Below, one piece after another: positions 1 to 64,000 of a stretch of DNA of 64,000 nucleotides. How positions within the stretch are numbered: position 1 is the stretch's first letter; every line of letters begins with the position of its first letter. Location of the stretch: positions 25,701-89,700 of the forward strand of contig CAZOYV010000001.1 in the NCBI GenBank assembly GCA_964584075.1, given 5' to 3'. A program made the translations under genes and the position numbers. Under the pieces are notes generated by a model. That model did no database searches and was not told the origin of the DNA. It worked only from the letters and a program-made list of their open reading frames with translations. The DNA comes from an uncultured Rickettsiales bacterium. GTDB lineage: Bacteria; Myxococcota_A; UBA796; UBA9615; CAYRNR01.

Positions 1-7020: not shown

Positions 7021-10000
7021 GTGCACAGTACGATCCTGCGCCAGATCCAGCTCCGCATGGCTGCCGAGGGCCTGATCGACGCCCCGTTCCTGCCCGACGA
7101 CGAGCTGTGGACGCTGACCGTGGACCTGATCGAGGCCTACCAGGCCCGGGGCCTCAAGCTCGAGGACCAGCTCGATCCGGCCGACCGCCGGATCCAGGAC
7201 TTCCTCGACGGCGAGTGCCGCCGCCTCGGCGTGGCCGATCCGCCCCGTCTGCCGCGCCGCACCCTGCGGCTGGACCGCGCCGGGATGGCGCGCGAGCTGG
7301 CGCTGCCGCTGCAGGGCAGCGAGTTCCACAACCCGGTGATCGACAGCTACCGCCTGAGCAACGGCGTGCTGCACAACCCCCGCTCGGACCGCCGCACGAC
7401 CCGCGGCGCGTTCCACGTCGCCGCGGGCGGGCTGCCGGTCCCGGGGGACAAGATCGAGGTGCCGTTCGAGGCCTTCGTGCGGATGCTGCGCGTGGCCCTG
7501 CAGCCCCCCGACGAGCTCGCCACGCTGCCCCTCACCGCCGAGTGGGAGCACCCCCTGCGGTGCTTCGTGTCGCTGCTGCTGCGCCCGGTGGTGTGCCCCG
7601 CGATCCCGGGGCGCGAGCCGGTCAAGACGATGGAGACCCGGTTCCACGCGCCGGGGGGCCTGGTGGCCAACCTGGACTTCGTCGAGTCGATCTTCGGCAA
7701 CGGCGGCCTGCCCCGGATCCCCGAGAACGACGCGGCGCTGGACACCGACCACTGGACCGGCCACAGCGGGTGCGTGGTGCTGGCCCCGCAGCTGACCGGG
7801 CTGCCCAAGAGGGCGCTGGGCCTGCCCCGCTGGGACGACGCCAGCGAGCGCCAGCGGCGCGACGGCGTGGCGTGGCGCGACGCCGACGAGCCGTACAACG
7901 ACGGCTACCCGTTCAAGGTCACCCACCGCAGCGCCTCGGGCCAGGTGATCACGCTGATCTCGGACAACTACTTCGGGTACTGCAAGAAGGAGGTCAAGAC
8001 CCAGATCGGCTTCGCCGCCAACCTCTACGGCCTGGCCGAGGAGGAGCACGCCGGCGGCGCCCTGGCGTTCCCCAGCTACCACCTGGGCAACGTCGTCGAT
8101 CTGACCCACCGCCGCGAGCTGGAGGGCTACCGCTTCGAGGACGTGCCAGCGCTGCTCGGCGACGCGTTCGTGCCCCAGCCCGAGGGCCACGGCCGCGACC
8201 GGCACCACCCGGAGATCGTCTACGTCCCGGAGCGGACCCGGTTCTCGGTGCGCGATCAGCGGCTGACCTACACCCTCGACGGCGCGGAGACCTCGCTGCG
8301 GCTGCGGCCCGGGGAGATCTACGTGCACCCCGCGGGCTACAAGGTGCAGCTGGGGCGCGACGGCGGCGGCCGCCACTGGTACCTGGTGGGGACCCAGGCC
8401 GAGGGCACGTTCTGCCACAAGCCGTGCACCGTCTCGGGAGGCGGCAAGAGCGAGATCAGCAAGGCCCTCGACGACGCGGTGCTGTACGGCCCGCTGTTCG
8501 TCGACGACCTGCAGCGCGACCTGGACGTGGTCCAGGGGATCCTGGACCGCGACTACGCCGATCGCTACCGCCCGGCGCTGCGCCCCGACTACACCGGGCG
8601 CTCCAGCCGCCGCGTGCTCAGCGAGCGGCGGTCGCTGGGCTCCGTGATCAAGATGTTCACGCCGTCGGACTCGTTCACCGACGAGTACAACGCCTGGCTG
8701 GCCTCGATCCCCGAGCGGATCTGGCCGGTGGTGTTCTCGCTCAAGCGGTTCTACAAGCCCGAGTGGGGCGACGACTGGCGCCGCAGGTTCAGCGTCGACC
8801 AGATCAACGGCATGGCCGGCCACCAGCTGAAGTACCGCAACCGCAACGTGGTCGGGACCTACGTGCGGCTGGGCTACGACGACGCCGGCAACTGGCGGAT
8901 CTACAAGCTGCGCCAGGACTTCCGGCCCGCGGCGAAGGTCCAGACCGAGGACGACATCTCGACCTCGGTGGTGGTCCCCCGGGGATGGCTCGAGCACCTC
9001 GGCCCGGCCCACCAGGAGCCGTCCCAGAAGCTGGTCGTCAACGTCGAGGGGCGGCTGTTCCAGCGCCCCGACGAGGCGATCCACCGCGGCAACGACCGCC
9101 AGACCGAGCAGGACATGGCGGGCGACGATCTGTTCAGCTCCAACTTCGAGCCGCTGACCGCGGATCAGGCCCGCGAGGAGACCGAGGACCTGCTGCTGTT
9201 CGATCAGTACACCGAGCCGATGCGCCGCCACCTGCTGGCCGGGGTGCACCAGAAGGACCGCTTCATCGTCTCCAGCGCCCGCCCGCGGCTGGTGGACGGC
9301 GCGCCGTCGAAGAACCCGCGCTACCTGCAGCTGCGGCCCGATCGCCAGCGCCCGATCGAGCCGTACCTGGCCACGCTCGGCGCCCGGCTGCGGCGCCGCG
9401 TGCCCGCCGGCGAGCCGGTGCCGTTCCCGGTCGACGCGGTGCTCACCGGGCGCCGCAACAACCCGCCCGACCCCGACGTCGGAATCCGTCCGCTGTGCGT
9501 CTACGGGCCGATCCACTACCAGGAGCTGCCCGAGCTGTTCATGGACTTCGTTGCCAGCCTGACCGGCAAGAGCCCGTCCACCACCGGCGCCGGCAGCGAG
9601 GGGGCGCTGACCAAGGGCCCGTTCAACATGCTGCGCGCCACCGCGGACCTCAACGCCGCGCTGGTGGGCTACCTGCTGACCGGCCACGGCGGGTTCTCCA
9701 GCGCCGCGGGGTTCATCGGCCCCCGGCAGCGGATCGACCACGACATCAGCCTGCTGATCCCGGAGATCTGGTCGCGGCTGGCGCCGGAGCACCGCCAGCC
9801 CGCGTTCCTGATCGAGCACGGCTACCTCGAGCGCGTCGAGGACCGCACGGTCGGCGGCCGCGTGGTGCGGGCCAGCCGCCTGGGCTGGCGCATCACCGAG
9901 GCGTTCGTGCGCGACGCGCTGGTGCGGATCTTCGATCACCCCCACAGCGTGTTCCCCCCGACGATGCTGCGTCCCGAGGAGCAGGACCTCGCCGTGTTCG

Positions 10001-10443
10001 CCGACGGCGTCGACAACATCGTCGAGGCCCAGCAGCGGGTGGCGCAGCAGTACCTCGACGACGGCGCCGTGGAGGAGGCCTGCCCGCCGCTGCGGGCGCT
10101 GCTGCACATCATGGCCGAGGGCCGCTACGGCGAGTGGGACGAGCACCACCCCGCGTTCCGCGCGCTGTTCACCCGCGAGGCGCTGCTGGCCAGCGACTGG
10201 TACCGCGAGCGGCTCCAGACGCGCCAGCGCCGCGACCGGGCCCTGTGGGAGCGCCACGTCGGCTCGCTGGAGGGCTGGCTGGCCCGGCACCCCGCCGGCG
10301 GCGACCGGCCGCGGCTGGACTTCGCCGGCCGCCTGGAGCGGGCCCGGGCCCAGCTGCGGCGGGTCTCCGCGCCGGAGTACGTCGACGAGCTGGTCGGCAC
10401 GATCGGGGCCGACCCCCTGCAGCCGATCCCCGAGGAGCGCTGA
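7021..10443 (+). CDS. Large (~1140 aa) soluble protein of unknown function
   Basis: Track ORF 6895..10443. The likely start is GTG at 7021, preceded by GGAGG at 7011-7015. The composition is diverse (K, Y, F, N, W present), unlike the Arg/Ala-rich antisense ORF 6832..10290. I could not assign any named domain from the sequence. Confidence 0.55.
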   Translation: MHSTILRQIQLRMAAEGLIDAPFLPDDELWTLTVDLIEAYQARGLKLEDQLDPADRRIQDFLDGECRRLGVADPPRLPRRTLRLDRAGMARELALPLQGSEFHNPVIDSYRLSNGVLHNPRSDRRTTRGAFHVAAGGLPVPGDKIEVPFEAFVRMLRVALQPPDELATLPLTAEWEHPLRCFVSLLLRPVVCPAIPGREPVKTMETRFHAPGGLVANLDFVESIFGNGGLPRIPENDAALDTDHWTGHSGCVVLAPQLTGLPKRALGLPRWDDASERQRRDGVAWRDADEPYNDGYPFKVTHRSASGQVITLISDNYFGYCKKEVKTQIGFAANLYGLAEEEHAGGALAFPSYHLGNVVDLTHRRELEGYRFEDVPALLGDAFVPQPEGHGRDRHHPEIVYVPERTRFSVRDQRLTYTLDGAETSLRLRPGEIYVHPAGYKVQLGRDGGGRHWYLVGTQAEGTFCHKPCTVSGGGKSEISKALDDAVLYGPLFVDDLQRDLDVVQGILDRDYADRYRPALRPDYTGRSSRRVLSERRSLGSVIKMFTPSDSFTDEYNAWLASIPERIWPVVFSLKRFYKPEWGDDWRRRFSVDQINGMAGHQLKYRNRNVVGTYVRLGYDDAGNWRIYKLRQDFRPAAKVQTEDDISTSVVVPRGWLEHLGPAHQEPSQKLVVNVEGRLFQRPDEAIHRGNDRQTEQDMAGDDLFSSNFEPLTADQAREETEDLLLFDQYTEPMRRHLLAGVHQKDRFIVSSARPRLVDGAPSKNPRYLQLRPDRQRPIEPYLATLGARLRRRVPAGEPVPFPVDAVLTGRRNNPPDPDVGIRPLCVYGPIHYQELPELFMDFVASLTGKSPSTTGAGSEGALTKGPFNMLRATADLNAALVGYLLTGHGGFSSAAGFIGPRQRIDHDISLLIPEIWSRLAPEHRQPAFLIEHGYLERVEDRTVGGRVVRASRLGWRITEAFVRDALVRIFDHPHSVFPPTMLRPEEQDLAVFADGVDNIVEAQQRVAQQYLDDGAVEEACPPLRALLHIMAEGRYGEWDEHHPAFRALFTREALLASDWYRERLQTRQRRDRALWERHVGSLEGWLARHPAGGDRPRLDFAGRLERARAQLRRVSAPEYVDELVGTIGADPLQPIPEER

Positions 10444-10794
10444 CCGCGGAATCGCTCGACCCGTGGCCGGCGGAGCTCGACTGGTCCCGGGGGTCCTCGA
10501 CGCCGACCCCGACGCCGCCGTGGCGGTCTCGACCCACCGCTACCTGTTCGACCTCCGGATGGCCGCGGAGCTGCCCGAGCCGCTCCCGCTGCTCGAGGCC
10601 CGGCGGTTCGACTACCTGGTGGTCTCGATGATCCAGGGGGCTGTACTCCGAGGACGGGACGACCACCGGGGAGGGCCGCGCCGAGTTCTGCGCGCTGCTG
10701 TACGACGGCGGCCAGCGGGACAGCGACTCCCGGATCGACGTGGACTTCGCGTCCTACCGCAACGGACCGCCCGCCCTGCGCTATCCTGGCCTCG

Positions 10795-11682
10795 ATGGCC
10801 CCCGCGGACGACGCCAGCGCCGGCACCTGGTTCTTCGCCACGGATCTGCATGGCGAGCTCGATCGCTACCGGTCGCTGCTCCGCGCCGTGCGCGCCGAGC
10901 GCCCCGCGGCGGTGCTGCTCGGCGGCGATCTGCTGCCGTCGTTCGCCGGCCAGCTGGCGTCCCTGGACCCGGCGCACCGCGACTTCGTCGGGGGGTACCT
11001 GATCCCCGAGTTCCTTGCGCTCCGCGACGATCTGGGCACCGACGCACCCGCCGTGCTGCTGATCCTGGGCAACGACGACGCCCGCATCGAGGAGGCGGCG
11101 TTCCTCCACGGCGCGGCGCAGGGGGCCTGGCGCTACGTCCACGACCGCCGCGTCGAGGTCGGCGGCGTGCCGGTCTACGGCTACGCGATGATCCCGCCGA
11201 CCCCGTTCCAGCTCAAGGACTGGGAGCGCTACGACGTGTCGCGGTTCGTCGACCCCGGCTGCATCCCGCCCACCGGCGGGCGGCGCACGGTCCCGGTCTC
11301 GGCGCGCGACCAGGAGTGGCGCACGATCCAGGAGGACCTGGTCCGCCTGGCCGGCGACGACGACCTGACGGACGCGGTGTTCCTGTTCCACTCGCCGCCG
11401 TACCGGACGGCGCTGGACCGCGCCGCGCTGGACGGCCAGGCCGTGGACCACGCGCCGCTGGACGTCCACGTCGGCAGCATCGCGATCCAGCGGTTCCTGA
11501 GGCGCCGCCAGCCGCGGGTCTCGCTGCACGGGCACGTGCACGAGGCGGCGCGGCTGACGGGTCGCTGGCAGGACCGCATCGGCGAGACCGTGTGCCTCGG
11601 TGCGGCCCACGACGGGCCCGAGCTGGCGCTGGTGCGGTTCGATCCGGCCGATCCGGGGTCGGCCACCCGCGAGCTGTGCTAG
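10795..11682 (+). CDS. Calcineurin-like metallophosphoesterase
   Basis: Motifs in order: ATDLHGELD, LGGDLL, ILGNDDA, FHSPPY and LHGHVHEAARL, which is the phosphoesterase signature order. Confidence 0.7.
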   Translation: MAPADDASAGTWFFATDLHGELDRYRSLLRAVRAERPAAVLLGGDLLPSFAGQLASLDPAHRDFVGGYLIPEFLALRDDLGTDAPAVLLILGNDDARIEEAAFLHGAAQGAWRYVHDRRVEVGGVPVYGYAMIPPTPFQLKDWERYDVSRFVDPGCIPPTGGRRTVPVSARDQEWRTIQEDLVRLAGDDDLTDAVFLFHSPPYRTALDRAALDGQAVDHAPLDVHVGSIAIQRFLRRRQPRVSLHGHVHEAARLTGRWQDRIGETVCLGAAHDGPELALVRFDPADPGSATRELC

Positions 11683-11722
11683 GTTCGGGATTCACCCCGA
11701 GGACGGGGCGGTGGGAGCCACG

Positions 11723-14086
11723 ATGTCGTCGACCGACTATCCCCACAACGGCCCGGAGGAGACGGAGGCCAACCTGGCCCACCTCCGGGACCTGCTGGCC
11801 CTCCACGGCGAGATCGAGGAGCGCCTCCGCCAGGCGATGCTGATCGAGCTGCACAGCCGCGGGCTCGTCAGCATCGACGACCTGTACCAGGAGGCCCGCA
11901 CCCGCGCCCGCCACGTCGTCGCCGAGGAGTCCCTGCCGGTGGACGACAACGTCCAGGTCGCCCGCCGCTGGGACGAGGACGAGAAGCGCCACATCCAGGA
12001 CCTGACGCTGGAGCACCTGGCGGAGGCCCTGACGCGGGACGAGATCGACGACCTGGTCAACCTCACCCGCAAGCGCGAGCGGGCCCACTCGCTGGAGGAG
12101 ATCGCCCGCCTGGGCACGGTCTCGTTCGGGGTCCTGGCGCGCAAGGTGCGGGCGTTCTGCCGGCTGCCGATGGGGCACACCACGCTGCCCGAGGAGGACT
12201 CGGTGTCCGTCCGGCTGGCGCTGATCCGCCAGCTGATCTCGGAGCAGCTCGAGTTCCAGTCGGTGGCCAAGCGCTACCTGTGGATCCGCGACTTCGACGA
12301 CCTGGTCGACCGGATCGTGGGGGACGACCAGGGCTCGGGCCGGATCGGCGGCAAGGCGGCCGGGCTCGTCCTCGGGGCCAAGATCCTGTCCCAGGCCCGG
12401 CGCGAGGACCCGCGCGCGCCGAAGCTGCCGCTGGCCACCCCCGAGTCGTTCTACCTGCGCTCGGACGCGATGGAGCAGTTCATCGGCCACAACGGGCTGA
12501 ACCAGCTGCAGGACCACAAGTACCGGGACCTCGACGAGATCCGCAACGACTACCCGGTGCTGCTCGAGATCATGAAGAACGCGTCGTTCCCGCCGGTGGT
12601 GGTCGAGCGGCTCGGGCAGGTCCTCGACCGGGTCGGGACCCACCCGCTGATCGTGCGCAGCTCGTCGCTGCTCGAGGACCGCTTCGGCACCACCTTCGCC
12701 GGCAAGTACCGCTCGGTGTTCGTCGGCAACCAGGGCAGCCGCGAGGAGCGGCTGACCGAGCTGCTCGGCGCCATCGCCGAGGTCTACGCCAGCTCCCTGC
12801 ACCCCGACCCGATCCGCTACCGCAAGCGCCACGGCCTGCTGGACTTCGACGAGAACATGGCCGTGCTGATCCAGAAGATCGTCGGGCGCCGGGTGGGGCG
12901 GTTCTTCCTGCCGGTGTGGGCCGGCGTGGCGTTCTCGCGCAACCCGTACCGCCGCAACCCGCGGATCCGCCCCGAGGACGGCATGGCACGGGTGGTCTTC
13001 GGGCTCGGCACCCGCGCCGTCGACCGCGTCGGCTCGGACACCCCGCGGGTGATCCCGCTGGGGCTGCCGGCGCTGCGCCCCGAGGTCAAGGCCGCGGACA
13101 TCGTCGCCGCCGCCCAGTCCCAGGTGGACGTGCTCGATCTCGAGCGCAACCGCTTCGTCAAGCGGCCGGCGGGCGACGTGCTCGACGCCGCCGCCGGGAT
13201 GCCGGGGCTGGGGATGGTCTGCTCCACCGTGCAGCACGGCGTGATGCGGCCGCTGGTGGGGGACGGCCTGATGGCCGATCCGGCAGAGATGGTGGTCACG
13301 TTCGACCGCTTCGCCCAGTCCAGCCCCTACCCGGCGATGCTGCGCTGGTGCGTCCAGACCCTCGAGCGGGCCTACGGCTGTCCGGTGGACATCGAGTTCG
13401 CGTTCGACGGGGACCGGCTGCACCTGCTGCAGTGCCGGCCCCAGGCGGTCCGCGCCGCGTCGGAGCGGGTCCAGCTGCCCGAGGACGTCGCCGCCGGGGA
13501 CCAGGTGTTCTCGGCCAGCCGCGACGTGATCAACGGCTCGGTGCCGGATCTGGAGTACGTGGTGCTGATCGACCCGCGGGACTACAACGCGCTGCCGGAC
13601 GACCAGAGCCGCATCTGCGTGGCGCAGGTGGTGCGCCGGCTCAACCGCGCGCTGGAGGGCCGGCGCTTCGCGCTGCTCGGGCCCGGCCGGTGGGGCAGCC
13701 GCGACCTGCGGCTGGGCGTGCGCGTCACCTACTCCGACGTGGACAACACGCGGCTGCTGGTCGAGATCGCCCGCAGCCAGAGCGGCTACACCCCGGAGGT
13801 CTCGTTCGGCAGCCACTTCTTCCAGGACCTGGTGGAGTCCGACATCCACTACCTCGCGCTGTACCCCGACGAGCCCGGCGCGGTGTTCGACGAGGGGCTG
13901 CTCCACGGGGCGCCCAACCGGCTGGCGGAGCTGCTGCCCGGCGACGCCCCGTTCGCCGACGTCGTGCGCGTGATCCACGTGCCGTCGGAGACCGGGGGCC
14001 GGGTGCTGCGCGTCGACCTCGACGAGGGCCGCCAGCGGGCGCTGGGGTACCTGACCGTGCGCCAGGAAGAACCCGCTCCGGCCTAG
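11723..14086 (+). CDS. PEP-synthase/pyruvate-phosphate-dikinase N-terminal (PPDK_N, ATP-grasp-like) domain protein with an unknown N-terminal region and a conserved C-terminal domain shared with two paralogues
   Basis: ATG at 11723 (MSSTDYP). The track ORF upstream extension overlaps the phosphoesterase gene. Motifs GGKAAGL...LIVRSSSLLEDRFGTTFAGKYRSVFV...DIEFAFDGDRLHLLQCRP. The C-terminal GPGRWGSRD...SFGSHFFQDL module is shared with 14083..17274 and 17267..19021. Confidence 0.7.
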   Translation: MSSTDYPHNGPEETEANLAHLRDLLALHGEIEERLRQAMLIELHSRGLVSIDDLYQEARTRARHVVAEESLPVDDNVQVARRWDEDEKRHIQDLTLEHLAEALTRDEIDDLVNLTRKRERAHSLEEIARLGTVSFGVLARKVRAFCRLPMGHTTLPEEDSVSVRLALIRQLISEQLEFQSVAKRYLWIRDFDDLVDRIVGDDQGSGRIGGKAAGLVLGAKILSQARREDPRAPKLPLATPESFYLRSDAMEQFIGHNGLNQLQDHKYRDLDEIRNDYPVLLEIMKNASFPPVVVERLGQVLDRVGTHPLIVRSSSLLEDRFGTTFAGKYRSVFVGNQGSREERLTELLGAIAEVYASSLHPDPIRYRKRHGLLDFDENMAVLIQKIVGRRVGRFFLPVWAGVAFSRNPYRRNPRIRPEDGMARVVFGLGTRAVDRVGSDTPRVIPLGLPALRPEVKAADIVAAAQSQVDVLDLERNRFVKRPAGDVLDAAAGMPGLGMVCSTVQHGVMRPLVGDGLMADPAEMVVTFDRFAQSSPYPAMLRWCVQTLERAYGCPVDIEFAFDGDRLHLLQCRPQAVRAASERVQLPEDVAAGDQVFSASRDVINGSVPDLEYVVLIDPRDYNALPDDQSRICVAQVVRRLNRALEGRRFALLGPGRWGSRDLRLGVRVTYSDVDNTRLLVEIARSQSGYTPEVSFGSHFFQDLVESDIHYLALYPDEPGAVFDEGLLHGAPNRLAELLPGDAPFADVVRVIHVPSETGGRVLRVDLDEGRQRALGYLTVRQEEPAPA

Positions 14087-17000
14087 GAGCGGAGCGCGCC
14101 GCCCATCGGCAGCGGGCGGGCGGCGTCGGTGATCGCCCCGATCTTCACCGCCCAGCTGGTCCGCGCCGCGATGTCCTCGTCGGTCACGTAGTGCACGTCG
14201 AGCAGCTGGTCGCTGCGGTACCCCGAGCGCAGGTAGTTCATCTCGGCCAGCGAGCGGCTCCAGCCCTCGAGCCACAGCGCCAGGTGCTCGCGCTGCTCGT
14301 CGCTGGCGCGCACGTGGATCAGCAGGTCGATGTCGCTGCCGGGCCCGGCGGTGGCGTTCTTGGTGCTGCCGAAGACGTAGAACCCGACGACGCCGAAGCG
14401 CTCGGGATCGAGGCTCGCCGCGATCTGCTCCGCCATCTGCAGGCGCCAGCGCCAGAACTCCGCCGGATCCCGGTGGTGGTTGGCGCGCTCGGTCTCGCGA
14501 GGCGGCTCGCTGGCGACCCCGTCGGGCTCGATCAGCAGCCCCATCGCCTCGTCGAGATCGGCGTTCATCAGCACCCGCAGGACCTTGCCCTCGGTGCAGG
14601 CCGGTACGTCGAGGACGTGGACCACGTCGGCGAGCGCCGCGTACTCCGGGAGCATCTCCGCGAGCAGGTTCGGCGAGCGGGTCAGGAACCGCTCCCGGAA
14701 CCGGTTCTCGGGCTCGTCGGGGTACAGCGGCAGGTAGCGGATCCGGGCCTCGACGAGGTCCTGGAAGAAGTGGGTGCCGAACGACAGGTCCGGCACGTAG
14801 CTGCCCTTCTGCCGGGCGATCTCGATCAGCAGCGCGGTGTTGTTGATGTCCGAGTAGGTCACCGACACGCCGAGCTTGATGTCGCCGCGGCTGCCCCACC
14901 GGCCCGGCCCGAGCAGCGCGAAGCGGCGCTTGGGCAGCAGCTTGTTGAGCTTGCCCACCGCGCGGCCGACCTCCTGCATCTCGTGGCGCGAGCCCAGCGC
15001 CCCGTAGGCCACGGGGTCGACGTAGACCAGGTGCGTCAGATCGGGCATCCACCCGTTGGAGACGTAGCGGTTCGCGGTGAACAGCACGTTCTTGTCGTCC
15101 ACCTCGCGTGGGATCGGCGCGGGCTTGCCGCCGTCGGCGTCGCTCTGGGTCCGGCACTGCAGCAGGTACAGGTCCTCGCCGTCGTGGGCGAACTCGATGT
15201 CCACCGGCTTGCCCATCGTCTCCTGCAGGCGCTGGAGGATCTGCCCCATCTGACCGACGAACGGCGTGTCGCGGGTCAGGCCCTCGAAGGTCGCCACCAG
15301 GTCGTCCTCCTCGGGGTCGGTGAGCAGCGGCACCGGCTTGCGCAGCAGGTCGCCGTCGATCACCGAGTAGACGTCGGTCAGGCGCGGCACCTGCGAGCCG
15401 GCCTCGCGCAGCAGCTGCGTCAGCTCGATGGTGCGGAACCGCTGCTCCTCGAGGTCGATCACGTCGACCTTGCGCGGGCTGTAGCGCACGATCTCGTCGA
15501 CGCTGGTGTTGGCCCGCAGCGTGGGCTGACCGGGGACGACCAGCACCGGGTAGTCGTCGGCGACACGGTCGACGGCGCGGCTGCCCAGGCCCGGGACGAG
15601 GCGCAACAGCCCGTCCTCGCGCCGGATCCGCGGGGACCAGCGGAACTCGTTGTGGCTGAACGCCACCCCGGCGAAGGCCGGCAGGAAGTAGCGGCCGACC
15701 TGTTGCCCGACCACCTCCTGGATCAGCACGCCCATCTCCTCGTTGAAGTCGATCAGCCCGTGCTCGCGGCGGTACTCGATCGGGTCCGGGCCGAACACCG
15801 AGGCGTAGACCTCGGCGATGGCGTCGAGCAGCGCGGCGAGCCGCTGCTGGCGGCTGCCCAGGTTGGCCAGGAACAGGCTCTTGTACTTGCCCGAGAACGC
15901 CGTGCCGACCCGGTCCTCGAGCAGGCTGCTGCTGCGCACGATCACCGGGCGGCCCTCGAACTCCGCCAGCGCCACGGTCATGCCCTTGATCAGCTCCGGC
16001 GGGAACCGCGAGCGCTTGAACAGCTGGATGATGTTGGGGTAGTCGTGCCGGATCTCGTCGATGCTCTTGTACTTCTGCTCGTGGACGTCCTCGAGGTCGT
16101 TGTAGGCGATGAACTGCCGCAGCCCCGACGAGGCGACGAACCACGTCAGCGGGACGCGCACCCGCGTCTCCTGGGACAGCTCCGGGTCCTTGCGCAGGAT
16201 GCGGTGGGCGAGCACCAGCCCCGAGGCCTTGCCGCCCAGCTTGCCGTGGCTCTCCGCGGGCATCACGACCCGGTCGAGGATCCGCTCGAAGGCGTTGGTC
16301 CCGATGTACTCCTTGGCCACGTTGATGAAGTCGAGCTGCTCGGTCAGCAGCTTGCGGATCAGCGCCACCCGCAGCCCGGCGGTGGTGTAGCGCGGCAGCT
16401 CGCCGACGTCGGCGACGACGTGGTGGTAGCGCCGCAGCGCGTCGGCGATCTCGGGCAGCGAGCTGCGCTCGGCGTGGAGCACCTTGGTGAAGTAGTTGGC
16501 GCGGTCCTCGACCATCCACCGCTGGATCCGGGTCAGGATCTCGTCGTCGGTCAGGCACCGCGTGGCCAGCTCGAACGGCTCGTCGGTGAGCAGCCAGGCC
16601 TCGTCGGCCTCGCGCGTCTGGCCGGGGGCGTTGACCTCGCCGACCCCGTCCTCGCCGTCCAGCGAGCCCTGGGTGCCCCGATCGAGCCACGCCCCGGCGT
16701 CCTCGCAGCCCGTCCAGAACAGGTGGTTGAGCAGCTTGCGCGCGATGCGCAGGTACAGGTCGCGGTCGGACTTGCGCAGCAGGTGGACGGCGGCCATCCA
16801 CTCGCCGGAGCGGTGCGTCTCCAGCTCGACGCTGACCTGGTCCAGGTCCTGCCGCATCTCCTTGAGCTCCTGGTAGAACATGAAGTGCGACAGCCGCTGG
16901 GCGATGGTCTTGATCAGCCGGATCTCCTCCTTGAGGAACGGGCCCTGATCCTCCCGCGGGCGGGGCTCGGTGTAGTACACCCGCACATGGCCCACCGGCT

Positions 17001-17274
17001 CGGTCTGGATCACCAGGTCGGCCTGCAGCCGCCACGGCGTGTGGGTGAACTCCCCGGAGCGATAGGTCTGCCCCTCGTAGCGGATCTCGGCCTGGCAGAC
17101 GTCGGGGTACTGCCAGCCCGGGGGGATCACCTTGACCGCCGCGGCGAGCAGGTCGTGGACCTTCATCTCGGGGCGGTTGATCAGCTCCTCGACCTCGTAC
17201 AGGCAGTTGAGCTCCTTGGCTCGCTCCTGCAGGGCGACGAGCAGCTTGTCCGCGGGCCGGCCGGTGTCAGTCAT
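14083..17274 (-). CDS. Multidomain paralogue with an N-terminal GAF-like domain, a PPDK_N ATP-grasp domain, the shared C-terminal module and a C-terminal minimal nucleotidyltransferase domain
   Basis: 1063 aa. GAF-like N-terminus (LNCLYEVEELINRPEM). GGKASGL...VIVRSSSLLEDRVGTAFSGKYKSLFL...DIEFAHDGEDLYLLQCRTQ. GPGRWGSRGDIKLGV...SFGTHFFQDL. C-terminal GFYVFGSTKNATAGPGSDIDLLIHV (an NTase-fold GS...DxD). It is convergent with 11723..14086, sharing a palindromic CCTAGG stop. Confidence 0.7.
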   Translation of the reverse strand: MTDTGRPADKLLVALQERAKELNCLYEVEELINRPEMKVHDLLAAAVKVIPPGWQYPDVCQAEIRYEGQTYRSGEFTHTPWRLQADLVIQTEPVGHVRVYYTEPRPREDQGPFLKEEIRLIKTIAQRLSHFMFYQELKEMRQDLDQVSVELETHRSGEWMAAVHLLRKSDRDLYLRIARKLLNHLFWTGCEDAGAWLDRGTQGSLDGEDGVGEVNAPGQTREADEAWLLTDEPFELATRCLTDDEILTRIQRWMVEDRANYFTKVLHAERSSLPEIADALRRYHHVVADVGELPRYTTAGLRVALIRKLLTEQLDFINVAKEYIGTNAFERILDRVVMPAESHGKLGGKASGLVLAHRILRKDPELSQETRVRVPLTWFVASSGLRQFIAYNDLEDVHEQKYKSIDEIRHDYPNIIQLFKRSRFPPELIKGMTVALAEFEGRPVIVRSSSLLEDRVGTAFSGKYKSLFLANLGSRQQRLAALLDAIAEVYASVFGPDPIEYRREHGLIDFNEEMGVLIQEVVGQQVGRYFLPAFAGVAFSHNEFRWSPRIRREDGLLRLVPGLGSRAVDRVADDYPVLVVPGQPTLRANTSVDEIVRYSPRKVDVIDLEEQRFRTIELTQLLREAGSQVPRLTDVYSVIDGDLLRKPVPLLTDPEEDDLVATFEGLTRDTPFVGQMGQILQRLQETMGKPVDIEFAHDGEDLYLLQCRTQSDADGGKPAPIPREVDDKNVLFTANRYVSNGWMPDLTHLVYVDPVAYGALGSRHEMQEVGRAVGKLNKLLPKRRFALLGPGRWGSRGDIKLGVSVTYSDINNTALLIEIARQKGSYVPDLSFGTHFFQDLVEARIRYLPLYPDEPENRFRERFLTRSPNLLAEMLPEYAALADVVHVLDVPACTEGKVLRVLMNADLDEAMGLLIEPDGVASEPPRETERANHHRDPAEFWRWRLQMAEQIAASLDPERFGVVGFYVFGSTKNATAGPGSDIDLLIHVRASDEQREHLALWLEGWSRSLAEMNYLRSGYRSDQLLDVHYVTDEDIAARTSWAVKIGAITDAARPLPMGGALRS

Positions 17275-19021
17275 CGTGGATCACGATCCCCCGTCCCGTG
17301 CGCCCGTCGGCCAGGACCCGCAGCGGCGCCGGCGTGCGCAGGTGGCGCACGTGGGCGGTCTCGGCGACGGCCGGCTGGTCCATCAGCCACGCGAAGTCGA
17401 TCCGGGTGCGGTCCCGCACCGACAGGTACAGCACGTGGAAGGCGATGAGGTTCTGGAAGAAGTGGGACCCCTGGCTGGGGTCGGGCTGCATGTTGGGCAG
17501 GGTCGCCTCGACGATCACCCGCGCGCCCTGGATCTGGCCGTAGTCCACGGGGATCCCGAGCCAGGGGTCGGAGCTGCCCCAGCGGCCGAAGCCGATCAGC
17601 AGGTAGGGCCGCCCGGCGTGCCGCAGCGCCACGTCGAGGCCCTCGATCTCGGCGGCGATCTCGCGGGTCGCGGCCGGGTCGAAGCGGTCGGGGCGGACCA
17701 GCACGACGTCCTCGATGTCCGCGAGCTCGCCGTGCCCCAGCGCGGCGTCGGAGGCCAGCACCACGCCGGGGCCGCGCATCAGCTCGTCGTCGATCTCGAC
17801 CGTCCCGTCGGCCACCGCCATCGGCCGGACCTGCAGGAACCCCAGCCGCGCGGGGAGGCCGCGCTTGGGGTGCAGGTCGGCGGCGAACTCGATCTCGACC
17901 GCGGTGCCGACGACCTCCTCGCAGCGCGCCAGCAGCCGGCGCACGACGTCGTTGAGCGGCACGTCGCGGAACAGCCGCAGCGGGGCGAAGTCGAGGACCC
18001 GCGGGCCCGGGTTGCCGATCCCGGGGACCACCGTGCCCTGGCCCGCGACGAAGGTCGACGCGACGTACTTGAGCACGTCGTCGTACTCCGCCTCGCGCAG
18101 CCCGGGGTGCAGCAGGTACTCGTCCTCGCGCACCGGATCGGGGGTCGGGGGGCGGCCCATGTTCACCGCCCAGAACCGGTTCTGGGTGTTCTTGATCAGG
18201 TCGCGGGGTCCCCCGTAGGGCATCGGCTTCTTGGGGTACGCCGGGGTGTAGGTCCAGCTGATCCCGCCGTCGACGATCGTCTTGCCCAGCCCCAGCGCCA
18301 GGTTGACCACGCCGTCCTCGGGCCTGGCGCGGCCCATCGGGTAGTAGTTGTAGGAGCGCGCGACCCCCGACAGCGTCGGGTAGAACCGGTCGCCGCGGCG
18401 CGTGCCGACCACCTCCTGGAGGATCACGGCCATCTTCTCGTCTCGCGGGTTGCGCCCGACGCGCTCGATGTAGCGCTGCGCGGCGCGGAACCAGGTCGAC
18501 GCCCAGACGAACTTGATCGCCTCCACCAGGCGGCGGAAGCGGGTGTCCGGCTCCGGCTGGTGGTTGGGGATCATCTTGGTCGCGTAGACCCCGGCGAACG
18601 GGTGGTGCAGGTCGTCCTCGAGCAGGCTCGAGGAGCGCACCGCCAGCGGGGTGTGCAGCCGCTGGCCGAGCGTGCGCAGGTCCCCCACCACCAGCGGGGG
18701 GAGCTCGCCGCGCTGGAAGGCGTGGGCGATGCGATCGTCCGGCTCGCCGGAGCGCAGCAGCCGGGACAGATCGTTGTGGGCCACGAACTGGTCGAACAGG
18801 TCGGTGCCCAGCACCGTGGCGGTCGGCACGAACAGCTCGAAGCCACCGCGGGCGGCCTCGTCGAGGGCGGGCAGGATCTCGTCGAGGACCAGCGCCAGGC
18901 TGCTGGCCTTGCCCCCCAGGCCGCCCCCCCCGATGCGCGTCAGCGCGGCCGGCGCGCCGCGGTGGTTGCGGTCGTAGACCGGGACATCGCGACCGCTCAG
19001 ACCCAGCCCCTCTCGCGGCAC
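17267..19021 (-). CDS. Third PPDK_N-domain paralogue (ATP-grasp plus shared C-terminal module); start uncertain
   Basis: GGGLGGKASSL...LAVRSSSLLEDDLHHPFAGVYATKMI...EIEFAADLHPKRGLPARLGFLQVRP...GFGRWGSSDPWLGIPV...SHFFQNL. The N-terminal about 570 aa of track ORF 17267..20395 overlaps gdhA in another frame and is rejected. The GTG at about 19021 is the first plausible in-frame start. The 3' end overlaps the next gene by ATGACTGA. Confidence 0.6.
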   Translation of the reverse strand: MPREGLGLSGRDVPVYDRNHRGAPAALTRIGGGGLGGKASSLALVLDEILPALDEAARGGFELFVPTATVLGTDLFDQFVAHNDLSRLLRSGEPDDRIAHAFQRGELPPLVVGDLRTLGQRLHTPLAVRSSSLLEDDLHHPFAGVYATKMIPNHQPEPDTRFRRLVEAIKFVWASTWFRAAQRYIERVGRNPRDEKMAVILQEVVGTRRGDRFYPTLSGVARSYNYYPMGRARPEDGVVNLALGLGKTIVDGGISWTYTPAYPKKPMPYGGPRDLIKNTQNRFWAVNMGRPPTPDPVREDEYLLHPGLREAEYDDVLKYVASTFVAGQGTVVPGIGNPGPRVLDFAPLRLFRDVPLNDVVRRLLARCEEVVGTAVEIEFAADLHPKRGLPARLGFLQVRPMAVADGTVEIDDELMRGPGVVLASDAALGHGELADIEDVVLVRPDRFDPAATREIAAEIEGLDVALRHAGRPYLLIGFGRWGSSDPWLGIPVDYGQIQGARVIVEATLPNMQPDPSQGSHFFQNLIAFHVLYLSVRDRTRIDFAWLMDQPAVAETAHVRHLRTPAPLRVLADGRTGRGIVIHDD

Positions 19022-20283
19022 GCGGTGGCCACGCGGTTGATCGAGATCACGTAGGCCGCGTCGCGCATGTACAGCTTGCGCTTGCGCGCCAGCTCGCTGA
19101 TCGCCAGGAACGCCGACGTCATCTTGAGGTCCAGCTTGCCGAGGACCTCGTCGATCTCCCAGAAGTAGTTCATGTTCGACTGCACCTGCTCGAAGTAGGA
19201 GCAGGTCACGCCGCCGGCGTTGGCCATGAAGTCCGGGATCACGAAGATCCCGCGCTCGTGGATCACCTTGTCGGCGTTGGGCGTGGTCGGCCCGTTGGCG
19301 CCCTCGGCGATGATCCGCACGCGCGGCCCGATCCGCTCGACGTTGTCGCGGTTGATCTGGTTCTCCAGCGCCGCGGGGATCAGGATGTCGACGTCCTGGT
19401 CGATCCACACGTCGCCGGGCTCCACCGAGTAGCCCAGCTCCCGGGCCTTGTCCTTGTCGATCCCGCCGAAGCGGTCGGTGATCCCGCGCAGCTGCTCGAG
19501 CTCCACGCCGTCCTTGCGGACGAACGCGTAGGAGGTCTGGTCCTCCTGGTCCCAGCTGGAGACGCACACCACCTTGCCGCCGATCTGCTCGTACAGCTCG
19601 ATCGCGTACTGCGCCACGTTGCCGAAGCCCTGCACGCTGGCGGTGGTGTCGCCGGGGCGCAGGTCCAGCTCCTTGAGCGCCTCGCGCAGCGTGTAGACCA
19701 GGCCGTAGCCGGTGGCCTGCGTGCGGCCCAGCGAGCCGCCCATCCCCACCGGCTTGCCGGTGATCAGGCCGGGGTAGCGGCCGCCGTGCAGGGTCTCGTA
19801 CTCGTCGAGCATCCACAGCATGTGCTGGGCGTTGGTCATCACGTCGGGGGCCGGCACGTCGCGCACCGGGCCGATGTCGCGGGCGAGCTGGCGCACGAAC
19901 CCGCGGCAGATCTGCTCCTGCTCGCGCAGCGACAGGTTGTGCGGGTCGCAGATCACGCCGCCCTTGCCGCCGCCGAGCGGGATGTCCACCGCGGCGCACT
20001 TCCAGGTCATCCACATCGACAGCGCGCGGACGGTGTCGACGGTCTCCTGGGGGTGGAACCGGATCCCGCCCTTGCACGGACCGCGGGCGTCGTTGTGCTG
20101 CACACGGAACCCCTGGAACACCTGGACGCTCCCGTCGTCCATTCGCACCGGAATGCGGAAGTGGTACTCCCGCAGCGGGGTCCGCAGCAGCGCGCGGGTC
20201 GCGTCGTCGAGCCCCAGCAGGTCGGCGATCTTGTCGAACTGCTCCTGCGCCATCTCGAAGGGATTGAAGCCTGCCGTTGCCAT
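18997..20283 (-). CDS. gdhA: NAD(P)-dependent glutamate dehydrogenase (Glu/Leu/Phe/Val dehydrogenase family)
   Basis: MATAGFNPFEMAQEQFDKIA...KGGIRFHPQETVDTVRALSMWMTWKCAAVDIPLGGGKGGV...GFGNVAQYA...FVIPDFMANAGGV, the full GDH signature set. Start ATG at about 20283. The track's upstream extension is Arg-rich low complexity. Confidence 0.85.
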   Translation of the reverse strand: MATAGFNPFEMAQEQFDKIADLLGLDDATRALLRTPLREYHFRIPVRMDDGSVQVFQGFRVQHNDARGPCKGGIRFHPQETVDTVRALSMWMTWKCAAVDIPLGGGKGGVICDPHNLSLREQEQICRGFVRQLARDIGPVRDVPAPDVMTNAQHMLWMLDEYETLHGGRYPGLITGKPVGMGGSLGRTQATGYGLVYTLREALKELDLRPGDTTASVQGFGNVAQYAIELYEQIGGKVVCVSSWDQEDQTSYAFVRKDGVELEQLRGITDRFGGIDKDKARELGYSVEPGDVWIDQDVDILIPAALENQINRDNVERIGPRVRIIAEGANGPTTPNADKVIHERGIFVIPDFMANAGGVTCSYFEQVQSNMNYFWEIDEVLGKLDLKMTSAFLAISELARKRKLYMRDAAYVISINRVATACRERGWV

Positions 20284-20413
20284 CGGTCTCGCGCCTCCTG
20301 GCCGCCGGCGTCTTGCCGAGCGGGACCGCAACATTCGCGCGGCTGTTCGGGGATGTCAACACGGGCGTGCCCGCGCGTGCGCTGTGCGACGCCACGGCAC
20401 GGGTCGTGCGCGG

Positions 20414-20887
20414 TCAGGGGGAGGCCGGCTCGGCCGCCGCCGCGGGCCCGAGCTGGCTGGTGCAGTGCGGGCAGCGCAGCGCGTCCTGGTCGATGGTCGA
20501 CTTGCACTGCGGGCAGATCTTGGTGTGCGGGGGCGCGGGGGTGTCGGGGCGGCGCAGCCGGTTCATCCACCGCACGGCGAAGAACAGCACCACGGCGACC
20601 AGCAGGAACGCCACGATCGCGTTGAGGAACGCGCCATAGGCCAGCACCGTCGCGCCGGCCGCACGCGCCTCGGCCAGCGTCGCGAACGGCCCCGCCACGT
20701 CGCCGGTGCCGAGCACGACGAACTTCTCGCCGAAGTCCAGCCCGCCGGTGAGCAGCCCCAGCGGGGGCATGATCACGTCGTCGACCAGGGACTTGACCAC
20801 CGTCGTGAACGCGGCGCCGAGGATGATCCCGACGGCCATGTCCATCACGTTGCCCTTGATCGCGAACTCCTTGAATTCCTTGAGCAT
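20414..20887 (-). CDS. mscL: Large-conductance mechanosensitive channel MscL with an unusual C-terminal CxxC...CxxC zinc-ribbon extension
   Basis: [52 protein letters not shown] is canonical MscL. An extra roughly 30-aa tail reads [22 protein letters not shown]. Confidence 0.8.
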
Positions 20888-21066
20888 CGCAGCCTCCCAC
20901 GCGGGTTCTACGACTGATTCCGGCTGCGGGGAAGACCCGTGCCGATCGACGCGCCGCCTATCGCGCTCCGGGCCGCGAGGACGTACGGTAGGCGTTCCTC
21001 GGCCAAGCCGCTGGCGGACCTGCGGGTGGGATCGCGACCGTGCGCGCCGGGGAGGGGAGGTGTCCC

Positions 21067-21933
21067 ATGAACGAGGTCTGGATCCGCCTCAAGGAGCTGT
21101 TCGCGCCGGCGTCGATCGCCGAGCGGCTGGTGGACCAGTGGCTGCCCGACCTGGTGGTCGCGGCGATCGTGCTGCTGTCGTCCTGGCTGCTGTGGTTCGT
21201 CGTCGGGCGCACGCTGGGGGCGGTGTTCCGCCGCACCCACCTGGACGAGACCGCGCGCTCGTTCCTGCTGGCGGTGCTCCGGTACGCGATCCTGATCGTC
21301 GGGCTGGTCACCGCGCTGAGCCAGCTGGGGGTCAACACCGGGTCGATCCTGGCCAGCCTGGGGGTCGTCGGGCTGACGATCGGCTTCGCCGCGCGGGACA
21401 CGCTGTCCAACGTGATCTCGGGGCTGTTCATCTTCTGGGATCGGCCGTTCGTGATCGGCGACCTGGTCGAGATCGACGACCACTACGGCAAGGTCCAGGA
21501 GATCACGATGCGTTCGACGCGGGTGGTGACGGTGGACGGCCGGATGCTGGCGATCCCGAACAGCAACGTGGTCAACACCACGGTGGCGTCGTACACCAAC
21601 TTCCCGCACCTGCGGATCGAGATCGACATCACGGTCAACGTGGCCGAGGATCTGGATCGCGTGCGCTCGATCCTGCTGGAGCTGGTCGCCGACGACGACC
21701 GCTACATGGCCGAGCCGGCGCCGGAGATGGTGGTGACCGCCCTGAACGACTACAACACCGCGGTCCAGCTGCGGGCCTGGCTCGACAACGAGCGGGAGCA
21801 CGTCGCGGCCCGCCTCGCGCTCCGCGAGCGGGCGTTCCGGGCCCTCACCGCGGCCGGGGTCGACCTGCCGTTCGAGACGCTGCGGCTGGAGCCCCTGACG
21901 GTCCGGCAGTCCGCCCAGGTGGGGAGCGCCTGA
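21067..21933 (+). CDS. Small-conductance mechanosensitive channel (MscS family)
   Basis: ATG at 21067 (MNEVWIRL). Three TM helices followed by ...[62 protein letters not shown], the MscS beta-domain signature. It is divergent from mscL. Confidence 0.8.
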
Positions 21934-21937
21934 CCCG

Positions 21938-24226
21938 ATGCCCTCTCCCGCGGCCCCCGAGCAGCGCGGCCACGGCTTCGGCACCGCACCGGTGTTCCTG
22001 GCCGCGATCAGCACGATCCTCGGTGCGATCCTGTTCCTGCGGTTCGGCTACGCCGTCGGCCACGTGGGGATGCTCGGGGCGTTCGCGATCATCCTGATCG
22101 CCCACGCGATCACGATCCCGACGGGGCTGGCGGTGGCGGAGATCGCCACCAACCTCAAGGTCGAGGGCGGCGGCGAGTACTACATCATCAGCCGCTCGTT
22201 CGGGCGCACCGTGGGGGCCGCGATCGGGATCTCGCTGTACCTCTCGCAGGCGGTCTCGGTGGCGTTCTACCTGATCGCGTTCTCCGAGGCGTTCCGGCCC
22301 CTGTTCCCGCTGGTCGAGGAGCACCTCGGGTTCACCCCCGACGTGCGGATGGTGGGCATCCCGGCCGTCGTGCTGCTGTCGGTGCTGATGCTGACCAAGG
22401 GCGCCGACCTGGGCGTGCGCGCGCTGTGGGTCGTGGCCTCGATCCTCGGGGTCTCGCTGCTGCTGTTCTTCCTGGGGTCGCCGACCCAGCCGGGGATCGA
22501 GCTGGACCTCACGGCGCGGACCGCGAACCCGGACCCGTTCTTCACGGTCTTCGCCATCGTGTTCCCGGCATTCACCGGGATGACGGCCGGCGTCGGCCTG
22601 TCGGGGGATCTGCGGAACCCGCGGCGATCGATCCCGCTGGGCACGATGCTGGGCACGCTGGTGGGGATGGCCACCTACATCGCGATCGTGTTCAAGATGA
22701 GCATCAGCGCCACGCCGGACGAGCTGGGCAACGACCCGTTCATCATGAGCAGGATCGCGCTGTGGGCCCCGGCGATCTTCATCGGCCTGGCGGCGGCCAC
22801 CGTCTCCTCGGCGATCGGCTCGATCCTGGTCGCGCCGCGGACCCTGCAGGCGCTGGCCCACGACGGGGTGTTCCCGGTACGGCGCGTCAACCGCCTGCTG
22901 GCCAGCGGCCGCGGCGAGGCCAACGAGCCGTTCGTCGCCACCGTGTTCACCGCGGCGCTGGCGCTGGTGTTCGTGGCGCTGGGCAGCGTCGACGTCGTCG
23001 CCCAGCTGATCTCGATGTTCTTCATGGTCACCTACGGCGCGCTGTGCGCGATCAGCTTCCTGGAGCACTTCGCGGGCAACCCGTCGTACCGGCCGACGTT
23101 CCGCTCCAAGTGGTACCTTTCGCTGATCGGCGCCGTGGCCTGCGGCGTGATGATGTGGCAGATGCAGCCGCTGTACGCCGTGGTGGCGGCGGTGGTGATG
23201 GCCGCCCTGTACCTGTGGATGAAGCGCACCATGAAGGGCGGCCGCGACCTGTCGGACATGGTCCAGGGGGTGCTGTTCCAGCTGACGCGCAAGCTGCAGG
23301 TGATGCTGCAGAAGAACCAGGCGTCGCTGTCGATGACGAGCTGGCGGCCTTCGTTCATCGCCATCTCGGCCCACTCGCTGACCCGGCTGGCGCCGTTCGA
23401 CCTGCTGCGCTGGATCTCCCACTACCACGGGTTCGGGACGTGGATCCACTTCGTCAAGGGGCCGCTGTCCGAGGAGCTCAACGACAAGGCGCGGGGGATC
23501 CTCGACAGGCTGATCCAGCAGATCCAGGCCAGCCGCGCGGCGCTGTACGTCGACACGATCATCTCGCCGAGCTTCATGACCGCGGTGGCCCAGATCGTCC
23601 AGATCCCCGGGATCTCCGGGCTGGACAACAACTCGATCCTGTTCGAGTTCCGCAAGGGCAAGGACGAGGAGATCGCCGACCTGCTGGTGGGTAGCAAGTT
23701 CGCCTCGGTGGCGGGGTTCAACATCTGCGTGCTGCGCAGCGCGGACCACCACTTCGGCTACAAGCGCACGATCCACATCTGGCTGCGCCCCGGCGACTAC
23801 CGCAACGCGTCGTTGATGATCCTGCTGGGCTACATCCTGATCGGCCACAAGGAGTGGAAGGGCGCCACGATCCAGCTCTACGCGGCGTTCACCGAGCGGG
23901 AGCTGGACCGCGGCGTGGCGCGGCTGAACACGCTGATCGGCCAGGGGCGGATCCCGATCTCGATCAACAGCGTGGAGTGGGTCCCGATCCCCGACGGCAC
24001 CGACTTCGACGAGATGGTCACCCGCCGCTCGACCGGCGCCGACCTGGTGATCACCGGCCTGTCGCTGTCCAAGATGCAGGCCGACGGCGGCGCGTTCCTG
24101 ACCGGCTTCGAGGGCATCGCGGACCTGCTGTTCGTGCGGGCAGGCCAGGAGATCCTGATCACCGCCGACGACGAGGAGGCGCCGCCGCCGGCCCCCACGG
24201 AGCCGATCCCGGACCCGCCCGGATAG
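21938..24226 (+). CDS. Cation-chloride cotransporter (SLC12/CCC)-like APC-superfamily transporter with a C-terminal cytoplasmic domain
   Basis: 762 aa. GEYYIISRSFGRTVGAAIGISLYLSQAVSVAFYLIAFSE closely parallels the NKCC/KCC motif GAYYLISRSLGPEFGG.IGL.F..ANAV.VAM. Twelve TM segments plus a roughly 330-aa C-terminal soluble domain, which is the SLC12 architecture. Confidence 0.65.
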   Translation: MPSPAAPEQRGHGFGTAPVFLAAISTILGAILFLRFGYAVGHVGMLGAFAIILIAHAITIPTGLAVAEIATNLKVEGGGEYYIISRSFGRTVGAAIGISLYLSQAVSVAFYLIAFSEAFRPLFPLVEEHLGFTPDVRMVGIPAVVLLSVLMLTKGADLGVRALWVVASILGVSLLLFFLGSPTQPGIELDLTARTANPDPFFTVFAIVFPAFTGMTAGVGLSGDLRNPRRSIPLGTMLGTLVGMATYIAIVFKMSISATPDELGNDPFIMSRIALWAPAIFIGLAAATVSSAIGSILVAPRTLQALAHDGVFPVRRVNRLLASGRGEANEPFVATVFTAALALVFVALGSVDVVAQLISMFFMVTYGALCAISFLEHFAGNPSYRPTFRSKWYLSLIGAVACGVMMWQMQPLYAVVAAVVMAALYLWMKRTMKGGRDLSDMVQGVLFQLTRKLQVMLQKNQASLSMTSWRPSFIAISAHSLTRLAPFDLLRWISHYHGFGTWIHFVKGPLSEELNDKARGILDRLIQQIQASRAALYVDTIISPSFMTAVAQIVQIPGISGLDNNSILFEFRKGKDEEIADLLVGSKFASVAGFNICVLRSADHHFGYKRTIHIWLRPGDYRNASLMILLGYILIGHKEWKGATIQLYAAFTERELDRGVARLNTLIGQGRIPISINSVEWVPIPDGTDFDEMVTRRSTGADLVITGLSLSKMQADGGAFLTGFEGIADLLFVRAGQEILITADDEEAPPPAPTEPIPDPPG

Positions 24227-24259
24227 CGGCCGGTCGCCGGGATCGCCCCCTCCCGGCGC

Positions 24260-24826
24260 TCACCCCCGTGGCAGATCCGGCTCCTCCAGCGGCACCGGGC
24301 AGATGTCGTGGCGCTGGCAGGTCGCGCAGCGCTCCCCGGACCACAGCGCGTCGTACTGCTCGAGGACCGCGTCGACCAGCGCGGGCGAGCGCGACCACAC
24401 CCCCCATTCGAAGTTGCGGCGGTGGCGCCCCTTGGCCCCCAGGCCGGCGCCGGTGAGGTTGGCGGAGCCCAGGTACAGGCGCTCCGCGTCGACCACCACC
24501 GCCTTGGCGTGCAGCCGCGGGCAGCGACGGATCACCAGCTGCGAGGGCAGCTCGCGGCGCAGCTCCTCCAGCGCCGCGCTGCTGGGCACCGAGGCGTGCA
24601 GCACGCGGACCTCGACGCCCCGCCCGGCGAGCTCGATCAGGTGCGGGATCACGGAGCGCGCCCGGCGACCGCCGGTGGGGACCCGCATCGCCTTGAAGTT
24701 GGCGGTGGCGATGGCCAGCGAGGCCGTCGCCTCGAGGATCCCGTCGAGCACGACCCGCTGCAGGTGCTCGTCGTCGACGACGAGCTGCGCGAAGCCGGAC
24801 GCTGCAGCCGGCGAGCGGGAGGTCAT
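24260..24826 (-). CDS. PLD-superfamily (single HKD motif, Nuc-like) protein
   Basis: HAKAVVVDAERLYLGSANLT equals HxKxxxxD(x6)GSxN. The track ORF starts at a TTG inside the repeat. The real ATG at about 24826 overlaps the upstream stop (ATGA) and sits 4 nt downstream of repeat copy 3. Confidence 0.6.
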   Translation of the reverse strand: MTSRSPAAASGFAQLVVDDEHLQRVVLDGILEATASLAIATANFKAMRVPTGGRRARSVIPHLIELAGRGVEVRVLHASVPSSAALEELRRELPSQLVIRRCPRLHAKAVVVDAERLYLGSANLTGAGLGAKGRHRRNFEWGVWSRSPALVDAVLEQYDALWSGERCATCQRHDICPVPLEEPDLPRG

Positions 24827-24830
24827 CGTT

Positions 24831-24859
24831 CGCAACTATACAACACGCGACTTGACCCC
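24831..24859 (-). repeat. Copy 3 (inverted) of the 29-nt element, ending 4 nt upstream of the ATG of the PLD-like gene
   Basis: The reverse complement of cgcaactatacaacacgcgacttgacccc equals GGGGTCAAGTCGCGTGTTGTATAGTTGCG. It is followed by aacgATG. Confidence 0.8.
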
Positions 24860-24887
24860 AACCCCCAAACCCAGCCGCCCGTTCTCG

Positions 24888-26096
24888 TCACCTCGAGCGA
24901 TCGTGGCCCCGGGGGAGGTACAGGCGCCGCCGGGTGAGGTAGCGGGGGCCGGCGTGCAGCGAGATCCCCGCCAGCATCTGCGCGGCGCGTATCGACTGGC
25001 GGTGGGGCAGGGGCTCGCCCAGCGCGGCGTGGAGGTACTCGAGGGTGTGGTTCACCGGCTTGCGGTAGCGACCGAGCAGCCGGGCCCCGGAGAGGGTCAG
25101 CAGGCACCCGGTGCAGTAGGTCACGACCTCGTCGCCGGGGGCGCGGTCGAGGGCCCGCGCGGCGCGCATCGAGGTCCGCGCCAGGTCCCGGAAGCTGTAG
25201 CGGTTGGCGCCGGCGGCGATCCCGCAGCACAGGCCGTGCTCCCGGCCCGGCTCGGTCTCGTGGACGGTCAGCCCGCAGCGCCGCAGCAGCGCCCGCTGGC
25301 GGTCCATGAACCCGGCGCCGAGCACCCGGCCGTGACACGAGTCGTGGACCACGACGCTGCCGGTCAGGGGGTGATCGAGCCGCAGCGCCCCGCGGTCGAG
25401 GCGCCGCTGCAGCCAGCGGTCGAAGGACGTGACGCGGAAGTCGAAGCGCGCGCCGAACTGCTCGGGCAGGATGTGGCGGAACATGTTGAAGCAGGCGGGG
25501 CAGGCGAACACCAGCTCGTCGAGCCCGCGGCCGGCGTAGAACCGCACCAGCCGCTCGGCGATCTGCGCCACGGTGTCCAGCGCGCCCATCCGGTAGTACA
25601 TCTCGCCACAGCAGGTGTCCCAGCTGCCCCACACGGGGAGCCCGGCGAACAGCCGGCCGCTGGCCAGCTGGGGCAGGGCGCACAGGTTGCACCCGGGGAA
25701 CAGCGCCGTCGCCGCCGGGGGCTCGGGCGTGTCCCACTGGCGCAGCAGGGCCCGCTCCTGCCGGCTGTAGCGCAGGCTCTTGCGGAAGTTGGGATCGCTC
25801 AGCGGCAGCAGGTACGACGCCCGGCTCGGGACGCCCTGCTGCTCGAGGCGGTAGTGCCACAGGTAGTGGATCCGCTCGTAGGGGTGGGCGTCGTGGGGGC
25901 AGAACGCGTTGCACGCGAAGCAGCTGATGCAGCGGCGCAGGACCTCGGTGTCGGTCGCGCGGCCGCGGTTGATCCTGCCGATCTCCGCGATCGCCTGGTC
26001 GCGGTCGAGATCCAGGTAGCGGCACTGCACGAGGCACTCGCCGCACTCGACGCAGCGGTCCCAGTGGAGCGCCTCGCGGAGCTGCTCGGGGATCAT
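24888..26096 (-). CDS. Fe-S oxidoreductase: 2x[4Fe-4S] ferredoxin motifs plus two CCG (Cys-rich) domains (HdrD/GlcF/GlpC-like), paralogue A
   Basis: True start MIPEQLREALHWDRCVECGECLVQC. The track ORF 24888..27479 is an upstream read-through overlapping paralogue B. CxxCxxC...CP twice; CCGEMYYRMG and CCGIAAG CCG-domain motifs. Confidence 0.65.
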   Translation of the reverse strand: MIPEQLREALHWDRCVECGECLVQCRYLDLDRDQAIAEIGRINRGRATDTEVLRRCISCFACNAFCPHDAHPYERIHYLWHYRLEQQGVPSRASYLLPLSDPNFRKSLRYSRQERALLRQWDTPEPPAATALFPGCNLCALPQLASGRLFAGLPVWGSWDTCCGEMYYRMGALDTVAQIAERLVRFYAGRGLDELVFACPACFNMFRHILPEQFGARFDFRVTSFDRWLQRRLDRGALRLDHPLTGSVVVHDSCHGRVLGAGFMDRQRALLRRCGLTVHETEPGREHGLCCGIAAGANRYSFRDLARTSMRAARALDRAPGDEVVTYCTGCLLTLSGARLLGRYRKPVNHTLEYLHAALGEPLPHRQSIRAAQMLAGISLHAGPRYLTRRRLYLPRGHDRSR

Positions 26097-27538
26097 CGCG
26101 CCTCCCGGGCGCCGCGCGAGCGCAGCCGCAGCCGCATCAGCCACCCGTAGAGGTCCGAGGAGCGGCGCAGGCCCCGGGTGACGACGAGCCGCTGGGGGCC
26201 GGGGCGCAGCAAGGTCGCCCGCAGCACCGCGGCCCAGCGCCGCAGGCTGCGGGCCTCGGCGGCCGCCACCGGGCGCGGCTCGATCCACGTCGCCGGGTCG
26301 AGGGGCGCGGGGTGGAAGCGGGCCCCGCCGGCGCCCTCGTCGAGCAGCAGCGCGGCGGCGACGGCCAGCACGTCCACGGCGCGCTGCCGGGCGCGGCGGA
26401 CCGGGTCGCCCCCTGCGGCGCGCTCGACCAGCTCCACCGGGTGCAGGATCTCCAGCGCGTCCCCGCCGAGGACCGCGGCGAGGTTGAGGAACAGGTAGCA
26501 CGCGGGGCAGGACGCCACGACCGCCTCGGCGCCCGCGGCGTGGGCCTCGTCCAGCCGCCGGCGCAGGCTGGCCAGCATGTAGGTCAGCGAGCGCCGCGGG
26601 CGGTCCGAGCCGGGCCCGTAGAGCGTCGGGATCGTCGCGGCCCAGCCGCAGCACAGGGTGCGGTCGCGGCAGTGCTCCATCTCCACCAGCGAGCCGCCGC
26701 AGGCGCGCACCACGTCCCGCACCGCGCCGTGCAGCCGGCCGCCGAGGTAGCGCGACATGCAGTGGTCGTGGACCGCGACGCGGCCGGTCTGCGGCGCGGT
26801 GACCTCGATCTCGCCGCGCTGCAGCCGGTCCCGCAGCCACTCGTCGAGCGTCCCGACCTCGACGTCGAACCGGGCGCCGTAGCGTTGCGGCAGGACCTCG
26901 GAGAGCATCGCCGCCTCGGCCGACATGAAGCACCACACCTTGCGCACGCCCATCCGCTGGAACGCCCGCTGCAGCAGCGGCGCGACCTGCGCGGTGTGGT
27001 CGAGCAGCCCCATCTTGTGGGTGTCGCCGCCGCAGCCCCACAGCCCCTCGGCGCCCGCGGTGTGCGGCCGCAGCGGGTCCAGGACGGTGGCCTGGCCGAG
27101 GTACGGCACCAGGTTGGCGTAGAACCCGGTGAGCAGGATCTCGTCGTGCGGGCGGTCGAGCGCCAGGCGCCAGCGGTCCAGCAGCGAGCGCTCGCCGGGA
27201 CCCATCAGGCACCGCACCCCGCTCCACAGGTTGCCCCGCTCGGTGGGCAGCACCAGCCGCGCCACGGGCGGCAACCCGCGGGCCCGCCCGTCCTCGAAGA
27301 ACCGCTGCAGCAGCAGCTCGTACGGGTCGGCCCGCTGCGGGCACAGCGCGTCGCACAGGTTGCAGGTGGTGCAGTAGCGGAACGCCTTGGAGCGCTCGAC
27401 GTCGCCGGCGATCAGCGCCTCGATGTCGCGCCGCGCCTCGGCCTCGGGCAGCCCCAGCACGGGGCATTCCATGAAACACAGCCCGCAGCGGTCGCAGCGC
27501 TCCTCGCGGAACCAGCGGAACCGTGTGTCGGCCGTCAC
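26093..27538 (-). CDS. Fe-S oxidoreductase with two 4Fe-4S motifs and two CCG domains, paralogue B
   Basis: MTADTRFRWFREERCDRCGLCFMECP...CTTCNLCDALCP...WGCGGDTHKMG...CCGWAAT. ATGA overlap with paralogue A. Confidence 0.65.
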   Translation of the reverse strand: MTADTRFRWFREERCDRCGLCFMECPVLGLPEAEARRDIEALIAGDVERSKAFRYCTTCNLCDALCPQRADPYELLLQRFFEDGRARGLPPVARLVLPTERGNLWSGVRCLMGPGERSLLDRWRLALDRPHDEILLTGFYANLVPYLGQATVLDPLRPHTAGAEGLWGCGGDTHKMGLLDHTAQVAPLLQRAFQRMGVRKVWCFMSAEAAMLSEVLPQRYGARFDVEVGTLDEWLRDRLQRGEIEVTAPQTGRVAVHDHCMSRYLGGRLHGAVRDVVRACGGSLVEMEHCRDRTLCCGWAATIPTLYGPGSDRPRRSLTYMLASLRRRLDEAHAAGAEAVVASCPACYLFLNLAAVLGGDALEILHPVELVERAAGGDPVRRARQRAVDVLAVAAALLLDEGAGGARFHPAPLDPATWIEPRPVAAAEARSLRRWAAVLRATLLRPGPQRLVVTRGLRRSSDLYGWLMRLRLRSRGAREAR

Positions 27539-27551
27539 CGCCGCCCCCCCC

Positions 27552-28766
27552 TCATGGATCCCACGGTCCCAGCGGCGGCAGGTGGAGGCGGCGGCGGGAC
27601 AGCAGCGCCGGCCCCTGGTGGCGGGTCACCCCGGCGAGCACCGTCGCGGCCCGGCGGCGCTTCTCGGCCATGCTCGGCACCGGCTCGCCGAGGGCCATCT
27701 GGAGCAGCTCCATCAGGTGGTACACCGGCTGCCGCGAGCGGGGATCGGCGAGCTGGCCGGTCGGCAGCATCTGGGCGCACCCGGCGCAGTAGGTCGCGAT
27801 CGCGTCGGCGCCGGTGCGGCGGGCCGAGGTCAGCGCCCGGACCGTCGCGCGGGTGATCTCGGCGGGGTGGAACGCCGAGCTGGGGCTGAACCCCCCGGCG
27901 ATCCCGCAGCACAGGGCGCGGTCCCCGTGCAGCGGCTGCTCGACGACGCGGACGCCGAGCCGCTCGAGCAGCGCCCGCGGCCGGTCGAGGAACTCCTGCC
28001 CGAACAGCTTGCCGTAGCACGACTCCTGGATCGTGACCGTCAGCTCCAGCCGGCGCCGGATCGTCAGCTCCCCGCGGTCGAGGCGCCGCAGCAGCCACGG
28101 CACGACGTGCTCCACCTCGGCGGGCAGCGTGACGCCGAACCGCGGCATCACGTGGCGCATCATGTTCAGCCCGGCGGTGCACGGCACGATCAGCCGCTCG
28201 ACCTGCAGCCGCTCGACGAACGCCACGAGCCGCTCGGCGGACTGCCGGACCCGGTCGAACAGCCCCATCCGGTAGTACGTCTCGCCGCAGCAGTCCGCCA
28301 GCGTGCCGCGGATCGTGACCCCGTCGAGGGCCCGCGTGCGCGCCAGGTACGGCGCGGTGATCCAGTTGCAGCCGGGGTACAGGATCTCCGCCGCCGGCGA
28401 GCGATCGGCCCAGCCGCGGACCATCGCCGCCTCGTCGGCCGGCAGCCGCGCCACCACGTACGACCGGAAGTTGTGCTCCTCGTGGGGCACGTAGTACCGG
28501 GCCCGGGCCGGGAGCCCGTCGCGGCGGATCGCCTCGCTCCAGCGGTCGAGGATCAGCTGGGTCGGGTTGGCCCCCTCGGGGCACCCGAGGTTGCACGCGA
28601 AGCAGCTCTGGCAGCGCTGCAGCACCGCCCGGGTGTCGCGGCCGTCCCGCAGCCGGCGCATCTCGTCCACCGCCTCGCCCACCGGCAGCCGCAGCACGGG
28701 GCAGCGGTGGAAGCACTCCCCGCAGAGGCGACAGCGGTCGGGGTCGAAGGCGGCGAACAGGTCCAT
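27552..28766 (-). CDS. Fe-S oxidoreductase with two 4Fe-4S motifs and two CCG domains, paralogue C
   Basis: MDLFAAFDPDRCRLCGECFHRCP...CQSCFACNLGCP...CCGETYYRMG...CCGIAGG. A 13-nt gap separates it from paralogue B. Confidence 0.65.
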   Translation of the reverse strand: MDLFAAFDPDRCRLCGECFHRCPVLRLPVGEAVDEMRRLRDGRDTRAVLQRCQSCFACNLGCPEGANPTQLILDRWSEAIRRDGLPARARYYVPHEEHNFRSYVVARLPADEAAMVRGWADRSPAAEILYPGCNWITAPYLARTRALDGVTIRGTLADCCGETYYRMGLFDRVRQSAERLVAFVERLQVERLIVPCTAGLNMMRHVMPRFGVTLPAEVEHVVPWLLRRLDRGELTIRRRLELTVTIQESCYGKLFGQEFLDRPRALLERLGVRVVEQPLHGDRALCCGIAGGFSPSSAFHPAEITRATVRALTSARRTGADAIATYCAGCAQMLPTGQLADPRSRQPVYHLMELLQMALGEPVPSMAEKRRRAATVLAGVTRHQGPALLSRRRLHLPPLGPWDP

Positions 28767-28843
28767 CCGGTCTCGGCCGCCCCGCCTCGTCGTCCCCCGC
28801 GGGGAAGCCCCTCCTGGCTGGCCACGATACCACGTCGCGCGCG

Positions 28844-30061
28844 GTGGTCGACTGTTGCCCGCCGGATCGATACGATTCCGGGTACCGACCCCGGCAAGAC
28901 CTCGGCGACCCGAAGCGAGAGAGCGAACAAGTGGACACCCTCGAGAAGCTGATCGAGATCCGCGAGCAGTACCTGGGCAAGGACCACCCGACCCTCGCCC
29001 ACCTCCGCGAGGCCGCCCGCCAGGCCGAGCTCTCGGCCAGCGCGCCGCACCACGCGCCCCCGGCGCCCGGGCCCGGGGGGCCGGTCCCCGAGTCGCAGGA
29101 CGGCTACCACTTCCCGCTCTACGAGGGCCACCCCCACGCCTTCTGGTACGCCGAGTGGTGGTACCTCAACTTCATCGACCCCGCCTCGGGCCGGGCCGGG
29201 ATCGTCGCGATGGAGACGCTCAACCCCGGCAGCGTCGGGGTCCCCGGCGCCTGCGCGACGACCACCGTGGTGTACGACCCGGCGCGCGGCAAGCCGATGA
29301 CGACCCTCGACCCCCACTGTCTTGTGCAGTGGGCGGCGTCCACCGAGAAGGCCGACGTCACCGCCGCCGACGACATCCTGCGCGTGCTCGACGACGGGAC
29401 CTACTGGCTGCGCGCCCGCACCGCCAACGGCCGCGCCTCGTTCGACCTGAAGTACACCCAGGCCGCCTCGCCCCAGTTCCTCGGCGACAACGCCAGCCTG
29501 CCGGGCACCTGGGAGCACATGAGCTGGCTGGTGTGGATGCCCCACGCCCGGGTCAGCGGCACGTTCACCTTCGACGGGGTGACCACCGAGCTGCACGACG
29601 TCCCCGGCTACCACGACCACAACTGGGGGACGTGGCGCTCCACCGAGCGGATGTGGGTCTGGGCCCAGTTCGCCTCGCCCACCGAGGACCTGGCGTTCGT
29701 CGTGCCGCCCGACCTGACCTTCACCGGGGTCAAGGGCTACCTGCGCTACCACGGCACCGAGATGTTCTTCTCGCCGCAGAACATGCGGTACGAGCCCCGC
29801 GACTGGAAGCACTGGGAGGTGTTCTGGAGGTACCCGATGGCGGCGTCGCTGCGCTGCGTCGACGACACCGGCGAGTACAAGCTGGAGGTCGACTGGCAGG
29901 TCGAGGAGAACGCCACGGTGTGGAAGTCGATCCTGCTGATCTTCGAGCAGCGGACCCGGTTCCAGGGGACGCTGTACCGCGCGGACGGCCAGGGTGGCTG
30001 GACCGTGCTGAAGGAGATCGACGAGGAGGGGTTCAGCGAGTACACCAACGCCTGGGTCTGA
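28844..30061 (+). CDS. Hypothetical protein, possibly CrtC/AttH-like (lipocalin-fold hydratase family); assignment weak
   Basis: Motifs HAFWYAEWWYLNF and PGYHDHNWGTW are reminiscent of the hydroxyneurosporene-synthase/AttH family. An alternative start GTG at about 28931 is preceded by gagag. Confidence 0.4.
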   Translation: MVDCCPPDRYDSGYRPRQDLGDPKRESEQVDTLEKLIEIREQYLGKDHPTLAHLREAARQAELSASAPHHAPPAPGPGGPVPESQDGYHFPLYEGHPHAFWYAEWWYLNFIDPASGRAGIVAMETLNPGSVGVPGACATTTVVYDPARGKPMTTLDPHCLVQWAASTEKADVTAADDILRVLDDGTYWLRARTANGRASFDLKYTQAASPQFLGDNASLPGTWEHMSWLVWMPHARVSGTFTFDGVTTELHDVPGYHDHNWGTWRSTERMWVWAQFASPTEDLAFVVPPDLTFTGVKGYLRYHGTEMFFSPQNMRYEPRDWKHWEVFWRYPMAASLRCVDDTGEYKLEVDWQVEENATVWKSILLIFEQRTRFQGTLYRADGQGGWTVLKEIDEEGFSEYTNAWV

Positions 30062-30074
30062 GCCGCGGCGAGGC

Positions 30075-32129
30075 ATGAGCAGGGACGACCGAGTCACCGA
30101 GGTGATGCCCCGCTCCACGGGGAACTACGCCCGCATGGGTCCCCGCGCGGCCCTGCTGTGCCAGGCCCTGTGGGTCCTGCTCGTGGTCAGCGTGCTGGTG
30201 CTCGACGTCGCGGGCGCGCTGGTGCGCCACGACGAGCTGGTGATCCCGATCCCCGAGGGTGGGGACCCGGCGATCGGCCAGTACCTGCCCGCCGAGCACG
30301 AGGCGCTGGCGGAGCTCGGCATCTCGATCTCCAGCGTGGTCCTGTACCTGGAGGGCCTGTCCGGCGCGGTGACGCTGGCCTGCCTGGCCTTCGGCGCGCT
30401 GATCTACTGGCGCCGGCGGGACAGCCTGGTGGCGTTCGTGGCCTCGCTGTTCCTGATCCTGGTGTCCATCGCGATGACGCAGAACGTCGACGCGCTGGCC
30501 CGGGCCGACGGCCACCTCGAGCCCGTCGCGAACCTGTTCCAGTCGCTGTCCTCGGCGTCGGTCCTGCTGCTGCTGCTGCTGTTCCCCAACGGGCGCCTGA
30601 CGACTCGCTGGCTGCACTGGGTGCTGCTGCTGTGGGTCGCGCTCCACGCGGTCCGGCTGCTGCTGCCCCACCCGCCGTTCGCCGAGGATCTGTGGTCGCC
30701 GGCGACGCTGTTCCTGCTCAACCTGCCGTTCTACCTGCTCGGGCTGGCCCTGCAGGTGCGGCGCTACCGCTCGATCTCCACGCCGGCCGAGCGCCAGCAG
30801 ACCAAGTGGATCGTGGTGGCGTTCGCCGCGCTGGTGGCGATCCACGCGGTGATCGTGGTGACGGTCTACGCGCTGCCCGCGGCGCTGGGGACGCCGCGGC
30901 TGCTGGACCGCCCGCTGCTCGACCTGGCCCACATCCTGGTGCTGTTCCACCTGTTCGTCGCGGCGCTGGCGCTGACCCCGGTGGCGTTCACCTTCGCGAT
31001 CCTGCGCTACCGGCTGTGGGACATCGACTTCATCATCAACCGCTCGCTGGTCTACGGCTCGCTGACCGCGGGGCTGGTGGCGTTCTTCGCCGTGTGCGTG
31101 TTCGCCACGCGCCAGGTGATGACGCTGTTCACCACCGGCGAGCACCTGTGGGTCGCGCTGTGCGTCGCGATGCTGGCGGTGGGCGTGGCGTTCCAGCCGA
31201 GCCGCCGGTTCCTGCACGACTGGGTCAACCGCCGGCTGTACGGGATCGGGATCCGGCCGCGCCGGCCGGTGGCCGTCGACGGGCTGCCCACCCGCCAGCT
31301 CCCGACCTTCGAGGGCTACCGCGACCTGCGGCTGATCGGCCGCGGGGGGATGGCGGAGGTCTACCGCGCCACGGACCCCGCCGGCTCCCGGGACGTGGCG
31401 ATCAAGATCATGGACGAGGCGCTGGCCGCGGACGACCCGATCTACGTGCGCCGCTTCGAGCGGGAGGTCGCCATCGTCCGCCAGCTGCAGCACGACAACA
31501 TCGTGCGGCTCTACGGCCACGGCGTGACCCCCGACGGCACGCGGTTCATGGTCATGGAGTACGTCGACGGCGTCGACCTCGGCCGGCACCTGTCGCGCCG
31601 CGAGCGCCTGACGCTGGACGAGGCGCTGCCGTTCCTGCAGGACCTGGCCCGCGCCCTGGACTACGCGCACGGCGAGGGGGTCGTCCACCGCGACCTGAAG
31701 CCCTCCAACGTGCTGCTGGATGCCTCGCAGGGGGGCCTCGAGGCGCCCCACCGGGCCGTGCTCGGCGACTTCGGGATCGCCAAGCTGGCCGCCGCCGAGT
31801 CCGACCTGACCGCCACCAACCTGGTGGGCACGCTCGACTACATCTCGCCCGAGCAGATCCAGGACGCCGCCGACGTGGACGGCCGGGCCGACGTCTACTC
31901 CGTCGGGGTGCTGGCCTACCAGCTGCTCACGGGCCGGCGGCCGTTCGAGAAGAGCAGCCCGGTGGCGCTGATGCTGGCCCACCTGCAGCAGCCGCCGGAC
32001 GACCCCCGGGCCCTCGTCCCGGATCTCCCACCCCCCGCCGCCGAGGGGGTCCTCACGGCGCTGGCCAAGCGTCCCCAGGACCGGTTCGCGACGGTGGGCC
32101 AGATGGTCGCGGCGCTGCGGCCGGCGTGA
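30075..32129 (+). CDS. Ser/Thr protein kinase with an N-terminal polytopic membrane domain (about 9 TM) and a C-terminal Hanks-type kinase domain
   Basis: LIGRGGMAEVYRA...VAIKIM, HRDLKPSNVLL, DFGIAK, GTLDYISPE. The N-terminal roughly 400 aa is hydrophobic helix-rich (LLVVSVLVLDVAGALV, LLLLLLFPNG, etc.). Confidence 0.8.
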   Translation: MSRDDRVTEVMPRSTGNYARMGPRAALLCQALWVLLVVSVLVLDVAGALVRHDELVIPIPEGGDPAIGQYLPAEHEALAELGISISSVVLYLEGLSGAVTLACLAFGALIYWRRRDSLVAFVASLFLILVSIAMTQNVDALARADGHLEPVANLFQSLSSASVLLLLLLFPNGRLTTRWLHWVLLLWVALHAVRLLLPHPPFAEDLWSPATLFLLNLPFYLLGLALQVRRYRSISTPAERQQTKWIVVAFAALVAIHAVIVVTVYALPAALGTPRLLDRPLLDLAHILVLFHLFVAALALTPVAFTFAILRYRLWDIDFIINRSLVYGSLTAGLVAFFAVCVFATRQVMTLFTTGEHLWVALCVAMLAVGVAFQPSRRFLHDWVNRRLYGIGIRPRRPVAVDGLPTRQLPTFEGYRDLRLIGRGGMAEVYRATDPAGSRDVAIKIMDEALAADDPIYVRRFEREVAIVRQLQHDNIVRLYGHGVTPDGTRFMVMEYVDGVDLGRHLSRRERLTLDEALPFLQDLARALDYAHGEGVVHRDLKPSNVLLDASQGGLEAPHRAVLGDFGIAKLAAAESDLTATNLVGTLDYISPEQIQDAADVDGRADVYSVGVLAYQLLTGRRPFEKSSPVALMLAHLQQPPDDPRALVPDLPPPAAEGVLTALAKRPQDRFATVGQMVAALRPA

Positions 32130-32174
32130 CCCGGCCTCCGACATCCACGCGGGCAGGAGGTCGCGCGCGGTAGG

Positions 32175-33080
32175 ATGGCGCTCATGAGCAAGTCCCGGAC
32201 AACGTCCCTGTGGCGCGGGCTGGGTCGCTTCCTGGAGTCCGACGCCGGCGCCGACCTGGCCGAGATGGCGGGCGGCGTGGTCAACCGGCTCGGAGCCCGG
32301 ACCGCGCCGGTGATGCGCGGCGAGATCCCGTGGAGCCCGCTGGCCAAGCCGCTCGCCGAGTGCCGCGTGGCGGTGGTCTCGACCGCCGGCTTCCACCGCT
32401 CCACGGACGAGCCGTTCGACGTCGACGCCGCCCTGGGCGACCCCAGCTTCCGCACGATCCCGTCCGACGTCGATCTCGCCGACCTGAGGGTGACCCACAC
32501 CCACTACTCGCACCGCTACGTCGACCGGGACCCCAACGTGCTGATGCCCCTGGACCGCCTCCGCGAGCTGGAGCGGGCCGGCGTGTTCCAGCTCGCCCCG
32601 CGGTTCTTCGCCTTCGGGTTCGCCGGGACGATCACCTCGGCGTTCGTCGAGCCCCCGGACGGCACCGCCCACCAGGTGGCCCGCAGGCTGCGCGACGACG
32701 GCGCCGACATCGTCCTGCTGATCCCTGCGTGACCGCTGTGCAACCGGGCCGGTGGCCTGGTCACGAGGACGGCGGAGGCGTACGGCCTGACCACCGTGGA
32801 CCTGTCGATCAACCGCGGGATCACCGAGCGCATCGGCGCGCCCCGCGGCGTGTTCGTGCGCTTCCCCCACGGCGCCTCGCTGGGCGAGCCCGGGGCGATC
32901 GACCAGCAGATGACCGTCCTGCGCGACCTGCTGTGGGCGGTGCAGGACCTGCGGGAGCCCGGGAGGATCATCGAGCCCGGCCACCGCTGGCGGCGCTCCC
33001 GCTACGCGCCGGTGGACCCGGCGTCGTTCCAGCGCGAGCGGCCGTTCGAGCGCGACGGCCCGGGGAACGGTCGACCGTGA
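32175..33080 (+). CDS. PrdB/GrdB-family (proline/glycine reductase component B-like) selenoprotein with an in-frame TGA (Sec) at 32730-32732
   Basis: Track ORFs 32175..32732 and 32796..33080 are in the same frame, separated only by one TGA, with no other stops. Alignment to PrdB as I recall it: VAVVSTAGFH~VALVTAAGVH; FRTIPSDVDLADLRVTHTHYS~FRVIPGDASVNDMMVSHGGYD; MPLDRLRELERAG~FPIDRLHELAAEG; DIVLLIPA-U-PLCNRAG~DAVLLTAG-U-GTCHRSA (the Sec-x-x-Cys active site). Confidence 0.75.
32744..32760 (+). promoter_or_regulatory. Putative SECIS hairpin for the PrdB-like gene
   Basis: Begins 11 nt after the UGA. ccgGGCC-ggu-GGCCugg forms a 7-bp stem (one G.U) with a G/U-containing apical loop, matching the bacterial SECIS spacing and loop rule. 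Confidence 0.5.
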
Positions 33081-34834
33081 CCGATCCCGCCGCGAGGGGG
33101 GCCCCGGTGGGCCGCGACGAGGCCCTGACCGGAGCCGCGGCGCTCGCCGGGTCCGCGGCGCTGGTGGCGCTGGGGCTGCGGCTGGCGGGGGGCTGGGAGT
33201 CGTCCCCGGCGGCGGTCGCGGCCGTGGTCTCGCTGCCCGCCCTGGCCGGCATCCTGGCGCTGCTCGTGGCCGGTCGCGACGCCGGGCCGCTGCGCGCCGC
33301 AGCGGCAGCCGGGCTCGGCGGCGGCGTGCTGGTCGGGATCGCCGGGACGCTGGCGACCCCGGCGTACTGGTTCTCCCCCGACGTGGCCTGGCACACCGCG
33401 AAGGTCGCGCTGGCCGCCGACGGCCACCCGTGGCAGGACCCGATCCTCCGGGTGCGCTCGTTCTACCCGTTCACGTTCCACTGGCTGCTGGCCTGGCCCG
33501 TCCGCCTGGGGCTCCCGCTGCGCGCCGTGATGACCGGCACCTCGGCCGTGGCCCTCGTGGGGGTCCTGGCGTCGTTCTGGTGGTGTGTCCGGGGCCGGGT
33601 CGGGCCCGTCCCGGCAGCGTGGGCCACGCTGGCGCTGCCGCTGGCGTTCCCCGCCCCGCTGCGGGGCTACATGTTGCTGCCATCGCCCGCGAACCTGTCG
33701 TGGGCTCCGCTGCTGGTGGGGACCGGCCTGGCCCTGCGCGCCGGGACGACGAAGCCGGGCTGCGGGGCCGTCGCGGCCGGGGCCCTCCTGGGGCTGGCCG
33801 GCCTGCTGTGGTACGGGCACCTGCCGCTGCTGGGGCTGCTGGTCGTCCTGCTGGCGGTCTCGTCTCGGCCGCTGGCGCTGCGGCTGGTGGCCGGGGCGTC
33901 GCTCCCCGCGGCGATCTTCGCGTTGCACGTCCTGAGCCTGTCCCCCGGGGAGGTGTCGGGGTTCGTGGCGCCATCGCTGGAGGGTCCCCTCGCGGAGCGC
34001 CTCGCGGCGATGTCGCGCAACGCCCTGAGCCTCTCCGGAGCAGACCCATGGGGACACGCACCGTGGTGGATCGGGCTGCTCGCCGGCGCGGCGCTGGCGT
34101 GGAGCCTGCGCTACCCCGGCGATGCCCGCGGGGACCGGACGATGCTGCCCCGGATGGCGCTCGCCGCGGGGGCGAGCCTGGCCGCCGCCGGCCTGCTGAT
34201 GCGGTACTGGGAGCCGTTCTCGTGGCGCTACGCGGCGGTGCTGTGGATCGTGGTGCTGCTGCTCGCCGCCTCGGGTCGCCCGTGGCGGATCGCCGGCCGG
34301 TCCGTCCCCCCCACCGCGGCGCTCGCGCTGCTCGCGGTGCTGCTGGTCCCCCGCTGGTGGCTCCCCGTCCTGCAGGACACCGTGGCGATGGACCAGCTCC
34401 ACGAGGAGTGCGGCGCCGAGGTCTCGACGTTCCTGGAGCAGCACACCGCTCCCGACGAGCCGGTGTTCGCCTCGGCGGCCACCTGGGAGCACGCGATCGG
34501 CTGCTGCACGCCCCGCCCCAACCTGGTCGACCGCGACATGGGGACCTACAAGTACGCCCCACCCGGCGTCGCCGCGCCGCGCTACCGGGACTACCTCGCC
34601 GTGGTCGCGGCCCCCACGGCCGCCGAGGCCCGCGCTCTGCTGGAGCCCTACGGCTTCCGCTACGCGGTGATCCACGTGCAGGACCAGGCGCGCCCCGGCC
34701 TCGCCGCGCTGGCCCGGGGATACGAGCCGCGGCTGATCACCCGCGACTACCTCGTGGTCGATCTCGACGCCCCGACGCTCGAGCGGCCCGCGATCGACCT
34801 CGAGGGCCAGCCGGCGGCGGGGGAGTCGAACTGA
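33077..34834 (+). CDS. Polytopic integral membrane protein (about 585 aa) with a C-terminal soluble domain, translationally coupled (GTGA) to the PrdB-like gene
   Basis: In-frame part of track ORF 32210..34834. The GTG overlaps the stop of the upstream gene. Many TM segments (LALVGVLASFWWCV, LLGLAGLLWYGHLPLLGLLVVLLAV). Confidence 0.45.
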   Translation: MTDPAARGAPVGRDEALTGAAALAGSAALVALGLRLAGGWESSPAAVAAVVSLPALAGILALLVAGRDAGPLRAAAAAGLGGGVLVGIAGTLATPAYWFSPDVAWHTAKVALAADGHPWQDPILRVRSFYPFTFHWLLAWPVRLGLPLRAVMTGTSAVALVGVLASFWWCVRGRVGPVPAAWATLALPLAFPAPLRGYMLLPSPANLSWAPLLVGTGLALRAGTTKPGCGAVAAGALLGLAGLLWYGHLPLLGLLVVLLAVSSRPLALRLVAGASLPAAIFALHVLSLSPGEVSGFVAPSLEGPLAERLAAMSRNALSLSGADPWGHAPWWIGLLAGAALAWSLRYPGDARGDRTMLPRMALAAGASLAAAGLLMRYWEPFSWRYAAVLWIVVLLLAASGRPWRIAGRSVPPTAALALLAVLLVPRWWLPVLQDTVAMDQLHEECGAEVSTFLEQHTAPDEPVFASAATWEHAIGCCTPRPNLVDRDMGTYKYAPPGVAAPRYRDYLAVVAAPTAAEARALLEPYGFRYAVIHVQDQARPGLAALARGYEPRLITRDYLVVDLDAPTLERPAIDLEGQPAAGESN

Positions 34835-34863
34835 GATCGTGGCTGATAGAATCCCCCGCACCG

Positions 34864-35061
34864 ATGACCTACAACTTCGACCCGGACCGCTGGTACGACA
34901 ACCACCGCGACCTGCTGGAGGCGCGGCACCGGCGCGGGGAGCTGGACGACGACGCGCTGGCCGAGGCGCTCGAGGAGCTCGACCGGCGCTACGAGGAGAT
35001 GACCGACCGGCTCGACCGGGCCTACGTGATCCCCGGCGCCGCCGATCGGGAGCGGCCCTGA
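34864..35061 (+). CDS. Small acidic hypothetical protein (65 aa)
   Basis: ATG at 34864: MTYNFDPDRWYDNHRDLLEARHRRGELDDDALAEALEELDRRYEEMTDRLDRAYVIPGAADRERP. Short, and the composition is only modestly protein-like. Confidence 0.3.
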   Translation: MTYNFDPDRWYDNHRDLLEARHRRGELDDDALAEALEELDRRYEEMTDRLDRAYVIPGAADRERP

Positions 35062-35142
35062 CCGCCGCCGACCCTCGCCCCGCGCGGTCCTCGCTCGCGC
35101 CCCGGCCGCTCCCCGGCGGGGCGCGGTGGTAGGCTGGACGGC

Positions 35143-37074
35143 ATGGGCTCCTCGGTCCTGCCGGCATCCGGTCCGTGGCGGGTGCGCGACCCGCTCGTGA
35201 TCCTGGTGCTCGCCCTGGGCATCCGGGTGCTCTACCTCGCCGACTTCCAGGCCGATCCGTTCGCCCACGATCTGGTCAGCAACGCCGGGCTGTACCACCA
35301 GCTGGGCCAGGAGATCGCCCGCGGGGAGGGGCTCTCGGTGACCTCGGGGGCCCAGCCGCTGTACCCCCACGCGCTCGGCGCCTGCTACCGCCTGGTGGGC
35401 CCGTCCCCCCACGCGATCCGCCTCCTGCAGGCCCTGCTCGGCGGGCTGACCGCGGCCCTGCTGACCGTCCTCGCCGGTCGCCTCGGGGGCCGGAGCGCCG
35501 GGCTGGCCGCCGGGCTCGCCTGGTCGCTGTTCTGGCCCTCGGTGTACTACGCCGGGGAGCTCCTGCCCGACACGCTGGGCTGCGCGCTGATCGTCGCCGC
35601 GCTGGTGCTGCTGGCGCGGGCCGTGGAGCGCGGGGGCGCCGCGCGCTGGATCGCCGGCGCGCTGCTGCTGGGCCTGGCGGGGCTGCTCAAGCCCAACACC
35701 CTGCTGCTGTCCCCCTGGCCGGCGGTGGCGGTGCTGCTCGCGCCCGGCCTGGCGCGACCGGTCCGCCTGCGCCGCGCCGCGACGGCGCTGGTGGTCCCCG
35801 CCGCGGCGGTGCTGCTGCTCGCGGCGGGCTCGGTGCTGTACGCCGGGGACGAGGGCGGCAGCTCGGCCCACTTCGCCGCCAAGTCGCTGTGGGACGGCAA
35901 CCACGCCGGCGCCGACGGGATCAACCCGTTCATGGGCGAGTTCGACCACGTCCGCGGGTGGGACGTGTGGGACGATCCCGAGGACAGCGAGGCGATCGCC
36001 CGCGCGTTCGGCCAGGACCTGCGGGCCTTCGTCCGCGAGCAGCCCGGCGCGTTCCTGGCGCTGCAGGCGCGCAAGGCCGTGATCTTCCTGAGCCACCAGG
36101 AGGTGGGGAACAACGCCACGATCCCCTGGCGCCGCGCGCGCTCCCGGGTGCTGGCCCCCCCGGTGTGGCTCGGCTTCGGCGGGCTGGCGCTGCTCGCGGC
36201 ACCGGGCTGGGCCGTCGCGCTGCGCCGCTGGCGGGCGCTGGTCCTGCCGCTCGGCTGGCTGCTGACCTGGTCGGCGAGCATCGTGGCGATCCTCGTCGCG
36301 GGGCGCTACCGGCTCCCCGCGGCCGCGCTGCTGTGCTGCCTCGCGGGGCTGGGGGTGGCGTCCGTGCTCGACGGCATCCGCGCCGGGGACCGGCGGACGC
36401 TGGTGCGGGCCGCGGTGGTCGCCGCGGTGGTCGCCGCCGTGACGTTCCCCGACTACCTCGGGCTGCGCCGCTACCGCATCGCGTCCGTGATCGACCTCGA
36501 GGCTGGGGTGCTCGAGCGTGCCGGCGCCGTCGAGGCCGCCGCGCAGCGCTACCGGACGGGCATCGACCTGCCTCGCGGAGGAGCGAGCCTGCAGCGCAGC
36601 TACGGGCTGTTCCTGGTTCGCCAGGGCCGGGCCGAGGAGGGGCTGCGGCAGATGACCGAGGCCACCGGCCGCGCGCCGGACGACGCCAGCCTGCACAAGG
36701 ACCTCGGCGCCACCCTGCGCGAGACGGGGCGACCGCTGGACGCCCGGGAGAGCCTGCTGCGCGCGAAGGCGCTGGACCCCGGCGACGGCGGGATCCGGTA
36801 CGACCTGGGCCTCGTGTGGATGGACCTGGGACGGCCGGAGGAGGCCCAGCGGGAGTTCACCGCGGCCCTCGCCGAGGGGGCCGACTGGGGCGACGTGTGG
36901 CTGATGCGCGGGGTCGCCCGGGCGCAGCTGCAGCGGTACGACGAGGCCGAGGCGGACCTGCGCGAGGCGCTGATCCGGATGCCGGGAGATTGCAGGGTGC
37001 GCTCGAATCTGGGATTGCTGTACCAGCGGACCGGGCGCGAGGACGAGGCCCGGGAGGTGCGGGACGGATGCTGA
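35143..37074 (+). CDS. Glycosyltransferase family 39/83 (ArnT/PMT-like) membrane protein with C-terminal TPR repeats
   Basis: N-terminal roughly 400 aa polytopic (LVILVLALGIRVLYLADF, WSLFWPSVYYAGELLPDTLGCALIVAALVLLA). The C-terminal roughly 200 aa has TPR-like repeats (YRTGIDL..., LGLVWMDLGRPEEAQREF, RSNLGLLYQRTGREDEA). Confidence 0.6.
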   Translation: MGSSVLPASGPWRVRDPLVILVLALGIRVLYLADFQADPFAHDLVSNAGLYHQLGQEIARGEGLSVTSGAQPLYPHALGACYRLVGPSPHAIRLLQALLGGLTAALLTVLAGRLGGRSAGLAAGLAWSLFWPSVYYAGELLPDTLGCALIVAALVLLARAVERGGAARWIAGALLLGLAGLLKPNTLLLSPWPAVAVLLAPGLARPVRLRRAATALVVPAAAVLLLAAGSVLYAGDEGGSSAHFAAKSLWDGNHAGADGINPFMGEFDHVRGWDVWDDPEDSEAIARAFGQDLRAFVREQPGAFLALQARKAVIFLSHQEVGNNATIPWRRARSRVLAPPVWLGFGGLALLAAPGWAVALRRWRALVLPLGWLLTWSASIVAILVAGRYRLPAAALLCCLAGLGVASVLDGIRAGDRRTLVRAAVVAAVVAAVTFPDYLGLRRYRIASVIDLEAGVLERAGAVEAAAQRYRTGIDLPRGGASLQRSYGLFLVRQGRAEEGLRQMTEATGRAPDDASLHKDLGATLRETGRPLDARESLLRAKALDPGDGGIRYDLGLVWMDLGRPEEAQREFTAALAEGADWGDVWLMRGVARAQLQRYDEAEADLREALIRMPGDCRVRSNLGLLYQRTGREDEAREVRDGC

Positions 37075-37090
37075 TCGCGGCGGAGCACCG

Positions 37091-37828
37091 ATGAGCCGGG
37101 CGGCCTTCCGGGCGATGGCCCTGATCCCGGCGTGGAACGAGGGGCACCGCGTCGTCGAGCGGGTGATCGGGCGCGTGCCGCGCGACGAGGTCGCCGAGGT
37201 GCTGCTGGTCGACGACGGGTCCCGCGACGACACCGCGGCGGTGGCCCGCGAGGCCGGCGCGACGGTGGTCTCCCACGCCCGCAACCGCGGGGTCGGCGCC
37301 GCGATCCGCACCGGGATCCACCACGCCCGCGACCGCGGGTTCGACGCGGTGGTCGTGCTCAACGCCGCGGGCAAGTTCGACCCCCGCCGCGTCGGGGACC
37401 TGCTGGGCCCGCTGCGCGCCGGCGAGGCGGATCTGGTCCAGGGCTCCCGCTACGTCCAGCGCCGCCGCGACCACCGGATGCCGCTGTACCGCCGGGTGGC
37501 GACCCGGGCGTACTCCGCGAGCTTCACCGTCCTGCTGGGGCACCGCATCACCGACGGGACGTCGGGGATCCGGGCGTTCCGGACCGTCCTGATCGATCAC
37601 CCGGGGATCGACCTCGACCAGCGCTGGCTGGACGGCTACGAGCTGGAACCGTACCTTCTGTGGAAGTCGGTCGAGTGCGGCTTCCGCGTCCGGGAGGTGC
37701 CGATCACGCTGCGGTACCCCAGCACCGACTACACCCGGATGCGGCCGCTGCTGGACTGGTGGCGGATCTACCGGCCGCTGCTGCGGCTCAAGGCCGAGCA
37801 GCTCGGCGCGGCGAGGAGGAGGCGATGA
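37091..37828 (+). CDS. GT2 polyprenyl-phosphate sugar synthase (DPM1/ArnC-like)
   Basis: LIPAWNEG..., LLVDDGSRDDT, VVVLNAAGKFDP, LVQGSRY and ITDGTSGIRAF, typical of the GT-A DxD family Dpm1/ArnC. Confidence 0.75.
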   Translation: MSRAAFRAMALIPAWNEGHRVVERVIGRVPRDEVAEVLLVDDGSRDDTAAVAREAGATVVSHARNRGVGAAIRTGIHHARDRGFDAVVVLNAAGKFDPRRVGDLLGPLRAGEADLVQGSRYVQRRRDHRMPLYRRVATRAYSASFTVLLGHRITDGTSGIRAFRTVLIDHPGIDLDQRWLDGYELEPYLLWKSVECGFRVREVPITLRYPSTDYTRMRPLLDWWRIYRPLLRLKAEQLGAARRRR

Positions 37829-38811
37829 CCGAGGCGACCCGGGTCGAGAGGCAGGCGCTGCAGGGTCGCCGGGTGCTGGTCACCGGCGGGGCCGGCTTCG
37901 TCGGCTCGCAGCTGGTTGCGCGGCTGCGCGAGGCGGGCGCGGAGGTGACCGTGCTCGACGACCTGTTCACCGGCCGCGCCGACGCCCTGCCCCCCGACGT
38001 GACGCTGGTGCAGGCCTCGGTCACGGACGCGGACGCGGTGAGCCGGAGCGTCGCCGGCCAGGACTACGTGTTCCACCTGGCCGCGCGGAACATCCTGGTC
38101 TCCACCCGGGACCCGGTCCAGGACTACGCCACCAACATCGGCGGCACGCTCAACGTGCTGATGGCGGCCCGGGCCCACGAGGCCACGGTCCGGCGGGTGC
38201 TGTACAGCTCCTCGGCCTCGGTCTACGGCAACCCGCGCAACGCGTTCTGCCACGAGGACGACCCGGTCTACTGCCTGTCCCCCTACGCCGCGAGCAAGCT
38301 CGGCGGCGAGAGCTACTGCGCCGCGTTCTTCGAGTCCTACGCCGTGCCCACCACGATCGTGCGGTACTCCAACGTCTACGGCGACGGCCAGGACACCCGC
38401 AACCCGTACTGCGGGGTGGTCTCGCGGTTCCTCGCCGCGGCCCACGCCGGCACGCCGCTGCAGATCCACGGCGACGGCCTGCAGACCCGCGACTACACCT
38501 ACGTCCAGGACGCGGTCGAGGCGACCGTGCTGGCGGCGATCTCGCCCCGCACCGTCGGCGAGATCTACAACATCGGCACCGGCGTCGAGACCAGCGTCAA
38601 GGAGCTGGCCCACCAGGTCGCCTCGCTGTTCGGGGACGAGGTCGCCGTGGAGCACGTCGACGTGCGCGACATCGACAACCTGCGGCGCCGCGTGATGAGC
38701 ATCGAGCGGACCCGCAAGGCCCTGCGGTGGGTCCCGCGGTCCACCCTGCGGGACGGGCTGCGCCGCACGCTGGCGTGGTTCCGGGCCCACCCGGACGCCC
38801 TGACGAGCTGA
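37825..38811 (+). CDS. NAD-dependent sugar epimerase/dehydratase (UDP-glucuronate decarboxylase / UDP-glucose 4-epimerase family)
   Basis: VLVTGGAGFVGSQLV Rossmann motif, S...YAASK catalytic triad context (LSPYAASKLGGE), and ATGA overlap with the upstream GT2 gene. Confidence 0.8.
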   Translation: MTEATRVERQALQGRRVLVTGGAGFVGSQLVARLREAGAEVTVLDDLFTGRADALPPDVTLVQASVTDADAVSRSVAGQDYVFHLAARNILVSTRDPVQDYATNIGGTLNVLMAARAHEATVRRVLYSSSASVYGNPRNAFCHEDDPVYCLSPYAASKLGGESYCAAFFESYAVPTTIVRYSNVYGDGQDTRNPYCGVVSRFLAAAHAGTPLQIHGDGLQTRDYTYVQDAVEATVLAAISPRTVGEIYNIGTGVETSVKELAHQVASLFGDEVAVEHVDVRDIDNLRRRVMSIERTRKALRWVPRSTLRDGLRRTLAWFRAHPDALTS

Positions 38812-38841
38812 CGCCGGTCCGCTCGGCGCGCGGGGGGCGCG

Positions 38842-39831
38842 TCAGCGCGAGAACCGCTCCCCGATCACGGGGATCCGGCCCTCGTGGAGCTCGTCGAGCA
38901 TCCCCTGCATCCGCCGGCGCACGTCCTCGACGCAGCGCGCGAGCACGTCGTCGCGGTCGGCGTCCGCGGGGCCGAGCTCCGGCCAGCGGATCGGGGCGCC
39001 GAACCGCAGGGTCGTCTGGGCCGGCAGCGGCAGGTACGGCAGGAAGCCGACGGTCACGCCCCACGGCAGCGAGAGCACCACCGGGAACGCCTCGTTGCGC
39101 AGCAGCCTGTCCATCCGCAGCGCCCGCGCGATGCGGCGCCCGCGGCGCAGCACGATCAGCTGCTCGTGGGTCCCCGCGGTGACCAGCGGGACGATCGGCA
39201 CGCCCTCGCGCAGCGCCAGGCGGACGAAGCCCGTCCGTCCCTCGAGGAACACCCGCCCGCGGTCGCGGAACGGGCGCCACGAGTCCATGTCCGAGCCCGG
39301 GTAGACCAGCACCAGCCGCCCGGCGCGCAACGCCCGCGCGGCGGTCTCCGGGTTGGCCCGGATCAGCCCCAGCGCGGTGAGCACCCGCCGCATCGCGTCG
39401 TCGGCCGCGAGCAGGTCGTGGCCCAGCGCGTTGAGCTCGCGCTCGACCCCCAGGTGGTCGCGGATCGCCAGCGCGGTGAAGAACGCGTCGGTCCACAGCA
39501 GGCCGCCGTTGTGGTTGCCCACGATCAGCGCCGGGCCCTCGGCGGGGACGTGCTCGATGCCGCGGACGCGCAGGTCGAAGTAGTGGCGCGCCAGCGGGCG
39601 CATCGCGTCGAGCACCACGTCGACGAACTCGGGATCGCGCTCGTCGAGCAGGTCGCCCCAGTCGGTCTTGCGCCACGCCGGGTTGGCGTAGCCGACCACC
39701 GAGAACAGCACGTGGAACGGCTCGAGGTGCAGCAGGTCGGCGGGGCCCACGTGGCGCCGGGCGCGGGACAGCCAGTCGCGGGCCCCGTCCAGGGCGCGGC
39801 GGCGTCTGCGGCGGTCGTCGTCGCGGGTCAT
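38842..39831 (-). CDS. Lysophospholipid (1-acyl-glycerol-3-phosphate) acyltransferase family protein
   Basis: ATG at 39831 (MTRDDDRRRR). LIVGNHNGGLLWTD, ...LVYPGSD... and PIVPL blocks in PlsC-like order. Confidence 0.55.
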   Translation of the reverse strand: MTRDDDRRRRRRALDGARDWLSRARRHVGPADLLHLEPFHVLFSVVGYANPAWRKTDWGDLLDERDPEFVDVVLDAMRPLARHYFDLRVRGIEHVPAEGPALIVGNHNGGLLWTDAFFTALAIRDHLGVERELNALGHDLLAADDAMRRVLTALGLIRANPETAARALRAGRLVLVYPGSDMDSWRPFRDRGRVFLEGRTGFVRLALREGVPIVPLVTAGTHEQLIVLRRGRRIARALRMDRLLRNEAFPVVLSLPWGVTVGFLPYLPLPAQTTLRFGAPIRWPELGPADADRDDVLARCVEDVRRRMQGMLDELHEGRIPVIGERFSR

Positions 39832-39960
39832 CCAGCCTCCGGCCCCATCCTCCCGCCGGTTCCTCACGATACGGTCCGTCGCCCCCCCCGTCCAGCGGCC
39901 GCCGGTCGCCCCGCGGCGGTCCAGGTGCAGTATCCTGGCCGGACGGGAAGGGAGGACGTG

Positions 39961-40431
39961 ATGGCGCGCAGCTATCGCACGGAGCAGCGGATCGAGGGCG
40001 CGGCCGACGAGGTCGTCCGGCTGATGATCGACCGGGAGACCCACGACGCGCTGCTGCACAGCCTCGGCACGACGGTCGAGGACTATCGCGAGGAGCGGGA
40101 CGGCGACGTCGTGCGCACCGTGGTCACCACCGCGGAGAAGGCGATGCAGGGCGCCACGACCCACCGCGCGACGCTCGAGACCACCTGGGATCTCCCCGCC
40201 CGCCGCTGCACCTGGACCCGCCGCGACCACACCTTCGGCGACCGGGTCCGGGCCGAGGGCCGCACCGTGGTCGAGCCCCGCGGGGACGACGCCTGCGCCG
40301 TGATCGAGACCGGCGAGATCGAGGTCGAGGTCCCGCTGATGGGCAAGCGCATCGAGCGCAAGGTGGTCGAGCAGATGGAGCAGCTCGCGCCGCGCAAGGC
40401 CGCGTTCTGGACCGAGCGGCTGCGCTCCTGA
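39961..40431 (+). CDS. Hypothetical soluble protein (156 aa; DUF2505/SRPBCC-like guess)
   Basis: ATG at 39961 (MARSYRTEQRIEGAADEVVRLMIDRETHDALLHSLG...). Balanced composition. Confidence 0.4.
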   Translation: MARSYRTEQRIEGAADEVVRLMIDRETHDALLHSLGTTVEDYREERDGDVVRTVVTTAEKAMQGATTHRATLETTWDLPARRCTWTRRDHTFGDRVRAEGRTVVEPRGDDACAVIETGEIEVEVPLMGKRIERKVVEQMEQLAPRKAAFWTERLRS

Positions 40432-40450
40432 CCCGTCCGCCCCTCCGCGC

Positions 40451-41467
40451 TCAGTGCTTCAGCAGGTAGTGCAGGACGATCCACAGCAGCAGCGACGTCG
40501 TCGTCAGCGCCGAGATCGCCATCCCGATCGCCATCGAGCGCTTGATCGCGGCCGACGAGAACCCCTCGCTAGGCGGCGCCGCGTTGAACGCCGCCACGGC
40601 AGCCTCGAGATCCTCGCGGGAGCGGATGTCCGACTCGGTGGGGATCTGCCCCGTGACGAAGTGCTGCGCGTAGGGGAAGCACGCCACCACGGAGGGCTCG
40701 GGCGCGAACAGCCCCTCGTGCCACGACAGCTCCTCGAGCGTCACCGCGTCCAGCGGGATGCGCAGCGCGCGCTCCATCTCGCCGGGCTCGAAGACCAGCC
40801 CGAACGGGACCCCGCGCCCGTCGTCGAGGTGCCCGCCGTAGGACACCGAGAGGTTGCCCTCGAGCCACAGCCGCTGGTCCAGCGGGGTCTCCACCCCGGC
40901 GCGCACGTCCGCCACCGCCGCGATGCGCCGCGCCGGCTGGGCCCGCGGCACGTCCACGACGACCTCGCCGCGGTGGGTCGTGGTCACCACCGCCCCCCGC
41001 GCGCCGCCGTCGACGAAGCCCTGCCCCGGGTCGTAGCTCAGCGTGTCGCTGTCGTAGTCGACGATGACCCACGACATCATCCCGCTGTCCTCGTGCTCGG
41101 CGATCACGTACATCTCGACGCGGCTGCCCCAGAACGCGCTGGTGTGGACCGTGAAGGCCCCGAAGATCACGGTCGGCCGGGGCTCGTCGTCCTCGAAGAT
41201 CCGCGTCGGAACGATGCGGTAGCCCCGGGGGAGCAGGGCCTCTGCGCGCTCCACGTCGGTGATCTCGTGGCACAGGAACAGCGCGTAGGGCTCGACCACG
41301 AACCCCATGTAGGGGTTCTTCCGCGACGAGCTCTCCTGGATCCTCGCCTGGACCCCCGCCGGGAGCTTGCCGAGCAGCGAACCGAACAGCGAGATGATCG
41401 CGACCTCGTCGGGGTGCACCATCCGCTCGGCGCGCCGGGCGTACTCGTTCGTCGGATCTGCCTTCAT
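40451..41467 (-). CDS. Hypothetical protein with a C-terminal transmembrane anchor
   Basis: The likely start is MKADPTNEYARRAERMVHPDEV at about 41467. The C-terminus is hydrophobic (MAIGMAISALTTTSLLLWIVLHYLLKH). Confidence 0.4.
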   Translation of the reverse strand: MKADPTNEYARRAERMVHPDEVAIISLFGSLLGKLPAGVQARIQESSSRKNPYMGFVVEPYALFLCHEITDVERAEALLPRGYRIVPTRIFEDDEPRPTVIFGAFTVHTSAFWGSRVEMYVIAEHEDSGMMSWVIVDYDSDTLSYDPGQGFVDGGARGAVVTTTHRGEVVVDVPRAQPARRIAAVADVRAGVETPLDQRLWLEGNLSVSYGGHLDDGRGVPFGLVFEPGEMERALRIPLDAVTLEELSWHEGLFAPEPSVVACFPYAQHFVTGQIPTESDIRSREDLEAAVAAFNAAPPSEGFSSAAIKRSMAIGMAISALTTTSLLLWIVLHYLLKH

Positions 41468-41668
41468 CGGTGCTCCTCGCAGCGAAGCCTCCGGGACGAT
41501 ATCAGGCCGGCGCCGGCGGTGCGCAACGGGGGACCTCGACCCCATGGTGAACCTCATGATGAACTCGTGCGTTTGGCGCGATGGTCCTGGCGCGTTCCTG
41601 CGGTATCCTGTCTGTAGGGCCAACCGCCACGTGAGATCGATTCCGTGGTCGCCCGCACGGGAGGACAC

Positions 41669-41854
41669 ATGGACGCACTCCGGAGACTTCACACGGACGA
41701 GTCCGGGCAGGGCATGACCGAGTACATCCTGATCGTCGTGTTCGTGGCGATCGCGGTGCTGATCGTGCTCGGGATCTTCAAGGACCAGATCAAGCGGCTG
41801 TTCCGCGAGAGCAACCAGGAGCTGACCAACATCAACGTCGCGCCGACGCCGTAG
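41669..41854 (+). CDS. flp: Flp/Fap family type IVb pilin
   Basis: MDALRRLHTDESGQGMTEYILIVVFVAIAVLIVLGIF contains the Flp motif G-x4-EY followed by a hydrophobic helix. No tad genes lie nearby in the window. Confidence 0.6.
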   Translation: MDALRRLHTDESGQGMTEYILIVVFVAIAVLIVLGIFKDQIKRLFRESNQELTNINVAPTP

Positions 41855-41879
41855 GTCCGGACCGCCGCCAGCCTCCCCG

Positions 41880-42947
41880 TCAGGGCTCCAGCTGGAACCC
41901 GAGGCCCGGTTCGTCCCGCGGGTACAGCACCCCGTCGCGCAGGATCACGGCGTCGCGCGCCGGATCGTCGATCAGATCGAGGTGGCCGTCCAGGTCGGCG
42001 TAGCGCACGTTGGGCCGCGCCAGCGCCATGTGCAGCCCGGCGGCGATCGCCAGGCCGGACTCGTCCATGCAGCCGATCATCGCCTCGAGGCCGGCGGCCC
42101 GGGCCACCGAGTTGACGTGCATCGCCTGGGCGATCCCGCCGACCTTCATCAGCTTGATGTTGACCATGTCCACCAGGTCGCGCCGCGCCAGGCGGAACGC
42201 GTCGCGCAGCGTCATCAGGCTCTCGTCGGCCATCACCGGGATCGAGACCTGCCGGGTCACGCGGCCCAGCAGATCGGGCTGGCCCCGGGGGGTGGGCTGC
42301 TCGAGCAGCTCGAGATCGGCGTCCTCGGTGCGCCACACCAGCCGCTGGGCCTGCTCCACCGTGTAGCCCTGGTTGGCGTCGAACCGCAGCTGCACCTCGG
42401 GGCCCACCGCGCTGCGCACGGCCAGGACGCGGGCGATGTCCTCGTCCACGTCGGCGCCGCCCTTGAGCTTGAGGCTCGAGAACCCCTGCTCCACCAGATC
42501 GCGGGCCCGCGCGACGGTCTCGTCGAGGGGCCGGATCCCGATCGTGACGCTGGTGGCGATGTGGTCGCGGTACCCGCCCAGCAGCTGCCACAGCGGCAGC
42601 CCGCTGACCTGGCCCAGCAGGTCGTGCAGCGCCATGTCCAGCGCCGCGAGCGCCGAGGGCCGCGCGCCGAGCTCGTCGCGGAGCTGTTCCAGCAGCAGCG
42701 TCCGCCGCAGCGGGTCGGCGCCGTGCAGCACCGGCTCGGCGTCCTCGCGGAGGCAGGCCAGCACCTCCGCGGCGGTCTCCCCCGTGACCTCGAGGTCCGG
42801 CGCGGCGCAGCCGCACCCCACCAGCCCCTCGTCGGTGGCCACCCGCACGAACACGTTGGTCGTCGAGCTCACCGTCTCGTAGGCGATCGTGTACGGCTCG
42901 GTCAGCCGCATCGAGTGGCTCCAGGCCTCCACCGCGGTCACGCGCAT
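41880..42947 (-). CDS. Enolase-superfamily dipeptide epimerase (L-Ala-D/L-Glu epimerase / DgcA-like N-acyl-amino-acid racemase family)
   Basis: LKLKGG (KxK), DANQGY, MADESL and KLMKVGG are the canonical MR/MLE-subgroup catalytic motifs. 355 aa. Confidence 0.75.
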   Translation of the reverse strand: MRVTAVEAWSHSMRLTEPYTIAYETVSSTTNVFVRVATDEGLVGCGCAAPDLEVTGETAAEVLACLREDAEPVLHGADPLRRTLLLEQLRDELGARPSALAALDMALHDLLGQVSGLPLWQLLGGYRDHIATSVTIGIRPLDETVARARDLVEQGFSSLKLKGGADVDEDIARVLAVRSAVGPEVQLRFDANQGYTVEQAQRLVWRTEDADLELLEQPTPRGQPDLLGRVTRQVSIPVMADESLMTLRDAFRLARRDLVDMVNIKLMKVGGIAQAMHVNSVARAAGLEAMIGCMDESGLAIAAGLHMALARPNVRYADLDGHLDLIDDPARDAVILRDGVLYPRDEPGLGFQLEP

Positions 42948-42957
42948 CGGTCCGTCC

Positions 42958-45306
42958 TCAGCGCCGCCGGCCGCCGATGGCGTCCAGCGACAGGCCCTTG
43001 AGATCCTCGAGCAGGGTCACCATGTGGCGGATCTGGACCGCCCAGATCCGCCGCCCCTTGTCCGCGGTGGCCACCGTGGCGTCGCCCAGCACGCCGGTGC
43101 GCGACAGGCGCGCGGTGCGGACGTACCACTCGACGCTGCGAGGGCCGTCGAAGTCCAGGTACGGGCTGGGGAACCGCGACACGGAGCGCTCGGCGAGGGC
43201 CATGTCCACCAGCTGGGGGCGCTGCGCCAGCATCATGCTGGTCTCGATCTCCCCGGCGTGCACGTCGTTGGGGGTCGAGCAGATCGCCTCCACGTCGGCG
43301 TCGCTGGTCTCTCCGGTGTCGACGGTGGTGAAGATCCGCGCGTCGCGGTTGATCCGCTGGGCGGCGAGCTGCAGCGCGGGGATGTTGCCGCCGTGCCCGT
43401 TGACGATCACCAGCTTGGTGATCCCGTGGCGGGCCACGTTCATCCCGATCTCGTAGACCAGCCGCTCGAGCGTCTCGCCGTCGATCGCGATGGTGCCGGC
43501 GAAGTCCTCGTGGTGGTACGACACGCCGAACGGGATCGCGGGCAGCACCAGCGGCCGCGGCTCGGAGCAGGCCTCCGCGGCGGCCAGCGCCAGGAACTCG
43601 GCGCTGAACGTGTCGGTGTCCAGCGGCAGGTGCGGGCCGTGCTGCTCGGTGGCGCCCACCGGCAGCAGCGCCAGATCGGTCTGCTGCAGCCGGCGCAGCG
43701 CCTCGGGCCAGGTCAGCTCGCACCACAGCTGGGTCGACTTGGCCGGCGGCGGGATCGGATCGTCCCGGCGTGCGGAGGTCGCCTCGGCGGGCGGGGCCTC
43801 GAACGGGTAGGGCGCCGCGAGCACGTCCGGGTCCAGCGGATCGAACTCGACCCACACCCGGCCCACGCGCCGCACCGCGCCGTCGGCGTGCTCCAGCAGC
43901 AGCCGGGTCAGCGGCGCGCGCAGGTCGCGGGGGATCCAGTCCACCGGGGAGCGCACCGGGTCGTAGCGCAGCCGGCCGATCTCGGGGTGCGGCCGTGCGG
44001 CGTGGGCCGCGCCCCCCCCCTCGGGGAGCCGGCCCGCCTGGGACAGCAGCCAGGTCAGGTGCTGGGCCCCGGCCGACTCCTGGTGGACGCCGGCCTCGGC
44101 CAGCGCCCGGAGGCACTCCGCGACCTGCTCGGCGGTGTACCCGCAGCGGGTCGGGTCCGCTCCCAGCGCGACGAGCATCCCGACGATCCGGCGGCACTTC
44201 TCGCAGGCCCCGCAGGGCCGCACGCGGCCGTCCTCGACGTGGGTCGCGTGGCACGAGGTCTGGTGCGCCTGCAGCTCCGGGTAGCGCTCGACCAGCACCT
44301 TCTCGATCAGCAGCTCGGACAGCGGCCGCAGCAGCGAGAACTGGGCCACGTCCCAGCCCTTGCGGTGGAAGTAGCGCGACATCGCCTGGTCGAAGAACCG
44401 GCTCTGGTCGTACAGCCCGTCGTAGTGGGTGATCCCGTGGTACGTCTTGCGCACCGTGGTGTCGAACTCGTCGCCGATCAGCAGCCGCCCCAGCCCGCGC
44501 TTGCGCAGCAGCGGCAGCGCGCCGAACAGGAACACCGCCACGGTCCACAGCCGGATCGGGTACTCGTCGGAGCGCAGCCGCTGGAAGTCGGGCCGCACGA
44601 TCGGCAGCTGCCGGAGCATGAAGCTGAACACGCGGTCCGAGGTGGTCCACACCCGCGCGGTGTGCGGCACGTGCTCCGCGAAGTGCCGGTGGGCGTTGAG
44701 CGCGGTGTGCCAGTGGCGCCCCGACTCGGCCACGAAGATCGGGTGCGACTCCATCCCCAGCTCGCCCAGCAGGCCGTGGGTCAGCAGGCTGTCCTTGCCC
44801 CCGCTGGAGAGCACGGCGTGGCCGAGCCGGTCCAGGGCCCACGGACCCCCCTGGGGGCCCCCGGTGGGGAGCTCGCGGTCGAACAGCAGGCTGGCCTGGA
44901 GGTAGCGCCGCAGCGGACGGGGCTCCAGCTGGGCCGCCGCCCCGACCAGGAACGGGTTGGGATGCAGGAGCTTGATCGCGTAGATCTCGCGGGCGGTGTT
45001 CTCGGCCATGTCGGCGAGGAACCGCCGATCGTGGGCGTCCAGCGGATCGCGGAACACGATCTCGCCGCAGAACAGGCCGTAGTTCAGCGCCAGCTGCGCC
45101 CCGATCAGCCCGGCGAGGTTGCGGTCCGCGTCGGCGTCCGGCTCGAAGACGTCCTCGTCCCACTTGTAGACCAGCTCGGCGGAGACCCGCTCGCCCCCCC
45201 GGACCACCGTGTAGGGCGTGGCCAGCCGGCGCGGCTCGACCCGCGTCGGGCCCACCTCGAGGCGGTCGAAGGCCCGCAGCGCGTGCCGCACGGCGAGGTC
45301 GCTCAC
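42958..45306 (-). CDS. Fusion protein with an N-terminal PP-loop ATP pyrophosphatase-like domain (SGGKDS, C-terminal CxxC) and a C-terminal creatininase-family amidohydrolase domain
   Basis: LSSGGKDSLLTHGLLGELG followed by CGACEKC. The C-terminal LLPVGATEQHGPHLPLDTD...NGHGGN is the creatininase (PF02633) signature. The likely GTG start at about 45306 overlaps the upstream stop (GTGA). The track ORF N-terminal extension to 45786 is Arg/Gly-rich and overlaps the DUF1611 gene. Confidence 0.6.
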   Translation of the reverse strand: MSDLAVRHALRAFDRLEVGPTRVEPRRLATPYTVVRGGERVSAELVYKWDEDVFEPDADADRNLAGLIGAQLALNYGLFCGEIVFRDPLDAHDRRFLADMAENTAREIYAIKLLHPNPFLVGAAAQLEPRPLRRYLQASLLFDRELPTGGPQGGPWALDRLGHAVLSSGGKDSLLTHGLLGELGMESHPIFVAESGRHWHTALNAHRHFAEHVPHTARVWTTSDRVFSFMLRQLPIVRPDFQRLRSDEYPIRLWTVAVFLFGALPLLRKRGLGRLLIGDEFDTTVRKTYHGITHYDGLYDQSRFFDQAMSRYFHRKGWDVAQFSLLRPLSELLIEKVLVERYPELQAHQTSCHATHVEDGRVRPCGACEKCRRIVGMLVALGADPTRCGYTAEQVAECLRALAEAGVHQESAGAQHLTWLLSQAGRLPEGGGAAHAARPHPEIGRLRYDPVRSPVDWIPRDLRAPLTRLLLEHADGAVRRVGRVWVEFDPLDPDVLAAPYPFEAPPAEATSARRDDPIPPPAKSTQLWCELTWPEALRRLQQTDLALLPVGATEQHGPHLPLDTDTFSAEFLALAAAEACSEPRPLVLPAIPFGVSYHHEDFAGTIAIDGETLERLVYEIGMNVARHGITKLVIVNGHGGNIPALQLAAQRINRDARIFTTVDTGETSDADVEAICSTPNDVHAGEIETSMMLAQRPQLVDMALAERSVSRFPSPYLDFDGPRSVEWYVRTARLSRTGVLGDATVATADKGRRIWAVQIRHMVTLLEDLKGLSLDAIGGRRR

Positions 45307-46400
45307 GGCCGTTGCCCCCGGTGGCGGTGCAGCCGCGCGATGGCCTCGACCACCGGCGCGAGGTCGCCGGCCAGCGGCTCCACGGCGGGCCGGTCCGTGC
45401 GCCGCGCCAGCTCCTCGCATGCCGCCGCGACGCCCTCCTGTGCGAGCCCCTCGCGGTTCACCGTCAGCGCGATCACGGGCCTGTCGGACACGATCTCCAG
45501 GGCCTCGATCTGCCGCTCGATGGGGTGGATCGGGTAGCCGGGGAAGCCGTCGTAGTCCCCGCGCGCGGGGGCGTGCTGCAGCACGATCCCGGCGGGCCGC
45601 CCCGCCGCCAGGATCTCGAACCCGCCGGGGTAGGCGGGGTTGAGCAGGCTCCCCTGGCCCTCGATCAGGATCACGTCGGGGCGGGCGTCCTGCCAGCACT
45701 GCCATACCGCGTGCTCGATCTCGCCGGCAACGAAGTCGTTGACCAGCGAGTCCATCACCACGCCCCAGCGGGCGCCCTGCAGCCACGCCGTCTGGCCGGT
45801 GCCCACCAGCTCGGCGTGCAGCCCGGCCGCGGCCAGCGCGTCGGCCAGCAGCCAGGCCGTGGTCCGCTTGCCCACCGCCGAGTCGGTGCCGAGCACGGCG
45901 ACGGTCGTCGCCCCGACCTCCTCGATCTTGCCGCTGAAGAAGTGCAGCTCCGAGCGGGGCGGGGGCCTGCGGATGTCGCGCAGCCGCACCCCGTGCCGCT
46001 CCGCGAGGGCCACCAGCTCCGGGTCGTCGCCGAGCAGGTCGTGCAGCCCGCAGTCCACGTGCAGCCCGTGGGCGATCGCCCGCCGTACGTCCCGCAGCGC
46101 CCGCTCCGGCAGCCGGCCGCCGTCCGGCGCCAGGCCGACCACCAGGTGGGTCGCCGCCACCGGGCCCCCGGCGCTGTGCTCGACGGCCTCGTCGACGGAG
46201 GCCAGCAGCGGGATGTCGGCCGGCGCCCCGTCGAGCAGGGTCCCGGCGTCCTCGCCGGCGCAGGTGGAGTCGACCACGGACAGCACGTCGTAGCGGCGCG
46301 TGCGGCGCACCAGCCCGTGAGCGGTCTTGCCGTTGGTCGTGCGGAAGGCGCCCTCGCAGTACACGATGGCGCCGCCCTCCGGCCAGCTCTTCAGGGACAT
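45303..46400 (-). CDS. DUF1611-family protein (DgcN-like; commonly partnered with enolase-superfamily epimerases)
   Basis: Start MSLKSWPEGGAIVYCEG at about 46400, 5 nt after the upstream stop, with GGAGG in place. About 365 aa. Family assigned by overall similarity as I recall DUF1611 proteins. Moderate confidence. Confidence 0.55.
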   Translation of the reverse strand: MSLKSWPEGGAIVYCEGAFRTTNGKTAHGLVRRTRRYDVLSVVDSTCAGEDAGTLLDGAPADIPLLASVDEAVEHSAGGPVAATHLVVGLAPDGGRLPERALRDVRRAIAHGLHVDCGLHDLLGDDPELVALAERHGVRLRDIRRPPPRSELHFFSGKIEEVGATTVAVLGTDSAVGKRTTAWLLADALAAAGLHAELVGTGQTAWLQGARWGVVMDSLVNDFVAGEIEHAVWQCWQDARPDVILIEGQGSLLNPAYPGGFEILAAGRPAGIVLQHAPARGDYDGFPGYPIHPIERQIEALEIVSDRPVIALTVNREGLAQEGVAAACEELARRTDRPAVEPLAGDLAPVVEAIARLHRHRGQRP

Positions 46401-46405
46401 CGTCG

Positions 46406-47521
46406 TCACCTCCGCCCGGTCAGCACCGCCACGTAGCGGTCGCCGGGCAAGGGGCCCTCCCGGTGTCGGGACAGCAGCGCGATCAGCCCGGCGGTGGAGG
46501 CCGGCAGCACGCTCAGCCCCTCCCGCTCGCGGATCGTCCGCGAGACCGAGCGCATCGCGCGGTCGCTGGCGTCCAGCGCCCAGCCGTCGGTGGCGCGCAG
46601 CGCCTCGAGGGTCGCGTCGCCGTCGATCGAGTGCCAGTTGATCAGCGGCTCGTTGGTCTCGGTCTCGCGGATCTTGCCGGGGTCCAGGTCCTCGCAGGAC
46701 GCCAGCCCCCGCCGGTACGAGTGCACGATCGGGTTCTTGCCGTGGGACGAGCCCGCGACGATCCGCGGCATCCGCGAGGTCTTGCCGCGGCGGTAGAGGC
46801 TCAGGAAGCCGCGGTAGATCCCGGCCAGCGTGGTGCCGTTGGACACCGGCGCGGCGACCACCGCCGGCGCGTCGCGCAGCTCGTCGTAGATCTCGTAGGC
46901 GATCTCGCCGTAGGCCCGCAGCTGCAGCGCGGTGTTGGCCCCGCCCGGGTTGGCGTCGTAGTACTCCGCGGCCTGCGCCGTCTGCCGCGAGAACGCGACC
47001 GCCTGCTCGTAGTCCCCGGGCACCGTCACGATCTCGGCGCCGAGGGTCTCCATCTCGTCGCGGCGCCGCGGGTGGTAGGCCCCGGGCACGTGGATCACGC
47101 AGCGCAGCCCGGCGAAGCGCGCCGCGAGCGCCACCGCTGCGCCGTAGTTGCCGCAGGTCGCCGCGGTGATCACGTCGAACCCGCGGCGCAGCGCGTCCAT
47201 CGCCTGGGCGAACGCGATGCGGTCCTTCTGCGTCCCCGACGGGTTGCCGCCGTCGAACTTGAGGAACAGCTGCCGCAGACCGACCTCGCGCTCGAGGTTG
47301 CGGGCCCGCGTCAGCGAGGTGTCGCCGACCTCCGAGTCGGCGATGTTCTCGAACGCCTCGAGGCGCTCCTCGAGCTCGCGGTCGGGATCGGCGGCGATGC
47401 GCCGCTCGTGCTCCCACTGCTGTTCGAACGCGCCGGGCGCCGCCGTGGCGCCGTCGAGCAGGGTGTCGCCGGGCGTGGCCCGCAGCACGGCCGTGGGGTC
47501 GGGGGTCGGAACAGAACGCAC
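46406..47521 (-). CDS. Fold-type-II PLP-dependent enzyme (threonine-synthase / cysteine-synthase-like)
   Basis: GGNPSGTQKDR (PLP-Lys motif S/T-x-K-D-R), a Gly-rich loop and SNGTTLAGI. The likely GTG start at 47521 is preceded by GGAGG with a 5-nt spacer. The track ORF upstream extension (to 48412) is Arg/Ala-rich. Confidence 0.7.
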   Translation of the reverse strand: MRSVPTPDPTAVLRATPGDTLLDGATAAPGAFEQQWEHERRIAADPDRELEERLEAFENIADSEVGDTSLTRARNLEREVGLRQLFLKFDGGNPSGTQKDRIAFAQAMDALRRGFDVITAATCGNYGAAVALAARFAGLRCVIHVPGAYHPRRRDEMETLGAEIVTVPGDYEQAVAFSRQTAQAAEYYDANPGGANTALQLRAYGEIAYEIYDELRDAPAVVAAPVSNGTTLAGIYRGFLSLYRRGKTSRMPRIVAGSSHGKNPIVHSYRRGLASCEDLDPGKIRETETNEPLINWHSIDGDATLEALRATDGWALDASDRAMRSVSRTIREREGLSVLPASTAGLIALLSRHREGPLPGDRYVAVLTGRR

Positions 47522-47776
47522 GAGTGCCTCCGTTGCGAGTACGCGGTGGTAGTTTGCACCCGCCGTGCCAATCCGCGCGAGCGCTTCGCGACGGCGCGCG
47601 CCGCGCCGGGAGGGCGGTGATCCGGAAGCACGGCTTCCGGTCGTGTCCGATCCAGAAGTGGTGGTTCCGCTCTCGCGACGCGCGGTCCGCCGCGTCGAGG
47701 TGCTCCCGAGTGATCGTGCACCGATCCGGCGGGTGGTGGCTCTCCAGGGAGGAACCCCAGAGGAGAGCTCGTTCCC

Positions 47777-48127
47777 ATGCTCGGACGGCAGCGTACCCAG
47801 GACCGCTCGATCGAGAGCCGGATCCACGTCACCCCGGAGGCCCAGACCGCGCTGGTCGAGGCGCTGGACCAGGAGCCGGAGGCACCCCGCTCGTTGCGCC
47901 TGTACTTGCAGGGCTATGGCTGAGGCGGTCCCAGCCTGGGCGTGGCCCGGGACGAGGCACGCGACGACGACCGGCAGGTCCGGATCGGCGACCTGACGTT
48001 CCTGATCGACCGCGAGATGGAGCGGTCGCTGGCGATGTACGGCGGGCTCGAGATCGGGTACCGCGACAGCCCCTGGGGCGGTGGCTTCACGATCCAGTTC
48101 TCCGGGGTGGGCGGCGGCTGCTGCTGA
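47777..48127 (+). CDS. HesB/IscA-like Fe-S scaffold homologue selenoprotein with an in-frame TGA (Sec) at 47921-47923 replacing the first conserved Cys
   Basis: ORF 47777..47923 (IHVTPEAQTALVEAL...SLRLYLQGYG) and track ORF 47942..48127 (...RIGDLTFLIDREMERSLAMYGGLEIGYRDSPWGGGFTIQFSG..GGCC) are in the same frame with only the TGA between them. They align to IscA: I.LT..A...V..L....LRLGV..SGCSG..Y...VDGKSLQFLDGTQLDF...GF.F.NPN..CGCG. LQGYG-U-GG aligns with SGCSG. Confidence 0.6.
47935..47951 (+). promoter_or_regulatory. Putative SECIS hairpin for the HesB-like gene
   Basis: Begins 11 nt after the UGA. ccugggc-gug-gcccggg forms a 7-bp stem (one U.G at stem position 3) with a G/U loop. It has the same geometry as the hairpin after the PrdB-like UGA. 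Confidence 0.45.
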
Positions 48128-48323
48128 GCACACCCCCGGCACCTGTCCAGAGGTGCGCCTCCGGGCGCAGGCGGTGACGCCGGCACCTGCGCGGCACCCG
48201 CTCGCGCCCGCGCGTCGAGCCCGGCGAGGCGACCCTCCCTCCACCGGCCGCGGCGCTGGCTGCTCTCCCCCCAGCTGATCGCCGGCCCGATCGTGCGCGC
48301 CGGCGCGTTCCTCACCCCGGATC

Positions 48324-48533
48324 GTGGCCAACCGCCCCGCCGATGGCCGGCAGACCATCGAGGGGCTGGAGCGGGTCGGGGACGGCCGGTCCATGGAGCT
48401 GGTGCTGGCCAACGACCTGGCGATCCTGGCGAATCGCTGCTTCGCGCACCCCGAGCGGCTCGGCGGCGAGGCGCTGCCGACGGTGGCCCTGCTGTCGGCC
48501 GAGGGCGAGCCGTTCTACCACTTCCAGCTCTGA
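48324..48533 (+). CDS. Small hypothetical ORF (69 aa); reality uncertain
   Basis: MANRPADGRQTIEGLERVGDGRSMELVLANDLAILANRCFAHPERLGGEALPTVALLSAEGEPFYHFQL. Plausible composition, but no recognisable family. Confidence 0.25.
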   Translation: MANRPADGRQTIEGLERVGDGRSMELVLANDLAILANRCFAHPERLGGEALPTVALLSAEGEPFYHFQL

Positions 48534-48616
48534 CCCCACCGTGACCTCCCGGAACGCGATACCGTTCACGGGACGGCGGCTCGCCGCGAGACCGGTCTGT
48601 GGAGGGTTCGGGTGCC

Positions 48617-50944
48617 ATGCGGACGTGTTGGATGATCGTGCTGCTGTGCTGGATTCCGGGGGCCGCGGCCGCGGAGCCGCCCACCGAAGACGAGCGGATC
48701 GAGCGGCTGGCCTCGCTGGGCGACCTGTGGGGCATGGTCCAGTACTTCCACCCCGAGATCACGACCCGCGACATCGACTGGGACCGGGCGTTGCTCGAGA
48801 CCATCCCGCGGGTCGACGCCGCCGAGACGGTCGAGCAGTACCGGGCGGCCGTGGACCACATGCTGGCGTTCCTCGACGATCCGGCGACGCGGACGATCGA
48901 CGCGGAGGCACTGGTCGGCACGGACGAGGCCGCCCCCGGTGACGGTGCCGAGCCGGGGGAAGACGCCGAGGAGTGCGACGGGCCGGTGCTGGAGCGGCTG
49001 CCCGGCGATCTCGTCGTCCTCGACGCGCGCGACGTCGCCTGTGTCGCGGCAGGATACAGCTGGCGGGGGGACGGCCCGTTCGTCGAGGCCATCGAGCAGG
49101 CGGACGGGGCCCGCGCGATGGTGGTCGACCTGCGCACACCGGAGGTCGCGGACGCCTGGATGGTGCACGACGCGTTCGAGCGCGACGTCTCGGCGAGGCT
49201 CCCCGCGGACGCGTTCGGCCCGGCCCTGCGCACGCGGCTGCACTCGGGCTATCCGCCCCAGACGGGGTTCTCGTCCGGCGGCTACTGGGCCGGCCTGCTC
49301 ACCGTCGAGCCGCGGCGGCTCGAGCGCGGCGAGCTCCCCGAGGGCCGGCCGCCGCCGATGGTGCTGCTCCTCGGGGAGGGCTCGTCCGAGGGGCTGGAGC
49401 CGGCGTCGGCCCTGCGCTCGGCGGGGCTGGCGCGCATCGTCTACGAGGGCGATCCGGCGCGGCTGATCGGCCAGACCGAGCGCCTCGAGCTCGCCGGGGA
49501 GGTGGTCGTCGAGCTGCTGGTCGCCCAGTACGTGGAGCGGGATGGTGCCGTCGGCGTGGCGGTGGATCTGCTGCTGCCCCCGCCCGAGCCGGGGGCCCGC
49601 AAGGACGTGGCCCGCGACCGGGCGATCGCGATGGCCCGCGGCCGGCTCGATCCCACCCCCCCGGACCGGGTCCCCGAGCCGGTCACGCTCCGCGCGATGA
49701 TCGACGACCCCTACGGCGAGCAGTGGCCTCCGCCCCGGGAGTACCGGCTGCTGGCGCTGTTCCGGATGTGGAACGCGATCCGGTTCTTCTACGCCTACCA
49801 GCACCTGCAGGACACGCCCTGGGAGGACGCGCTGCCGGAGTTCCTCCCGGTGTTCGAGCAGGCCGAGGGAGACGATGCGTACCGGGAGGCCGTGTGGCGG
49901 CTGGCCGCCCGCGTGCAGGACGACCACGTGATGTACTGCTCCAACGCGCTGTGGTGGACCTTCGGGCGGTTCGCCCCGTACCTGTCGACGCGGTTCTTCG
50001 GTGACGAGCTGGTGGTCGTCGACGCCGGGCCGACCGAGCTCGAGCGGGGGGTCGAGGTCGGCGACGTGATCCTAGAGATCGACGGCGCCACCGTCGCGGA
50101 GCGCCTCGACACCCTGACCCCGTACATCGCCGCGTCCAGCCGGCAGCAGCTCCTCAGCCGGGCGGCGAGTTTCGCCCTGGCGGGGGAGTTCAAGACCGAT
50201 GCCCGGCTATCGCTGCGCCACGGGGACGGGACGGTCGTGGAGGTCGAGGTGCCGCGCACGTCCGATCCCGGGACCAAGCGCAGCGTCTTCAAGTGGGCGC
50301 TCGACACCGTCGAGGAGCTGGACGGCGGCATCGGCTACGCCGACCTGGCCCGCCTGACGCCCGATCAGGTCCCGGAGATGCTCGACGAGTTCCGCGAGCT
50401 GCCGGCGATCATCCTCGACATGCGGGGCTACCCCCATGGCACGGCCTGGGCCCTGCCCCAGCGGCTGACCCACGAGTCGAGGCCGGTGGCGGCGCGGTTC
50501 CAGCGTCCGATGCTGATCGGCACCGAGTTCGTCCTCGCCGGAGATCACCAGCCGGTGTACGGCTTCGCCCAGCGGGTCGAGCCCCGGGACGACCGCGACT
50601 GGGTCTACGACGGCGAGATCGTCGTGCTGATCGACGAGACTGCGGTCAGCCAGGCCGAGCACACCTGCCTGTTCCTCGAGGCCGCGGTCCCCGACGTGAC
50701 GTTCGTCGGCCGGCCCACCGCCGGCACCAACGGGGACGTCACGTCGATCGTGCTGCCCGGCGCGCTGCAGGTGTGGTTCACCGGCCACGACGTGCGTCAC
50801 GCCGACGGCCGCCAGCTGCAGCAGCTCGGGATCCAGCCGGACATCCACGTGGAGGCCACGATCGAGAGCCTGATCGAGGGCCGCGACGAGATCCTCGACG
50901 CGGCGCTGGCCCACCTGGCTGCGACGCTCGAGCCGGGCGGCTGA
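48617..50944 (+). CDS. Secreted peptidase S41 family (C-terminal processing / tail-specific protease-like) with a PDZ-like domain
   Basis: ATG at 48617, preceded by GGAGGG. Signal peptide MRTCWMIVLLCWIPGAAAA. VGDVILEIDG (PDZ). VVLIDETAVSQAEHTCLFL and FVGRPTAG (S41 Ser/Lys region). Confidence 0.7.
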   Translation: MRTCWMIVLLCWIPGAAAAEPPTEDERIERLASLGDLWGMVQYFHPEITTRDIDWDRALLETIPRVDAAETVEQYRAAVDHMLAFLDDPATRTIDAEALVGTDEAAPGDGAEPGEDAEECDGPVLERLPGDLVVLDARDVACVAAGYSWRGDGPFVEAIEQADGARAMVVDLRTPEVADAWMVHDAFERDVSARLPADAFGPALRTRLHSGYPPQTGFSSGGYWAGLLTVEPRRLERGELPEGRPPPMVLLLGEGSSEGLEPASALRSAGLARIVYEGDPARLIGQTERLELAGEVVVELLVAQYVERDGAVGVAVDLLLPPPEPGARKDVARDRAIAMARGRLDPTPPDRVPEPVTLRAMIDDPYGEQWPPPREYRLLALFRMWNAIRFFYAYQHLQDTPWEDALPEFLPVFEQAEGDDAYREAVWRLAARVQDDHVMYCSNALWWTFGRFAPYLSTRFFGDELVVVDAGPTELERGVEVGDVILEIDGATVAERLDTLTPYIAASSRQQLLSRAASFALAGEFKTDARLSLRHGDGTVVEVEVPRTSDPGTKRSVFKWALDTVEELDGGIGYADLARLTPDQVPEMLDEFRELPAIILDMRGYPHGTAWALPQRLTHESRPVAARFQRPMLIGTEFVLAGDHQPVYGFAQRVEPRDDRDWVYDGEIVVLIDETAVSQAEHTCLFLEAAVPDVTFVGRPTAGTNGDVTSIVLPGALQVWFTGHDVRHADGRQLQQLGIQPDIHVEATIESLIEGRDEILDAALAHLAATLEPGG

Positions 50945-50958
50945 GCGGGGCTCGGAGG

Positions 50959-51837
50959 CTACCTCGTCCAGGGTGTGGACGGCTCCTGGGCCGGCCGCCC
51001 GATCAGGCGCGCGACGACGACCGCGCGGTCGCTGCCCTCCGACCACCGCTGGCCGGCGTGGCCGCCGAGCACCGCGAGCACGTCGAAGTCCCACTGGCCG
51101 AGCTGGGCCTCGAGCCACCGCAGGTCGACGCGGTACAGGTCCAGCGTGCACTCACGCGCCTCGATCAGCCTGCCGCTGACCGGATGGACCCGGCTGTACC
51201 GCTGGCGGATCTGGACCACGGTCCCGTCGATCGACGGATGCTCGAAGACCGTCTTGTCCACGACGTGACCGTAGGGCCCGACGCGGAACGTGCTGCGGGT
51301 GGCCTCGCGACCGCCGCCGGGAGCGGTGCGACCGGGGGAGGCGAGGTCGAGGATCAGCAGCCCGCCGGGGACGAGGTGCGCGGCGCAGCGCGCGAGGCAC
51401 GCCGCCTGGGGTGTGGGTCCGGGGAGCAGCTGCAGCCCCGAGAACGGGATCAGGATGGCGTCGAACCGGCGCGGGAAGCGGAACGACACCATGTCCTGCT
51501 GGGAGAACCGCAGGCGCGCCGCCACGTCGCCGGGCAGCCGGCGGCGCCGCGTCCGGGCCCGGCGGATCATCGACGCCGAGCGATCCAGGCCCATGACCCG
51601 CAGCCCGGCCTGCGCCATCGGGATCGCCACCCGGCCGGTCCCGCAGCCGAGCTCCAGGACGTCGCGGCAGGGGCCGTGATCGGCCAGCAGCCGCAGGGTC
51701 CCGGCGACGTCCGCCGTCGCGGCGGCGTACTCGGCGTCGTAGGTCGCGGCCAGCCCCCGGTAGGGATCGGCGACGGGCGGGACCGGCGGCGGGTCGGCGG
51801 ACCCGGGCTCACCCCCGGTCCGAGAGCGGCTTGCCAT
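50959..51837 (-). CDS. Class I SAM-dependent methyltransferase
   Basis: VLELGCGTGRVAIPMA (motif I), DAILIP... and GGLLILD blocks. The last gene of the minus-strand operon. Confidence 0.7.
   Translation of the reverse strand: MASRSRTGGEPGSADPPPVPPVADPYRGLAATYDAEYAAATADVAGTLRLLADHGPCRDVLELGCGTGRVAIPMAQAGLRVMGLDRSASMIRRARTRRRRLPGDVAARLRFSQQDMVSFRFPRRFDAILIPFSGLQLLPGPTPQAACLARCAAHLVPGGLLILDLASPGRTAPGGGREATRSTFRVGPYGHVVDKTVFEHPSIDGTVVQIRQRYSRVHPVSGRLIEARECTLDLYRVDLRWLEAQLGQWDFDVLAVLGGHAGQRWSEGSDRAVVVARLIGRPAQEPSTPWTR

Positions 51838-64000: not shown

What the first reader, a model, noticed from the sequence alone, without database searches (positions are those of the whole stretch)
11723..20283. 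Three divergent paralogues of a PEP-synthase-N-terminal (PPDK_N) ATP-grasp protein, one with GAF and nucleotidyltransferase domains, clustered with gdhA
Genes 11723..14086 (+), 14083..17274 (-) and 17267..19021 (-) all contain the PPDK_N block (GGKAxGL...RSSSLLED...AGxY...IEFAxDG..L.LLQxRP). Each is followed by a shared C-terminal module (G.GRWGS.D...SFG[ST]HFFQ[DN]L) that is not the canonical phospho-His swivel domain; I saw no GGRTSHAAI-type motif. The middle paralogue adds an N-terminal GAF-like sensor and a C-terminal minimal nucleotidyltransferase (GS-x9-DxD). The two minus-strand paralogues overlap each other (ATGACTGA) and follow gdhA directly; the third GTG start overlaps the gdhA stop. 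That placement suggests a regulatory or covalent-modification system acting on or alongside glutamate dehydrogenase, or a substrate phosphotransferase set in the manner of rifampin-phosphotransferase-like enzymes. A triplicated sensor/NTase-equipped PPDK_N family without swivel domains is not something I can match to a described system.
Basis: partly seen in the sequence, partly recalled or inferred. Interest (0 to 1): 0.6.

Follow-up and report, generated by a model that had tools for sequence, protein, structure and literature searches.

The report
Glutamate-dehydrogenase-linked dikinase-like sensor enzymes
Next to the glutamate dehydrogenase gene sit three related ATP-using enzymes of unknown function; two of them, with a phosphoesterase, form a four-gene unit with that gene which is kept in hundreds of bacterial species from more than ten phyla, so it probably controls or extends this central nitrogen enzyme in an undescribed way.

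Summary
Genes A (11723..14086 +), B (14083..17274 -) and C (17267..19021 -) each carry a PPDK_N ATP-grasp domain followed by a shared C-terminal module of about 180 aa. No Pfam or NCBIfam model and no PDB sequence matches that module. None has a PEP-utilizers swivel motif or a PEP/pyruvate-binding barrel, so they are not PEP synthases or PPDKs.

New findings:
- The conserved unit is gdhA-C-B plus a convergent metallophosphoesterase. GDH lies directly upstream of C in 66/73 loci and B directly downstream in 64/65, across more than 10 phyla. A is a lineage-specific extra.
- C and B overlap at stop/start and occur as natural C-B fusions.
- A fourth, receiver-domain paralogue sits beside a second, E. 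coli-type GDH in several genomes.

Best reading (inferred, about 0.35): ligand-gated, His-phosphorylating dikinase-like enzymes that covalently modify GDH, with the phosphoesterase reversing the modification. A metabolite dikinase at the glutamate/2-oxoglutarate node is nearly as likely. I found no published description.

The parts
18997..20283 (-). gdhA, hexameric-type glutamate dehydrogenase. The start at 20283 (MATAGFNPFEM...) matches the orthologues' N-termini; the ORF could extend to 20334.
   Evidence: Pfam ELFV_dehydrog_N and ELFV_dehydrog. Aligns end to end with P. furiosus GDH 1gtm, 400 bits, with no extra domain. Lies directly upstream of C in 66/73 related loci.
17267..19021 (-). 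Paralogue C, 584 aa. The minimal form: PPDK_N ATP-grasp (aa 35-405) plus C-module (aa ~405-584). Its GTG start lies inside the gdhA 3' end.
17270..17809 (-). C-module of C, the unmodelled ~180-aa C-terminal domain. The invariant His520 codon is at 17462..17464.
14083..17274 (-). Paralogue B, 1063 aa: GAF (aa ~8-135; 16855..17274), helical region (aa ~141-345), PPDK_N (aa 345-722), C-module (aa ~723-918; His835 codon 14770..14772), MNT-type nucleotidyltransferase (aa ~936-1063; 14086..14469).
11723..14086 (+). Paralogue A, 787 aa. B-like without GAF and NTase: helical N-region, PPDK_N (aa 207-588), C-module (aa ~590-787; His698 codon 13814..13816). A lineage-specific third copy.
   Evidence: Pfam PPDK_N 5e-56. 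43% identical to B. A-type found linked only in L001 and L002/L003, plus a fragment in L006.
10795..11682 (+). Metallophosphoesterase, 295 aa. Here it lies upstream of A; in most genomes it converges on the 3' end of B.
   Evidence: Pfam Metallophos 9e-8. Metal-binding motifs DxH, GD, GNDD, H and HGHxH are invariant in 46 orthologues. Convergent directly after B in 33/56 loci and present in 41/56.

Best explanation
**Shown**
- gdhA, C, B and a metallophosphoesterase form a four-gene module conserved across many bacterial phyla. A is an extra B-like copy in this lineage.
- A, B and C each keep the PPDK-type ATP-grasp motifs in all families: GGK, RSS..ED, the acidic E before FA, and LQxR. From memory, these correspond to the catalytic K22/R92/E323/Q335/R337 of C. 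symbiosum PPDK.
- Each also has a previously unmodelled C-terminal domain with an invariant His.
- None has a PEP/pyruvate barrel or any other acceptor-binding domain.
- B also has a GAF sensor and an MNT-type nucleotidyltransferase with an intact active-site motif.

**Inferred**
- The C-module is a very divergent swivelling phosphohistidine domain. The enzymes would then perform the first half of dikinase chemistry (ATP + His gives His~P + AMP + Pi) and hand the phosphoryl group to an external acceptor.
- C and B work as a hetero-oligomer, because they are translationally coupled and fused in some genomes.
- Their activity is gated by a small ligand bound to B's GAF domain. By analogy with the NifA and PtsP GAF domains, this could be 2-oxoglutarate or glutamine (their ligands are cited from memory).
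- The most economical acceptor is GDH itself, because it is the only non-signalling enzyme always encoded with them. It would be switched by phosphorylation and/or nucleotidylylation, and the metallophosphoesterase would remove the modification.
For: **Synteny**
- GDH directly upstream of C on the same strand in 66/73 loci. B directly downstream in 64/65. Phosphoesterase convergent after B in 33/56.
- All-against-all clustering of flanking ORFs finds no other recurrent gene.

**Coupling of C and B**
- 8-nt stop/start overlap.
- Natural C-B fusions of about 1640 aa.

**Signal-input domains**
- GAF fold in B.
- A receiver-domain paralogue D next to a second, E. coli-type GDH in L041, L052, L074, L076 and L083. 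Two GDH subfamilies are therefore each paired with this enzyme family.

**Swivel-like fold with His**
- His520 opens helix 519-527 after strand 500-506. The His is at least 95% conserved over 150 representatives.

**Other parts**
- NTase resembles protein- and hydroxyl-adenylylating MNT and AadA enzymes.
- Phosphoesterase metal ligands are invariant.
Against: - No experiment and no complex prediction links these proteins physically to GDH.
- GDH has no extra domain or obvious docking element.
- The C-module shows no sequence similarity to PEP-utilizers domains. hhalign probability is below 1% against E. coli PpsA and PtsI, and the T/SxxGGxxxH signature is absent.
- The His loop is modelled with low confidence.
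- About 55% identity across phyla and operon co-expression with GDH would also fit a stoichiometric metabolic enzyme.
- D-type genes in two complete Bacteroidales genomes are not next to GDH.
Confidence: 0.35

Rival explanations
1. Metabolite dikinase. C and B (with or without A) are a heteromeric small-molecule water-dikinase that phosphorylates a substrate or product of GDH: 2-oxoglutarate, glutamate, ammonia as a phosphoramidate, or a derivative. The acceptor site is formed by the helical region or the subunit interface. The GAF domain acts as an allosteric site, and the phosphoesterase hydrolyses the product or a side product.
For: - The whole known PPDK_N family (PEPS, PPDK, RPH, HpeHI, phenylphosphate synthase) phosphorylates small molecules or glucans. 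Two-component versions exist.
- A dikinase relative is reported to make a phosphoramidate from aniline (PMC7500099 title and abstract).
- High sequence conservation (about 55% across phyla) and tight operon coupling to a metabolic enzyme are typical of pathway enzymes.
Against: - No recognisable acceptor-binding domain. There is no PEP-utilizers_C, and no RIF-binding-like or Rph_4th domain.
- A receiver domain in paralogue D and a fused MNT-type NTase in B are unusual for pathway enzymes.
- No known pathway needs a phosphorylated glutamate/2-oxoglutarate derivative of this kind (own knowledge).
Confidence: 0.3
2. Phosphorelay or signalling module, like PTS-Ntr. B and C autophosphorylate on His in response to nitrogen/carbon status and pass the signal to targets encoded elsewhere. 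gdhA is only co-transcribed because it belongs to the same physiological response.
For: - Swivel-like His domain.
- Receiver-domain paralogue D occurs away from GDH in Bacteroidales.
- K+/osmotic genes lie beside gdhA here and in L010.
Against: - No HPr-like or other carrier gene recurs in 85 loci.
- The GDH-C gene order is almost invariant (66/73), which is tighter than expected for mere co-regulation.
Confidence: 0.15
3. They are ordinary PEP synthases or pyruvate phosphate dikinases, as some database names say ('pyruvate, water dikinase', 'phosphoenolpyruvate synthase').
For: PPDK_N domain. JGI and NCBI names on some homologues.
Against: - No PEP-utilizers or PEP-utilizers_C domain.
- NCBIfam PEPS/PPDK equivalog scores are 17-60 bits against cutoffs of 456-1063.
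- No swivel motif.
Confidence: 0.01
4. Rifampin-phosphotransferase-like xenobiotic or antibiotic kinases, or an anti-phage defence system.
For: - Weak PADLOC hits of the NTase (PDC-S09) and the phosphoesterase (PDC-S10).
Against: - No RIF-binding domain. RPH equivalog score is 40 bits against a cutoff of 999.
- Fixed chromosomal synteny with a housekeeping gene in hundreds of species, unlike resistance or defence islands.
- PADLOC matches cover only the generic catalytic cores.
Confidence: 0.03

Closest known systems
Pyruvate phosphate dikinase / PEP synthase (PPDK_N + PEP-utilizers + PEP-utilizers_C)
   Same: Homologous ATP-grasp nucleotide domain with the same conserved motifs. It is followed by a domain whose predicted fold matches the phosphohistidine carrier domain and which carries an invariant His at the start of a helix.
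   Different: No PEP/pyruvate TIM-barrel. No T/SxxGGxxxH motif and no detectable sequence similarity in the carrier-like domain. Extra GAF, helical and NTase parts. Always encoded beside GDH.
Rifampin phosphotransferase and the two-component small-molecule dikinases HpeHI / CreHI / phenylphosphate synthase PpsAB
   Different: No substrate-binding (RIF-binding-like) domain. Each subunit here carries both the ATP-grasp and the His-bearing domain. Not in catabolic or resistance gene clusters.
Enzyme I-Ntr (PtsP): GAF + phosphohistidine swivel domain + PEP-binding domain
   Different: The phosphoryl donor here would be ATP through an ATP-grasp domain, not PEP. No NPr/HPr partner is encoded.
GlnE / GlnD control of glutamine synthetase (nucleotidyltransferase-based covalent modification cascade)
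   Same: A nucleotidyltransferase-fold enzyme and a sensor domain associated with an ammonium-assimilating enzyme. A reversing hydrolase is present. This is a functional analogy only.
   Different: There is no homology beyond the generic pol-beta NTase fold. The target would be GDH, the main catalytic domains are dikinase-like, and nothing has been tested.
HEPN-MNT antitoxins and aminoglycoside adenylyltransferases AadA / AAD(9)
   Same: B's C-terminal domain matches these minimal NTases and keeps GS...DxD.
   Different: It is fused to a 900-aa dikinase-like protein. There is no HEPN partner and no resistance context.

Membership tests
PEP synthase / PPDK | PPDK_N ATP-grasp nucleotide-binding domain | tested here: met
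PEP synthase / PPDK | PEP-utilizers swivel domain with the T/SxxGGxxxH phosphohistidine motif | tested here: not met
PEP synthase / PPDK | C-terminal PEP/pyruvate-binding TIM barrel (PEP-utilizers_C) | tested here: not met
   No Pfam match. C ends 5 residues after the C-module.
PEP synthase / PPDK | NCBIfam equivalog score above cutoff | tested here: not met
   Best scores are 60, 54 and 50 bits against cutoffs of 598-883.
Rifampin phosphotransferase-type small-molecule dikinases | Substrate-binding (RIF-binding-like) domain between the ATP-grasp and swivel domains | tested here: not met
GAF domain | GAF fold | tested here: met
Minimal (pol-beta / MNT) nucleotidyltransferases | hG[GS]-x9-13-DxD motif and NTP_transf_2 score above cutoff | tested here: met
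   31.3 bits against a cutoff of 21. G969, S970, D981 and D983 are invariant in 57 orthologues. Foldseek hits to AAD(9), AadA and MNT.
Calcineurin-like metallophosphoesterases | DxH / GD / GNH(D/E) / H / GHxH metal-binding motifs | tested here: met
   Pfam score 33.2 against a cutoff of 21.5. The motifs are invariant in 46 orthologues; the third motif reads GNDD.
Hexameric glutamate dehydrogenase | ELFV_dehydrog_N and ELFV_dehydrog domains, full-length similarity to characterised GDH | tested here: met
   (1gtm, 400 bits, residues 7-428 against 4-417). NCBIfam GdhA_Arch scores 457 bits, below its equivalog cutoff of 750.
Covalent-modification cascade on a nitrogen enzyme (GlnE/GlnD-like, functional class) | Demonstrated modification of the target enzyme | not testable with these tools
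   Needs biochemistry or mass spectrometry. Only gene linkage is available.

The most novel reading that the evidence does not exclude
GDH in a large part of the bacterial world (Acidobacteriota, Planctomycetota, Gemmatimonadota, the FCB group and others) is controlled by a dedicated, previously unrecognised covalent-modification machine. A GAF-gated, ATP-driven pair of dikinase-like enzymes uses a new type of phosphohistidine carrier domain, and a fused adenylyltransferase, to modify GDH. A metallophosphoesterase erases the mark. This would be the GDH counterpart of the GlnE/GlnD system for glutamine synthetase.
Probability: 0.25. Interest if true: 0.85.

Novelty: new variant of a known kind. 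Interest (0 to 1): 0.7.

Why it matters
GDH sits at the junction of carbon and nitrogen metabolism. Outside a few model systems, how bacteria switch it is poorly understood.

It spans more than ten phyla that dominate soils, sediments and wastewater. Its proteins are about 55% identical between phyla, yet they carry only generic or wrong names such as 'PEP/pyruvate-binding domain-containing protein' and 'phosphoenolpyruvate synthase'.

Working out its function would have three consequences:
- It would correct thousands of annotations.
- It would define a new domain family, the His-bearing C-module.
- It would reveal either a new post-translational control of GDH or a new ATP-dependent reaction at the glutamate/2-oxoglutarate node.

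The hypothesis is directly testable with purified proteins.

Tried and rejected
- **Sequence homology of the C-module to known domains.** A profile of the C, B and A modules against PDB sequences gave only spurious hits. Per-member Pfam scans at E<=10 gave nothing. hhalign against E. coli PpsA and PtsI gave probability below 1%.
- **Pfam on sub-ranges.** The GAF and helical regions of B and the N-region of A gave nothing. A profile of the GAF region against PDB sequences also gave nothing. Only the structure-based search worked.
- **Literature.** Seven full-text searches found no paper on this cluster or family: PPDK_N; pyruvate-binding domain plus GDH plus metallophosphoesterase; response regulator plus PEP synthase; GDH reversible inactivation in Bacteroides; and others (one search gave only background on dikinases).
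- **Defence-system reading.** PADLOC hits are weak and restricted to generic catalytic cores. Rejected.
- **Riboswitch or leader RNA.** No Rfam hit in the whole window. The promoter and terminator scan was not above the shuffled expectation.
- **GDH fusions.** None among the top 150 representatives of the C-module family.
- **PPi-PEPCK as part of the module.** The neighbouring 1182-aa gene is a PPi-PEPCK, but it is absent from all other loci. Rejected.
- **Source organism.** Looking up the window's own C protein to identify the source organism failed: no gene record was found and no names are attached.
Full report
**1. What is in the window**

The window has 68-76% G+C. ORF listing and codon-position G+C filtering give this gene order:
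- metallophosphoesterase, MPE (10795..11682, +)
- A (11723..14086, +)
- B (14083..17274, -)
- C (17267..19021, -)
- gdhA (18997..20283 or 20334, -)

The A, B and C products are exact entries in the public protein collection, so these gene models match earlier gene calls.

Pfam results:
- PPDK_N in all three: 5e-56, 1.6e-57 and 7.9e-31.
- NTP_transf_2 at the C-terminus of B.
- ELFV domains in gdhA and Metallophos in MPE.
- No PEP-utilizers and no PEP-utilizers_C.

NCBIfam PEP synthase, PPDK, RPH and PigC models score 17-60 bits against cutoffs of 456-1350. The canonical swivel motif is absent.

**2. Conservation**

Homologues are numerous and well conserved:
- C has more than 8000 homologous 90% clusters. 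The best 120 are all about 580 aa at 54-79% identity.
- B has more than 6000. They are full length, about 1060 aa, at 52-72% identity.
- Source names are generic or wrong: 'PEP/pyruvate-binding domain-containing protein', 'nucleotidyltransferase domain-containing protein', 'pyruvate, water dikinase'.

Four look-ups of distant homologues returned the same neighbourhood: GDH, C, B and MPE, sometimes with A.

The 80 loci kept carry these labels:
- Acidobacteriota (several classes)
- Planctomycetota
- Eisenbacteria
- Gemmatimonadota
- Ignavibacteriota
- Calditrichota
- Zixibacteria
- Bacteroidota
- Krumholzibacteriota
- Spirochaetaceae
- Bradymonadales and Anaerolineae

My tblastn mapping of the window proteins onto 85 loci gave:

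| Relationship | Loci |
|---|---|
| GDH directly upstream of C, same strand | 66/73 |
| B directly downstream of C | 64/65 |
| MPE convergent immediately after B | 33/56 |
| MPE present anywhere in the locus | 41/56 |

All-against-all clustering of every ORF in those loci found no other recurrent family. The module is therefore exactly four genes.

A-type genes are linked only in L001 and L002/L003, with a fragment in L006. The 'triplication' is a lineage feature, not the conserved one.

Proteins of 1630-1654 aa are natural C-B fusions.

**3. Domain anatomy from structure prediction**

*Paralogue C.* The model has pLDDT 87.4 and pTM 0.84.
- In the model the invariant His520 opens helix 519-527. 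It lies after strand 500-506 (VIVEAT) and a Gly/Ser loop, and before strand 531-535. By my own visual comparison (no superposition was possible), this is the strand-loop-His-helix-strand arrangement of the canonical 'IvTe.GG.TSHAAIvAR..G.P.V'.

At sequence level there is nothing. The evidence is the profile search against PDB sequences, per-member Pfam scans at E<=10, hhalign against E. coli PpsA and PtsI, and the missing T/SxxGGxxxH signature described for swivel domains (PMC12167813). I therefore call it swivel-like by fold, not a member of PF00391.

A search of 1.84 billion representatives with the C-module found 1526 clusters. The module is always C-terminal. The core L.G.GRWG...G.P...E...S.G.H.F is at least 95% conserved.

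*Paralogue B.* The model has pLDDT 80.6.
- The C-terminal domain matches MNT antitoxins and the aminoglycoside adenylyltransferases AadA and AAD(9) by Foldseek. GS...DxD is invariant.

*Other parts.*
- The ATP-grasp motifs (GGK, RSS..ED, E.FA, LQ.R) are invariant in all three families.
- MPE keeps all metal ligands in 46 orthologues.
- GDH aligns end to end with P. furiosus GDH and has no extra domain.

**4. A fourth paralogue and a second GDH**

Several related loci carry a protein of about 1000 aa made of Response_reg, a DUF5752-like stretch, PPDK_N and the C-module. It lies immediately beside a second, E. coli-type GDH that is 32-38% identical to the window GDH.

Its C-module is the closest relative of C's. 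This D-type is abundant in Bacteroidales, where it is annotated 'phosphoenolpyruvate synthase' or 'CheY-like'. In two complete genomes it is not adjacent to GDH.

Two GDH subfamilies are thus each paired with this enzyme family, and the family repeatedly acquires signal-input domains (GAF, receiver).

**5. Mechanism**

*Shown:*
- Intact ATP-grasp nucleotide sites.
- An invariant His on a flexible loop of a carrier-like domain.
- No acceptor domain.
- A GAF sensor and an active-looking NTase in B.
- Coupling and fusion of C and B.
- An active-looking phosphoesterase.
- Near-obligatory linkage to GDH.

*Inferred:*
- ATP-dependent autophosphorylation on the His (dikinase half-reaction), followed by transfer to an external acceptor.
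- Gating by a metabolite bound to the GAF domain.
- Reversal by MPE.

I consider GDH the most economical acceptor, giving a covalent-modification switch (confidence about 0.35). It is the only non-signalling enzyme in the module, and sensor, receiver and NTase domains are hallmarks of regulatory enzymes.

The rivals are:
- A small-molecule dikinase at the glutamate/2-oxoglutarate/ammonia node. This is nearly as likely (about 0.3), given that every characterised member of the superfamily phosphorylates small molecules or glucans, and given the high conservation.
- A PTS-Ntr-like phosphorelay to targets encoded elsewhere (about 0.15).
- Ordinary PEPS/PPDK, RPH-like resistance and phage defence, which are effectively excluded.

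**6. Comparison with known systems and novelty**

The ATP-grasp domain is a bona fide PPDK_N member. The proteins fail the other defining features of PEPS/PPDK and of RPH-type dikinases (see the membership table).

In function, the closest analogies are:
- EI-Ntr, a GAF domain plus a phosphohistidine enzyme in nitrogen signalling.
- The GlnE/GlnD cascade on glutamine synthetase.

Neither is homologous beyond single domains. Seven literature searches and three curated HMM libraries gave no description of the module, the C-module or the N-terminal helical region.

I classify it as a new variant of a known kind: a new branch of the dikinase superfamily, with a new carrier-like domain and a new genomic partnership. 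There is a realistic chance (about 0.25) that it is a new regulatory system for GDH.

**7. Limits**

- All evidence is computational.
- No complex prediction could be run.
- Almost all of the 85 related loci and all named homologues come from metagenome-assembled genomes, some with doubtful taxon labels (for example 'Rickettsiales' for the closest relative, L006).
- The source organism of the window was not identified.

Noticed in passing
window 6895..10443 (+): A 1182-aa protein with no Pfam or NCBIfam hit is a PPi-dependent PEP carboxykinase. It scores 1149 bits to 6k31 (AiPEPCK) and 1135 bits to 8e1u. It is not present in the other 85 loci, so it is not part of the GDH module. Curated HMM libraries apparently still lack this family.
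   Followed up: partly
window 20414..24226: MscL (with a C-terminal zinc ribbon), MscS and an SLC12/KCC-like cation-chloride transporter lie directly beside gdhA. A KCC-like gene also lies next to GDH in L010 at 63% identity. This may reflect a link to potassium-glutamate osmotic balance, or it may be chance.
   Followed up: partly
L052:17805-20774, L076:14870-17908, L074:15720-18770, L083:5510-8518; L085:17403-20384: A fourth paralogue type of about 1000 aa has Response_reg, a DUF5752-like stretch, PPDK_N and the C-module. In L052, L074, L076 and L083 (and in L041, where its exact ORF was not delimited) it sits beside a second, E. coli-type GDH. In L085 no second GDH was seen near it. It is widespread in Bacteroidales, where it is misnamed 'phosphoenolpyruvate synthase', and is not GDH-linked in two complete genomes there.
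   Followed up: partly
P0178, P0192, P0197, P0205, P0219, P0240 (not in window): Natural single-chain C-B fusions of 1629-1654 aa, including one labelled Ignavibacteriae. Residues 18-589 of P0192 align to C at 46% identity and the rest aligns to B.
   Followed up: yes
L088 and L089, near the D-type gene: An Ala_racemase_N / D-ser_dehydrat family gene lies near the D-type gene in both Bacteroidales complete genomes. It is adjacent in L089 and 7.8 kb away in L088. This hints at an amino-acid-metabolism context there as well.
   Followed up: no
window 14072..14093: A G+C-rich hairpin followed by T-rich sequence lies exactly at the 4-nt convergent overlap of A and B. It may be a bidirectional terminator, but the count of such sites is not above the shuffled expectation.
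   Followed up: no
window 26093..28766 (-) and 30075..32129 (+): Two adjacent Fer4/CCG-domain proteins (HdrD/GlpC-like iron-sulfur oxidoreductases) and a 684-aa protein with a C-terminal Ser/Thr protein kinase domain. A protein kinase (Pkinase, ABC1 or Kdo families) also lies just upstream of GDH in L004 and L005.
   Followed up: no
window 11213..17035 (-), 12280..17448 (+), 17267..20395 (-): Very long alternative-frame ORFs of 1000-1900 aa overlap the real genes. They are artefacts of the high G+C content. Antisense 'shadow' ORFs of the conserved genes also cluster across loci.
   Followed up: yes

What the first reader, a model, noticed from the sequence alone, without database searches (positions are those of the whole stretch)
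24888..28766. Three tandem paralogues of a 2x[4Fe-4S] + 2xCCG-domain oxidoreductase subunit without partner subunits
Genes C, B and A (about 404, 481 and 402 aa) are head to tail on the minus strand with 13-nt and ATGA-overlap junctions. All share an N-terminal W/F-x-DRC-x-x-CG-x-C motif and CCG (Cys-Cys-Gly) domains like HdrD, GlcF, GlpC and LutA. Those proteins normally work with flavoprotein or dehydrogenase partners, and none is encoded nearby. A tandem triplication of a stand-alone CCG Fe-S protein, immediately upstream of a PLD-like gene served by the repeat element, is atypical and has no assigned substrate.
Basis: partly seen in the sequence, partly recalled or inferred. Interest (0 to 1): 0.5.

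Follow-up and report, generated by a model that had tools for sequence, protein, structure and literature searches.

The report
Conserved three-paralogue HdrD-like iron-sulfur operon
The three neighbouring iron-sulfur genes are real, but they are not a local triplication: they are one copy of an ancient, self-contained three-gene module found in uncultured anaerobic bacteria and archaea, related to heterodisulfide reductase subunit HdrD and with no known substrate.

Summary
Three head-to-tail genes on the minus strand are A (27552-28766, 404 aa), B (26093-27538, 481 aa) and C (24888-26096, 402 aa). The junctions are a 13-nt gap and an ATGA overlap. Each protein has an N-terminal 2x[4Fe-4S] ferredoxin domain and CCG domains that pass Pfam thresholds.

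The reading as a "tandem triplication" does not hold. A, B and C are only 33-42% identical. Each belongs to its own monophyletic orthologue family, and the families are co-located (AB, BA, ABC, BAC, CBA and others) in about 60 of 83 related loci. These loci come from Desulfobacterota, Dehalococcoidia, Actinomycetota, Spirochaetota, Bacillota, Hadarchaeota and Ca. Methanolliviera, all of them MAGs.

The families differ in a conserved way. The second CCG motif is intact in all three. The first is complete or lacks one Cys in C, always lacks that Cys (the HdrB Cys81 equivalent) in A, and is lost in B.

No partner gene is conserved next to the cassette. The PLD-like gene is an unrelated neighbour with its own promoter-like repeat. 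No curated equivalog model (GlpC, GlcF, LdhH, TfrB, DsrK, HmcF, TmcB, HdrB/C) is reached.

My best reading is a stand-alone hetero-oligomeric HdrD-type Fe-S oxidoreductase with a non-catalytic B subunit. The substrate is unknown. Interest is moderate.

The parts
27552..28766 (-). Gene A (404 aa): HdrD-like Fe-S protein, first gene of the operon
   Evidence: ORF. Pfam CCG 48.7 bits plus Fer4 dicluster models. Belongs to a family of 62 orthologues.
28569..28748 (-). A: HdrC-like 2x[4Fe-4S] ferredoxin domain (residues 7-66; Cys12/15/18/22 and Cys52/55/58/62)
   Evidence: The 8 Cys are essentially invariant across 62 family members (7 in all 62, Cys12 in 61).
28167..28379 (-). A: first CCG motif with 4 Cys (Cys133, Cys159-160, Cys196). 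The fifth Cys is replaced by Gly in the whole family.
   Evidence: The missing residue aligns with HdrB Cys81 (PMC13083937).
27765..28037 (-). A: second CCG motif, complete (Cys250, 286, 287, 327, 330)
   Evidence: Pfam CCG residues 244-334. Invariant in the family.
26093..27538 (-). Gene B (481 aa): HdrD-like Fe-S protein with a degenerate first CCG motif and a C-terminal helical extension
   Evidence: AlphaFold2 model with pLDDT 92.
27329..27508 (-). B: 2x[4Fe-4S] ferredoxin domain (residues 11-70)
   Evidence: The 8 Cys are invariant in 81 family members.
26909..27136 (-). B: relic of the first CCG motif (TGFY / WGCGGD / CFMSAEA). The cluster ligands are lost, but the replacement residues are conserved in the family.
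26486..26779 (-). B: second CCG motif, complete (Cys260, 296, 297, 344, 347)
   Evidence: Aligns to the C-terminal CCG of HdrB and of EtfD.
26096..26392 (-). B-specific C-terminal extension of about 100 aa, predicted as three helices
   Evidence: Helices 383-401, 426-443 and 448-480 in the model, mostly pLDDT >= 88. Absent from A and C.
24888..26096 (-). Gene C (402 aa): HdrD-like Fe-S protein with both CCG motifs complete
25887..26060 (-). C: 2x[4Fe-4S] ferredoxin domain (residues 13-70)
25476..25700 (-). C: first CCG motif (Cys136, 162, 163, 199, 202). Cys202 varies in the family: Cys in 25 of 42 close homologues, Gly in the rest.
25092..25355 (-). C: second CCG motif, complete (Cys254, 290, 291, 328, 331)
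28767..28843 (.). 77-nt divergent intergenic region upstream of A, the presumed operon promoter region (not demonstrated)
   Evidence: No sigma-70 consensus match was found.

Best explanation
A, B and C are the three subunits of one self-contained, cytoplasmic, all-iron-sulfur oxidoreductase of the HdrD type. An HdrD-type protein has an HdrC-like 2x[4Fe-4S] domain fused to HdrB-like tandem CCG domains. The three genes are co-transcribed and translationally coupled.

Each subunit contributes two cubane clusters as an electron wire and one intact CCG-2 cluster. The first CCG site has diverged between subunits. C keeps an HdrB-like pair of CCG sites, so it is the candidate catalytic site, probably for thiol/disulfide-type chemistry. 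A keeps a four-Cys first site that lacks the substrate-displaceable bridging Cys. B has lost the first site and gained a helical C-terminal extension, so under an Hdr-type mechanism it cannot be catalytic and most likely acts as relay or scaffold.

Electrons would enter or leave through the ferredoxin-like domains, from a diffusible carrier or from flavoprotein dehydrogenases encoded elsewhere.

What is shown: domain content, ligand patterns, family structure, conserved co-location, lack of a conserved partner, and the HdrB/EtfD-like fold of B. What is inferred: physical assembly, which clusters are bound, the division of labour, the direction of electron flow and the substrate.
For: Gene junctions suggest translational coupling. 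In the window they are a 13-nt gap and an ATGA overlap. In relatives they are 1-4-nt overlaps or gaps of 16 nt or less.

The three families are each monophyletic. A and C are sisters and B branches outside them. A long branch separates the whole clade from a GlcF-like outgroup.

Co-location is widespread. Among 83 loci from at least 7 phyla, including 2 archaeal lineages, the architectures are ABC 20, AB 17, BA 15, BAC 4, AABC 2, CBA 2 and CAB 1.

A, B and C are each other's nearest relatives. A B-family profile finds only 109 proteins at E<=1e-30 among 1.84 billion cluster representatives, and these are A-, B- and C-like proteins.

Ligand patterns are conserved within each family.

The Cys missing from A, and from many C proteins, aligns with HdrB Cys81. 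I counted this from the alignment to HdrB chain 8rvv_B. PMC13083937 describes Cys81 as the bridging Cys displaced by substrate, and describes Hdr catalysis as needing both noncubane clusters.

The B model has pLDDT 92 and pTM 0.92. Its best Foldseek hits in the PDB are HdrB, EtfD and LutA.

No operon partner is conserved among 64 co-directional neighbours or around B-only loci.
Against: No physical evidence for a complex was obtained, and no multimer prediction was possible. C occurs alone in at least one genome (L002). B occurs alone in 20 loci, so the subunits may also work separately or in other combinations. The fifth Cys of the first CCG site of C is evolutionarily labile, which weakens the claim that C is the HdrB-like catalytic subunit. 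Many CCG proteins (EtfD, GlpC, GlcF) only relay electrons and are not catalytic. Nothing in the window indicates a donor, an acceptor or a thiol cofactor.
Confidence: 0.45

Rival explanations
1. The cassette is a soluble electron-acceptor and relay module for flavoprotein dehydrogenases encoded elsewhere, such as acyl-CoA dehydrogenase/ETF or GlcD-like 2-hydroxyacid dehydrogenases. It would be a membrane-free counterpart of EtfD, EMO, GlcF or GlpC and would perform no substrate chemistry itself.
For: The closest solved sequence relative is mycobacterial EtfD, 9ojn (E=9e-9 with C alone; 4e-14 with the C-family profile). EtfD wires ETF to menaquinone (PMC13083937). The most recurrent neighbours within 7 kb of related cassettes are acyl-CoA dehydrogenase (14 loci in 5 lineages, some co-directional and adjacent, such as L006 and L087), enoyl-CoA hydratase (9), acyl-CoA ligase (8), thiolase with a DUF35-type protein (7) and FAD_binding_4 oxidases (6, including Hadarchaeota L027). 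Glycyl-radical enzymes lie nearby in L064, L079 and L016.
Against: No partner is conserved. Most cassettes, including all five from the window's own clade, have unrelated flanks. No ETF genes appeared among the operon neighbours or the neighbours of B-only loci. Acyl-CoA dehydrogenases are abundant in these genomes, so by my rough estimate the enrichment is only about 2-3 fold. There is no membrane domain or heme-b subunit to pass electrons to a quinone. The window has no such genes in the ORFs tested.
Confidence: 0.25
2. This is the first reader's view: three redundant copies of one stand-alone enzyme, produced by tandem duplication in this lineage, each working alone.
For: All three share one architecture and lie in tandem. 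DNA-level paralogy can be detected.
Against: Identity is only 33-42%. Each copy has orthologues at 45-75% identity in other phyla, which is more similar than the copies are to each other. Each family is monophyletic. The arrangement is conserved across Bacteria and Archaea. Loss of the first CCG site in B is conserved across the B family.
Confidence: 0.04
3. The cassette is a peripheral-membrane quinone reductase, like GlpC or the type-E succinate dehydrogenase subunit SdhE. It would attach to the membrane through amphipathic C-terminal helices.
For: CCG proteins without transmembrane helices serve this role in GlpABC and in type-E SQR (my knowledge of those systems, not tested here). All three proteins have basic, partly hydrophobic C-terminal tails, and B has an extra helical extension.
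Against: No dehydrogenase partner is encoded alongside. Several host lineages (Hadarchaeota, Ca. Methanolliviera, many subsurface Dehalococcoidia) are, to my knowledge, not known for quinone-based respiration; I did not test this. The C-terminal extension of B is modelled with high confidence as packed helices and not as a free amphipathic anchor.
Confidence: 0.1
4. The cassette is functionally tied to the adjacent PLD-like nuclease or to mobile and defence elements, as an accessory or defence-island module.
For: The PLD-like gene is 52 nt downstream and weakly resembles DrmC and MkoB. In the window's clade the flanks include PemK, HepT/MNT, Fic, a TIR-domain protein and an integrase.
Against: A, B and C match no PADLOC model. 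The PLD gene is absent from every other cassette context. It also has its own promoter-like repeat. The variable flanks are as well explained by the cassette sitting in variable regions and moving horizontally.
Confidence: 0.03

Closest known systems
HdrD, the catalytic subunit of membrane-bound heterodisulfide reductase HdrDE, and the 'soluble HdrD-type' proteins of sulfate reducers such as hdrD1-D4 of Desulfobacterium autotrophicum (PMC2702500)
   Same: A single polypeptide with an HdrC-like 2x[4Fe-4S] domain followed by HdrB-like tandem CCG motifs, and no transmembrane part. C has the full Cys complement.
   Different: No HdrE cytochrome b gene is present. The proteins come as three co-evolving paralogues instead of one. 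A and B have family-specific degradation of the first CCG site. The hosts are mostly bacteria that are not known to use CoM-S-S-CoB.
HdrB/HdrC of the soluble HdrABC complex (PDB 5ODC, 8RVU)
   Same: The B model's best structural match is HdrB (Foldseek E=4e-7). The N-termini match HdrC and the second CCG motif matches the C-terminal CCG of HdrB.
   Different: The two parts are fused instead of being two subunits. No HdrA flavoprotein or MvhD is nearby. NCBIfam scores are far below the cutoffs (HdrB 26 against 345; HdrC 24-27 against 350, and 18 against 160 for the TIGR03290 model).
EtfD (Rv0338c/IspQ family; PDB 9OJN) and related ETF:quinone oxidoreductases of the HdrD-like type
   Same: It is the best sequence match among solved structures. 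The order of ferredoxin and CCG domains is the same.
   Different: EtfD has five transmembrane helices and a heme b, and its first CCG site has the pattern C...C(T)...CxxC, which binds a linear [3Fe-4S] cluster (PMC13083937). A and C have C...CC...C(xxG/C). None of the three has a membrane domain.
GlpC, GlcF, LutA, LdhH, TfrB, DsrK, HmcF and TmcB, which are CCG-domain subunits of dehydrogenase or respiratory complexes
   Same: They share CCG domains, and most also share the ferredoxin domain. LutA is a Foldseek match.
   Different: All equivalog scores are far below their cutoffs. The defining partner genes (GlpAB, GlcDE, LutBC, DsrMJOP and so on) are absent from the operon and from the window ORFs tested.
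sHdr-type complexes that carry two paralogous HdrB/HdrC pairs (HdrC1B1-A-HdrC2B2)
   Same: They are a precedent for paralogous HdrBC-type modules working together in one complex. This rests on my knowledge and was not tested here.
   Different: Those complexes contain an HdrA flavoprotein and use unfused B and C subunits. This cassette has three fused subunits and no flavoprotein.

Membership tests
Pfam CCG (PF02754) cysteine-rich domain proteins | Match to PF02754 above the gathering score | tested here: met
   A scores 48.7, B 25.5 and C 52.2 bits against a cutoff of 20.6.
HdrD-type architecture (HdrC-like plus HdrB-like fusion) | N-terminal 2x CxxCxxCxxxC dicluster domain | tested here: met
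   All 8 Cys are present in A, B and C and are essentially invariant in their families.
HdrD-type architecture (HdrC-like plus HdrB-like fusion) | Two complete CCG motifs (C-X31-39-CC-X35-36-CxxC) per polypeptide | tested here: inconclusive
   Met in window C. A lacks the last Cys of motif 1. B has lost motif 1. Motif 2 is complete in all three.
HdrDE heterodisulfide reductase | Adjacent HdrE (cytochrome b membrane subunit) | tested here: not met
   No such gene flanks the operon in the window or among 64 co-directional neighbours in related loci.
HdrDE heterodisulfide reductase | Reduction of CoM-S-S-CoB | not testable with these tools
   This is an enzymatic property.
HdrABC (HdrB, HdrC) | NCBIfam equivalog cutoffs (TIGR03288 HdrB 345; NF041779 HdrC 350; TIGR03290 HdrC 160) | tested here: not met
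   HdrB model: 25.8 (A). HdrC models: 23.7 (A), 26.7 (C) and 18.2 (B).
GlpC (anaerobic glycerol-3-phosphate dehydrogenase subunit C) | NF008369 cutoff of 278 bits, and adjacent glpAB | tested here: not met
   Scores are 46.0, 26.4 and 42.5 bits. No GlpA/GlpB-type flavoprotein is present in the window ORFs tested.
GlcF (glycolate oxidase Fe-S subunit) | NF008434 cutoff of 333 bits, and adjacent glcDE (FAD_binding_4) | tested here: not met
   Scores are 29.8, 16.3 and 17.0 bits. No FAD_binding_4 gene is present in the window ORFs tested. Such genes lie near the cassette in only 6 related loci.
LutA (LutABC lactate utilisation) | CCG-only protein (no ferredoxin domain) encoded with LutB and LutC | tested here: not met
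   All three proteins carry a ferredoxin domain. No LutB/LutC-type neighbours are present. Similarity is structural only.
EtfD / HdrD-like ETF:quinone oxidoreductase | N-terminal multi-helix membrane domain with heme b | tested here: not met
   The proteins start 10-15 residues before the first ferredoxin Cys. The B model has no membrane helices before the Fe-S domains. The alignment to 9ojn covers only its soluble part.
EtfD / HdrD-like ETF:quinone oxidoreductase | First CCG site of the type C...C(T)...CxxC (ligands of the linear [3Fe-4S] cluster) | tested here: not met
   A and C keep CC and lose, or vary, the last Cys. B has no site (PMC13083937).
DsrK / HmcF / TmcB / LdhH / TfrB | NCBIfam equivalog cutoffs (400, 750, 735, 800, 385) | tested here: not met
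   The best scores are 21.6, 30.2, 31.8, 64.7 and 40.9 bits.
Known anti-phage defence systems (PADLOC) | Match to any PADLOC model | tested here: not met
   A, B and C have 0 hits. Only the neighbouring PLD-like protein hits MkoB and DrmC models, weakly.

The most novel reading that the evidence does not exclude
The A-B-C cassette defines a previously undescribed class of soluble, flavin-free, heterotrimeric CCG enzyme, an 'HdrD3'. It would carry up to 11 Fe-S clusters, and gene duplication would have split the roles: C catalytic, A with an open-site first CCG cluster, B as relay and scaffold. It would carry out a ferredoxin-linked thiol/disulfide, or other small-molecule, redox reaction that matters in the energy metabolism of uncultured subsurface anaerobes, including alkane-degrading archaea.
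Probability: 0.3. Interest if true: 0.6.

Novelty: new variant of a known kind. Interest (0 to 1): 0.45.

Why it matters
CCG-domain Fe-S proteins sit at key points of anaerobic energy metabolism: heterodisulfide reduction, DsrC reduction, and the transfer of electrons from ETF, lactate and glycerol-3-phosphate oxidation to quinone. This cassette appears to be a compact and distinct branch of that superfamily. It has only about a hundred 50%-identity clusters among 1.84 billion representatives. All members recovered here come from metagenome assemblies, and all that carry a name are annotated generically as '(Fe-S)-binding protein' or 'Fe-S oxidoreductase'. It spans Bacteria and Archaea.

If the three paralogues form one flavin-free complex with divided roles, that would be a new way of building a CCG enzyme. 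It would also give a test case for how the unusual noncubane cluster sites change after duplication: one site intact, one missing the bridging Cys, one lost. For genome annotation, the practical point is that these three genes should be treated as one unit and not as redundant copies.

Tried and rejected
1. Exact look-ups of the window's A and C proteins in the contig index found nothing. B was found only on a 3-kb Logan contig. The source organism therefore stays unidentified. It has about 72% GC and a sigma-54 activator. My reading is that the sigma-54 activator argues against Actinomycetota.

2. Cluster look-up gave no names or accessions.

3. A Foldseek search against AFDB50 was not available.

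4. I looked for a conserved partner in three ways. I clustered all ORFs within 7 kb of the cassette in about 80 loci. I ran Pfam on 64 co-directional contiguous neighbours. I ran Pfam on 102 neighbours of B-only loci. No universal partner appeared and no ETF genes were seen.

5. Corrinoid-protein and URO-D methyltransferase genes lie upstream of the cassette only in two related Spirochaetota loci (L049, L059). I rejected this as a general link.

6. Glycyl-radical enzymes lie near the cassette in 3 loci from 3 phyla. That is too few to draw a conclusion.

7. The PADLOC scan was negative for A, B and C.

8. Literature searches for a description of tandem or triple HdrD-like proteins found only general mentions of soluble HdrD-type genes (PMC2702500) and nothing on this triad.

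9. Promoter and terminator scans of 24000-29200 gave nothing useful.

10. I did not use the second structure-prediction job. A monomer model of A or C would not have tested assembly, and concatenated chains are not accepted by the tool.

Full report
**1. Observation**

The three ORFs exist as described, all on the minus strand.
- A is 27552-28766 (404 aa, ATG start).
- B is 26093-27538 (481 aa, GTG start). It begins 13 nt after the A stop.
- C is 24888-26096 (402 aa). Its ATG overlaps the B stop as ATGA.

Pfam places a 4Fe-4S dicluster domain at each N-terminus and a CCG domain (PF02754) above its gathering score in all three. Pairwise identity is 42% between A and C and 33% between A and B. 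Paralogy can also be detected at DNA level around the Cys-coding segments (families D2, D10 and D11).

A PLD-like gene follows C after 52 nt. A 405-aa gene with only a sub-threshold Tocopherol_cycl match lies divergently upstream. I tested 33 window ORFs against Pfam. None is a flavoprotein dehydrogenase, an ETF subunit or a cytochrome b. The one refinement is that only C has two complete CCG motifs.

**2. What it is**

Homologues of C, B and A are all roughly 390-410 or 460-500 aa long. Those that carry a name are called '(Fe-S)-binding protein' or 'Fe-S oxidoreductase' (a few carry transferred labels such as 'glycolate oxidase iron-sulfur subunit'), and every organism-labelled source name is a MAG.

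The closest relatives of the window genes carry the same three-gene unit with the same gene order and the same tight junctions:
- the P0003 contig, with genes of 380, 481 and 395 aa;
- L001, with 407, 504 and 395 aa;
- L088 and L089, with 409, 480 and 395 aa, both junctions being 4-nt overlaps;
- L090, with 380, 483 and 395 aa.

The flanking genes differ in every case. They include PAD_porph, PemK, HepT/MNT, Fic, a TIR-domain protein, an integrase and an S41 peptidase. The PLD-like gene and the 405-aa gene are therefore not part of the unit.

A scan of one genome per GTDB species with a B-family alignment returned 80 loci. I scored all ORFs in these loci against A, B and C. Each ORF has a clear best match. 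The architectures, including the earlier loci, are:

| Architecture | Loci |
|---|---|
| ABC | 20 |
| AB | 17 |
| BA | 15 |
| BAC | 4 |
| AABC | 2 |
| CBA | 2 |
| CAB | 1 |
| B alone | 20 |
| A alone | 1 |
| C alone | 1 |

Some loci are cut short by contig ends.

The hosts are Deltaproteobacteria/Thermodesulfobacteriota, Dehalococcoidia/Chloroflexota, Actinomycetota (including Geothermincolia), Spirochaetota, Planctomycetales, Bacillota/Syntrophomonadaceae, Hadarchaeota and Ca. Methanolliviera. All are MAGs.

In an NJ tree of 172 family members plus a GlcF-like outgroup, A (62 sequences), B (81) and C (29) are each monophyletic. A and C are sisters. A long branch separates the whole clade from the outgroup. 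A B-family profile searched against 1.84 billion cluster representatives finds only 109 proteins at E<=1e-30, and then falls off into general CCG proteins (955 at 1e-10). The triad is therefore a small, distinct branch of the CCG superfamily, and the three families are each other's closest relatives.

In at least 10 of the B-only loci, the same assembly also holds an AB or ABC cassette. I compared the contig accession prefixes with the architectures. These B-only genes are therefore extra B paralogues and not a different system.

**3. Family-specific cluster sites**

Across the families the eight ferredoxin Cys and the five Cys of the second CCG motif are essentially invariant; the only exception seen is Cys12 of A, replaced by Ser in 1 of 62 members. 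The first CCG motif differs by family:
- **C family.** C...CC...C is invariant. The fifth Cys (Cys202 in the window protein) is Cys in 25 of 42 close homologues and Gly in the others.
- **A family.** C...CC...C is invariant and the fifth position is never Cys in any of 62 members (Gly in the window protein).
- **B family.** The ligands are replaced by the conserved motifs TGFY, WGCGGD and CFMxAEA.

I counted residues in the alignment to M. marburgensis HdrB. The N-terminal motif of HdrB is CC41/42 and C78xxC81. The position lost in A, and variable in C, therefore corresponds to HdrB Cys81. PMC13083937 summarises the HdrB structural work. It describes Cys81 and Cys234 as bridging ligands of the catalytic irons that are displaced by substrate, and says that the disulfide is cleaved between the two noncubane clusters.

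EtfD shows a different degeneration, C...C(T)...CxxC, which binds a linear [3Fe-4S] cluster. The A/C pattern therefore matches neither HdrB nor EtfD.

B has a C-terminal extension of about 100 aa. An AlphaFold2 model built from 36 family members has mean pLDDT 92 and pTM 0.92, and it predicts three helices in that extension. The best Foldseek matches in the PDB are HdrB (8rwn_B, E=4e-7), EtfD (9ojn) and a LutA model. B thus keeps the HdrB-like double-domain fold even though it has lost the ligands of one site.

**4. Neighbourhood and function**

No gene is consistently co-directional and contiguous with the cassette. Among 64 such neighbours the commonest families are PALP (6, all from syntenic Dehalococcoidia) and acyl-CoA dehydrogenase (3).

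Within 7 kb the most recurrent gene families are the following:

| Family | Loci |
|---|---|
| Acyl-CoA dehydrogenase | 14 (Actinomycetota, Deltaproteobacteria, Dehalococcoidia, Syntrophomonadaceae, Methanolliviera) |
| Enoyl-CoA hydratase | 9 |
| AMP-dependent ligase | 8 |
| Thiolase with a ChsH2/DUF35-type protein | 7 |
| FAD_binding_4 oxidase | 6 |

Glycyl-radical enzymes are nearby in three loci from three phyla. This points loosely towards anaerobic acyl-CoA catabolism, but the association is weak. Neighbours of the B-only loci are heterogeneous. No ETF genes were seen.

A, B and C hit no defence model. None of the curated NCBIfam equivalogs is approached. This covers GlpC, GlcF, LdhH, TfrB, DsrK, HmcF, TmcB, HdrB and HdrC.

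**5. Mechanism: most likely reading**

The cassette most likely encodes one soluble hetero-oligomeric Fe-S oxidoreductase.

What is shown:
- tight and often overlapping junctions;
- conserved co-location across domains of life;
- three co-diverging families;
- invariant ligands for six cubane clusters and three CCG-2 clusters per ABC set;
- graded, family-specific loss of the first CCG site;
- an HdrB/EtfD-like fold;
- absence of a conserved flavoprotein, cytochrome or membrane partner.

What is inferred:
- The subunits assemble.
- B cannot perform Hdr-type two-cluster chemistry, so it is a relay or scaffold, and its extension may mediate contacts.
- C, and possibly A, holds the reactive site.
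- The ferredoxin-like domains connect to a diffusible low-potential carrier or to flavoprotein dehydrogenases encoded elsewhere.

The substrate is unknown. I give this reading about 0.45.

The main rival, at about 0.25, is a purely electron-relaying module for ETF/acyl-CoA or 2-hydroxyacid dehydrogenases, in effect a membrane-free EtfD or GlcF analogue. A peripheral quinone reductase (about 0.1), redundant recent duplicates (about 0.04) and a defence-linked role (about 0.03) are less likely, for the reasons given in the rival entries.

**6. Comparison with known systems**

The closest relatives are HdrD and the 'soluble HdrD-type' proteins noted in sulfate reducers (PMC2702500), HdrBC, and EtfD. 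The cassette resembles them in domain order and in most ligands.

It differs in four ways:
- It is a conserved triad of paralogues.
- It lacks the partners HdrE, HdrA, ETF, GlpAB, GlcDE and LutBC.
- It has no membrane domain.
- Its first-site Cys patterns are its own.

My literature searches found no description of this triad. That library is limited, so this is absence of evidence only.

**7. Verdict**

The feature is real and correctly located. The proteins are correctly typed as ferredoxin-plus-CCG proteins. The feature is misread as a local triplication linked to the PLD gene. It is a member of an uncharacterised, conserved module known so far only from MAGs, and is best classed as a new variant of a known kind.

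Interest is moderate (0.45). A specialist in anaerobic bioenergetics would find the conserved three-paralogue, flavin-free design and the graded decay of the cluster site worth an experiment. No function can be assigned from sequence, and the protein class itself is familiar.

Noticed in passing
window 32175-33080 (+): A GRDB-family ORF (PF07355) is interrupted by an in-frame TGA at 32730-32732, followed by Pro-Leu-Cys (…LLIPA-U-PLCNRAGG…). The same frame continues to 33080. It looks like a selenocysteine-containing protein of the GrdB/PrdB type with a UxxC motif. The best NCBIfam partial hit for A and C is 'diclust_near_Sec' (NF045663), but a 405-aa gene and a Ser/Thr kinase gene separate this ORF from the cassette.
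   Followed up: partly
window 5259-5287 (+), 5472-5500 (+), 24831-24859 (-): An exact 29-nt repeat, GGGGTCAAGTCGCGTGTTGTATAGTTGCG, occurs three times. For its 16-nt core, about 0.04 matches are expected by chance. Two copies end 2-4 nt before an ATG: the PLD-like gene at 24826, and a signal-peptide-like ORF at 5503. The repeat contains a TATAGT box, so it looks like a promoter for leaderless transcripts.
   Followed up: partly
window 24260-24835 (-): The listed TTG start of the PLD-like ORF (24835) lies inside the repeat. The real start is more likely the ATG at 24826 (MTSRSPAAAS…). The protein is a single-HKD, Nuc-like PLD with weak similarity to DrmC and MkoB.
   Followed up: partly
window 11558-14086 (+), 14083-17280 (-), 17267-18991 (-): Three neighbouring genes each carry a PPDK_N (PEP/pyruvate-binding, ATP-grasp-like) domain. 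One also has a C-terminal nucleotidyltransferase (NTP_transf_2) domain. This is an unusual local cluster of paralogues.
   Followed up: no
window 6357-6738 (+): Six tandem copies of a 48-nt unit (family D1) lie at the start of a 1347-codon open frame (6400-10443) that has no Pfam match.
   Followed up: no
L064:5519-9134, L079:72-1688, L016:4581-6947: Glycyl-radical enzymes (PFL-like plus Gly_radical) lie within a few kb of the cassette in Ca. Methanolliviera (with an activase), a Syntrophomonadaceae MAG (with CoA-transferases, MmgE/PrpD, acyl-CoA dehydrogenase and aldehyde:ferredoxin oxidoreductase) and a Dehalococcoidia MAG. This may hint at a link to anaerobic hydrocarbon or dicarboxylate catabolism.
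   Followed up: partly
L034/L074, L037/L080, L038/L070, L042/L078, L043/L073, L044/L075, L046/L011, L052/L071, L058/L053, L062/L068: Orphan B-only genes occur in the same assemblies that also hold an AB or ABC cassette, mostly Actinomycetota. B therefore has extra stand-alone paralogues, and their neighbourhoods are heterogeneous.
   Followed up: partly
L049:6634-8662, L059:837-2733: In two Spirochaetota loci, a corrinoid protein (B12-binding) and a URO-D-type methyltransferase are co-directional and directly upstream of A-B-C.
   Followed up: partly

What the first reader, a model, noticed from the sequence alone, without database searches (positions are those of the whole stretch)
41880..47521. 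Four-gene operon with a PLP fold-II enzyme, DUF1611, a PP-loop-ATPase/creatininase fusion and a dipeptide-epimerase-family racemase
All four genes are co-oriented with overlapping or 5-nt junctions (GGAGGtgacgacgATG; GTGA; 10-nt gap). DUF1611 plus an enolase-superfamily epimerase is the DgcN/DgcA-type pairing (N-acetyl-D-amino-acid formation and racemisation). Here that pair is interrupted by a roughly 780-aa fusion of a PP-loop ATP pyrophosphatase domain (SGGKDS...CxxC) with a creatininase-family hydrolase domain (GATEQHGPHLPLDTD), and preceded by a threonine-synthase/cysteine-synthase-like PLP enzyme. I do not know a characterised pathway with this composition. It looks like a modified D-amino-acid or small amide, lactam or peptide metabolite pathway.
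Basis: partly seen in the sequence, partly recalled or inferred. Interest (0 to 1): 0.7.

Follow-up and report, generated by a model that had tools for sequence, protein, structure and literature searches.

The report
Conserved uncharacterised amino-acid/dipeptide editing operon
This is a real, tightly packed four-gene operon found almost unchanged in many sediment bacteria, with a rebuilt version in Thermoplasmatota archaea; it most likely uses ATP to join, epimerise and re-cleave an amino-acid or dipeptide derivative, and no member has been studied.

Summary
Four co-oriented minus-strand genes (47521..41880) encode a threonine-synthase-like PLP enzyme, a DUF1611 protein, a 782-aa fusion protein and a dipeptide-epimerase-type enolase-superfamily enzyme. 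The junctions are as described.

The N-terminal 500 aa of the fusion match no Pfam or NCBIfam PP-loop model. A confident AlphaFold model nevertheless superposes best on QueC, Cap9 and QatC. The SGGKDS loop and a four-Cys motif are invariant.

The gene order recurs in about 25 loci from at least eight bacterial lineages, with unrelated flanks. One relative fuses DUF1611 to the N-domain and leaves the creatininase as a separate gene.

A second, archaeal layout (Thermoplasmatota) keeps PLP–DUF1611–N-domain and the epimerase. It replaces the creatininase with a protein that carries an M14-type zinc motif, and it adds a GNAT.

None of the four proteins reaches the NCBIfam cut-off for DgcN, DgcA, MftE, creatininase or Ala-Glu epimerase.

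Best reading (confidence about 0.4): ATP-dependent adenylation and amide coupling, epimerisation of the C-terminal residue, then metal-dependent release, with the PLP enzyme making or consuming the amino acid. The substrate is unknown but is not glutamate.

The parts
46406..47521 (-). g1: PLP fold-II enzyme, threonine-synthase-like (371 aa). PLP lysine lies in GTQKDR. The family-specific motifs CGNYG, YDAN, NGxTL, NEPL and LPAS are conserved in 72 orthologues.
   Evidence: Pfam PALP 190 bits. NF004996/PRK06381 421 bits, above its cut-off of 266, but thrC TIGR00260 only 87 bits against 167. Best PDB relatives are threonine synthases at E 1e-24. The threonine-synthase motif NSVNPxRxEGQK is not conserved. 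Motif conservation.
47527..47531 (-). GGAGG ribosome-binding site, 5 nt upstream of the g1 GTG start
   Evidence: Read directly from the sequence.
45303..46400 (-). g2: DUF1611 protein (365 aa) with a Rossmann-like N-domain and a P-loop-like C-domain. Conserved motifs: GTDSAVGKRT, TGQT, EGQG.
   Evidence: PF17396 84 bits and PF07755 207 bits. DgcN NF041892 147 bits, below its cut-off of 480. PDB relatives 2g0t, 7xrj and 2obn, with alignments. Conservation in 91 orthologues.
42958..45306 (-). g3: 782-aa fusion of a QueC-like PP-loop domain (about aa 1-500), a variable linker (about aa 500-528) and a creatininase-family hydrolase domain (aa 530-765)
   Evidence: Translation. Full-length homologues at 59-66% identity across phyla. 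An exact-sequence protein is on record.
43807..45306 (-). g3 N-domain (aa 1-500): no curated family. Rossmann-type PP-loop core flanked by an N-terminal beta/alpha subdomain and a C-terminal helical subdomain.
44788..44805 (-). PP-loop motif SGGKDS (aa 168-173)
   Evidence: S168, G169, G170, K171 and S173 are invariant in 20 full-length homologues. The motif is SSGGKES in stand-alone relatives.
44194..44253 (-). Four-cysteine motif: C352 ... C365-x2-C368-x2-C371. It resembles the QueC/QatC zinc site.
   Evidence: Invariant. The equivalent four-Cys zinc site in QatC and QueC is described in PMC13376578.
43012..43719 (-). g3 C-domain: creatininase/MftE-family metal-dependent amidohydrolase (aa 530-765). 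Motifs: EQHGPHLPLDTD, NGHGGN, HAGEIETS.
   Evidence: PF02633 239 bits. MftE TIGR03964 149 bits, below 172; creatininase TIGR04448 114 bits, below 235. PDB creatininases at E 2e-18. The motifs are invariant.
41880..42947 (-). g4: enolase-superfamily epimerase of the dipeptide-epimerase type (355 aa). Conserved: KxK (K160/K162), D189, E217, D242, K266, DxD (D318/D320). Glu24 sits at the position of YkfB Arg24.
   Evidence: MR_MLE_N and MR_MLE_C hits. Best PDB matches: 3rit E 3e-74, 3jva, 1jpm. Residue conservation in about 25 bacterial orthologues and in archaeal orthologues.

Best explanation
The four genes form one self-contained enzyme module. It carries out an ATP-driven 'join, epimerise, release' cycle on an amino acid held in amide linkage to an acyl, aminoacyl or peptidyl 'handle'.

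Proposed steps, with their basis:
1. The QueC-like PP-loop domain of g3 adenylates a carboxylate (ATP to AMP + PPi), and an amine captures the adenylate to form an amide. This is inferred from fold, motif and the family mechanism.
2. DUF1611 (g2) works directly with that domain, either as the N-acyl transferase that makes its substrate or as the enzyme that transfers the activated acyl group. This is inferred from gene fusion, adjacency and the one studied relative, DgcN.
3. g4 inverts the alpha-carbon of the C-terminal residue of the resulting dipeptide-like compound. This step is well supported by a complete dipeptide-epimerase active site. The side chain is probably not acidic.
4. The creatininase/MftE-like domain of g3 hydrolyses the amide bond, releasing the edited amino acid or dipeptide and regenerating the handle. 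This is inferred.
5. The threonine-synthase-like PLP enzyme (g1) makes the amino acid that enters the cycle or consumes the one that leaves. The reaction is unknown.

The net effect would be ATP-paid stereo-inversion of an amino acid, or production of an L,D-dipeptide. This is the logic of the DgcN/DgcA/deacetylase route, but with different enzymes and ATP as the energy source. The substrate and the physiological role are not known.
For: - Co-inheritance. g1-g2-g3-g4 occur in the same order in about 25 loci with unrelated flanks. The lineages are Gemmatimonadota, Desulfobacterota (including cultured Desulfosarcina widdelii PP31), Acidobacteriota, Planctomycetota, Calditrichota, Krumholzibacteriales, Aminicenantes and Bacteroidota. 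No other gene is conserved alongside.
- Gene fusions in both directions. N-domain is fused to creatininase here; DUF1611 is fused to the N-domain in P0124, where the creatininase is a separate 267-aa gene in the same PALP-...-MR_MLE cassette.
- DUF1611 lies next to the N-domain in 72 of 80 metagenomic loci of stand-alone N-domain relatives. In some archaeal loci these two are the only cassette members present.
- Hydrolase displacement. The archaeal cassette keeps PALP (65% identical to g1), DUF1611, N-domain and MR_MLE (45% identical to g4). In place of the creatininase it has a 450-aa protein with an M14-type HxxE motif. One member scores 26.3 bits against the Peptidase_M14 cut-off of 21.6, and about a third of homologues carry PF00246. 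One locus has an HDAC-type amidohydrolase.
- PP-loop fold, SGGxDS loop and four-Cys site. [quoted passage not shown] Cap9 ligates a carboxylate to an N-terminal amine (PMC13376578).
- g4 active site. KxK, D/E/D, K and the DxD motif are invariant. In B. subtilis YkfB, DxD binds the free ammonium of a dipeptide (recalled from published YkfB work). Glu replaces YkfB Arg24 in both cassette types.
- The g3 C-domain is closest to MftE, a peptidyl-dipeptidase.
Against: - No biochemical data exist for any member. Every step except family membership is inference.
- DUF1611 and a GNAT co-occur in the archaeal cassette, so DUF1611 need not be an acetyltransferase.
- A ligase and a hydrolase in one polypeptide could equally mean two unrelated consecutive steps.
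- The role of the PLP enzyme, the most conserved component, is unexplained.
- One bacterial locus (L023) has g1 and g3 but lacks g2 and g4 within 10 kb. One variant (L092) has no creatininase.
- The M14 assignment rests on a short partial HMM match, and the AF2 model of that protein was poor (pLDDT 55).
- In published structures, dipeptide epimerases enclose small substrates, so a peptidyl handle would not fit g4.
Confidence: 0.4

Rival explanations
1. Biosynthesis of a small capped or L,D-configured dipeptide-like metabolite, for example a compatible solute. The PLP enzyme makes an unusual amino acid, DUF1611 (or the GNAT) N-acylates it as a protecting group, the PP-loop domain couples or amidates the carboxylate, the hydrolase removes the protecting group, and the epimerase sets the final D-centre.
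For: - Gene order matches this reaction order.
- N-acyl plus C-amide capping is the logic of the known solute N-acetylglutaminylglutamine amide (my own knowledge).
- Genes for K+ channel/TrkA domains, an MscS-type channel, SLC12/amino-acid permeases and DHH proteins lie beside the cassette in several loci.
- In archaea the cassette sits among housekeeping genes such as proteasome, thermosome and deoxyhypusine synthase. This suits a core biosynthetic role.
Against: - The osmotic-type neighbours occur in a minority of loci, and no neighbour is conserved.
- No exporter or regulator is conserved.
- A hydrolase is an odd constant member of a short biosynthetic route.
- No such metabolite is known from these organisms.
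Confidence: 0.2
2. The N-domain is itself a MurL-like ATP-dependent one-way epimerase. It adenylates the alpha-carboxylate of an N-acyl or peptidyl amino acid, the activated centre racemises (for example through an oxazolone), and hydrolysis gives the D-form. DUF1611 or the GNAT supplies the N-acyl substrate, and the hydrolase removes the acyl group.
For: - The only curated family that the N-domain touches is MurL (NF041275): E 4e-6 for g3 and 4e-4 for two distant stand-alone relatives, always collinear over model positions about 230-340. There are also weak PF19932 hits in the same stretch.
- MurL needs ATP, gives AMP, acts on the C-terminal residue of an acylated peptide, and was reported to have no recognisable domain (PMC5808125 and PMC8788868).
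- GNAT plus N-domain pairs exist.
Against: - The similarity is short and includes the Cys-rich stretch, so it may reflect only a shared zinc site.
- No MurL sequence or structure was available for a profile or fold comparison.
- A second racemising enzyme (g4) in the same operon would be redundant.
Confidence: 0.1
3. Sulfur-insertion route analogous to CysO/CysM/Mec. The PP-loop domain converts a carboxylate into a thiocarboxylate, the PLP enzyme uses it as a sulfur nucleophile on a phosphorylated amino acid, and after acyl shift the metallohydrolase releases a thiol amino acid and recycles the carrier.
For: - The four conserved cysteines could hold an Fe-S cluster instead of zinc.
- The trio of PLP fold-II enzyme, adenylating enzyme and metallohydrolase is the known composition of the thiocarboxylate pathways (my own knowledge).
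Against: - The closest neighbours are QueC, Cap9 and QatC, which use nitrogen nucleophiles and bind zinc.
- No sulfur-donor gene is conserved.
- The epimerase and DUF1611 have no role in this scheme.
Confidence: 0.07
4. Catabolic recycling of murein-type or necromass peptides, as with MpaA/YcjG. The hydrolase trims a peptide to a dipeptide, the epimerase converts L,D to L,L, and the remaining enzymes process the products.
For: - A carboxypeptidase-like enzyme beside a dipeptide epimerase is the E. coli mpaA-ycjG pairing (my own knowledge).
- The hosts are sediment organisms that live on detrital protein.
- One variant locus is flanked by an M15/beta-lactamase-domain gene. Ddl-like ATP-grasp genes lie near the cassette in the window and in two other loci.
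Against: - No peptide transporter is conserved.
- Glu24 in g4 argues against L-Ala-D-Glu.
- Thermoplasmatota have no murein.
- An ATP-consuming adenylating enzyme and a threonine-synthase-like enzyme are not expected in simple peptide breakdown.
Confidence: 0.07
5. Chance adjacency of unrelated genes, or a mis-called fusion.
For: None found.
Against: - The order is conserved in about 25 loci across phyla.
- Alternative fusions occur.
- Exact-sequence proteins are on record.
- Third-position GC is continuous across g3.
Confidence: 0.01

Closest known systems
DgcN/DgcA D-glutamate catabolic route (N-acetylate, racemise, deacetylate)
   Same: It pairs a DUF1611 protein with an enolase-superfamily racemase of the dipeptide-epimerase branch and adds an amide hydrolase. 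It has the same 'derivatise, invert, release' logic. PMC12363236 describes dgcN as the key gene of an irreversible racemisation pathway.
   Different: - g2 and g4 are far below the DgcN and DgcA cut-offs (147 vs 480 bits; 169 vs 400 bits).
- g4 has Glu at the position that binds the Glu side chain in Ala-Glu epimerase.
- The cassette adds an ATP-dependent PP-loop enzyme and a PLP enzyme.
- The hydrolase is of the creatininase or M14 type.
Dipeptide epimerases of the enolase superfamily (B. subtilis YkfB, E. coli YcjG, M. capsulatus 3RIT, E. faecalis 3JVA)
   Same: g4 aligns end to end with E 3e-74 to 5e-67. It keeps KxK, the three metal ligands, the second Lys and the DxD motif.
   Different: - YkfB Arg24 is replaced by Glu.
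- g4 shares the CMDES stretch with the M. capsulatus enzyme, which was crystallised with L-Arg-D-Lys (my recollection of the PDB entry title).
- The genomic partners are entirely different.
QueC / Cap9 / QatC (QueC-like PP-loop ATP pyrophosphatases)
   Same: These are the best structural matches. They share the SGGxDS loop and a four-Cys site after the core. Like QatC, the g3 N-domain has a roughly 150-aa N-terminal extension and a helical C-terminal region.
   Different: - Sequence identity is 13-20%, and no HMM hit to QueC was found.
- The context is metabolic, with no PADLOC hit.
- The partners are DUF1611 and a PLP enzyme rather than queuosine or defence genes.
[quoted passage not shown]
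   Same: It is ATP-dependent, forms AMP, and acts on the C-terminal residue of an N-acylated amino acid. It is the only curated family with any sequence match to the N-domain.
   Different: - The match is short (about 70-110 residues, 19-26 bits against a cut-off of 700).
- MurL partners with MurD2 in cell-wall synthesis, whereas this cassette also occurs in archaea.
MftE / creatininase family
   Same: There is a full-length PF02633 match with the family motifs. MftE, a peptidyl-dipeptidase, is the closest curated member.
   Different: - It scores below both equivalog cut-offs.
- It is fused to a PP-loop domain.
- No mycofactocin genes are nearby.
- It is replaced by a protein with an M14-type motif in archaea.
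Threonine synthase
   Same: It is the same PLP fold-II branch. NCBI's PRK06381 model, named 'threonine synthase', is passed with 421 bits.
   Different: - It fails the thrC TIGR00260 cut-off.
- The threonine-synthase motif NSVNPxRxEGQK, which contains an Arg that I recall binds the substrate phosphate, is not conserved.
- It is always encoded with DUF1611 and the N-domain.
- The name is probably an over-annotation.
Carrier- or scaffold-based amino-acid editing (LysW pathway; CysO/CysM/Mec; scaffold-peptide 'pearlin' pathways)
   Same: This is a 'works like' analogy only: ATP-dependent attachment of an amino acid to a carboxylate handle, chemistry on the tethered residue, then release by a metallopeptidase that recycles the handle.
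   Different: - The enzyme families are different.
- No carrier gene exists in the bacterial cassette.
- A conserved 52-aa ORF with an acidic C-terminus exists only in the archaeal version.

Membership tests
PP-loop ATP pyrophosphatase, QueC-like | SGGxDS PP-loop motif at the start of the nucleotide-binding core | tested here: met
   SGGKDS is at aa 168-173. S168, G169, G170, K171 and S173 are invariant in 20 homologues. Stand-alone relatives have SSGGKES.
PP-loop ATP pyrophosphatase, QueC-like | Rossmann-like PP-loop fold | tested here: met
PP-loop ATP pyrophosphatase, QueC-like | Four-cysteine zinc site after the core | tested here: met
   C352, C365, C368 and C371 are invariant. The metal itself was not determined.
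PP-loop ATP pyrophosphatase, QueC-like | Match to a curated QueC or PP-loop sequence model | tested here: not met
   No Pfam or NCBIfam PP-loop hit, even at E<=10. No PDB sequence match.
PP-loop ATP pyrophosphatase, QueC-like | Substrate-dependent ATP to AMP + PPi activity | not testable with these tools
   Needs an enzyme assay.
Creatininase family (PF02633) | Full-length match above the gathering score, with the family motifs | tested here: met
   238.7 bits against 31.3, covering aa 530-765. EQHGPHLPLDTD, NGHGGN and HAGEIETS are invariant.
MftE (TIGR03964) and creatininase proper (TIGR04448) | Equivalog score cut-off | tested here: not met
   148.8 bits, below 172; 113.6 bits, below 235. 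No mycofactocin genes in the window.
DUF1611 (PF17396 + PF07755) | Both domains above the gathering score, with GTDxxVGK and TGQT motifs | tested here: met
   84.3 and 207.5 bits. Motifs align with 2g0t, 7xrj and 2obn.
DgcN (NF041892) | Equivalog score cut-off | tested here: not met
   146.9 bits, below 480.
DgcN (NF041892) | Acetyl-CoA-dependent N-acetylation of D-Glu | not testable with these tools
   Needs an enzyme assay.
Enolase superfamily, dipeptide-epimerase group | KxK, three acidic metal ligands, second catalytic Lys, and the DxD motif | tested here: met
   K160/K162, D189, E217, D242, K266 and D318/D320 align with YkfB, 3rit and 3jva. They are invariant in orthologues.
L-Ala-D/L-Glu epimerase | Arg24 (YkfB numbering), which pairs with the Glu side chain; NCBIfam equivalog cut-offs | tested here: not met
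   Glu24 replaces the Arg and is conserved. NF041118 225 bits, below 500; NF011708 114 bits, below 343.
DgcA N-acetyl-D-Glu racemase (NF042940) | Equivalog score cut-off | tested here: not met
   168.9 bits, below 400.
Threonine synthase | thrC model TIGR00260 and the conserved NSVNPxRxEGQK stretch | tested here: not met
   86.8 bits, below 167.1. The stretch aligns to GANTALQLRAYGE in g1.
Threonine synthase | NCBIfam NF004996 (PRK06381) cut-off | tested here: met
   421 bits, above 266. The model seems to describe exactly this cassette-linked subfamily, so the name is not evidence of the reaction.
MurL (NF041275) | Equivalog score cut-off and full-length similarity | tested here: not met
   25.6 bits, below 700. 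Only aa 304-374 match.
MurL (NF041275) | Remote homology by profile or structure comparison | not tested
   No MurL sequence was available and the AFDB library was not available.
Known anti-phage defence systems (QatC/Cap9 contexts) | Match to a PADLOC model | tested here: not met
   No hit for any of the four proteins.

The most novel reading that the evidence does not exclude
The N-domain founds an undescribed family of QueC-like, MurL-related adenylating enzymes. Together with DUF1611 it runs a carrier-recycling, ATP-paid machine. The machine attaches an amino acid to a carboxylate handle (a small molecule in bacteria, possibly the conserved 52-aa acidic-tailed peptide in Thermoplasmatota), inverts or otherwise edits it, and releases it. 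This would be a previously unknown way for slow-growing sediment bacteria and archaea to make or salvage D-amino acids.
Probability: 0.25. Interest if true: 0.85.

Novelty: new variant of a known kind. Interest (0 to 1): 0.65.

Why it matters
- The cassette is common in uncultured sediment and subsurface lineages of at least eight bacterial phyla and in Thermoplasmatota. Current annotation calls its parts 'threonine synthase', 'DUF1611', 'creatininase family protein' and 'dipeptide epimerase', which hides the fact that they form one pathway.
- Its signature enzyme, a 500-aa QueC-like domain, has no curated family. It may also explain the fold of MurL, an antibiotic-target epimerase reported to have 'no known domains'.
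- If the module does ATP-driven stereo-inversion or builds L,D-dipeptides, it bears on how subsurface microbes handle D-amino acids.
- It also shows that metagenomic counts of 'dgcN' based on DUF1611 similarity may include genes from a different pathway.

Tried and rejected
- Sequence-library detection of the PP-loop failed: Pfam and NCBIfam at relaxed E-values, and PDB by sequence. Structure prediction was needed.
- Four literature searches found nothing on this cassette: DUF1611 + creatininase; DUF1611 alone; creatininase / dipeptide epimerase / threonine synthase; QueC-like / PP-loop / epimerase. The dipeptide-epimerase specificity paper could not be read.
- The AFDB fold library was unavailable, so MurL could not be compared structurally. 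No MurL sequence could be obtained.
- RiPP or precursor-peptide idea for the bacterial cassette: no conserved small ORF lies beside type-1 loci. The divergent HesB-like ORF and the 69-aa ORF in the window are not conserved elsewhere.
- Defence-system idea, prompted by the Cap9 and QatC matches: no PADLOC hit.
- A riboswitch or other RNA upstream: no Rfam match in the whole window.
- Conserved transporter, regulator or ATP-grasp partner: rejected. Neighbours differ from locus to locus, and ATP-grasp genes are near only 3 loci.
No fold search was run on it.
- The promoter/terminator scan found nothing.


Full report
**1. What is in the window**

The window is 70-76% G+C, so raw ORF lists are full of spurious frames. 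Third-position GC picks out four consecutive minus-strand genes between 47521 and 41880.

- g1: 47521..46406, 371 aa, GTG start, GGAGG 5 nt upstream.
- g2: 46400..45303, 365 aa, ATG start.
- g3: 45306..42958, 782 aa, GTG start.
- g4: 42947..41880, 355 aa, ATG start.

All four proteins, with exactly these ends, are on record as called genes of one 107,871-bp NCBI contig.

A convergent 46-aa ORF begins 27 nt beyond the g4 stop. Upstream of g1 there are 256 nt and then a divergent gene. The transcription unit is therefore these four genes.

**2. Families**

- g1 is a PLP fold-II enzyme (PALP, 190 bits).
- g2 has both DUF1611 domains.
- g3 has a creatininase domain at aa 530-765 (239 bits) and nothing recognisable before it.
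- g4 has both MR_MLE domains.

Against NCBI's curated models:

- g1 passes PRK06381 'threonine synthase' (421 bits, cut-off 266) but fails thrC (87 bits, cut-off 167).
- g2 is far below DgcN (147 bits, cut-off 480).
- The g3 C-domain is nearest to MftE (149 bits, cut-off 172), then creatininase (114 bits, cut-off 235).
- g4 is below L-Ala-D/L-Glu epimerase (225 bits, cut-off 500) and below DgcA (169 bits, cut-off 400).

No protein matches a PADLOC defence model, and the window has no Rfam match.

**3. The N-terminal 500 residues of g3**

No Pfam or NCBIfam PP-loop model matches this region, even at E<=10, and no PDB sequence matches it. It is nevertheless very conserved: 59-66% identity over the whole 782 aa in proteins from different phyla.

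An AlphaFold model built on 11 homologues is confident (pLDDT 87, pTM 0.87).

- Foldseek puts QatC first, with 402 aligned columns, then QueC and Cap9.

The SGGKDS loop and four cysteines (C352, C365, C368, C371) are invariant. This matches the zinc site described for QueC and QatC (PMC13376578).

The family is small: 447 representatives at E<=1e-3 among 1.8 billion.

The only curated family it touches is MurL. The match is weak but recurs at the same collinear position: E 4e-6 for g3, and 4e-4 for two distant relatives. MurL is an ATP-dependent, AMP-forming epimerase of a peptide's C-terminal glutamate that was reported to lack known domains (PMC5808125 and PMC8788868). I could not test this lead further, because no MurL sequence was available and the AFDB library was unavailable.

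**4. The epimerase**

g4 aligns end to end with solved dipeptide epimerases: 3rit E 3e-74, 3jva, and YkfB (1jpm). KxK, the three metal ligands, the second lysine and the DxD motif are all present. They are invariant in about 25 bacterial orthologues and in the archaeal ones.

In YkfB, DxD holds the free ammonium of the dipeptide and Arg24 pairs with the glutamate side chain. I recall this from the published YkfB complex. Here the residue aligned with Arg24 is Glu, conserved in both cassette types.

So g4 looks like a true dipeptide-type epimerase whose C-terminal residue is not glutamate and may be basic. It shares the CMDES stretch with 3rit.

**5. The PLP enzyme**

The best solved relatives of g1 are threonine synthases, at E about 1e-24. 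The threonine-synthase stretch NSVNPxRxEGQK is replaced by GANTALQLRAYGE. The family has its own invariant motifs (GTQKDRI, CGNYG, YDAN, NEPL), conserved in 72 orthologues.

It is the best-conserved component: the archaeal version is still about 65% identical. Its reaction cannot be named.

**6. Conservation of the cassette in bacteria**

Neighbourhoods of three g3 homologues show PALP-DUF1611-fusion-MR_MLE in the same order, amid completely different flanking genes. The three come from the Gemmatimonadota chromosome CP070758, Desulfatiglans LR026961 and a Thermoguttaceae contig.

A scan of one genome per species returned about 25 full-length loci. They come from Desulfobacteraceae (including cultured Desulfosarcina widdelii PP31), Gemmatimonadota, Acidobacteriota, Calditrichia, Krumholzibacteriales, Aminicenantes, Bacteroidota and others.

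tblastn finds g1, g2 and g4 in the expected places wherever the contig reaches far enough, at 55-71% identity. There are two exceptions:

- L023 has g1 and g3 but neither g2 nor g4.
- L026 has a truncated g3 plus g4.

Clustering all flanking ORFs found no fifth conserved gene. The immediate neighbours are heterogeneous: MFS, amino-acid permease/SLC12, an MscS-type channel, DHH, GNAT plus nitrilase, a TonB receptor, a chaperonin and so on. Chance adjacency is excluded.

**7. Variants, which carry most of the functional information**

- P0124 fuses DUF1611 to the N-domain. In its contig the creatininase is a separate 267-aa gene within PALP-[DUF1611~N-domain]-creatininase-MR_MLE.
- L092 has PALP-DUF1611-N-domain-MR_MLE with no creatininase.
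- Stand-alone N-domains (470-520 aa, 30-50% identical, PP-loop and Cys motifs intact) sit next to DUF1611 and/or a GNAT.

A metagenome scan with these stand-alone relatives gave 80 loci. A census of those loci gave:

| Component | Loci (of 80) |
|---|---|
| N-domain | 80 |
| DUF1611 | 72 |
| GNAT | 59 |
| PALP | 52 |
| ~450-aa protein with M14-type motif | 27 |
| MR_MLE | 23 |

Many of these contigs are short.

The usual layout is PALP-DUF1611-N-domain on one strand and MR_MLE-[450-aa protein]-GNAT convergent on the other. Five loci have only DUF1611 plus the N-domain.

Flanking genes are archaeal housekeeping genes: proteasome alpha subunit, Pus10, deoxyhypusine synthase and thermosome. Named homologues of the 450-aa protein come from Thermoplasmatales SG8-52 and other Thermoplasmatota genomes assembled from metagenomes.

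The 450-aa protein has an invariant HSDE (HxxE) motif, later His residues and NCEVP. One member passes the Peptidase_M14 gathering score (26.3 bits, cut-off 21.6), though only over about 55 residues. About a third of homologues carry PF00246. A profile search of the PDB and an AlphaFold model (pLDDT 55) did not confirm the fold, so this assignment is tentative.

If the assignment holds, the creatininase domain has been replaced by a non-homologous metallohydrolase while everything else is kept. One further locus has an HDAC-type amidohydrolase beside the N-domain.

**8. Inference**

The following are shown:

- The family or fold of each part.
- Intact catalytic motifs.
- Co-inheritance of five activities: PLP enzyme, DUF1611, PP-loop adenylating domain, amide hydrolase and C-terminal-residue epimerase.
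- Fusions linking DUF1611, the N-domain and the hydrolase.
- DUF1611 plus the N-domain as the core pair.

The following are inferred:

- PP-loop enzymes AMPylate a first substrate, which a second nucleophile then attacks.
- Enolase-type epimerases need a carboxylate next to the carbon they invert, and DxD implies a free amino terminus.
- Creatininase/MftE and M14 enzymes cleave an amide bond next to a C-terminal residue.

The simplest scheme that uses all of this is 'join, epimerise, release'. A carboxylate handle is adenylated and coupled to an amino acid (N-domain with DUF1611). The C-terminal residue is epimerised (g4). The amide is cleaved (hydrolase), which recycles the handle. The PLP enzyme makes or removes the amino acid.

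This scheme explains why a ligase-type and a hydrolase-type domain can be fused without forming a futile cycle. It also explains why the hydrolase can be swapped, and why the arrangement resembles the DgcN/DgcA route without being orthologous to it. I put this at about 0.4.

The rivals are:

- A protect-couple-deprotect synthesis of a capped or L,D-dipeptide solute (0.2). Osmotic-type neighbours in a few loci support it weakly.
- A MurL-like one-way epimerase (0.1).
- A thiocarboxylate route (0.07).
- Murein or necromass peptide recycling (0.07).

None can be excluded without enzymology.

**9. Comparison with what is known, and novelty**

No paper in the searchable library mentions this gene combination. 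Each enzyme superfamily is known. The combination, the core DUF1611-QueC-like pair and the N-domain family are not described.

I rate it a new variant of a known kind: a derivatise-epimerise-release amino-acid pathway. A roughly one-in-four chance remains that it is something more unusual, namely a carrier-recycling, ATP-driven editing machine related to MurL.

Interest is 0.65. The cassette is real, widespread and misannotated, and a cultured host makes it experimentally tractable. Its mechanism and substrate are still conjecture.

Noticed in passing
window 47777..48127 (+): A HesB/IscA-like ORF is interrupted by an in-frame TGA at 47921-47923 (…LRLYLQGYG-TGA-GGPSLG…), at the spot where such proteins have Cys. 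The part after the TGA matches NF038090 IscA_HesB_Se (E 3.7e-5) and TIGR01911, and third-position GC supports coding across the TGA. This is a candidate selenoprotein. A hairpin lies a few nt downstream, but it is no more stable than shuffled sequence. The ORF is not conserved next to the cassette elsewhere.
   Followed up: partly
window 41714..41853 (+): A 46-aa hydrophobic ORF (MTEYILIVVFVAIAVLIVLGIFKDQIKRLFRESNQELTNINVAPTP) runs convergent with g4. By eye it looks like a Flp-type pilin. It marks the 3' end of the operon.
   Followed up: no
window 50959..55697 (-) and 48599..50944 (+): A cluster of three genes lies next to a 781-aa S41-family peptidase: a methyltransferase (nearest to a daptide-type RiPP methyltransferase but below cut-off), a 522-aa ATP-grasp + GNAT fusion, and a 780-aa protein with a Ddl-like ATP-grasp C-terminus. 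Related ATP-grasp genes lie near the cassette only in L003 and L007, so a link to the operon is unproven.
   Followed up: partly
L104 3127..3300 (+) and 19 other archaeal loci (e.g. L143 8526..8684): A conserved ORF of about 52 aa (MDNKINVTQKLLKIVKHRKTPVVVNKQENGYKKNRKVSRSLAYESYSYDSDE-like) has a basic N-terminus and an acidic C-terminal tail. It sits between the GNAT and the M14-like gene of the archaeal cassette. It is absent from bacterial loci and from the window. It could be a carrier or scaffold peptide, or a regulator.
   Followed up: partly
L094 3679..8524: One variant locus has a 648-aa HDAC-type amidohydrolase and a 452-aa degenerate paralogue of the N-domain (PP-loop reads TFGKES) directly upstream of an intact N-domain. 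PALP-DUF1611-GNAT run convergent, and an M15/beta-lactamase-domain gene is next door.
   Followed up: partly
proteins P0159 and P0162: These N-domain + creatininase fusions are 31-34% identical to g3. Their PP-loop motif is degenerate (SGSAES, DGTRES), and in P0162 the NGHGGN motif of the creatininase domain is also altered (NRIPSN). They are possibly non-catalytic relatives.
   Followed up: no
L009 12310..14937; L023: In one Gemmatimonadota locus, about 2.6 kb separates g3 from g4. In a Calditrichia chromosome, g1 and g3 are adjacent and g2 and g4 are missing within 10 kb.
   Followed up: partly
window 48324..48533 (+) and 40451..41470 (-): A 69-aa ORF upstream of the operon and a roughly 340-aa protein with a C-terminal membrane helix downstream have no family match. 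Neither is conserved near the cassette.
   Followed up: partly

What the first reader, a model, noticed from the sequence alone, without database searches (positions are those of the whole stretch)
42958..45306. Unusual single-polypeptide fusion of a PP-loop ATP pyrophosphatase domain and a creatininase-family domain
Creatininase-family enzymes (creatininase, MftE, ArfB) are normally stand-alone proteins of about 250 aa. Here the domain is the C-terminus of a 780-aa protein whose N-terminal half carries an SGGKDS PP-loop and a C-terminal CxxC pair. The architecture suggests an adenylate-forming step coupled to amide hydrolysis or cyclisation. The N-terminal approximately 160 aa of the track ORF is low-complexity and probably untranslated.
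Basis: partly seen in the sequence, partly recalled or inferred. Interest (0 to 1): 0.55.

Follow-up and report, generated by a model that had tools for sequence, protein, structure and literature searches.

The report
Conserved PP-loop–creatininase fusion enzyme operon
The flagged gene is a real, widely conserved two-part enzyme (an ATP-using "activating" half tethered to a metal-dependent amide-cutting half) that sits in a four-gene operon shared by at least eight bacterial phyla, and neither the enzyme nor the operon's small-molecule product has been characterised.

Summary
Window 42958-45306 (-) is one uninterrupted gene of 782 aa. Its GTG start overlaps the stop of the upstream gene.

- **C-terminal module (aa 526-782):** a clear creatininase-family domain (PF02633, E 1e-70).
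- **N-terminal module (about 505 aa):** no Pfam hit. It carries an invariant SGGKDS PP-loop and a Cys4 motif, and its AF2 model superposes on QueC, Cap9 and QatC. The only curated sequence relative is MurL, the ATP-dependent, AMP-forming peptide epimerase, and that match is remote.
- **Not rare:** more than 120 protein clusters cover the full length at about 60% identity.
- **Operon:** it is always gene 3 of a compact cassette with variable flanks: ThrC-like PLP enzyme, DgcN-like DUF1611, this fusion, then a DxD-type dipeptide epimerase. All four genes occur in that order in 20 of 21 sufficiently long loci, from at least eight phyla.
- **Variants:** one fuses DUF1611 to the PP-loop module and leaves creatininase separate. 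An apparently archaeal contig keeps only the PLP, DUF1611 and PP-loop genes.

Best reading (inferred): a pathway for a small amino-acid or dipeptide derivative in which gene order follows reaction order. An amino acid is made, N-acylated, adenylated at its carboxylate and coupled, then deacylated, then epimerised. The substrate and product are unknown.

I rate it a new variant of a known kind, of moderate to high interest.

The parts
46406..47521 (-). Gene 1 of the cassette: ThrC-like PLP enzyme (PF00291), about 371 aa. The likely start is the GTG at 47521, with a GGAGG Shine-Dalgarno at 47528-47532. Its stop overlaps the start of gene 2.
   Evidence: Pfam PALP E 6.7e-56. NCBIfam PRK06381 'threonine synthase', 421 bits against a cut-off of 266. 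Best solved relatives are threonine synthases at only 78-90 bits. Start read from the sequence. Syntenic in 20 of 21 loci.
45303..46409 (-). Gene 2: DUF1611 protein (Rossmann-like N domain plus P-loop C domain), a distant homologue of the D-glutamate N-acetyltransferase DgcN.
   Evidence: PF07755 E 1.8e-61 and PF17396 E 7.9e-24. DgcN model 146.9 bits against a cut-off of 480. PDB 2G0T, 7XRJ and 2OBN. Fused to the PP-loop module in P0124.
42958..45306 (-). Gene 3, the finding: 782-aa bifunctional protein, a PP-loop (QueC/QatC/MurL-like) module plus a creatininase-family module.
44842..45306 (-). aa 1-155: N-terminal extension of the PP-loop module (beta-meander plus helices; invariant NYGLF and NTAREI motifs). 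Comparable in position to the N-terminal extension of QatC.
   Evidence: AF2 model pLDDT 90-98 over most of the region. Invariant columns. Foldseek alignment to QatC spans 404 columns. QatC layout from PMC13279940.
44257..44841 (-). aa 156-350: PP-loop ATP-pyrophosphatase core. SSGGKDS lies at nt 44788-44808. A flexible, conserved active-site loop spans about aa 282-301 (HYDGLYDQS).
44194..44253 (-). aa 352-371: Cys4 cluster (C352, C365, C368, C371), inferred to be the zinc site that closes the QueC-type fold.
   Evidence: C352, C365 and C368 are invariant and C371 at least 90% conserved in the diverse family alignment. An equivalent Cys4 Zn site is described for QatC (PMC13279940). The weak MurL HMM match covers aa 304-374.
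43792..44181 (-). aa 376-505: helical C-terminal extension of the PP-loop module.
   Evidence: AF2 secondary structure and pLDDT 75-96. A QatC-like C-terminal extension.
43732..43791 (-). aa 506-525: disordered, poorly conserved, length-variable linker between the two modules.
   Evidence: pLDDT below 50 at aa 507-523. pTM falls from 0.87 for the module alone to 0.63 for the full length. Gapped, variable columns in A1.
42961..43731 (-). aa 526-782: creatininase-family metal amidohydrolase module. E554, H556, D565, H638, H683 and E688 are conserved. The residue equivalent to creatininase Glu122 is Gly640.
   Evidence: PF02633, 238 bits. MftE 148 against 172, creatininase 113 against 235, ArfB 30 against 180. 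Alignment to P. putida creatininase. Invariant columns.
41880..42947 (-). Gene 4: enolase-superfamily dipeptide epimerase. KxK and K catalytic lysines, Asp/Glu/Asp metal ligands and the DxD motif (ADLDGH) are all present. Glu occupies the position of B. subtilis AEE Arg24.
   Evidence: PF13378 and PF02746. PDB 3RIT 254 bits, 3JVA 248, 1JPM 230. DxD in 23 of 23 and Glu in 21 of 23 cassette epimerases.
47556..47570 (-). Possible sigma-54 type -24/-12 promoter (TGGCACggcggGTGC, 1 mismatch), 35 nt upstream of the gene-1 start. Specific to this lineage.
   Evidence: One of 3 one-mismatch sites in the window. Not conserved upstream of the cassette elsewhere (2 of 21 loci, about background).

Best explanation
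**What it is (shown).** One gene encodes a two-module enzyme.
- An approximately 505-aa QueC-family-like PP-loop ATP pyrophosphatase. It consists of an N-terminal extension, an SGGKDS core, a Cys4 knuckle and a helical C-terminal extension, which is the same tripartite layout as QatC.
- An approximately 255-aa creatininase-family metal amidohydrolase.
- An approximately 20-residue disordered linker that joins them.

It is the third gene of a self-contained four-gene operon: ThrC-like PLP enzyme, DgcN-like DUF1611, this fusion, then a DxD-type dipeptide epimerase. All four proteins are about 46-71% identical between phyla.

**How it most likely works (inferred).** The operon makes or converts a small amino-acid or dipeptide-like metabolite, and gene and domain order mirrors reaction order.
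1. The PLP enzyme supplies an amino acid.
2. DUF1611 N-acylates it, as DgcN acetylates D-Glu.
3. The PP-loop module adenylates the free carboxylate (ATP to AMP + PPi, as proposed for MurL). It then hands the acyl group to an amine to form an amide or peptide bond, as QueC does with ammonia and Cap9 with a protein N-terminus.
4. The tethered creatininase module hydrolyses the protecting N-acyl amide, a reaction type known in this family from ArfB (deformylase) and MftE (peptidase).
5. That exposes the free alpha-ammonium group which the DxD dipeptide epimerase needs in order to invert the C-terminal residue.

The expected product is a dipeptide-like compound carrying a D-residue. Its identity and role are unknown. 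An osmoprotectant is one possibility.
For: **Architecture.**
- Continuous ORF with a coupled GTGA start.
- More than 120 full-length homologous clusters at 58-66% identity.

**PP-loop module.**
- Invariant S168-G-G-K-(D/E)-S173.
- AF2 model pLDDT 86, pTM 0.87.
- Foldseek: QatC E 4e-6 over 404 columns, then QueC and Cap9.
- Cys4 cluster conserved.
- MurL is essentially the only NCBIfam model hit: 7 of 21 diverse family members, best E 7e-10.
- MurL is ATP-dependent and AMP-forming, and is proposed to adenylate the alpha-carboxylate of an N-acylated C-terminal Glu (PMC8788868).
- QueC-family enzymes catalyse ATP-dependent reactions on a carboxylate substrate, and Cap9 leaves an amide-linked 7-amido-7-deazaguanine on a protein N-terminus (PMC13279940).

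**Hydrolase module.** PF02633 at 238 bits. All residues aligning with the creatininase metal ligands and catalytic His are invariant.

**Pathway.**
- All four genes in the same order in 20 of 21 loci long enough to judge, from at least 8 phyla.
- No other recurrent neighbour.
- An alternative fusion, DUF1611+PP-loop, with creatininase as a separate gene and the same order. Both observed fusions therefore join steps that are adjacent in the proposed order.
- The epimerase has the DxD motif, which B. cereus 2P88 lacks at that position (ELT instead), in 23 of 23 cassettes.
Against: - No substrate is identified, and no step has been tested biochemically.
- DUF1611 scores far below the DgcN cut-off (147 against 480), so an acyltransferase role is only an analogy.
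- Variants lacking the creatininase module (L084, L085; the apparently archaeal L088), and L021, which lacks adjacent DUF1611 and epimerase genes, show that deacylation and epimerisation are not obligatory parts of the core.
- The enolase chemistry of the epimerase needs a carboxylate on the inverted carbon. This constrains, but does not prove, a dipeptide product.
- MurL, the nearest sequence relative, is an epimerase rather than a ligase, which would make the operon's separate epimerase look redundant.
- AF2 gives no fixed interface between the two modules (pTM 0.63), so channelling is not supported structurally.
Confidence: 0.4

Rival explanations
1. MurL-type, ATP-driven, one-way L-to-D inversion. 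DUF1611 N-acylates an L-amino acid made by the PLP enzyme. [quoted passage not shown] The creatininase module then removes the acyl group or hydrolyses an activated cyclic (oxazolone-like) intermediate and releases a D-amino acid. This is an acylate, invert, deacylate logic.
For: MurL is the closest curated sequence family and is an AMP-forming unidirectional epimerase of an N-acylated C-terminal residue. The DgcN/DgcA homologue pair is present, and the DgcN-DgcA route converts D-Glu to L-Glu (PMC10845958). That route working through N-acetyl intermediates, the N-succinylamino-acid racemase pathway, and oxazolones being five-membered rings like creatinine are all my own knowledge.
Against: The MurL match is remote (24.6 bits against a cut-off of 700) and covers mainly the Zn-knuckle region. 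The operon already carries a reversible enolase-type epimerase. Its DxD motif points to a free N-terminal ammonium group, not an N-acyl substrate.
Confidence: 0.2
2. Cyclic amide or amidine chemistry. The PP-loop module activates a carboxylate or an amide oxygen so that an intramolecular amine closes a ring (a lactam or an ectoine-like amidine solute). The converse is also possible: the two modules together form an ATP-dependent ring-opening enzyme for a creatinine-, hydantoin- or oxoproline-like compound, with the creatininase module making or breaking the cyclic amide.
For: Creatininase itself interconverts a five-membered cyclic amide and its open form, and many PP-loop enzymes adenylate amide or ureido oxygens, for example argininosuccinate synthetase, GMP synthetase and TilS (my own knowledge; these appear as structural neighbours). 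The Glu at the AEE Arg24 position of the epimerase hints at a cationic side chain that could cyclise. Osmoregulation-type neighbours (MscS, TrkA-linked permease, K+ channel) occur in 3 loci.
Against: The module fails the creatininase equivalog (113 against 235 bits) and lacks the Glu122 equivalent. The nearest PP-loop relatives (QueC, Cap9, MurL) act on carboxylates. The osmotic neighbours are too few (3 of about 27) to count. Variants without the creatininase module exist.
Confidence: 0.15
3. Protein or peptide N-terminal modification. Like Cap9 and QatC, the extended QueC-like module conjugates a small carboxylate to the N-terminal amine of a protein or peptide, and the other enzymes make or trim that adduct.
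For: The best Foldseek hit is QatC, with the same layout of N-extension, core and C-extension, and with a flexible conserved active-site loop. QueC-family proteins target protein N-termini.
Against: No QatB, CD-NTase, nuclease or other defence partner is present and no PADLOC model hits. No conserved small ORF lies in the cassette. All partners are small-molecule amino-acid enzymes.
Confidence: 0.07
4. A genuine deazapurine or GTP-derived nucleobase enzyme: QueC activity plus an ArfB-like formamide hydrolase.
Against: No hit to the QueC models in Pfam or NCBIfam. ArfB scores only 30 bits against a cut-off of 180. No queD, queE, folE or riboflavin genes lie nearby. A 2026 survey of the QueC family (PF06508) does not mention creatininase or MurL.
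Confidence: 0.03
5. Artefact: two adjacent genes joined by a sequencing or assembly frameshift, or a chance ORF in high-GC DNA.
For: High-GC DNA (72-76%) produces many long spurious ORFs.
Against: GC3 is 0.98 in this frame. More than 120 independent full-length homologous clusters from four data sources are recorded. The same fusion is found in at least 20 species-level genomes.
Confidence: 0.01

Closest known systems
[quoted passage not shown]
   Same: It is essentially the only curated sequence model that the N-terminal module and its family hit. The match of a family member (P0257) places about 130 residues ahead of the core, a comparable overall size and layout. MurL uses ATP, releases AMP and acts on the carboxylate of an N-acylated amino acid (PMC5808125, PMC8788868).
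   Different: The score is 24.6 bits against a cut-off of 700. There is no MurD2 partner. Here the module is fused to a hydrolase and embedded with a PLP enzyme, DUF1611 and a separate epimerase. Whether MurL has an SGGxDS motif could not be checked because no MurL sequence was available.
QueC family: QueC, CBASS Cap9, QatC
   Different: Not recognised by the Pfam or NCBIfam QueC models or by PADLOC. There is no deazapurine or defence gene context. Equivalence of the substrate-recognition residues could not be established.
Creatininase family (creatininase, MftE, ArfB, IolN)
   Same: Strong PF02633 match. The residues aligning with the creatininase metal ligands and catalytic His are invariant.
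   Different: Below every equivalog cut-off: MftE 148 against 172, creatininase 113 against 235, IolN 69 against 245, ArfB 30 against 180. The Glu122 equivalent is Gly. It is fused to a 505-aa module rather than standing alone. There are no mycofactocin, riboflavin or inositol genes nearby.
DgcN-DgcA D-glutamate pathway and the N-succinylamino-acid racemase pathway (acylate, racemise, deacylate)
   Same: The operon contains homologues of DgcN (DUF1611) and of DgcA-type enolase racemases, plus an amidohydrolase that could act as the deacylase (PMC10845958 for the pathway).
   Different: Both proteins score far below the equivalog cut-offs (147 against 480; 169 against 400). The epimerase carries the dipeptide-type DxD motif. 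An additional PLP enzyme and an ATP-dependent PP-loop step are present.
NAGGN synthesis (Ngg + AsnO), and N-acyl-protected routes such as the succinylase DAP pathway (own knowledge)
   Same: Shared logic: N-acylation, carboxylate activation by a PP-loop enzyme with amide formation, then deacylase and epimerase steps. NAGGN is an osmoprotectant dipeptide.
   Different: None of the enzymes are homologous apart from the PP-loop superfamily fold. This is an analogy only.

Membership tests
PP-loop ATP pyrophosphatase superfamily | SGGxDS pyrophosphate-binding loop after the first beta-strand of the core | tested here: met
   SSGGKDS at aa 167-173. S168, G169, G170, K171 and S173 are invariant in 24 fusions and S168, G169, G170 and S173 are at least 90% conserved in 21 diverse family members.
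PP-loop ATP pyrophosphatase superfamily | Rossmann-like alpha/beta fold superposable on known PP-loop enzymes | tested here: met
PP-loop ATP pyrophosphatase superfamily | Match to a curated PP-loop HMM | tested here: not met
   No Pfam PP-loop family at E up to 0.1. No NCBIfam PP-loop model. PDB profile search gives only marginal motif-level hits, MJ0690 at E 0.11.
PP-loop ATP pyrophosphatase superfamily | ATP to AMP + PPi with an adenylated intermediate | not testable with these tools
   Needs an enzyme assay.
QueC family (PF06508; QueC, Cap9, QatC) | Cys4 zinc site closing the core fold | tested here: met
   C352-x12-C365-x2-C368-x2-C371, conserved. The analogous QatC site is C334/C354/C357/C360. 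Metal binding itself was not tested.
QueC family (PF06508; QueC, Cap9, QatC) | Sequence-model membership | tested here: not met
   No QueC model hit in Pfam or NCBIfam. No PADLOC hit, so no QatC or Cap9 model matched.
QueC family (PF06508; QueC, Cap9, QatC) | 7-deazaguanine recognition residues (Tyr/Asp in QueC and Cap9; Thr/Thr in QatC) | tested here: inconclusive
   A conserved HYDGLYDQS loop lies in the corresponding region.
QueC family (PF06508; QueC, Cap9, QatC) | Gene context: que genes, or qatABD / CD-NTase | tested here: not met
   The neighbours are a PLP enzyme, DUF1611 and an epimerase. No recurrent flanking family.
MurL (NF041275) | Equivalog score of at least 700 bits | tested here: not met
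   24.6 bits, E 8e-6, over aa 304-374 only. Best family member 37.9 bits.
MurL (NF041275) | Partnership with the L-Glu-adding ligase MurD2 | tested here: not met
   No Mur-ligase domain in the window neighbourhood or among the most frequent families in the flanks of 24 loci.
Creatininase family (PF02633) | HMM above the gathering threshold | tested here: met
   238.2 bits against 31.3, covering 236 of 238 model positions.
Creatininase family (PF02633) | Metal ligands and catalytic His (creatininase E34, H36, D45, H120, H178, E183; numbering from my own knowledge) | tested here: met
   E554, H556, D565, H638, H683 and E688 align with them and are invariant.
Creatinine amidohydrolase proper (TIGR04448) | Equivalog score of at least 235 bits and Glu122 | tested here: not met
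   113 bits. NGHYEN of creatininase is NGHGGN here.
MftE (TIGR03964) | Equivalog score of at least 172 bits and a mycofactocin gene cluster | tested here: not met
   148.3 bits. No mft genes nearby.
Dipeptide epimerase (enolase superfamily), neighbouring gene 41880-42947 | KxK and K catalytic lysines, Asp/Glu/Asp Mg ligands, and the DxD motif for the substrate alpha-ammonium group | tested here: met
   Alignments to 3RIT, 3JVA and 1JPM. DxD is absent in B. cereus 2P88. ADLDGH is present in 23 of 23 cassette epimerases. The role of DxD is from my own knowledge.
DgcN / DgcA D-glutamate catabolic pair | Equivalog scores (DgcN at least 480, DgcA at least 400) | tested here: not met
   146.9 and 168.9 bits.

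The most novel reading that the evidence does not exclude
The four-gene cassette is a previously unrecognised, horizontally mobile biosynthetic pathway. It would build a D-residue-containing dipeptide-like metabolite, perhaps a new compatible solute of sediment bacteria, by a new ribosome- and NRPS-independent ligation logic. The steps would be transient N-acyl protection by a DUF1611 enzyme, amide-bond formation by a MurL/QueC-like PP-loop ligase, and in-cis deprotection by a tethered creatininase-type hydrolase. An older three-gene core (PLP enzyme + DUF1611 + PP-loop) would be shared with archaea.
Probability: 0.25. Interest if true: 0.75.

Novelty: new variant of a known kind. Interest (0 to 1): 0.58.

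Why it matters
**A large unmodelled branch of the PP-loop/QueC-like enzymes.**
- It has 615 representatives at 50% clustering among 1.84 billion proteins.
- Pfam, NCBIfam and PADLOC do not model the N-terminal module. Where a source names these proteins at all, it calls them creatininase-family or creatinine amidohydrolase-like proteins.
- Its only characterised sequence relative, MurL, is an enzyme whose mechanism is still unresolved. MurL is also of interest as a target for narrow-spectrum antibiotics.
- A tractable soluble paralogue with defined partners could help explain how this scaffold activates carboxylates.

**A rare kind of uncharacterised cassette.**
- Each of the four genes is about 46-71% identical across at least eight phyla, with the same gene order and alternative fusion points.
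- This points to an undiscovered metabolite or salvage route that is common in sediment and soil bacteria.

**An annotation lesson.** A confident Pfam hit on one third of a protein can hide a second catalytic module.

Tried and rejected
- **Riboswitch or leader RNA that might name the ligand.** No Rfam family reached gathering score in the window or in seven cassette loci.
- **Dedicated transporter, regulator or further enzyme.** Clustering of flanking ORFs and Pfam scans of 105 flanking ORFs found nothing in more than 3 of 24 loci.
- **Sigma-54 regulation as a common feature.** A one-mismatch -24/-12 site precedes the operon in the window. It is not conserved elsewhere (2 of 21, about background). 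My first version of that script checked the wrong positions for the -12 GC dinucleotide and returned nothing. It was corrected.
- **Sigma-70 promoters and intrinsic terminators.** None found.
- **Plasmid-borne copies with curated annotation.** None.
- **Anti-phage defence membership (QatC/Cap9).** No meaningful PADLOC hit.
- **Literature.** No paper in the library co-mentions DUF1611 or dipeptide epimerase with creatininase. The only two papers that co-mention creatininase and QueC are unrelated. One search was wasted on an ambiguous term.
- **AFDB fold search.** The library was unavailable.
- **Organism identity.** The exact-sequence look-ups returned no name.
- **Direct MurL comparison.** No MurL sequence could be fetched, so the relationship rests on HMM scores only.
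- **Actinomycete origin.** This was my first guess from the GC content. I rejected it after finding a sigma-54 activator in the window; that actinobacteria lack sigma-54 is my own knowledge.


Full report
**1. The gene**

The mechanical ORF list gives 42958..45786 (-), 942 aa. The window is 68-76% G+C, so long ORFs alone mean little. I therefore scored codon-position GC. The frame has GC3 0.98, and the best-scoring start is the GTG at 45306, which gives 782 aa.

That GTG overlaps the TGA stop of the upstream gene (…ggccGTGAgc…), a typical coupled junction. The 160 codons upstream of it lie inside the upstream gene in another reading frame. Homologues align from residue 1-10 onward with 97-100% coverage.

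**2. Domains**

Pfam recognises only Creatininase (PF02633, 238 bits, E 1.1e-70, aa 530-765 of the 782). NCBIfam places that part below every equivalog cut-off: MftE 148 against 172, creatininase 113 against 235, IolN 69 against 245, ArfB 30 against 180.

Aligned to P. putida creatininase, the positions of the metal ligands and the catalytic His are E554, H556, D565, H638, H683 and E688. All are invariant in 24 homologues. Creatininase Glu122 corresponds to Gly640 (creatininase residue roles are from my own knowledge).

The first 505 residues have no Pfam hit. They do contain SSGGKDS (aa 167-173) and C352-x12-C365-x2-C368-x2-C371. A profile of this half found only marginal, motif-level matches in the PDB (MJ0690 at E 0.11, TtuA).

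An AlphaFold2 model built from 12 sequences is confident (pLDDT 86, pTM 0.87).
- Foldseek ranks QatC first (E 4e-6, 404 aligned columns, TM 0.39/0.46), then QueC and Cap9.

Published QatC structures describe an N-terminal extension, a QueC core with SGGxDS and a Cys4 Zn site, a three-helix C-terminal extension, and a long active-site loop (PMC13279940). The module here has the same layout:
- N-extension, aa 1-155.
- Core, aa 156-350.
- Cys4 cluster, aa 352-371.
- Helical extension, aa 376-505.
- A conserved but low-confidence loop at aa 282-301.

The PP-loop assignment is therefore sound even though no HMM library detects it.

By sequence, the only curated family touched is MurL (NF041275): 24.6 bits for this protein, and 7 of 21 diverse family members at E up to 0.01, best 7e-10. 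MurL is an ATP-dependent, AMP-forming, unidirectional epimerase. [quoted passage not shown]

The full-length model has a disordered linker (aa 507-523, pLDDT below 50) and a lower pTM (0.63). The two modules are tethered, and no fixed interface between them is predicted.

**3. Distribution**

The fusion is common. The best 120 database clusters are all 757-839 aa, 58-66% identical and near full coverage. Their names place them in Acidobacteriota, Desulfobacterota, Gemmatimonadota and Planctomycetota, among others. Where a source names them at all, they are labelled as creatininase-family or creatinine amidohydrolase-like proteins.

An exhaustive HMM search with the N-terminal module alone found 615 representatives (E up to 0.001) among 1.84 billion. 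They include:
- stand-alone 460-520-aa forms;
- a DUF1611+module fusion (P0124, 855 aa);
- a module+methyltransferase fusion (P0123, on a short low-coverage contig);
- members with degenerate PP-loops (P0131, P0223).

**4. Context**

In the window the gene is third in a tightly packed minus-strand operon.
- ThrC-like PLP enzyme, 46406-47521.
- DUF1611, 45303-46409.
- The fusion, 42958-45306.
- Enolase-superfamily epimerase, 41880-42947.

The junctions overlap by 4 nt, overlap by 4 nt, and leave a 10-nt gap, respectively.

All four genes occur in that order in a Gemmatimonadota chromosome and in Desulfatiglans. In a scan of species-representative genomes they occur in that order in 20 of the 21 loci long enough to judge, adjacent in 19 of them; in L007 the epimerase lies 2.6 kb further downstream. 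The genomes span Pseudomonadota, Krumholzibacteriota, Desulfobacterota (including cultured Desulfosarcina widdelii), Acidobacteriota, Gemmatimonadota, Bacteroidota and Calditrichota. Each protein is about 46-71% identical to the window's copy.

Nothing else recurs in the flanks, so the cassette is self-contained and probably mobile.

Variants delimit the core.
- PLP, DUF1611, module (no creatininase), epimerase (L084, L085).
- PLP, DUF1611, module only, in a contig with archaeal-type genes (L088).
- PLP and fusion only (L021).
- PLP, [DUF1611+module], separate creatininase, epimerase.

Two different fusion points that keep the same domain order are strong evidence that all five domains act in one pathway.

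**5. The partners**

*Epimerase.* Its best solved relatives are dipeptide epimerases: 3RIT 254 bits, 3JVA 248, B. subtilis YkfB (1JPM) 230. It has the KxK and K lysines and the Mg ligands. It also has the DxD motif (ADLDGH), which B. cereus 2P88 lacks at that position. From my own knowledge, 2P88 is an N-succinyl-amino-acid racemase, and the DxD motif binds the substrate's free alpha-ammonium group.

DxD is present in 23 of 23 cassette epimerases. The position of YkfB Arg24 is Glu in 21 of 23. In YkfB, from my own knowledge, that Arg binds the Glu side chain of the substrate. This is a weak hint of a cationic C-terminal residue.

*DUF1611.* It is a distant DgcN homologue (147 against 480 bits). 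DgcN-DgcA is a route from D-Glu to L-Glu (PMC10845958). NCBIfam names DgcN an N-acetyltransferase and DgcA an N-acetyl-D-Glu racemase.

*PLP enzyme.* It passes the PRK06381 'threonine synthase' model (421 against 266 bits). It is only remotely similar to solved threonine synthases (at most 90 bits), so its reaction is unknown.

**6. Mechanism**

What is shown: the architecture, the fold assignments, the conserved catalytic motifs of both modules, the operon and its variants.

What is inferred: the chemistry.

The most economical scheme lets gene order equal reaction order.
1. The PLP enzyme makes an amino acid.
2. DUF1611 N-acylates it.
3. The PP-loop module adenylates the carboxylate and forms an amide or peptide bond. 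QueC-family precedent: ATP-dependent reactions on the carboxylate substrate CDG, with ammonia (QueC, my own knowledge) or a protein N-terminal amine (Cap9) as the partner.
4. The tethered creatininase-type hydrolase removes the N-acyl group. Family precedents are the ArfB deformylase and the MftE peptidase.
5. The DxD epimerase, which needs a free N-terminal ammonium group, inverts the C-terminal residue.

Both observed fusions (DUF1611+module and module+creatininase) join steps that are consecutive in this scheme. I give the scheme 0.4.

Rivals:
- MurL-like ATP-driven inversion with acyl protection and deprotection (0.2).
- Ring closure or ATP-dependent ring opening of a cyclic amide or amidine (0.15).
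- QatC/Cap9-like protein N-terminal modification (0.07).
- True deazapurine chemistry (0.03).
- Artefact (0.01).

Hints of an osmotic role are too sparse to weigh. MscS, TrkA-linked permeases or a K+ channel lie next to the cassette in only three loci.

**7. Novelty**

I found no paper describing this fusion, the N-terminal family or the cassette. A 2026 survey of the QueC family (PF06508) does not mention creatininase or MurL.

It is not categorically new, because both modules belong to known superfamilies. It is a new variant: an unmodelled MurL/QatC-like PP-loop family, a new fusion partner, and a conserved pathway with an unknown product.

Noticed in passing
window 47777-48127 (+): A small ORF divergent from the cassette reads through an in-frame TGA (…LYLQGYG*GGPSLG…, ending in GGGCC). 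With Cys in place of the stop it weakly matches the HesB/IscA Fe-S biosynthesis family across the stop (PF01521, E 0.0016, below the gathering score). It could be a HesB-like selenoprotein or a pseudogene. The hairpin after the UGA is no more stable than shuffled sequence (z 0.37).
   Followed up: partly
window 50959-55827 (-), with 55869-55883 and 56043-57455: A second operon. It holds a 102-aa ORF, a lysine-2,3-aminomutase-like radical SAM enzyme (54347-55432), an ATP-grasp ligase (53355-54356), an ATP-grasp+GNAT fusion (51809-53350) and a methyltransferase (50959-51837). It is preceded by a one-mismatch sigma-54 -24/-12 site (TGGCACggccgATGC), and a sigma-54 activator gene lies next to it. 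It looks like a pathway for a beta-lysine-derived peptide or acylated product.
   Followed up: partly
window 47556-47570 (-): A sigma-54-type promoter-like element lies 35 nt upstream of the cassette's first gene. It is one of only three one-mismatch sites in the window. It is not conserved upstream of the cassette in other genomes.
   Followed up: yes
whole window (e.g. 56043-57455, 30075-32129, 35182-37074): The window combines 68-76% G+C with a sigma-54 activator, a Ser/Thr protein kinase and a TPR/PMT_2 protein. The source is probably not an actinomycete. A myxobacterium-like or similar high-GC Gram-negative organism fits better.
   Followed up: partly
window 40451-41467 (-) and the 412-nt gap 41468-41879: Downstream of the cassette lies a 338-aa ORF with strong coding signal (GC3 0.98), an apparently hydrophobic C-terminal stretch and no Pfam or NCBIfam match. 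It is absent from the other cassette loci.
   Followed up: partly
proteins P0131 and P0223 (family members): Some stand-alone members of the N-terminal family have lost the SGGxDS motif (VESGTND, LNAAPEA). P0223 keeps the four Cys positions and P0131 three of the four. They are probably non-catalytic paralogues.
   Followed up: no
locus L028 8001-10290 (Gemmatimonadota MAG): The fusion gene matches in several broken pieces at reduced identity, while its three neighbours are intact. It may be a pseudogene, or the assembly may carry frameshifts.
   Followed up: no
locus L091 417-5373: A divergent PP-loop+creatininase fusion (P0152, 781 aa) lies in a different context. It is followed by an unannotated 421-aa protein and a CofD-family (2-phospho-L-lactate transferase-like) protein. 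The upstream side is cut by the contig end.
   Followed up: no
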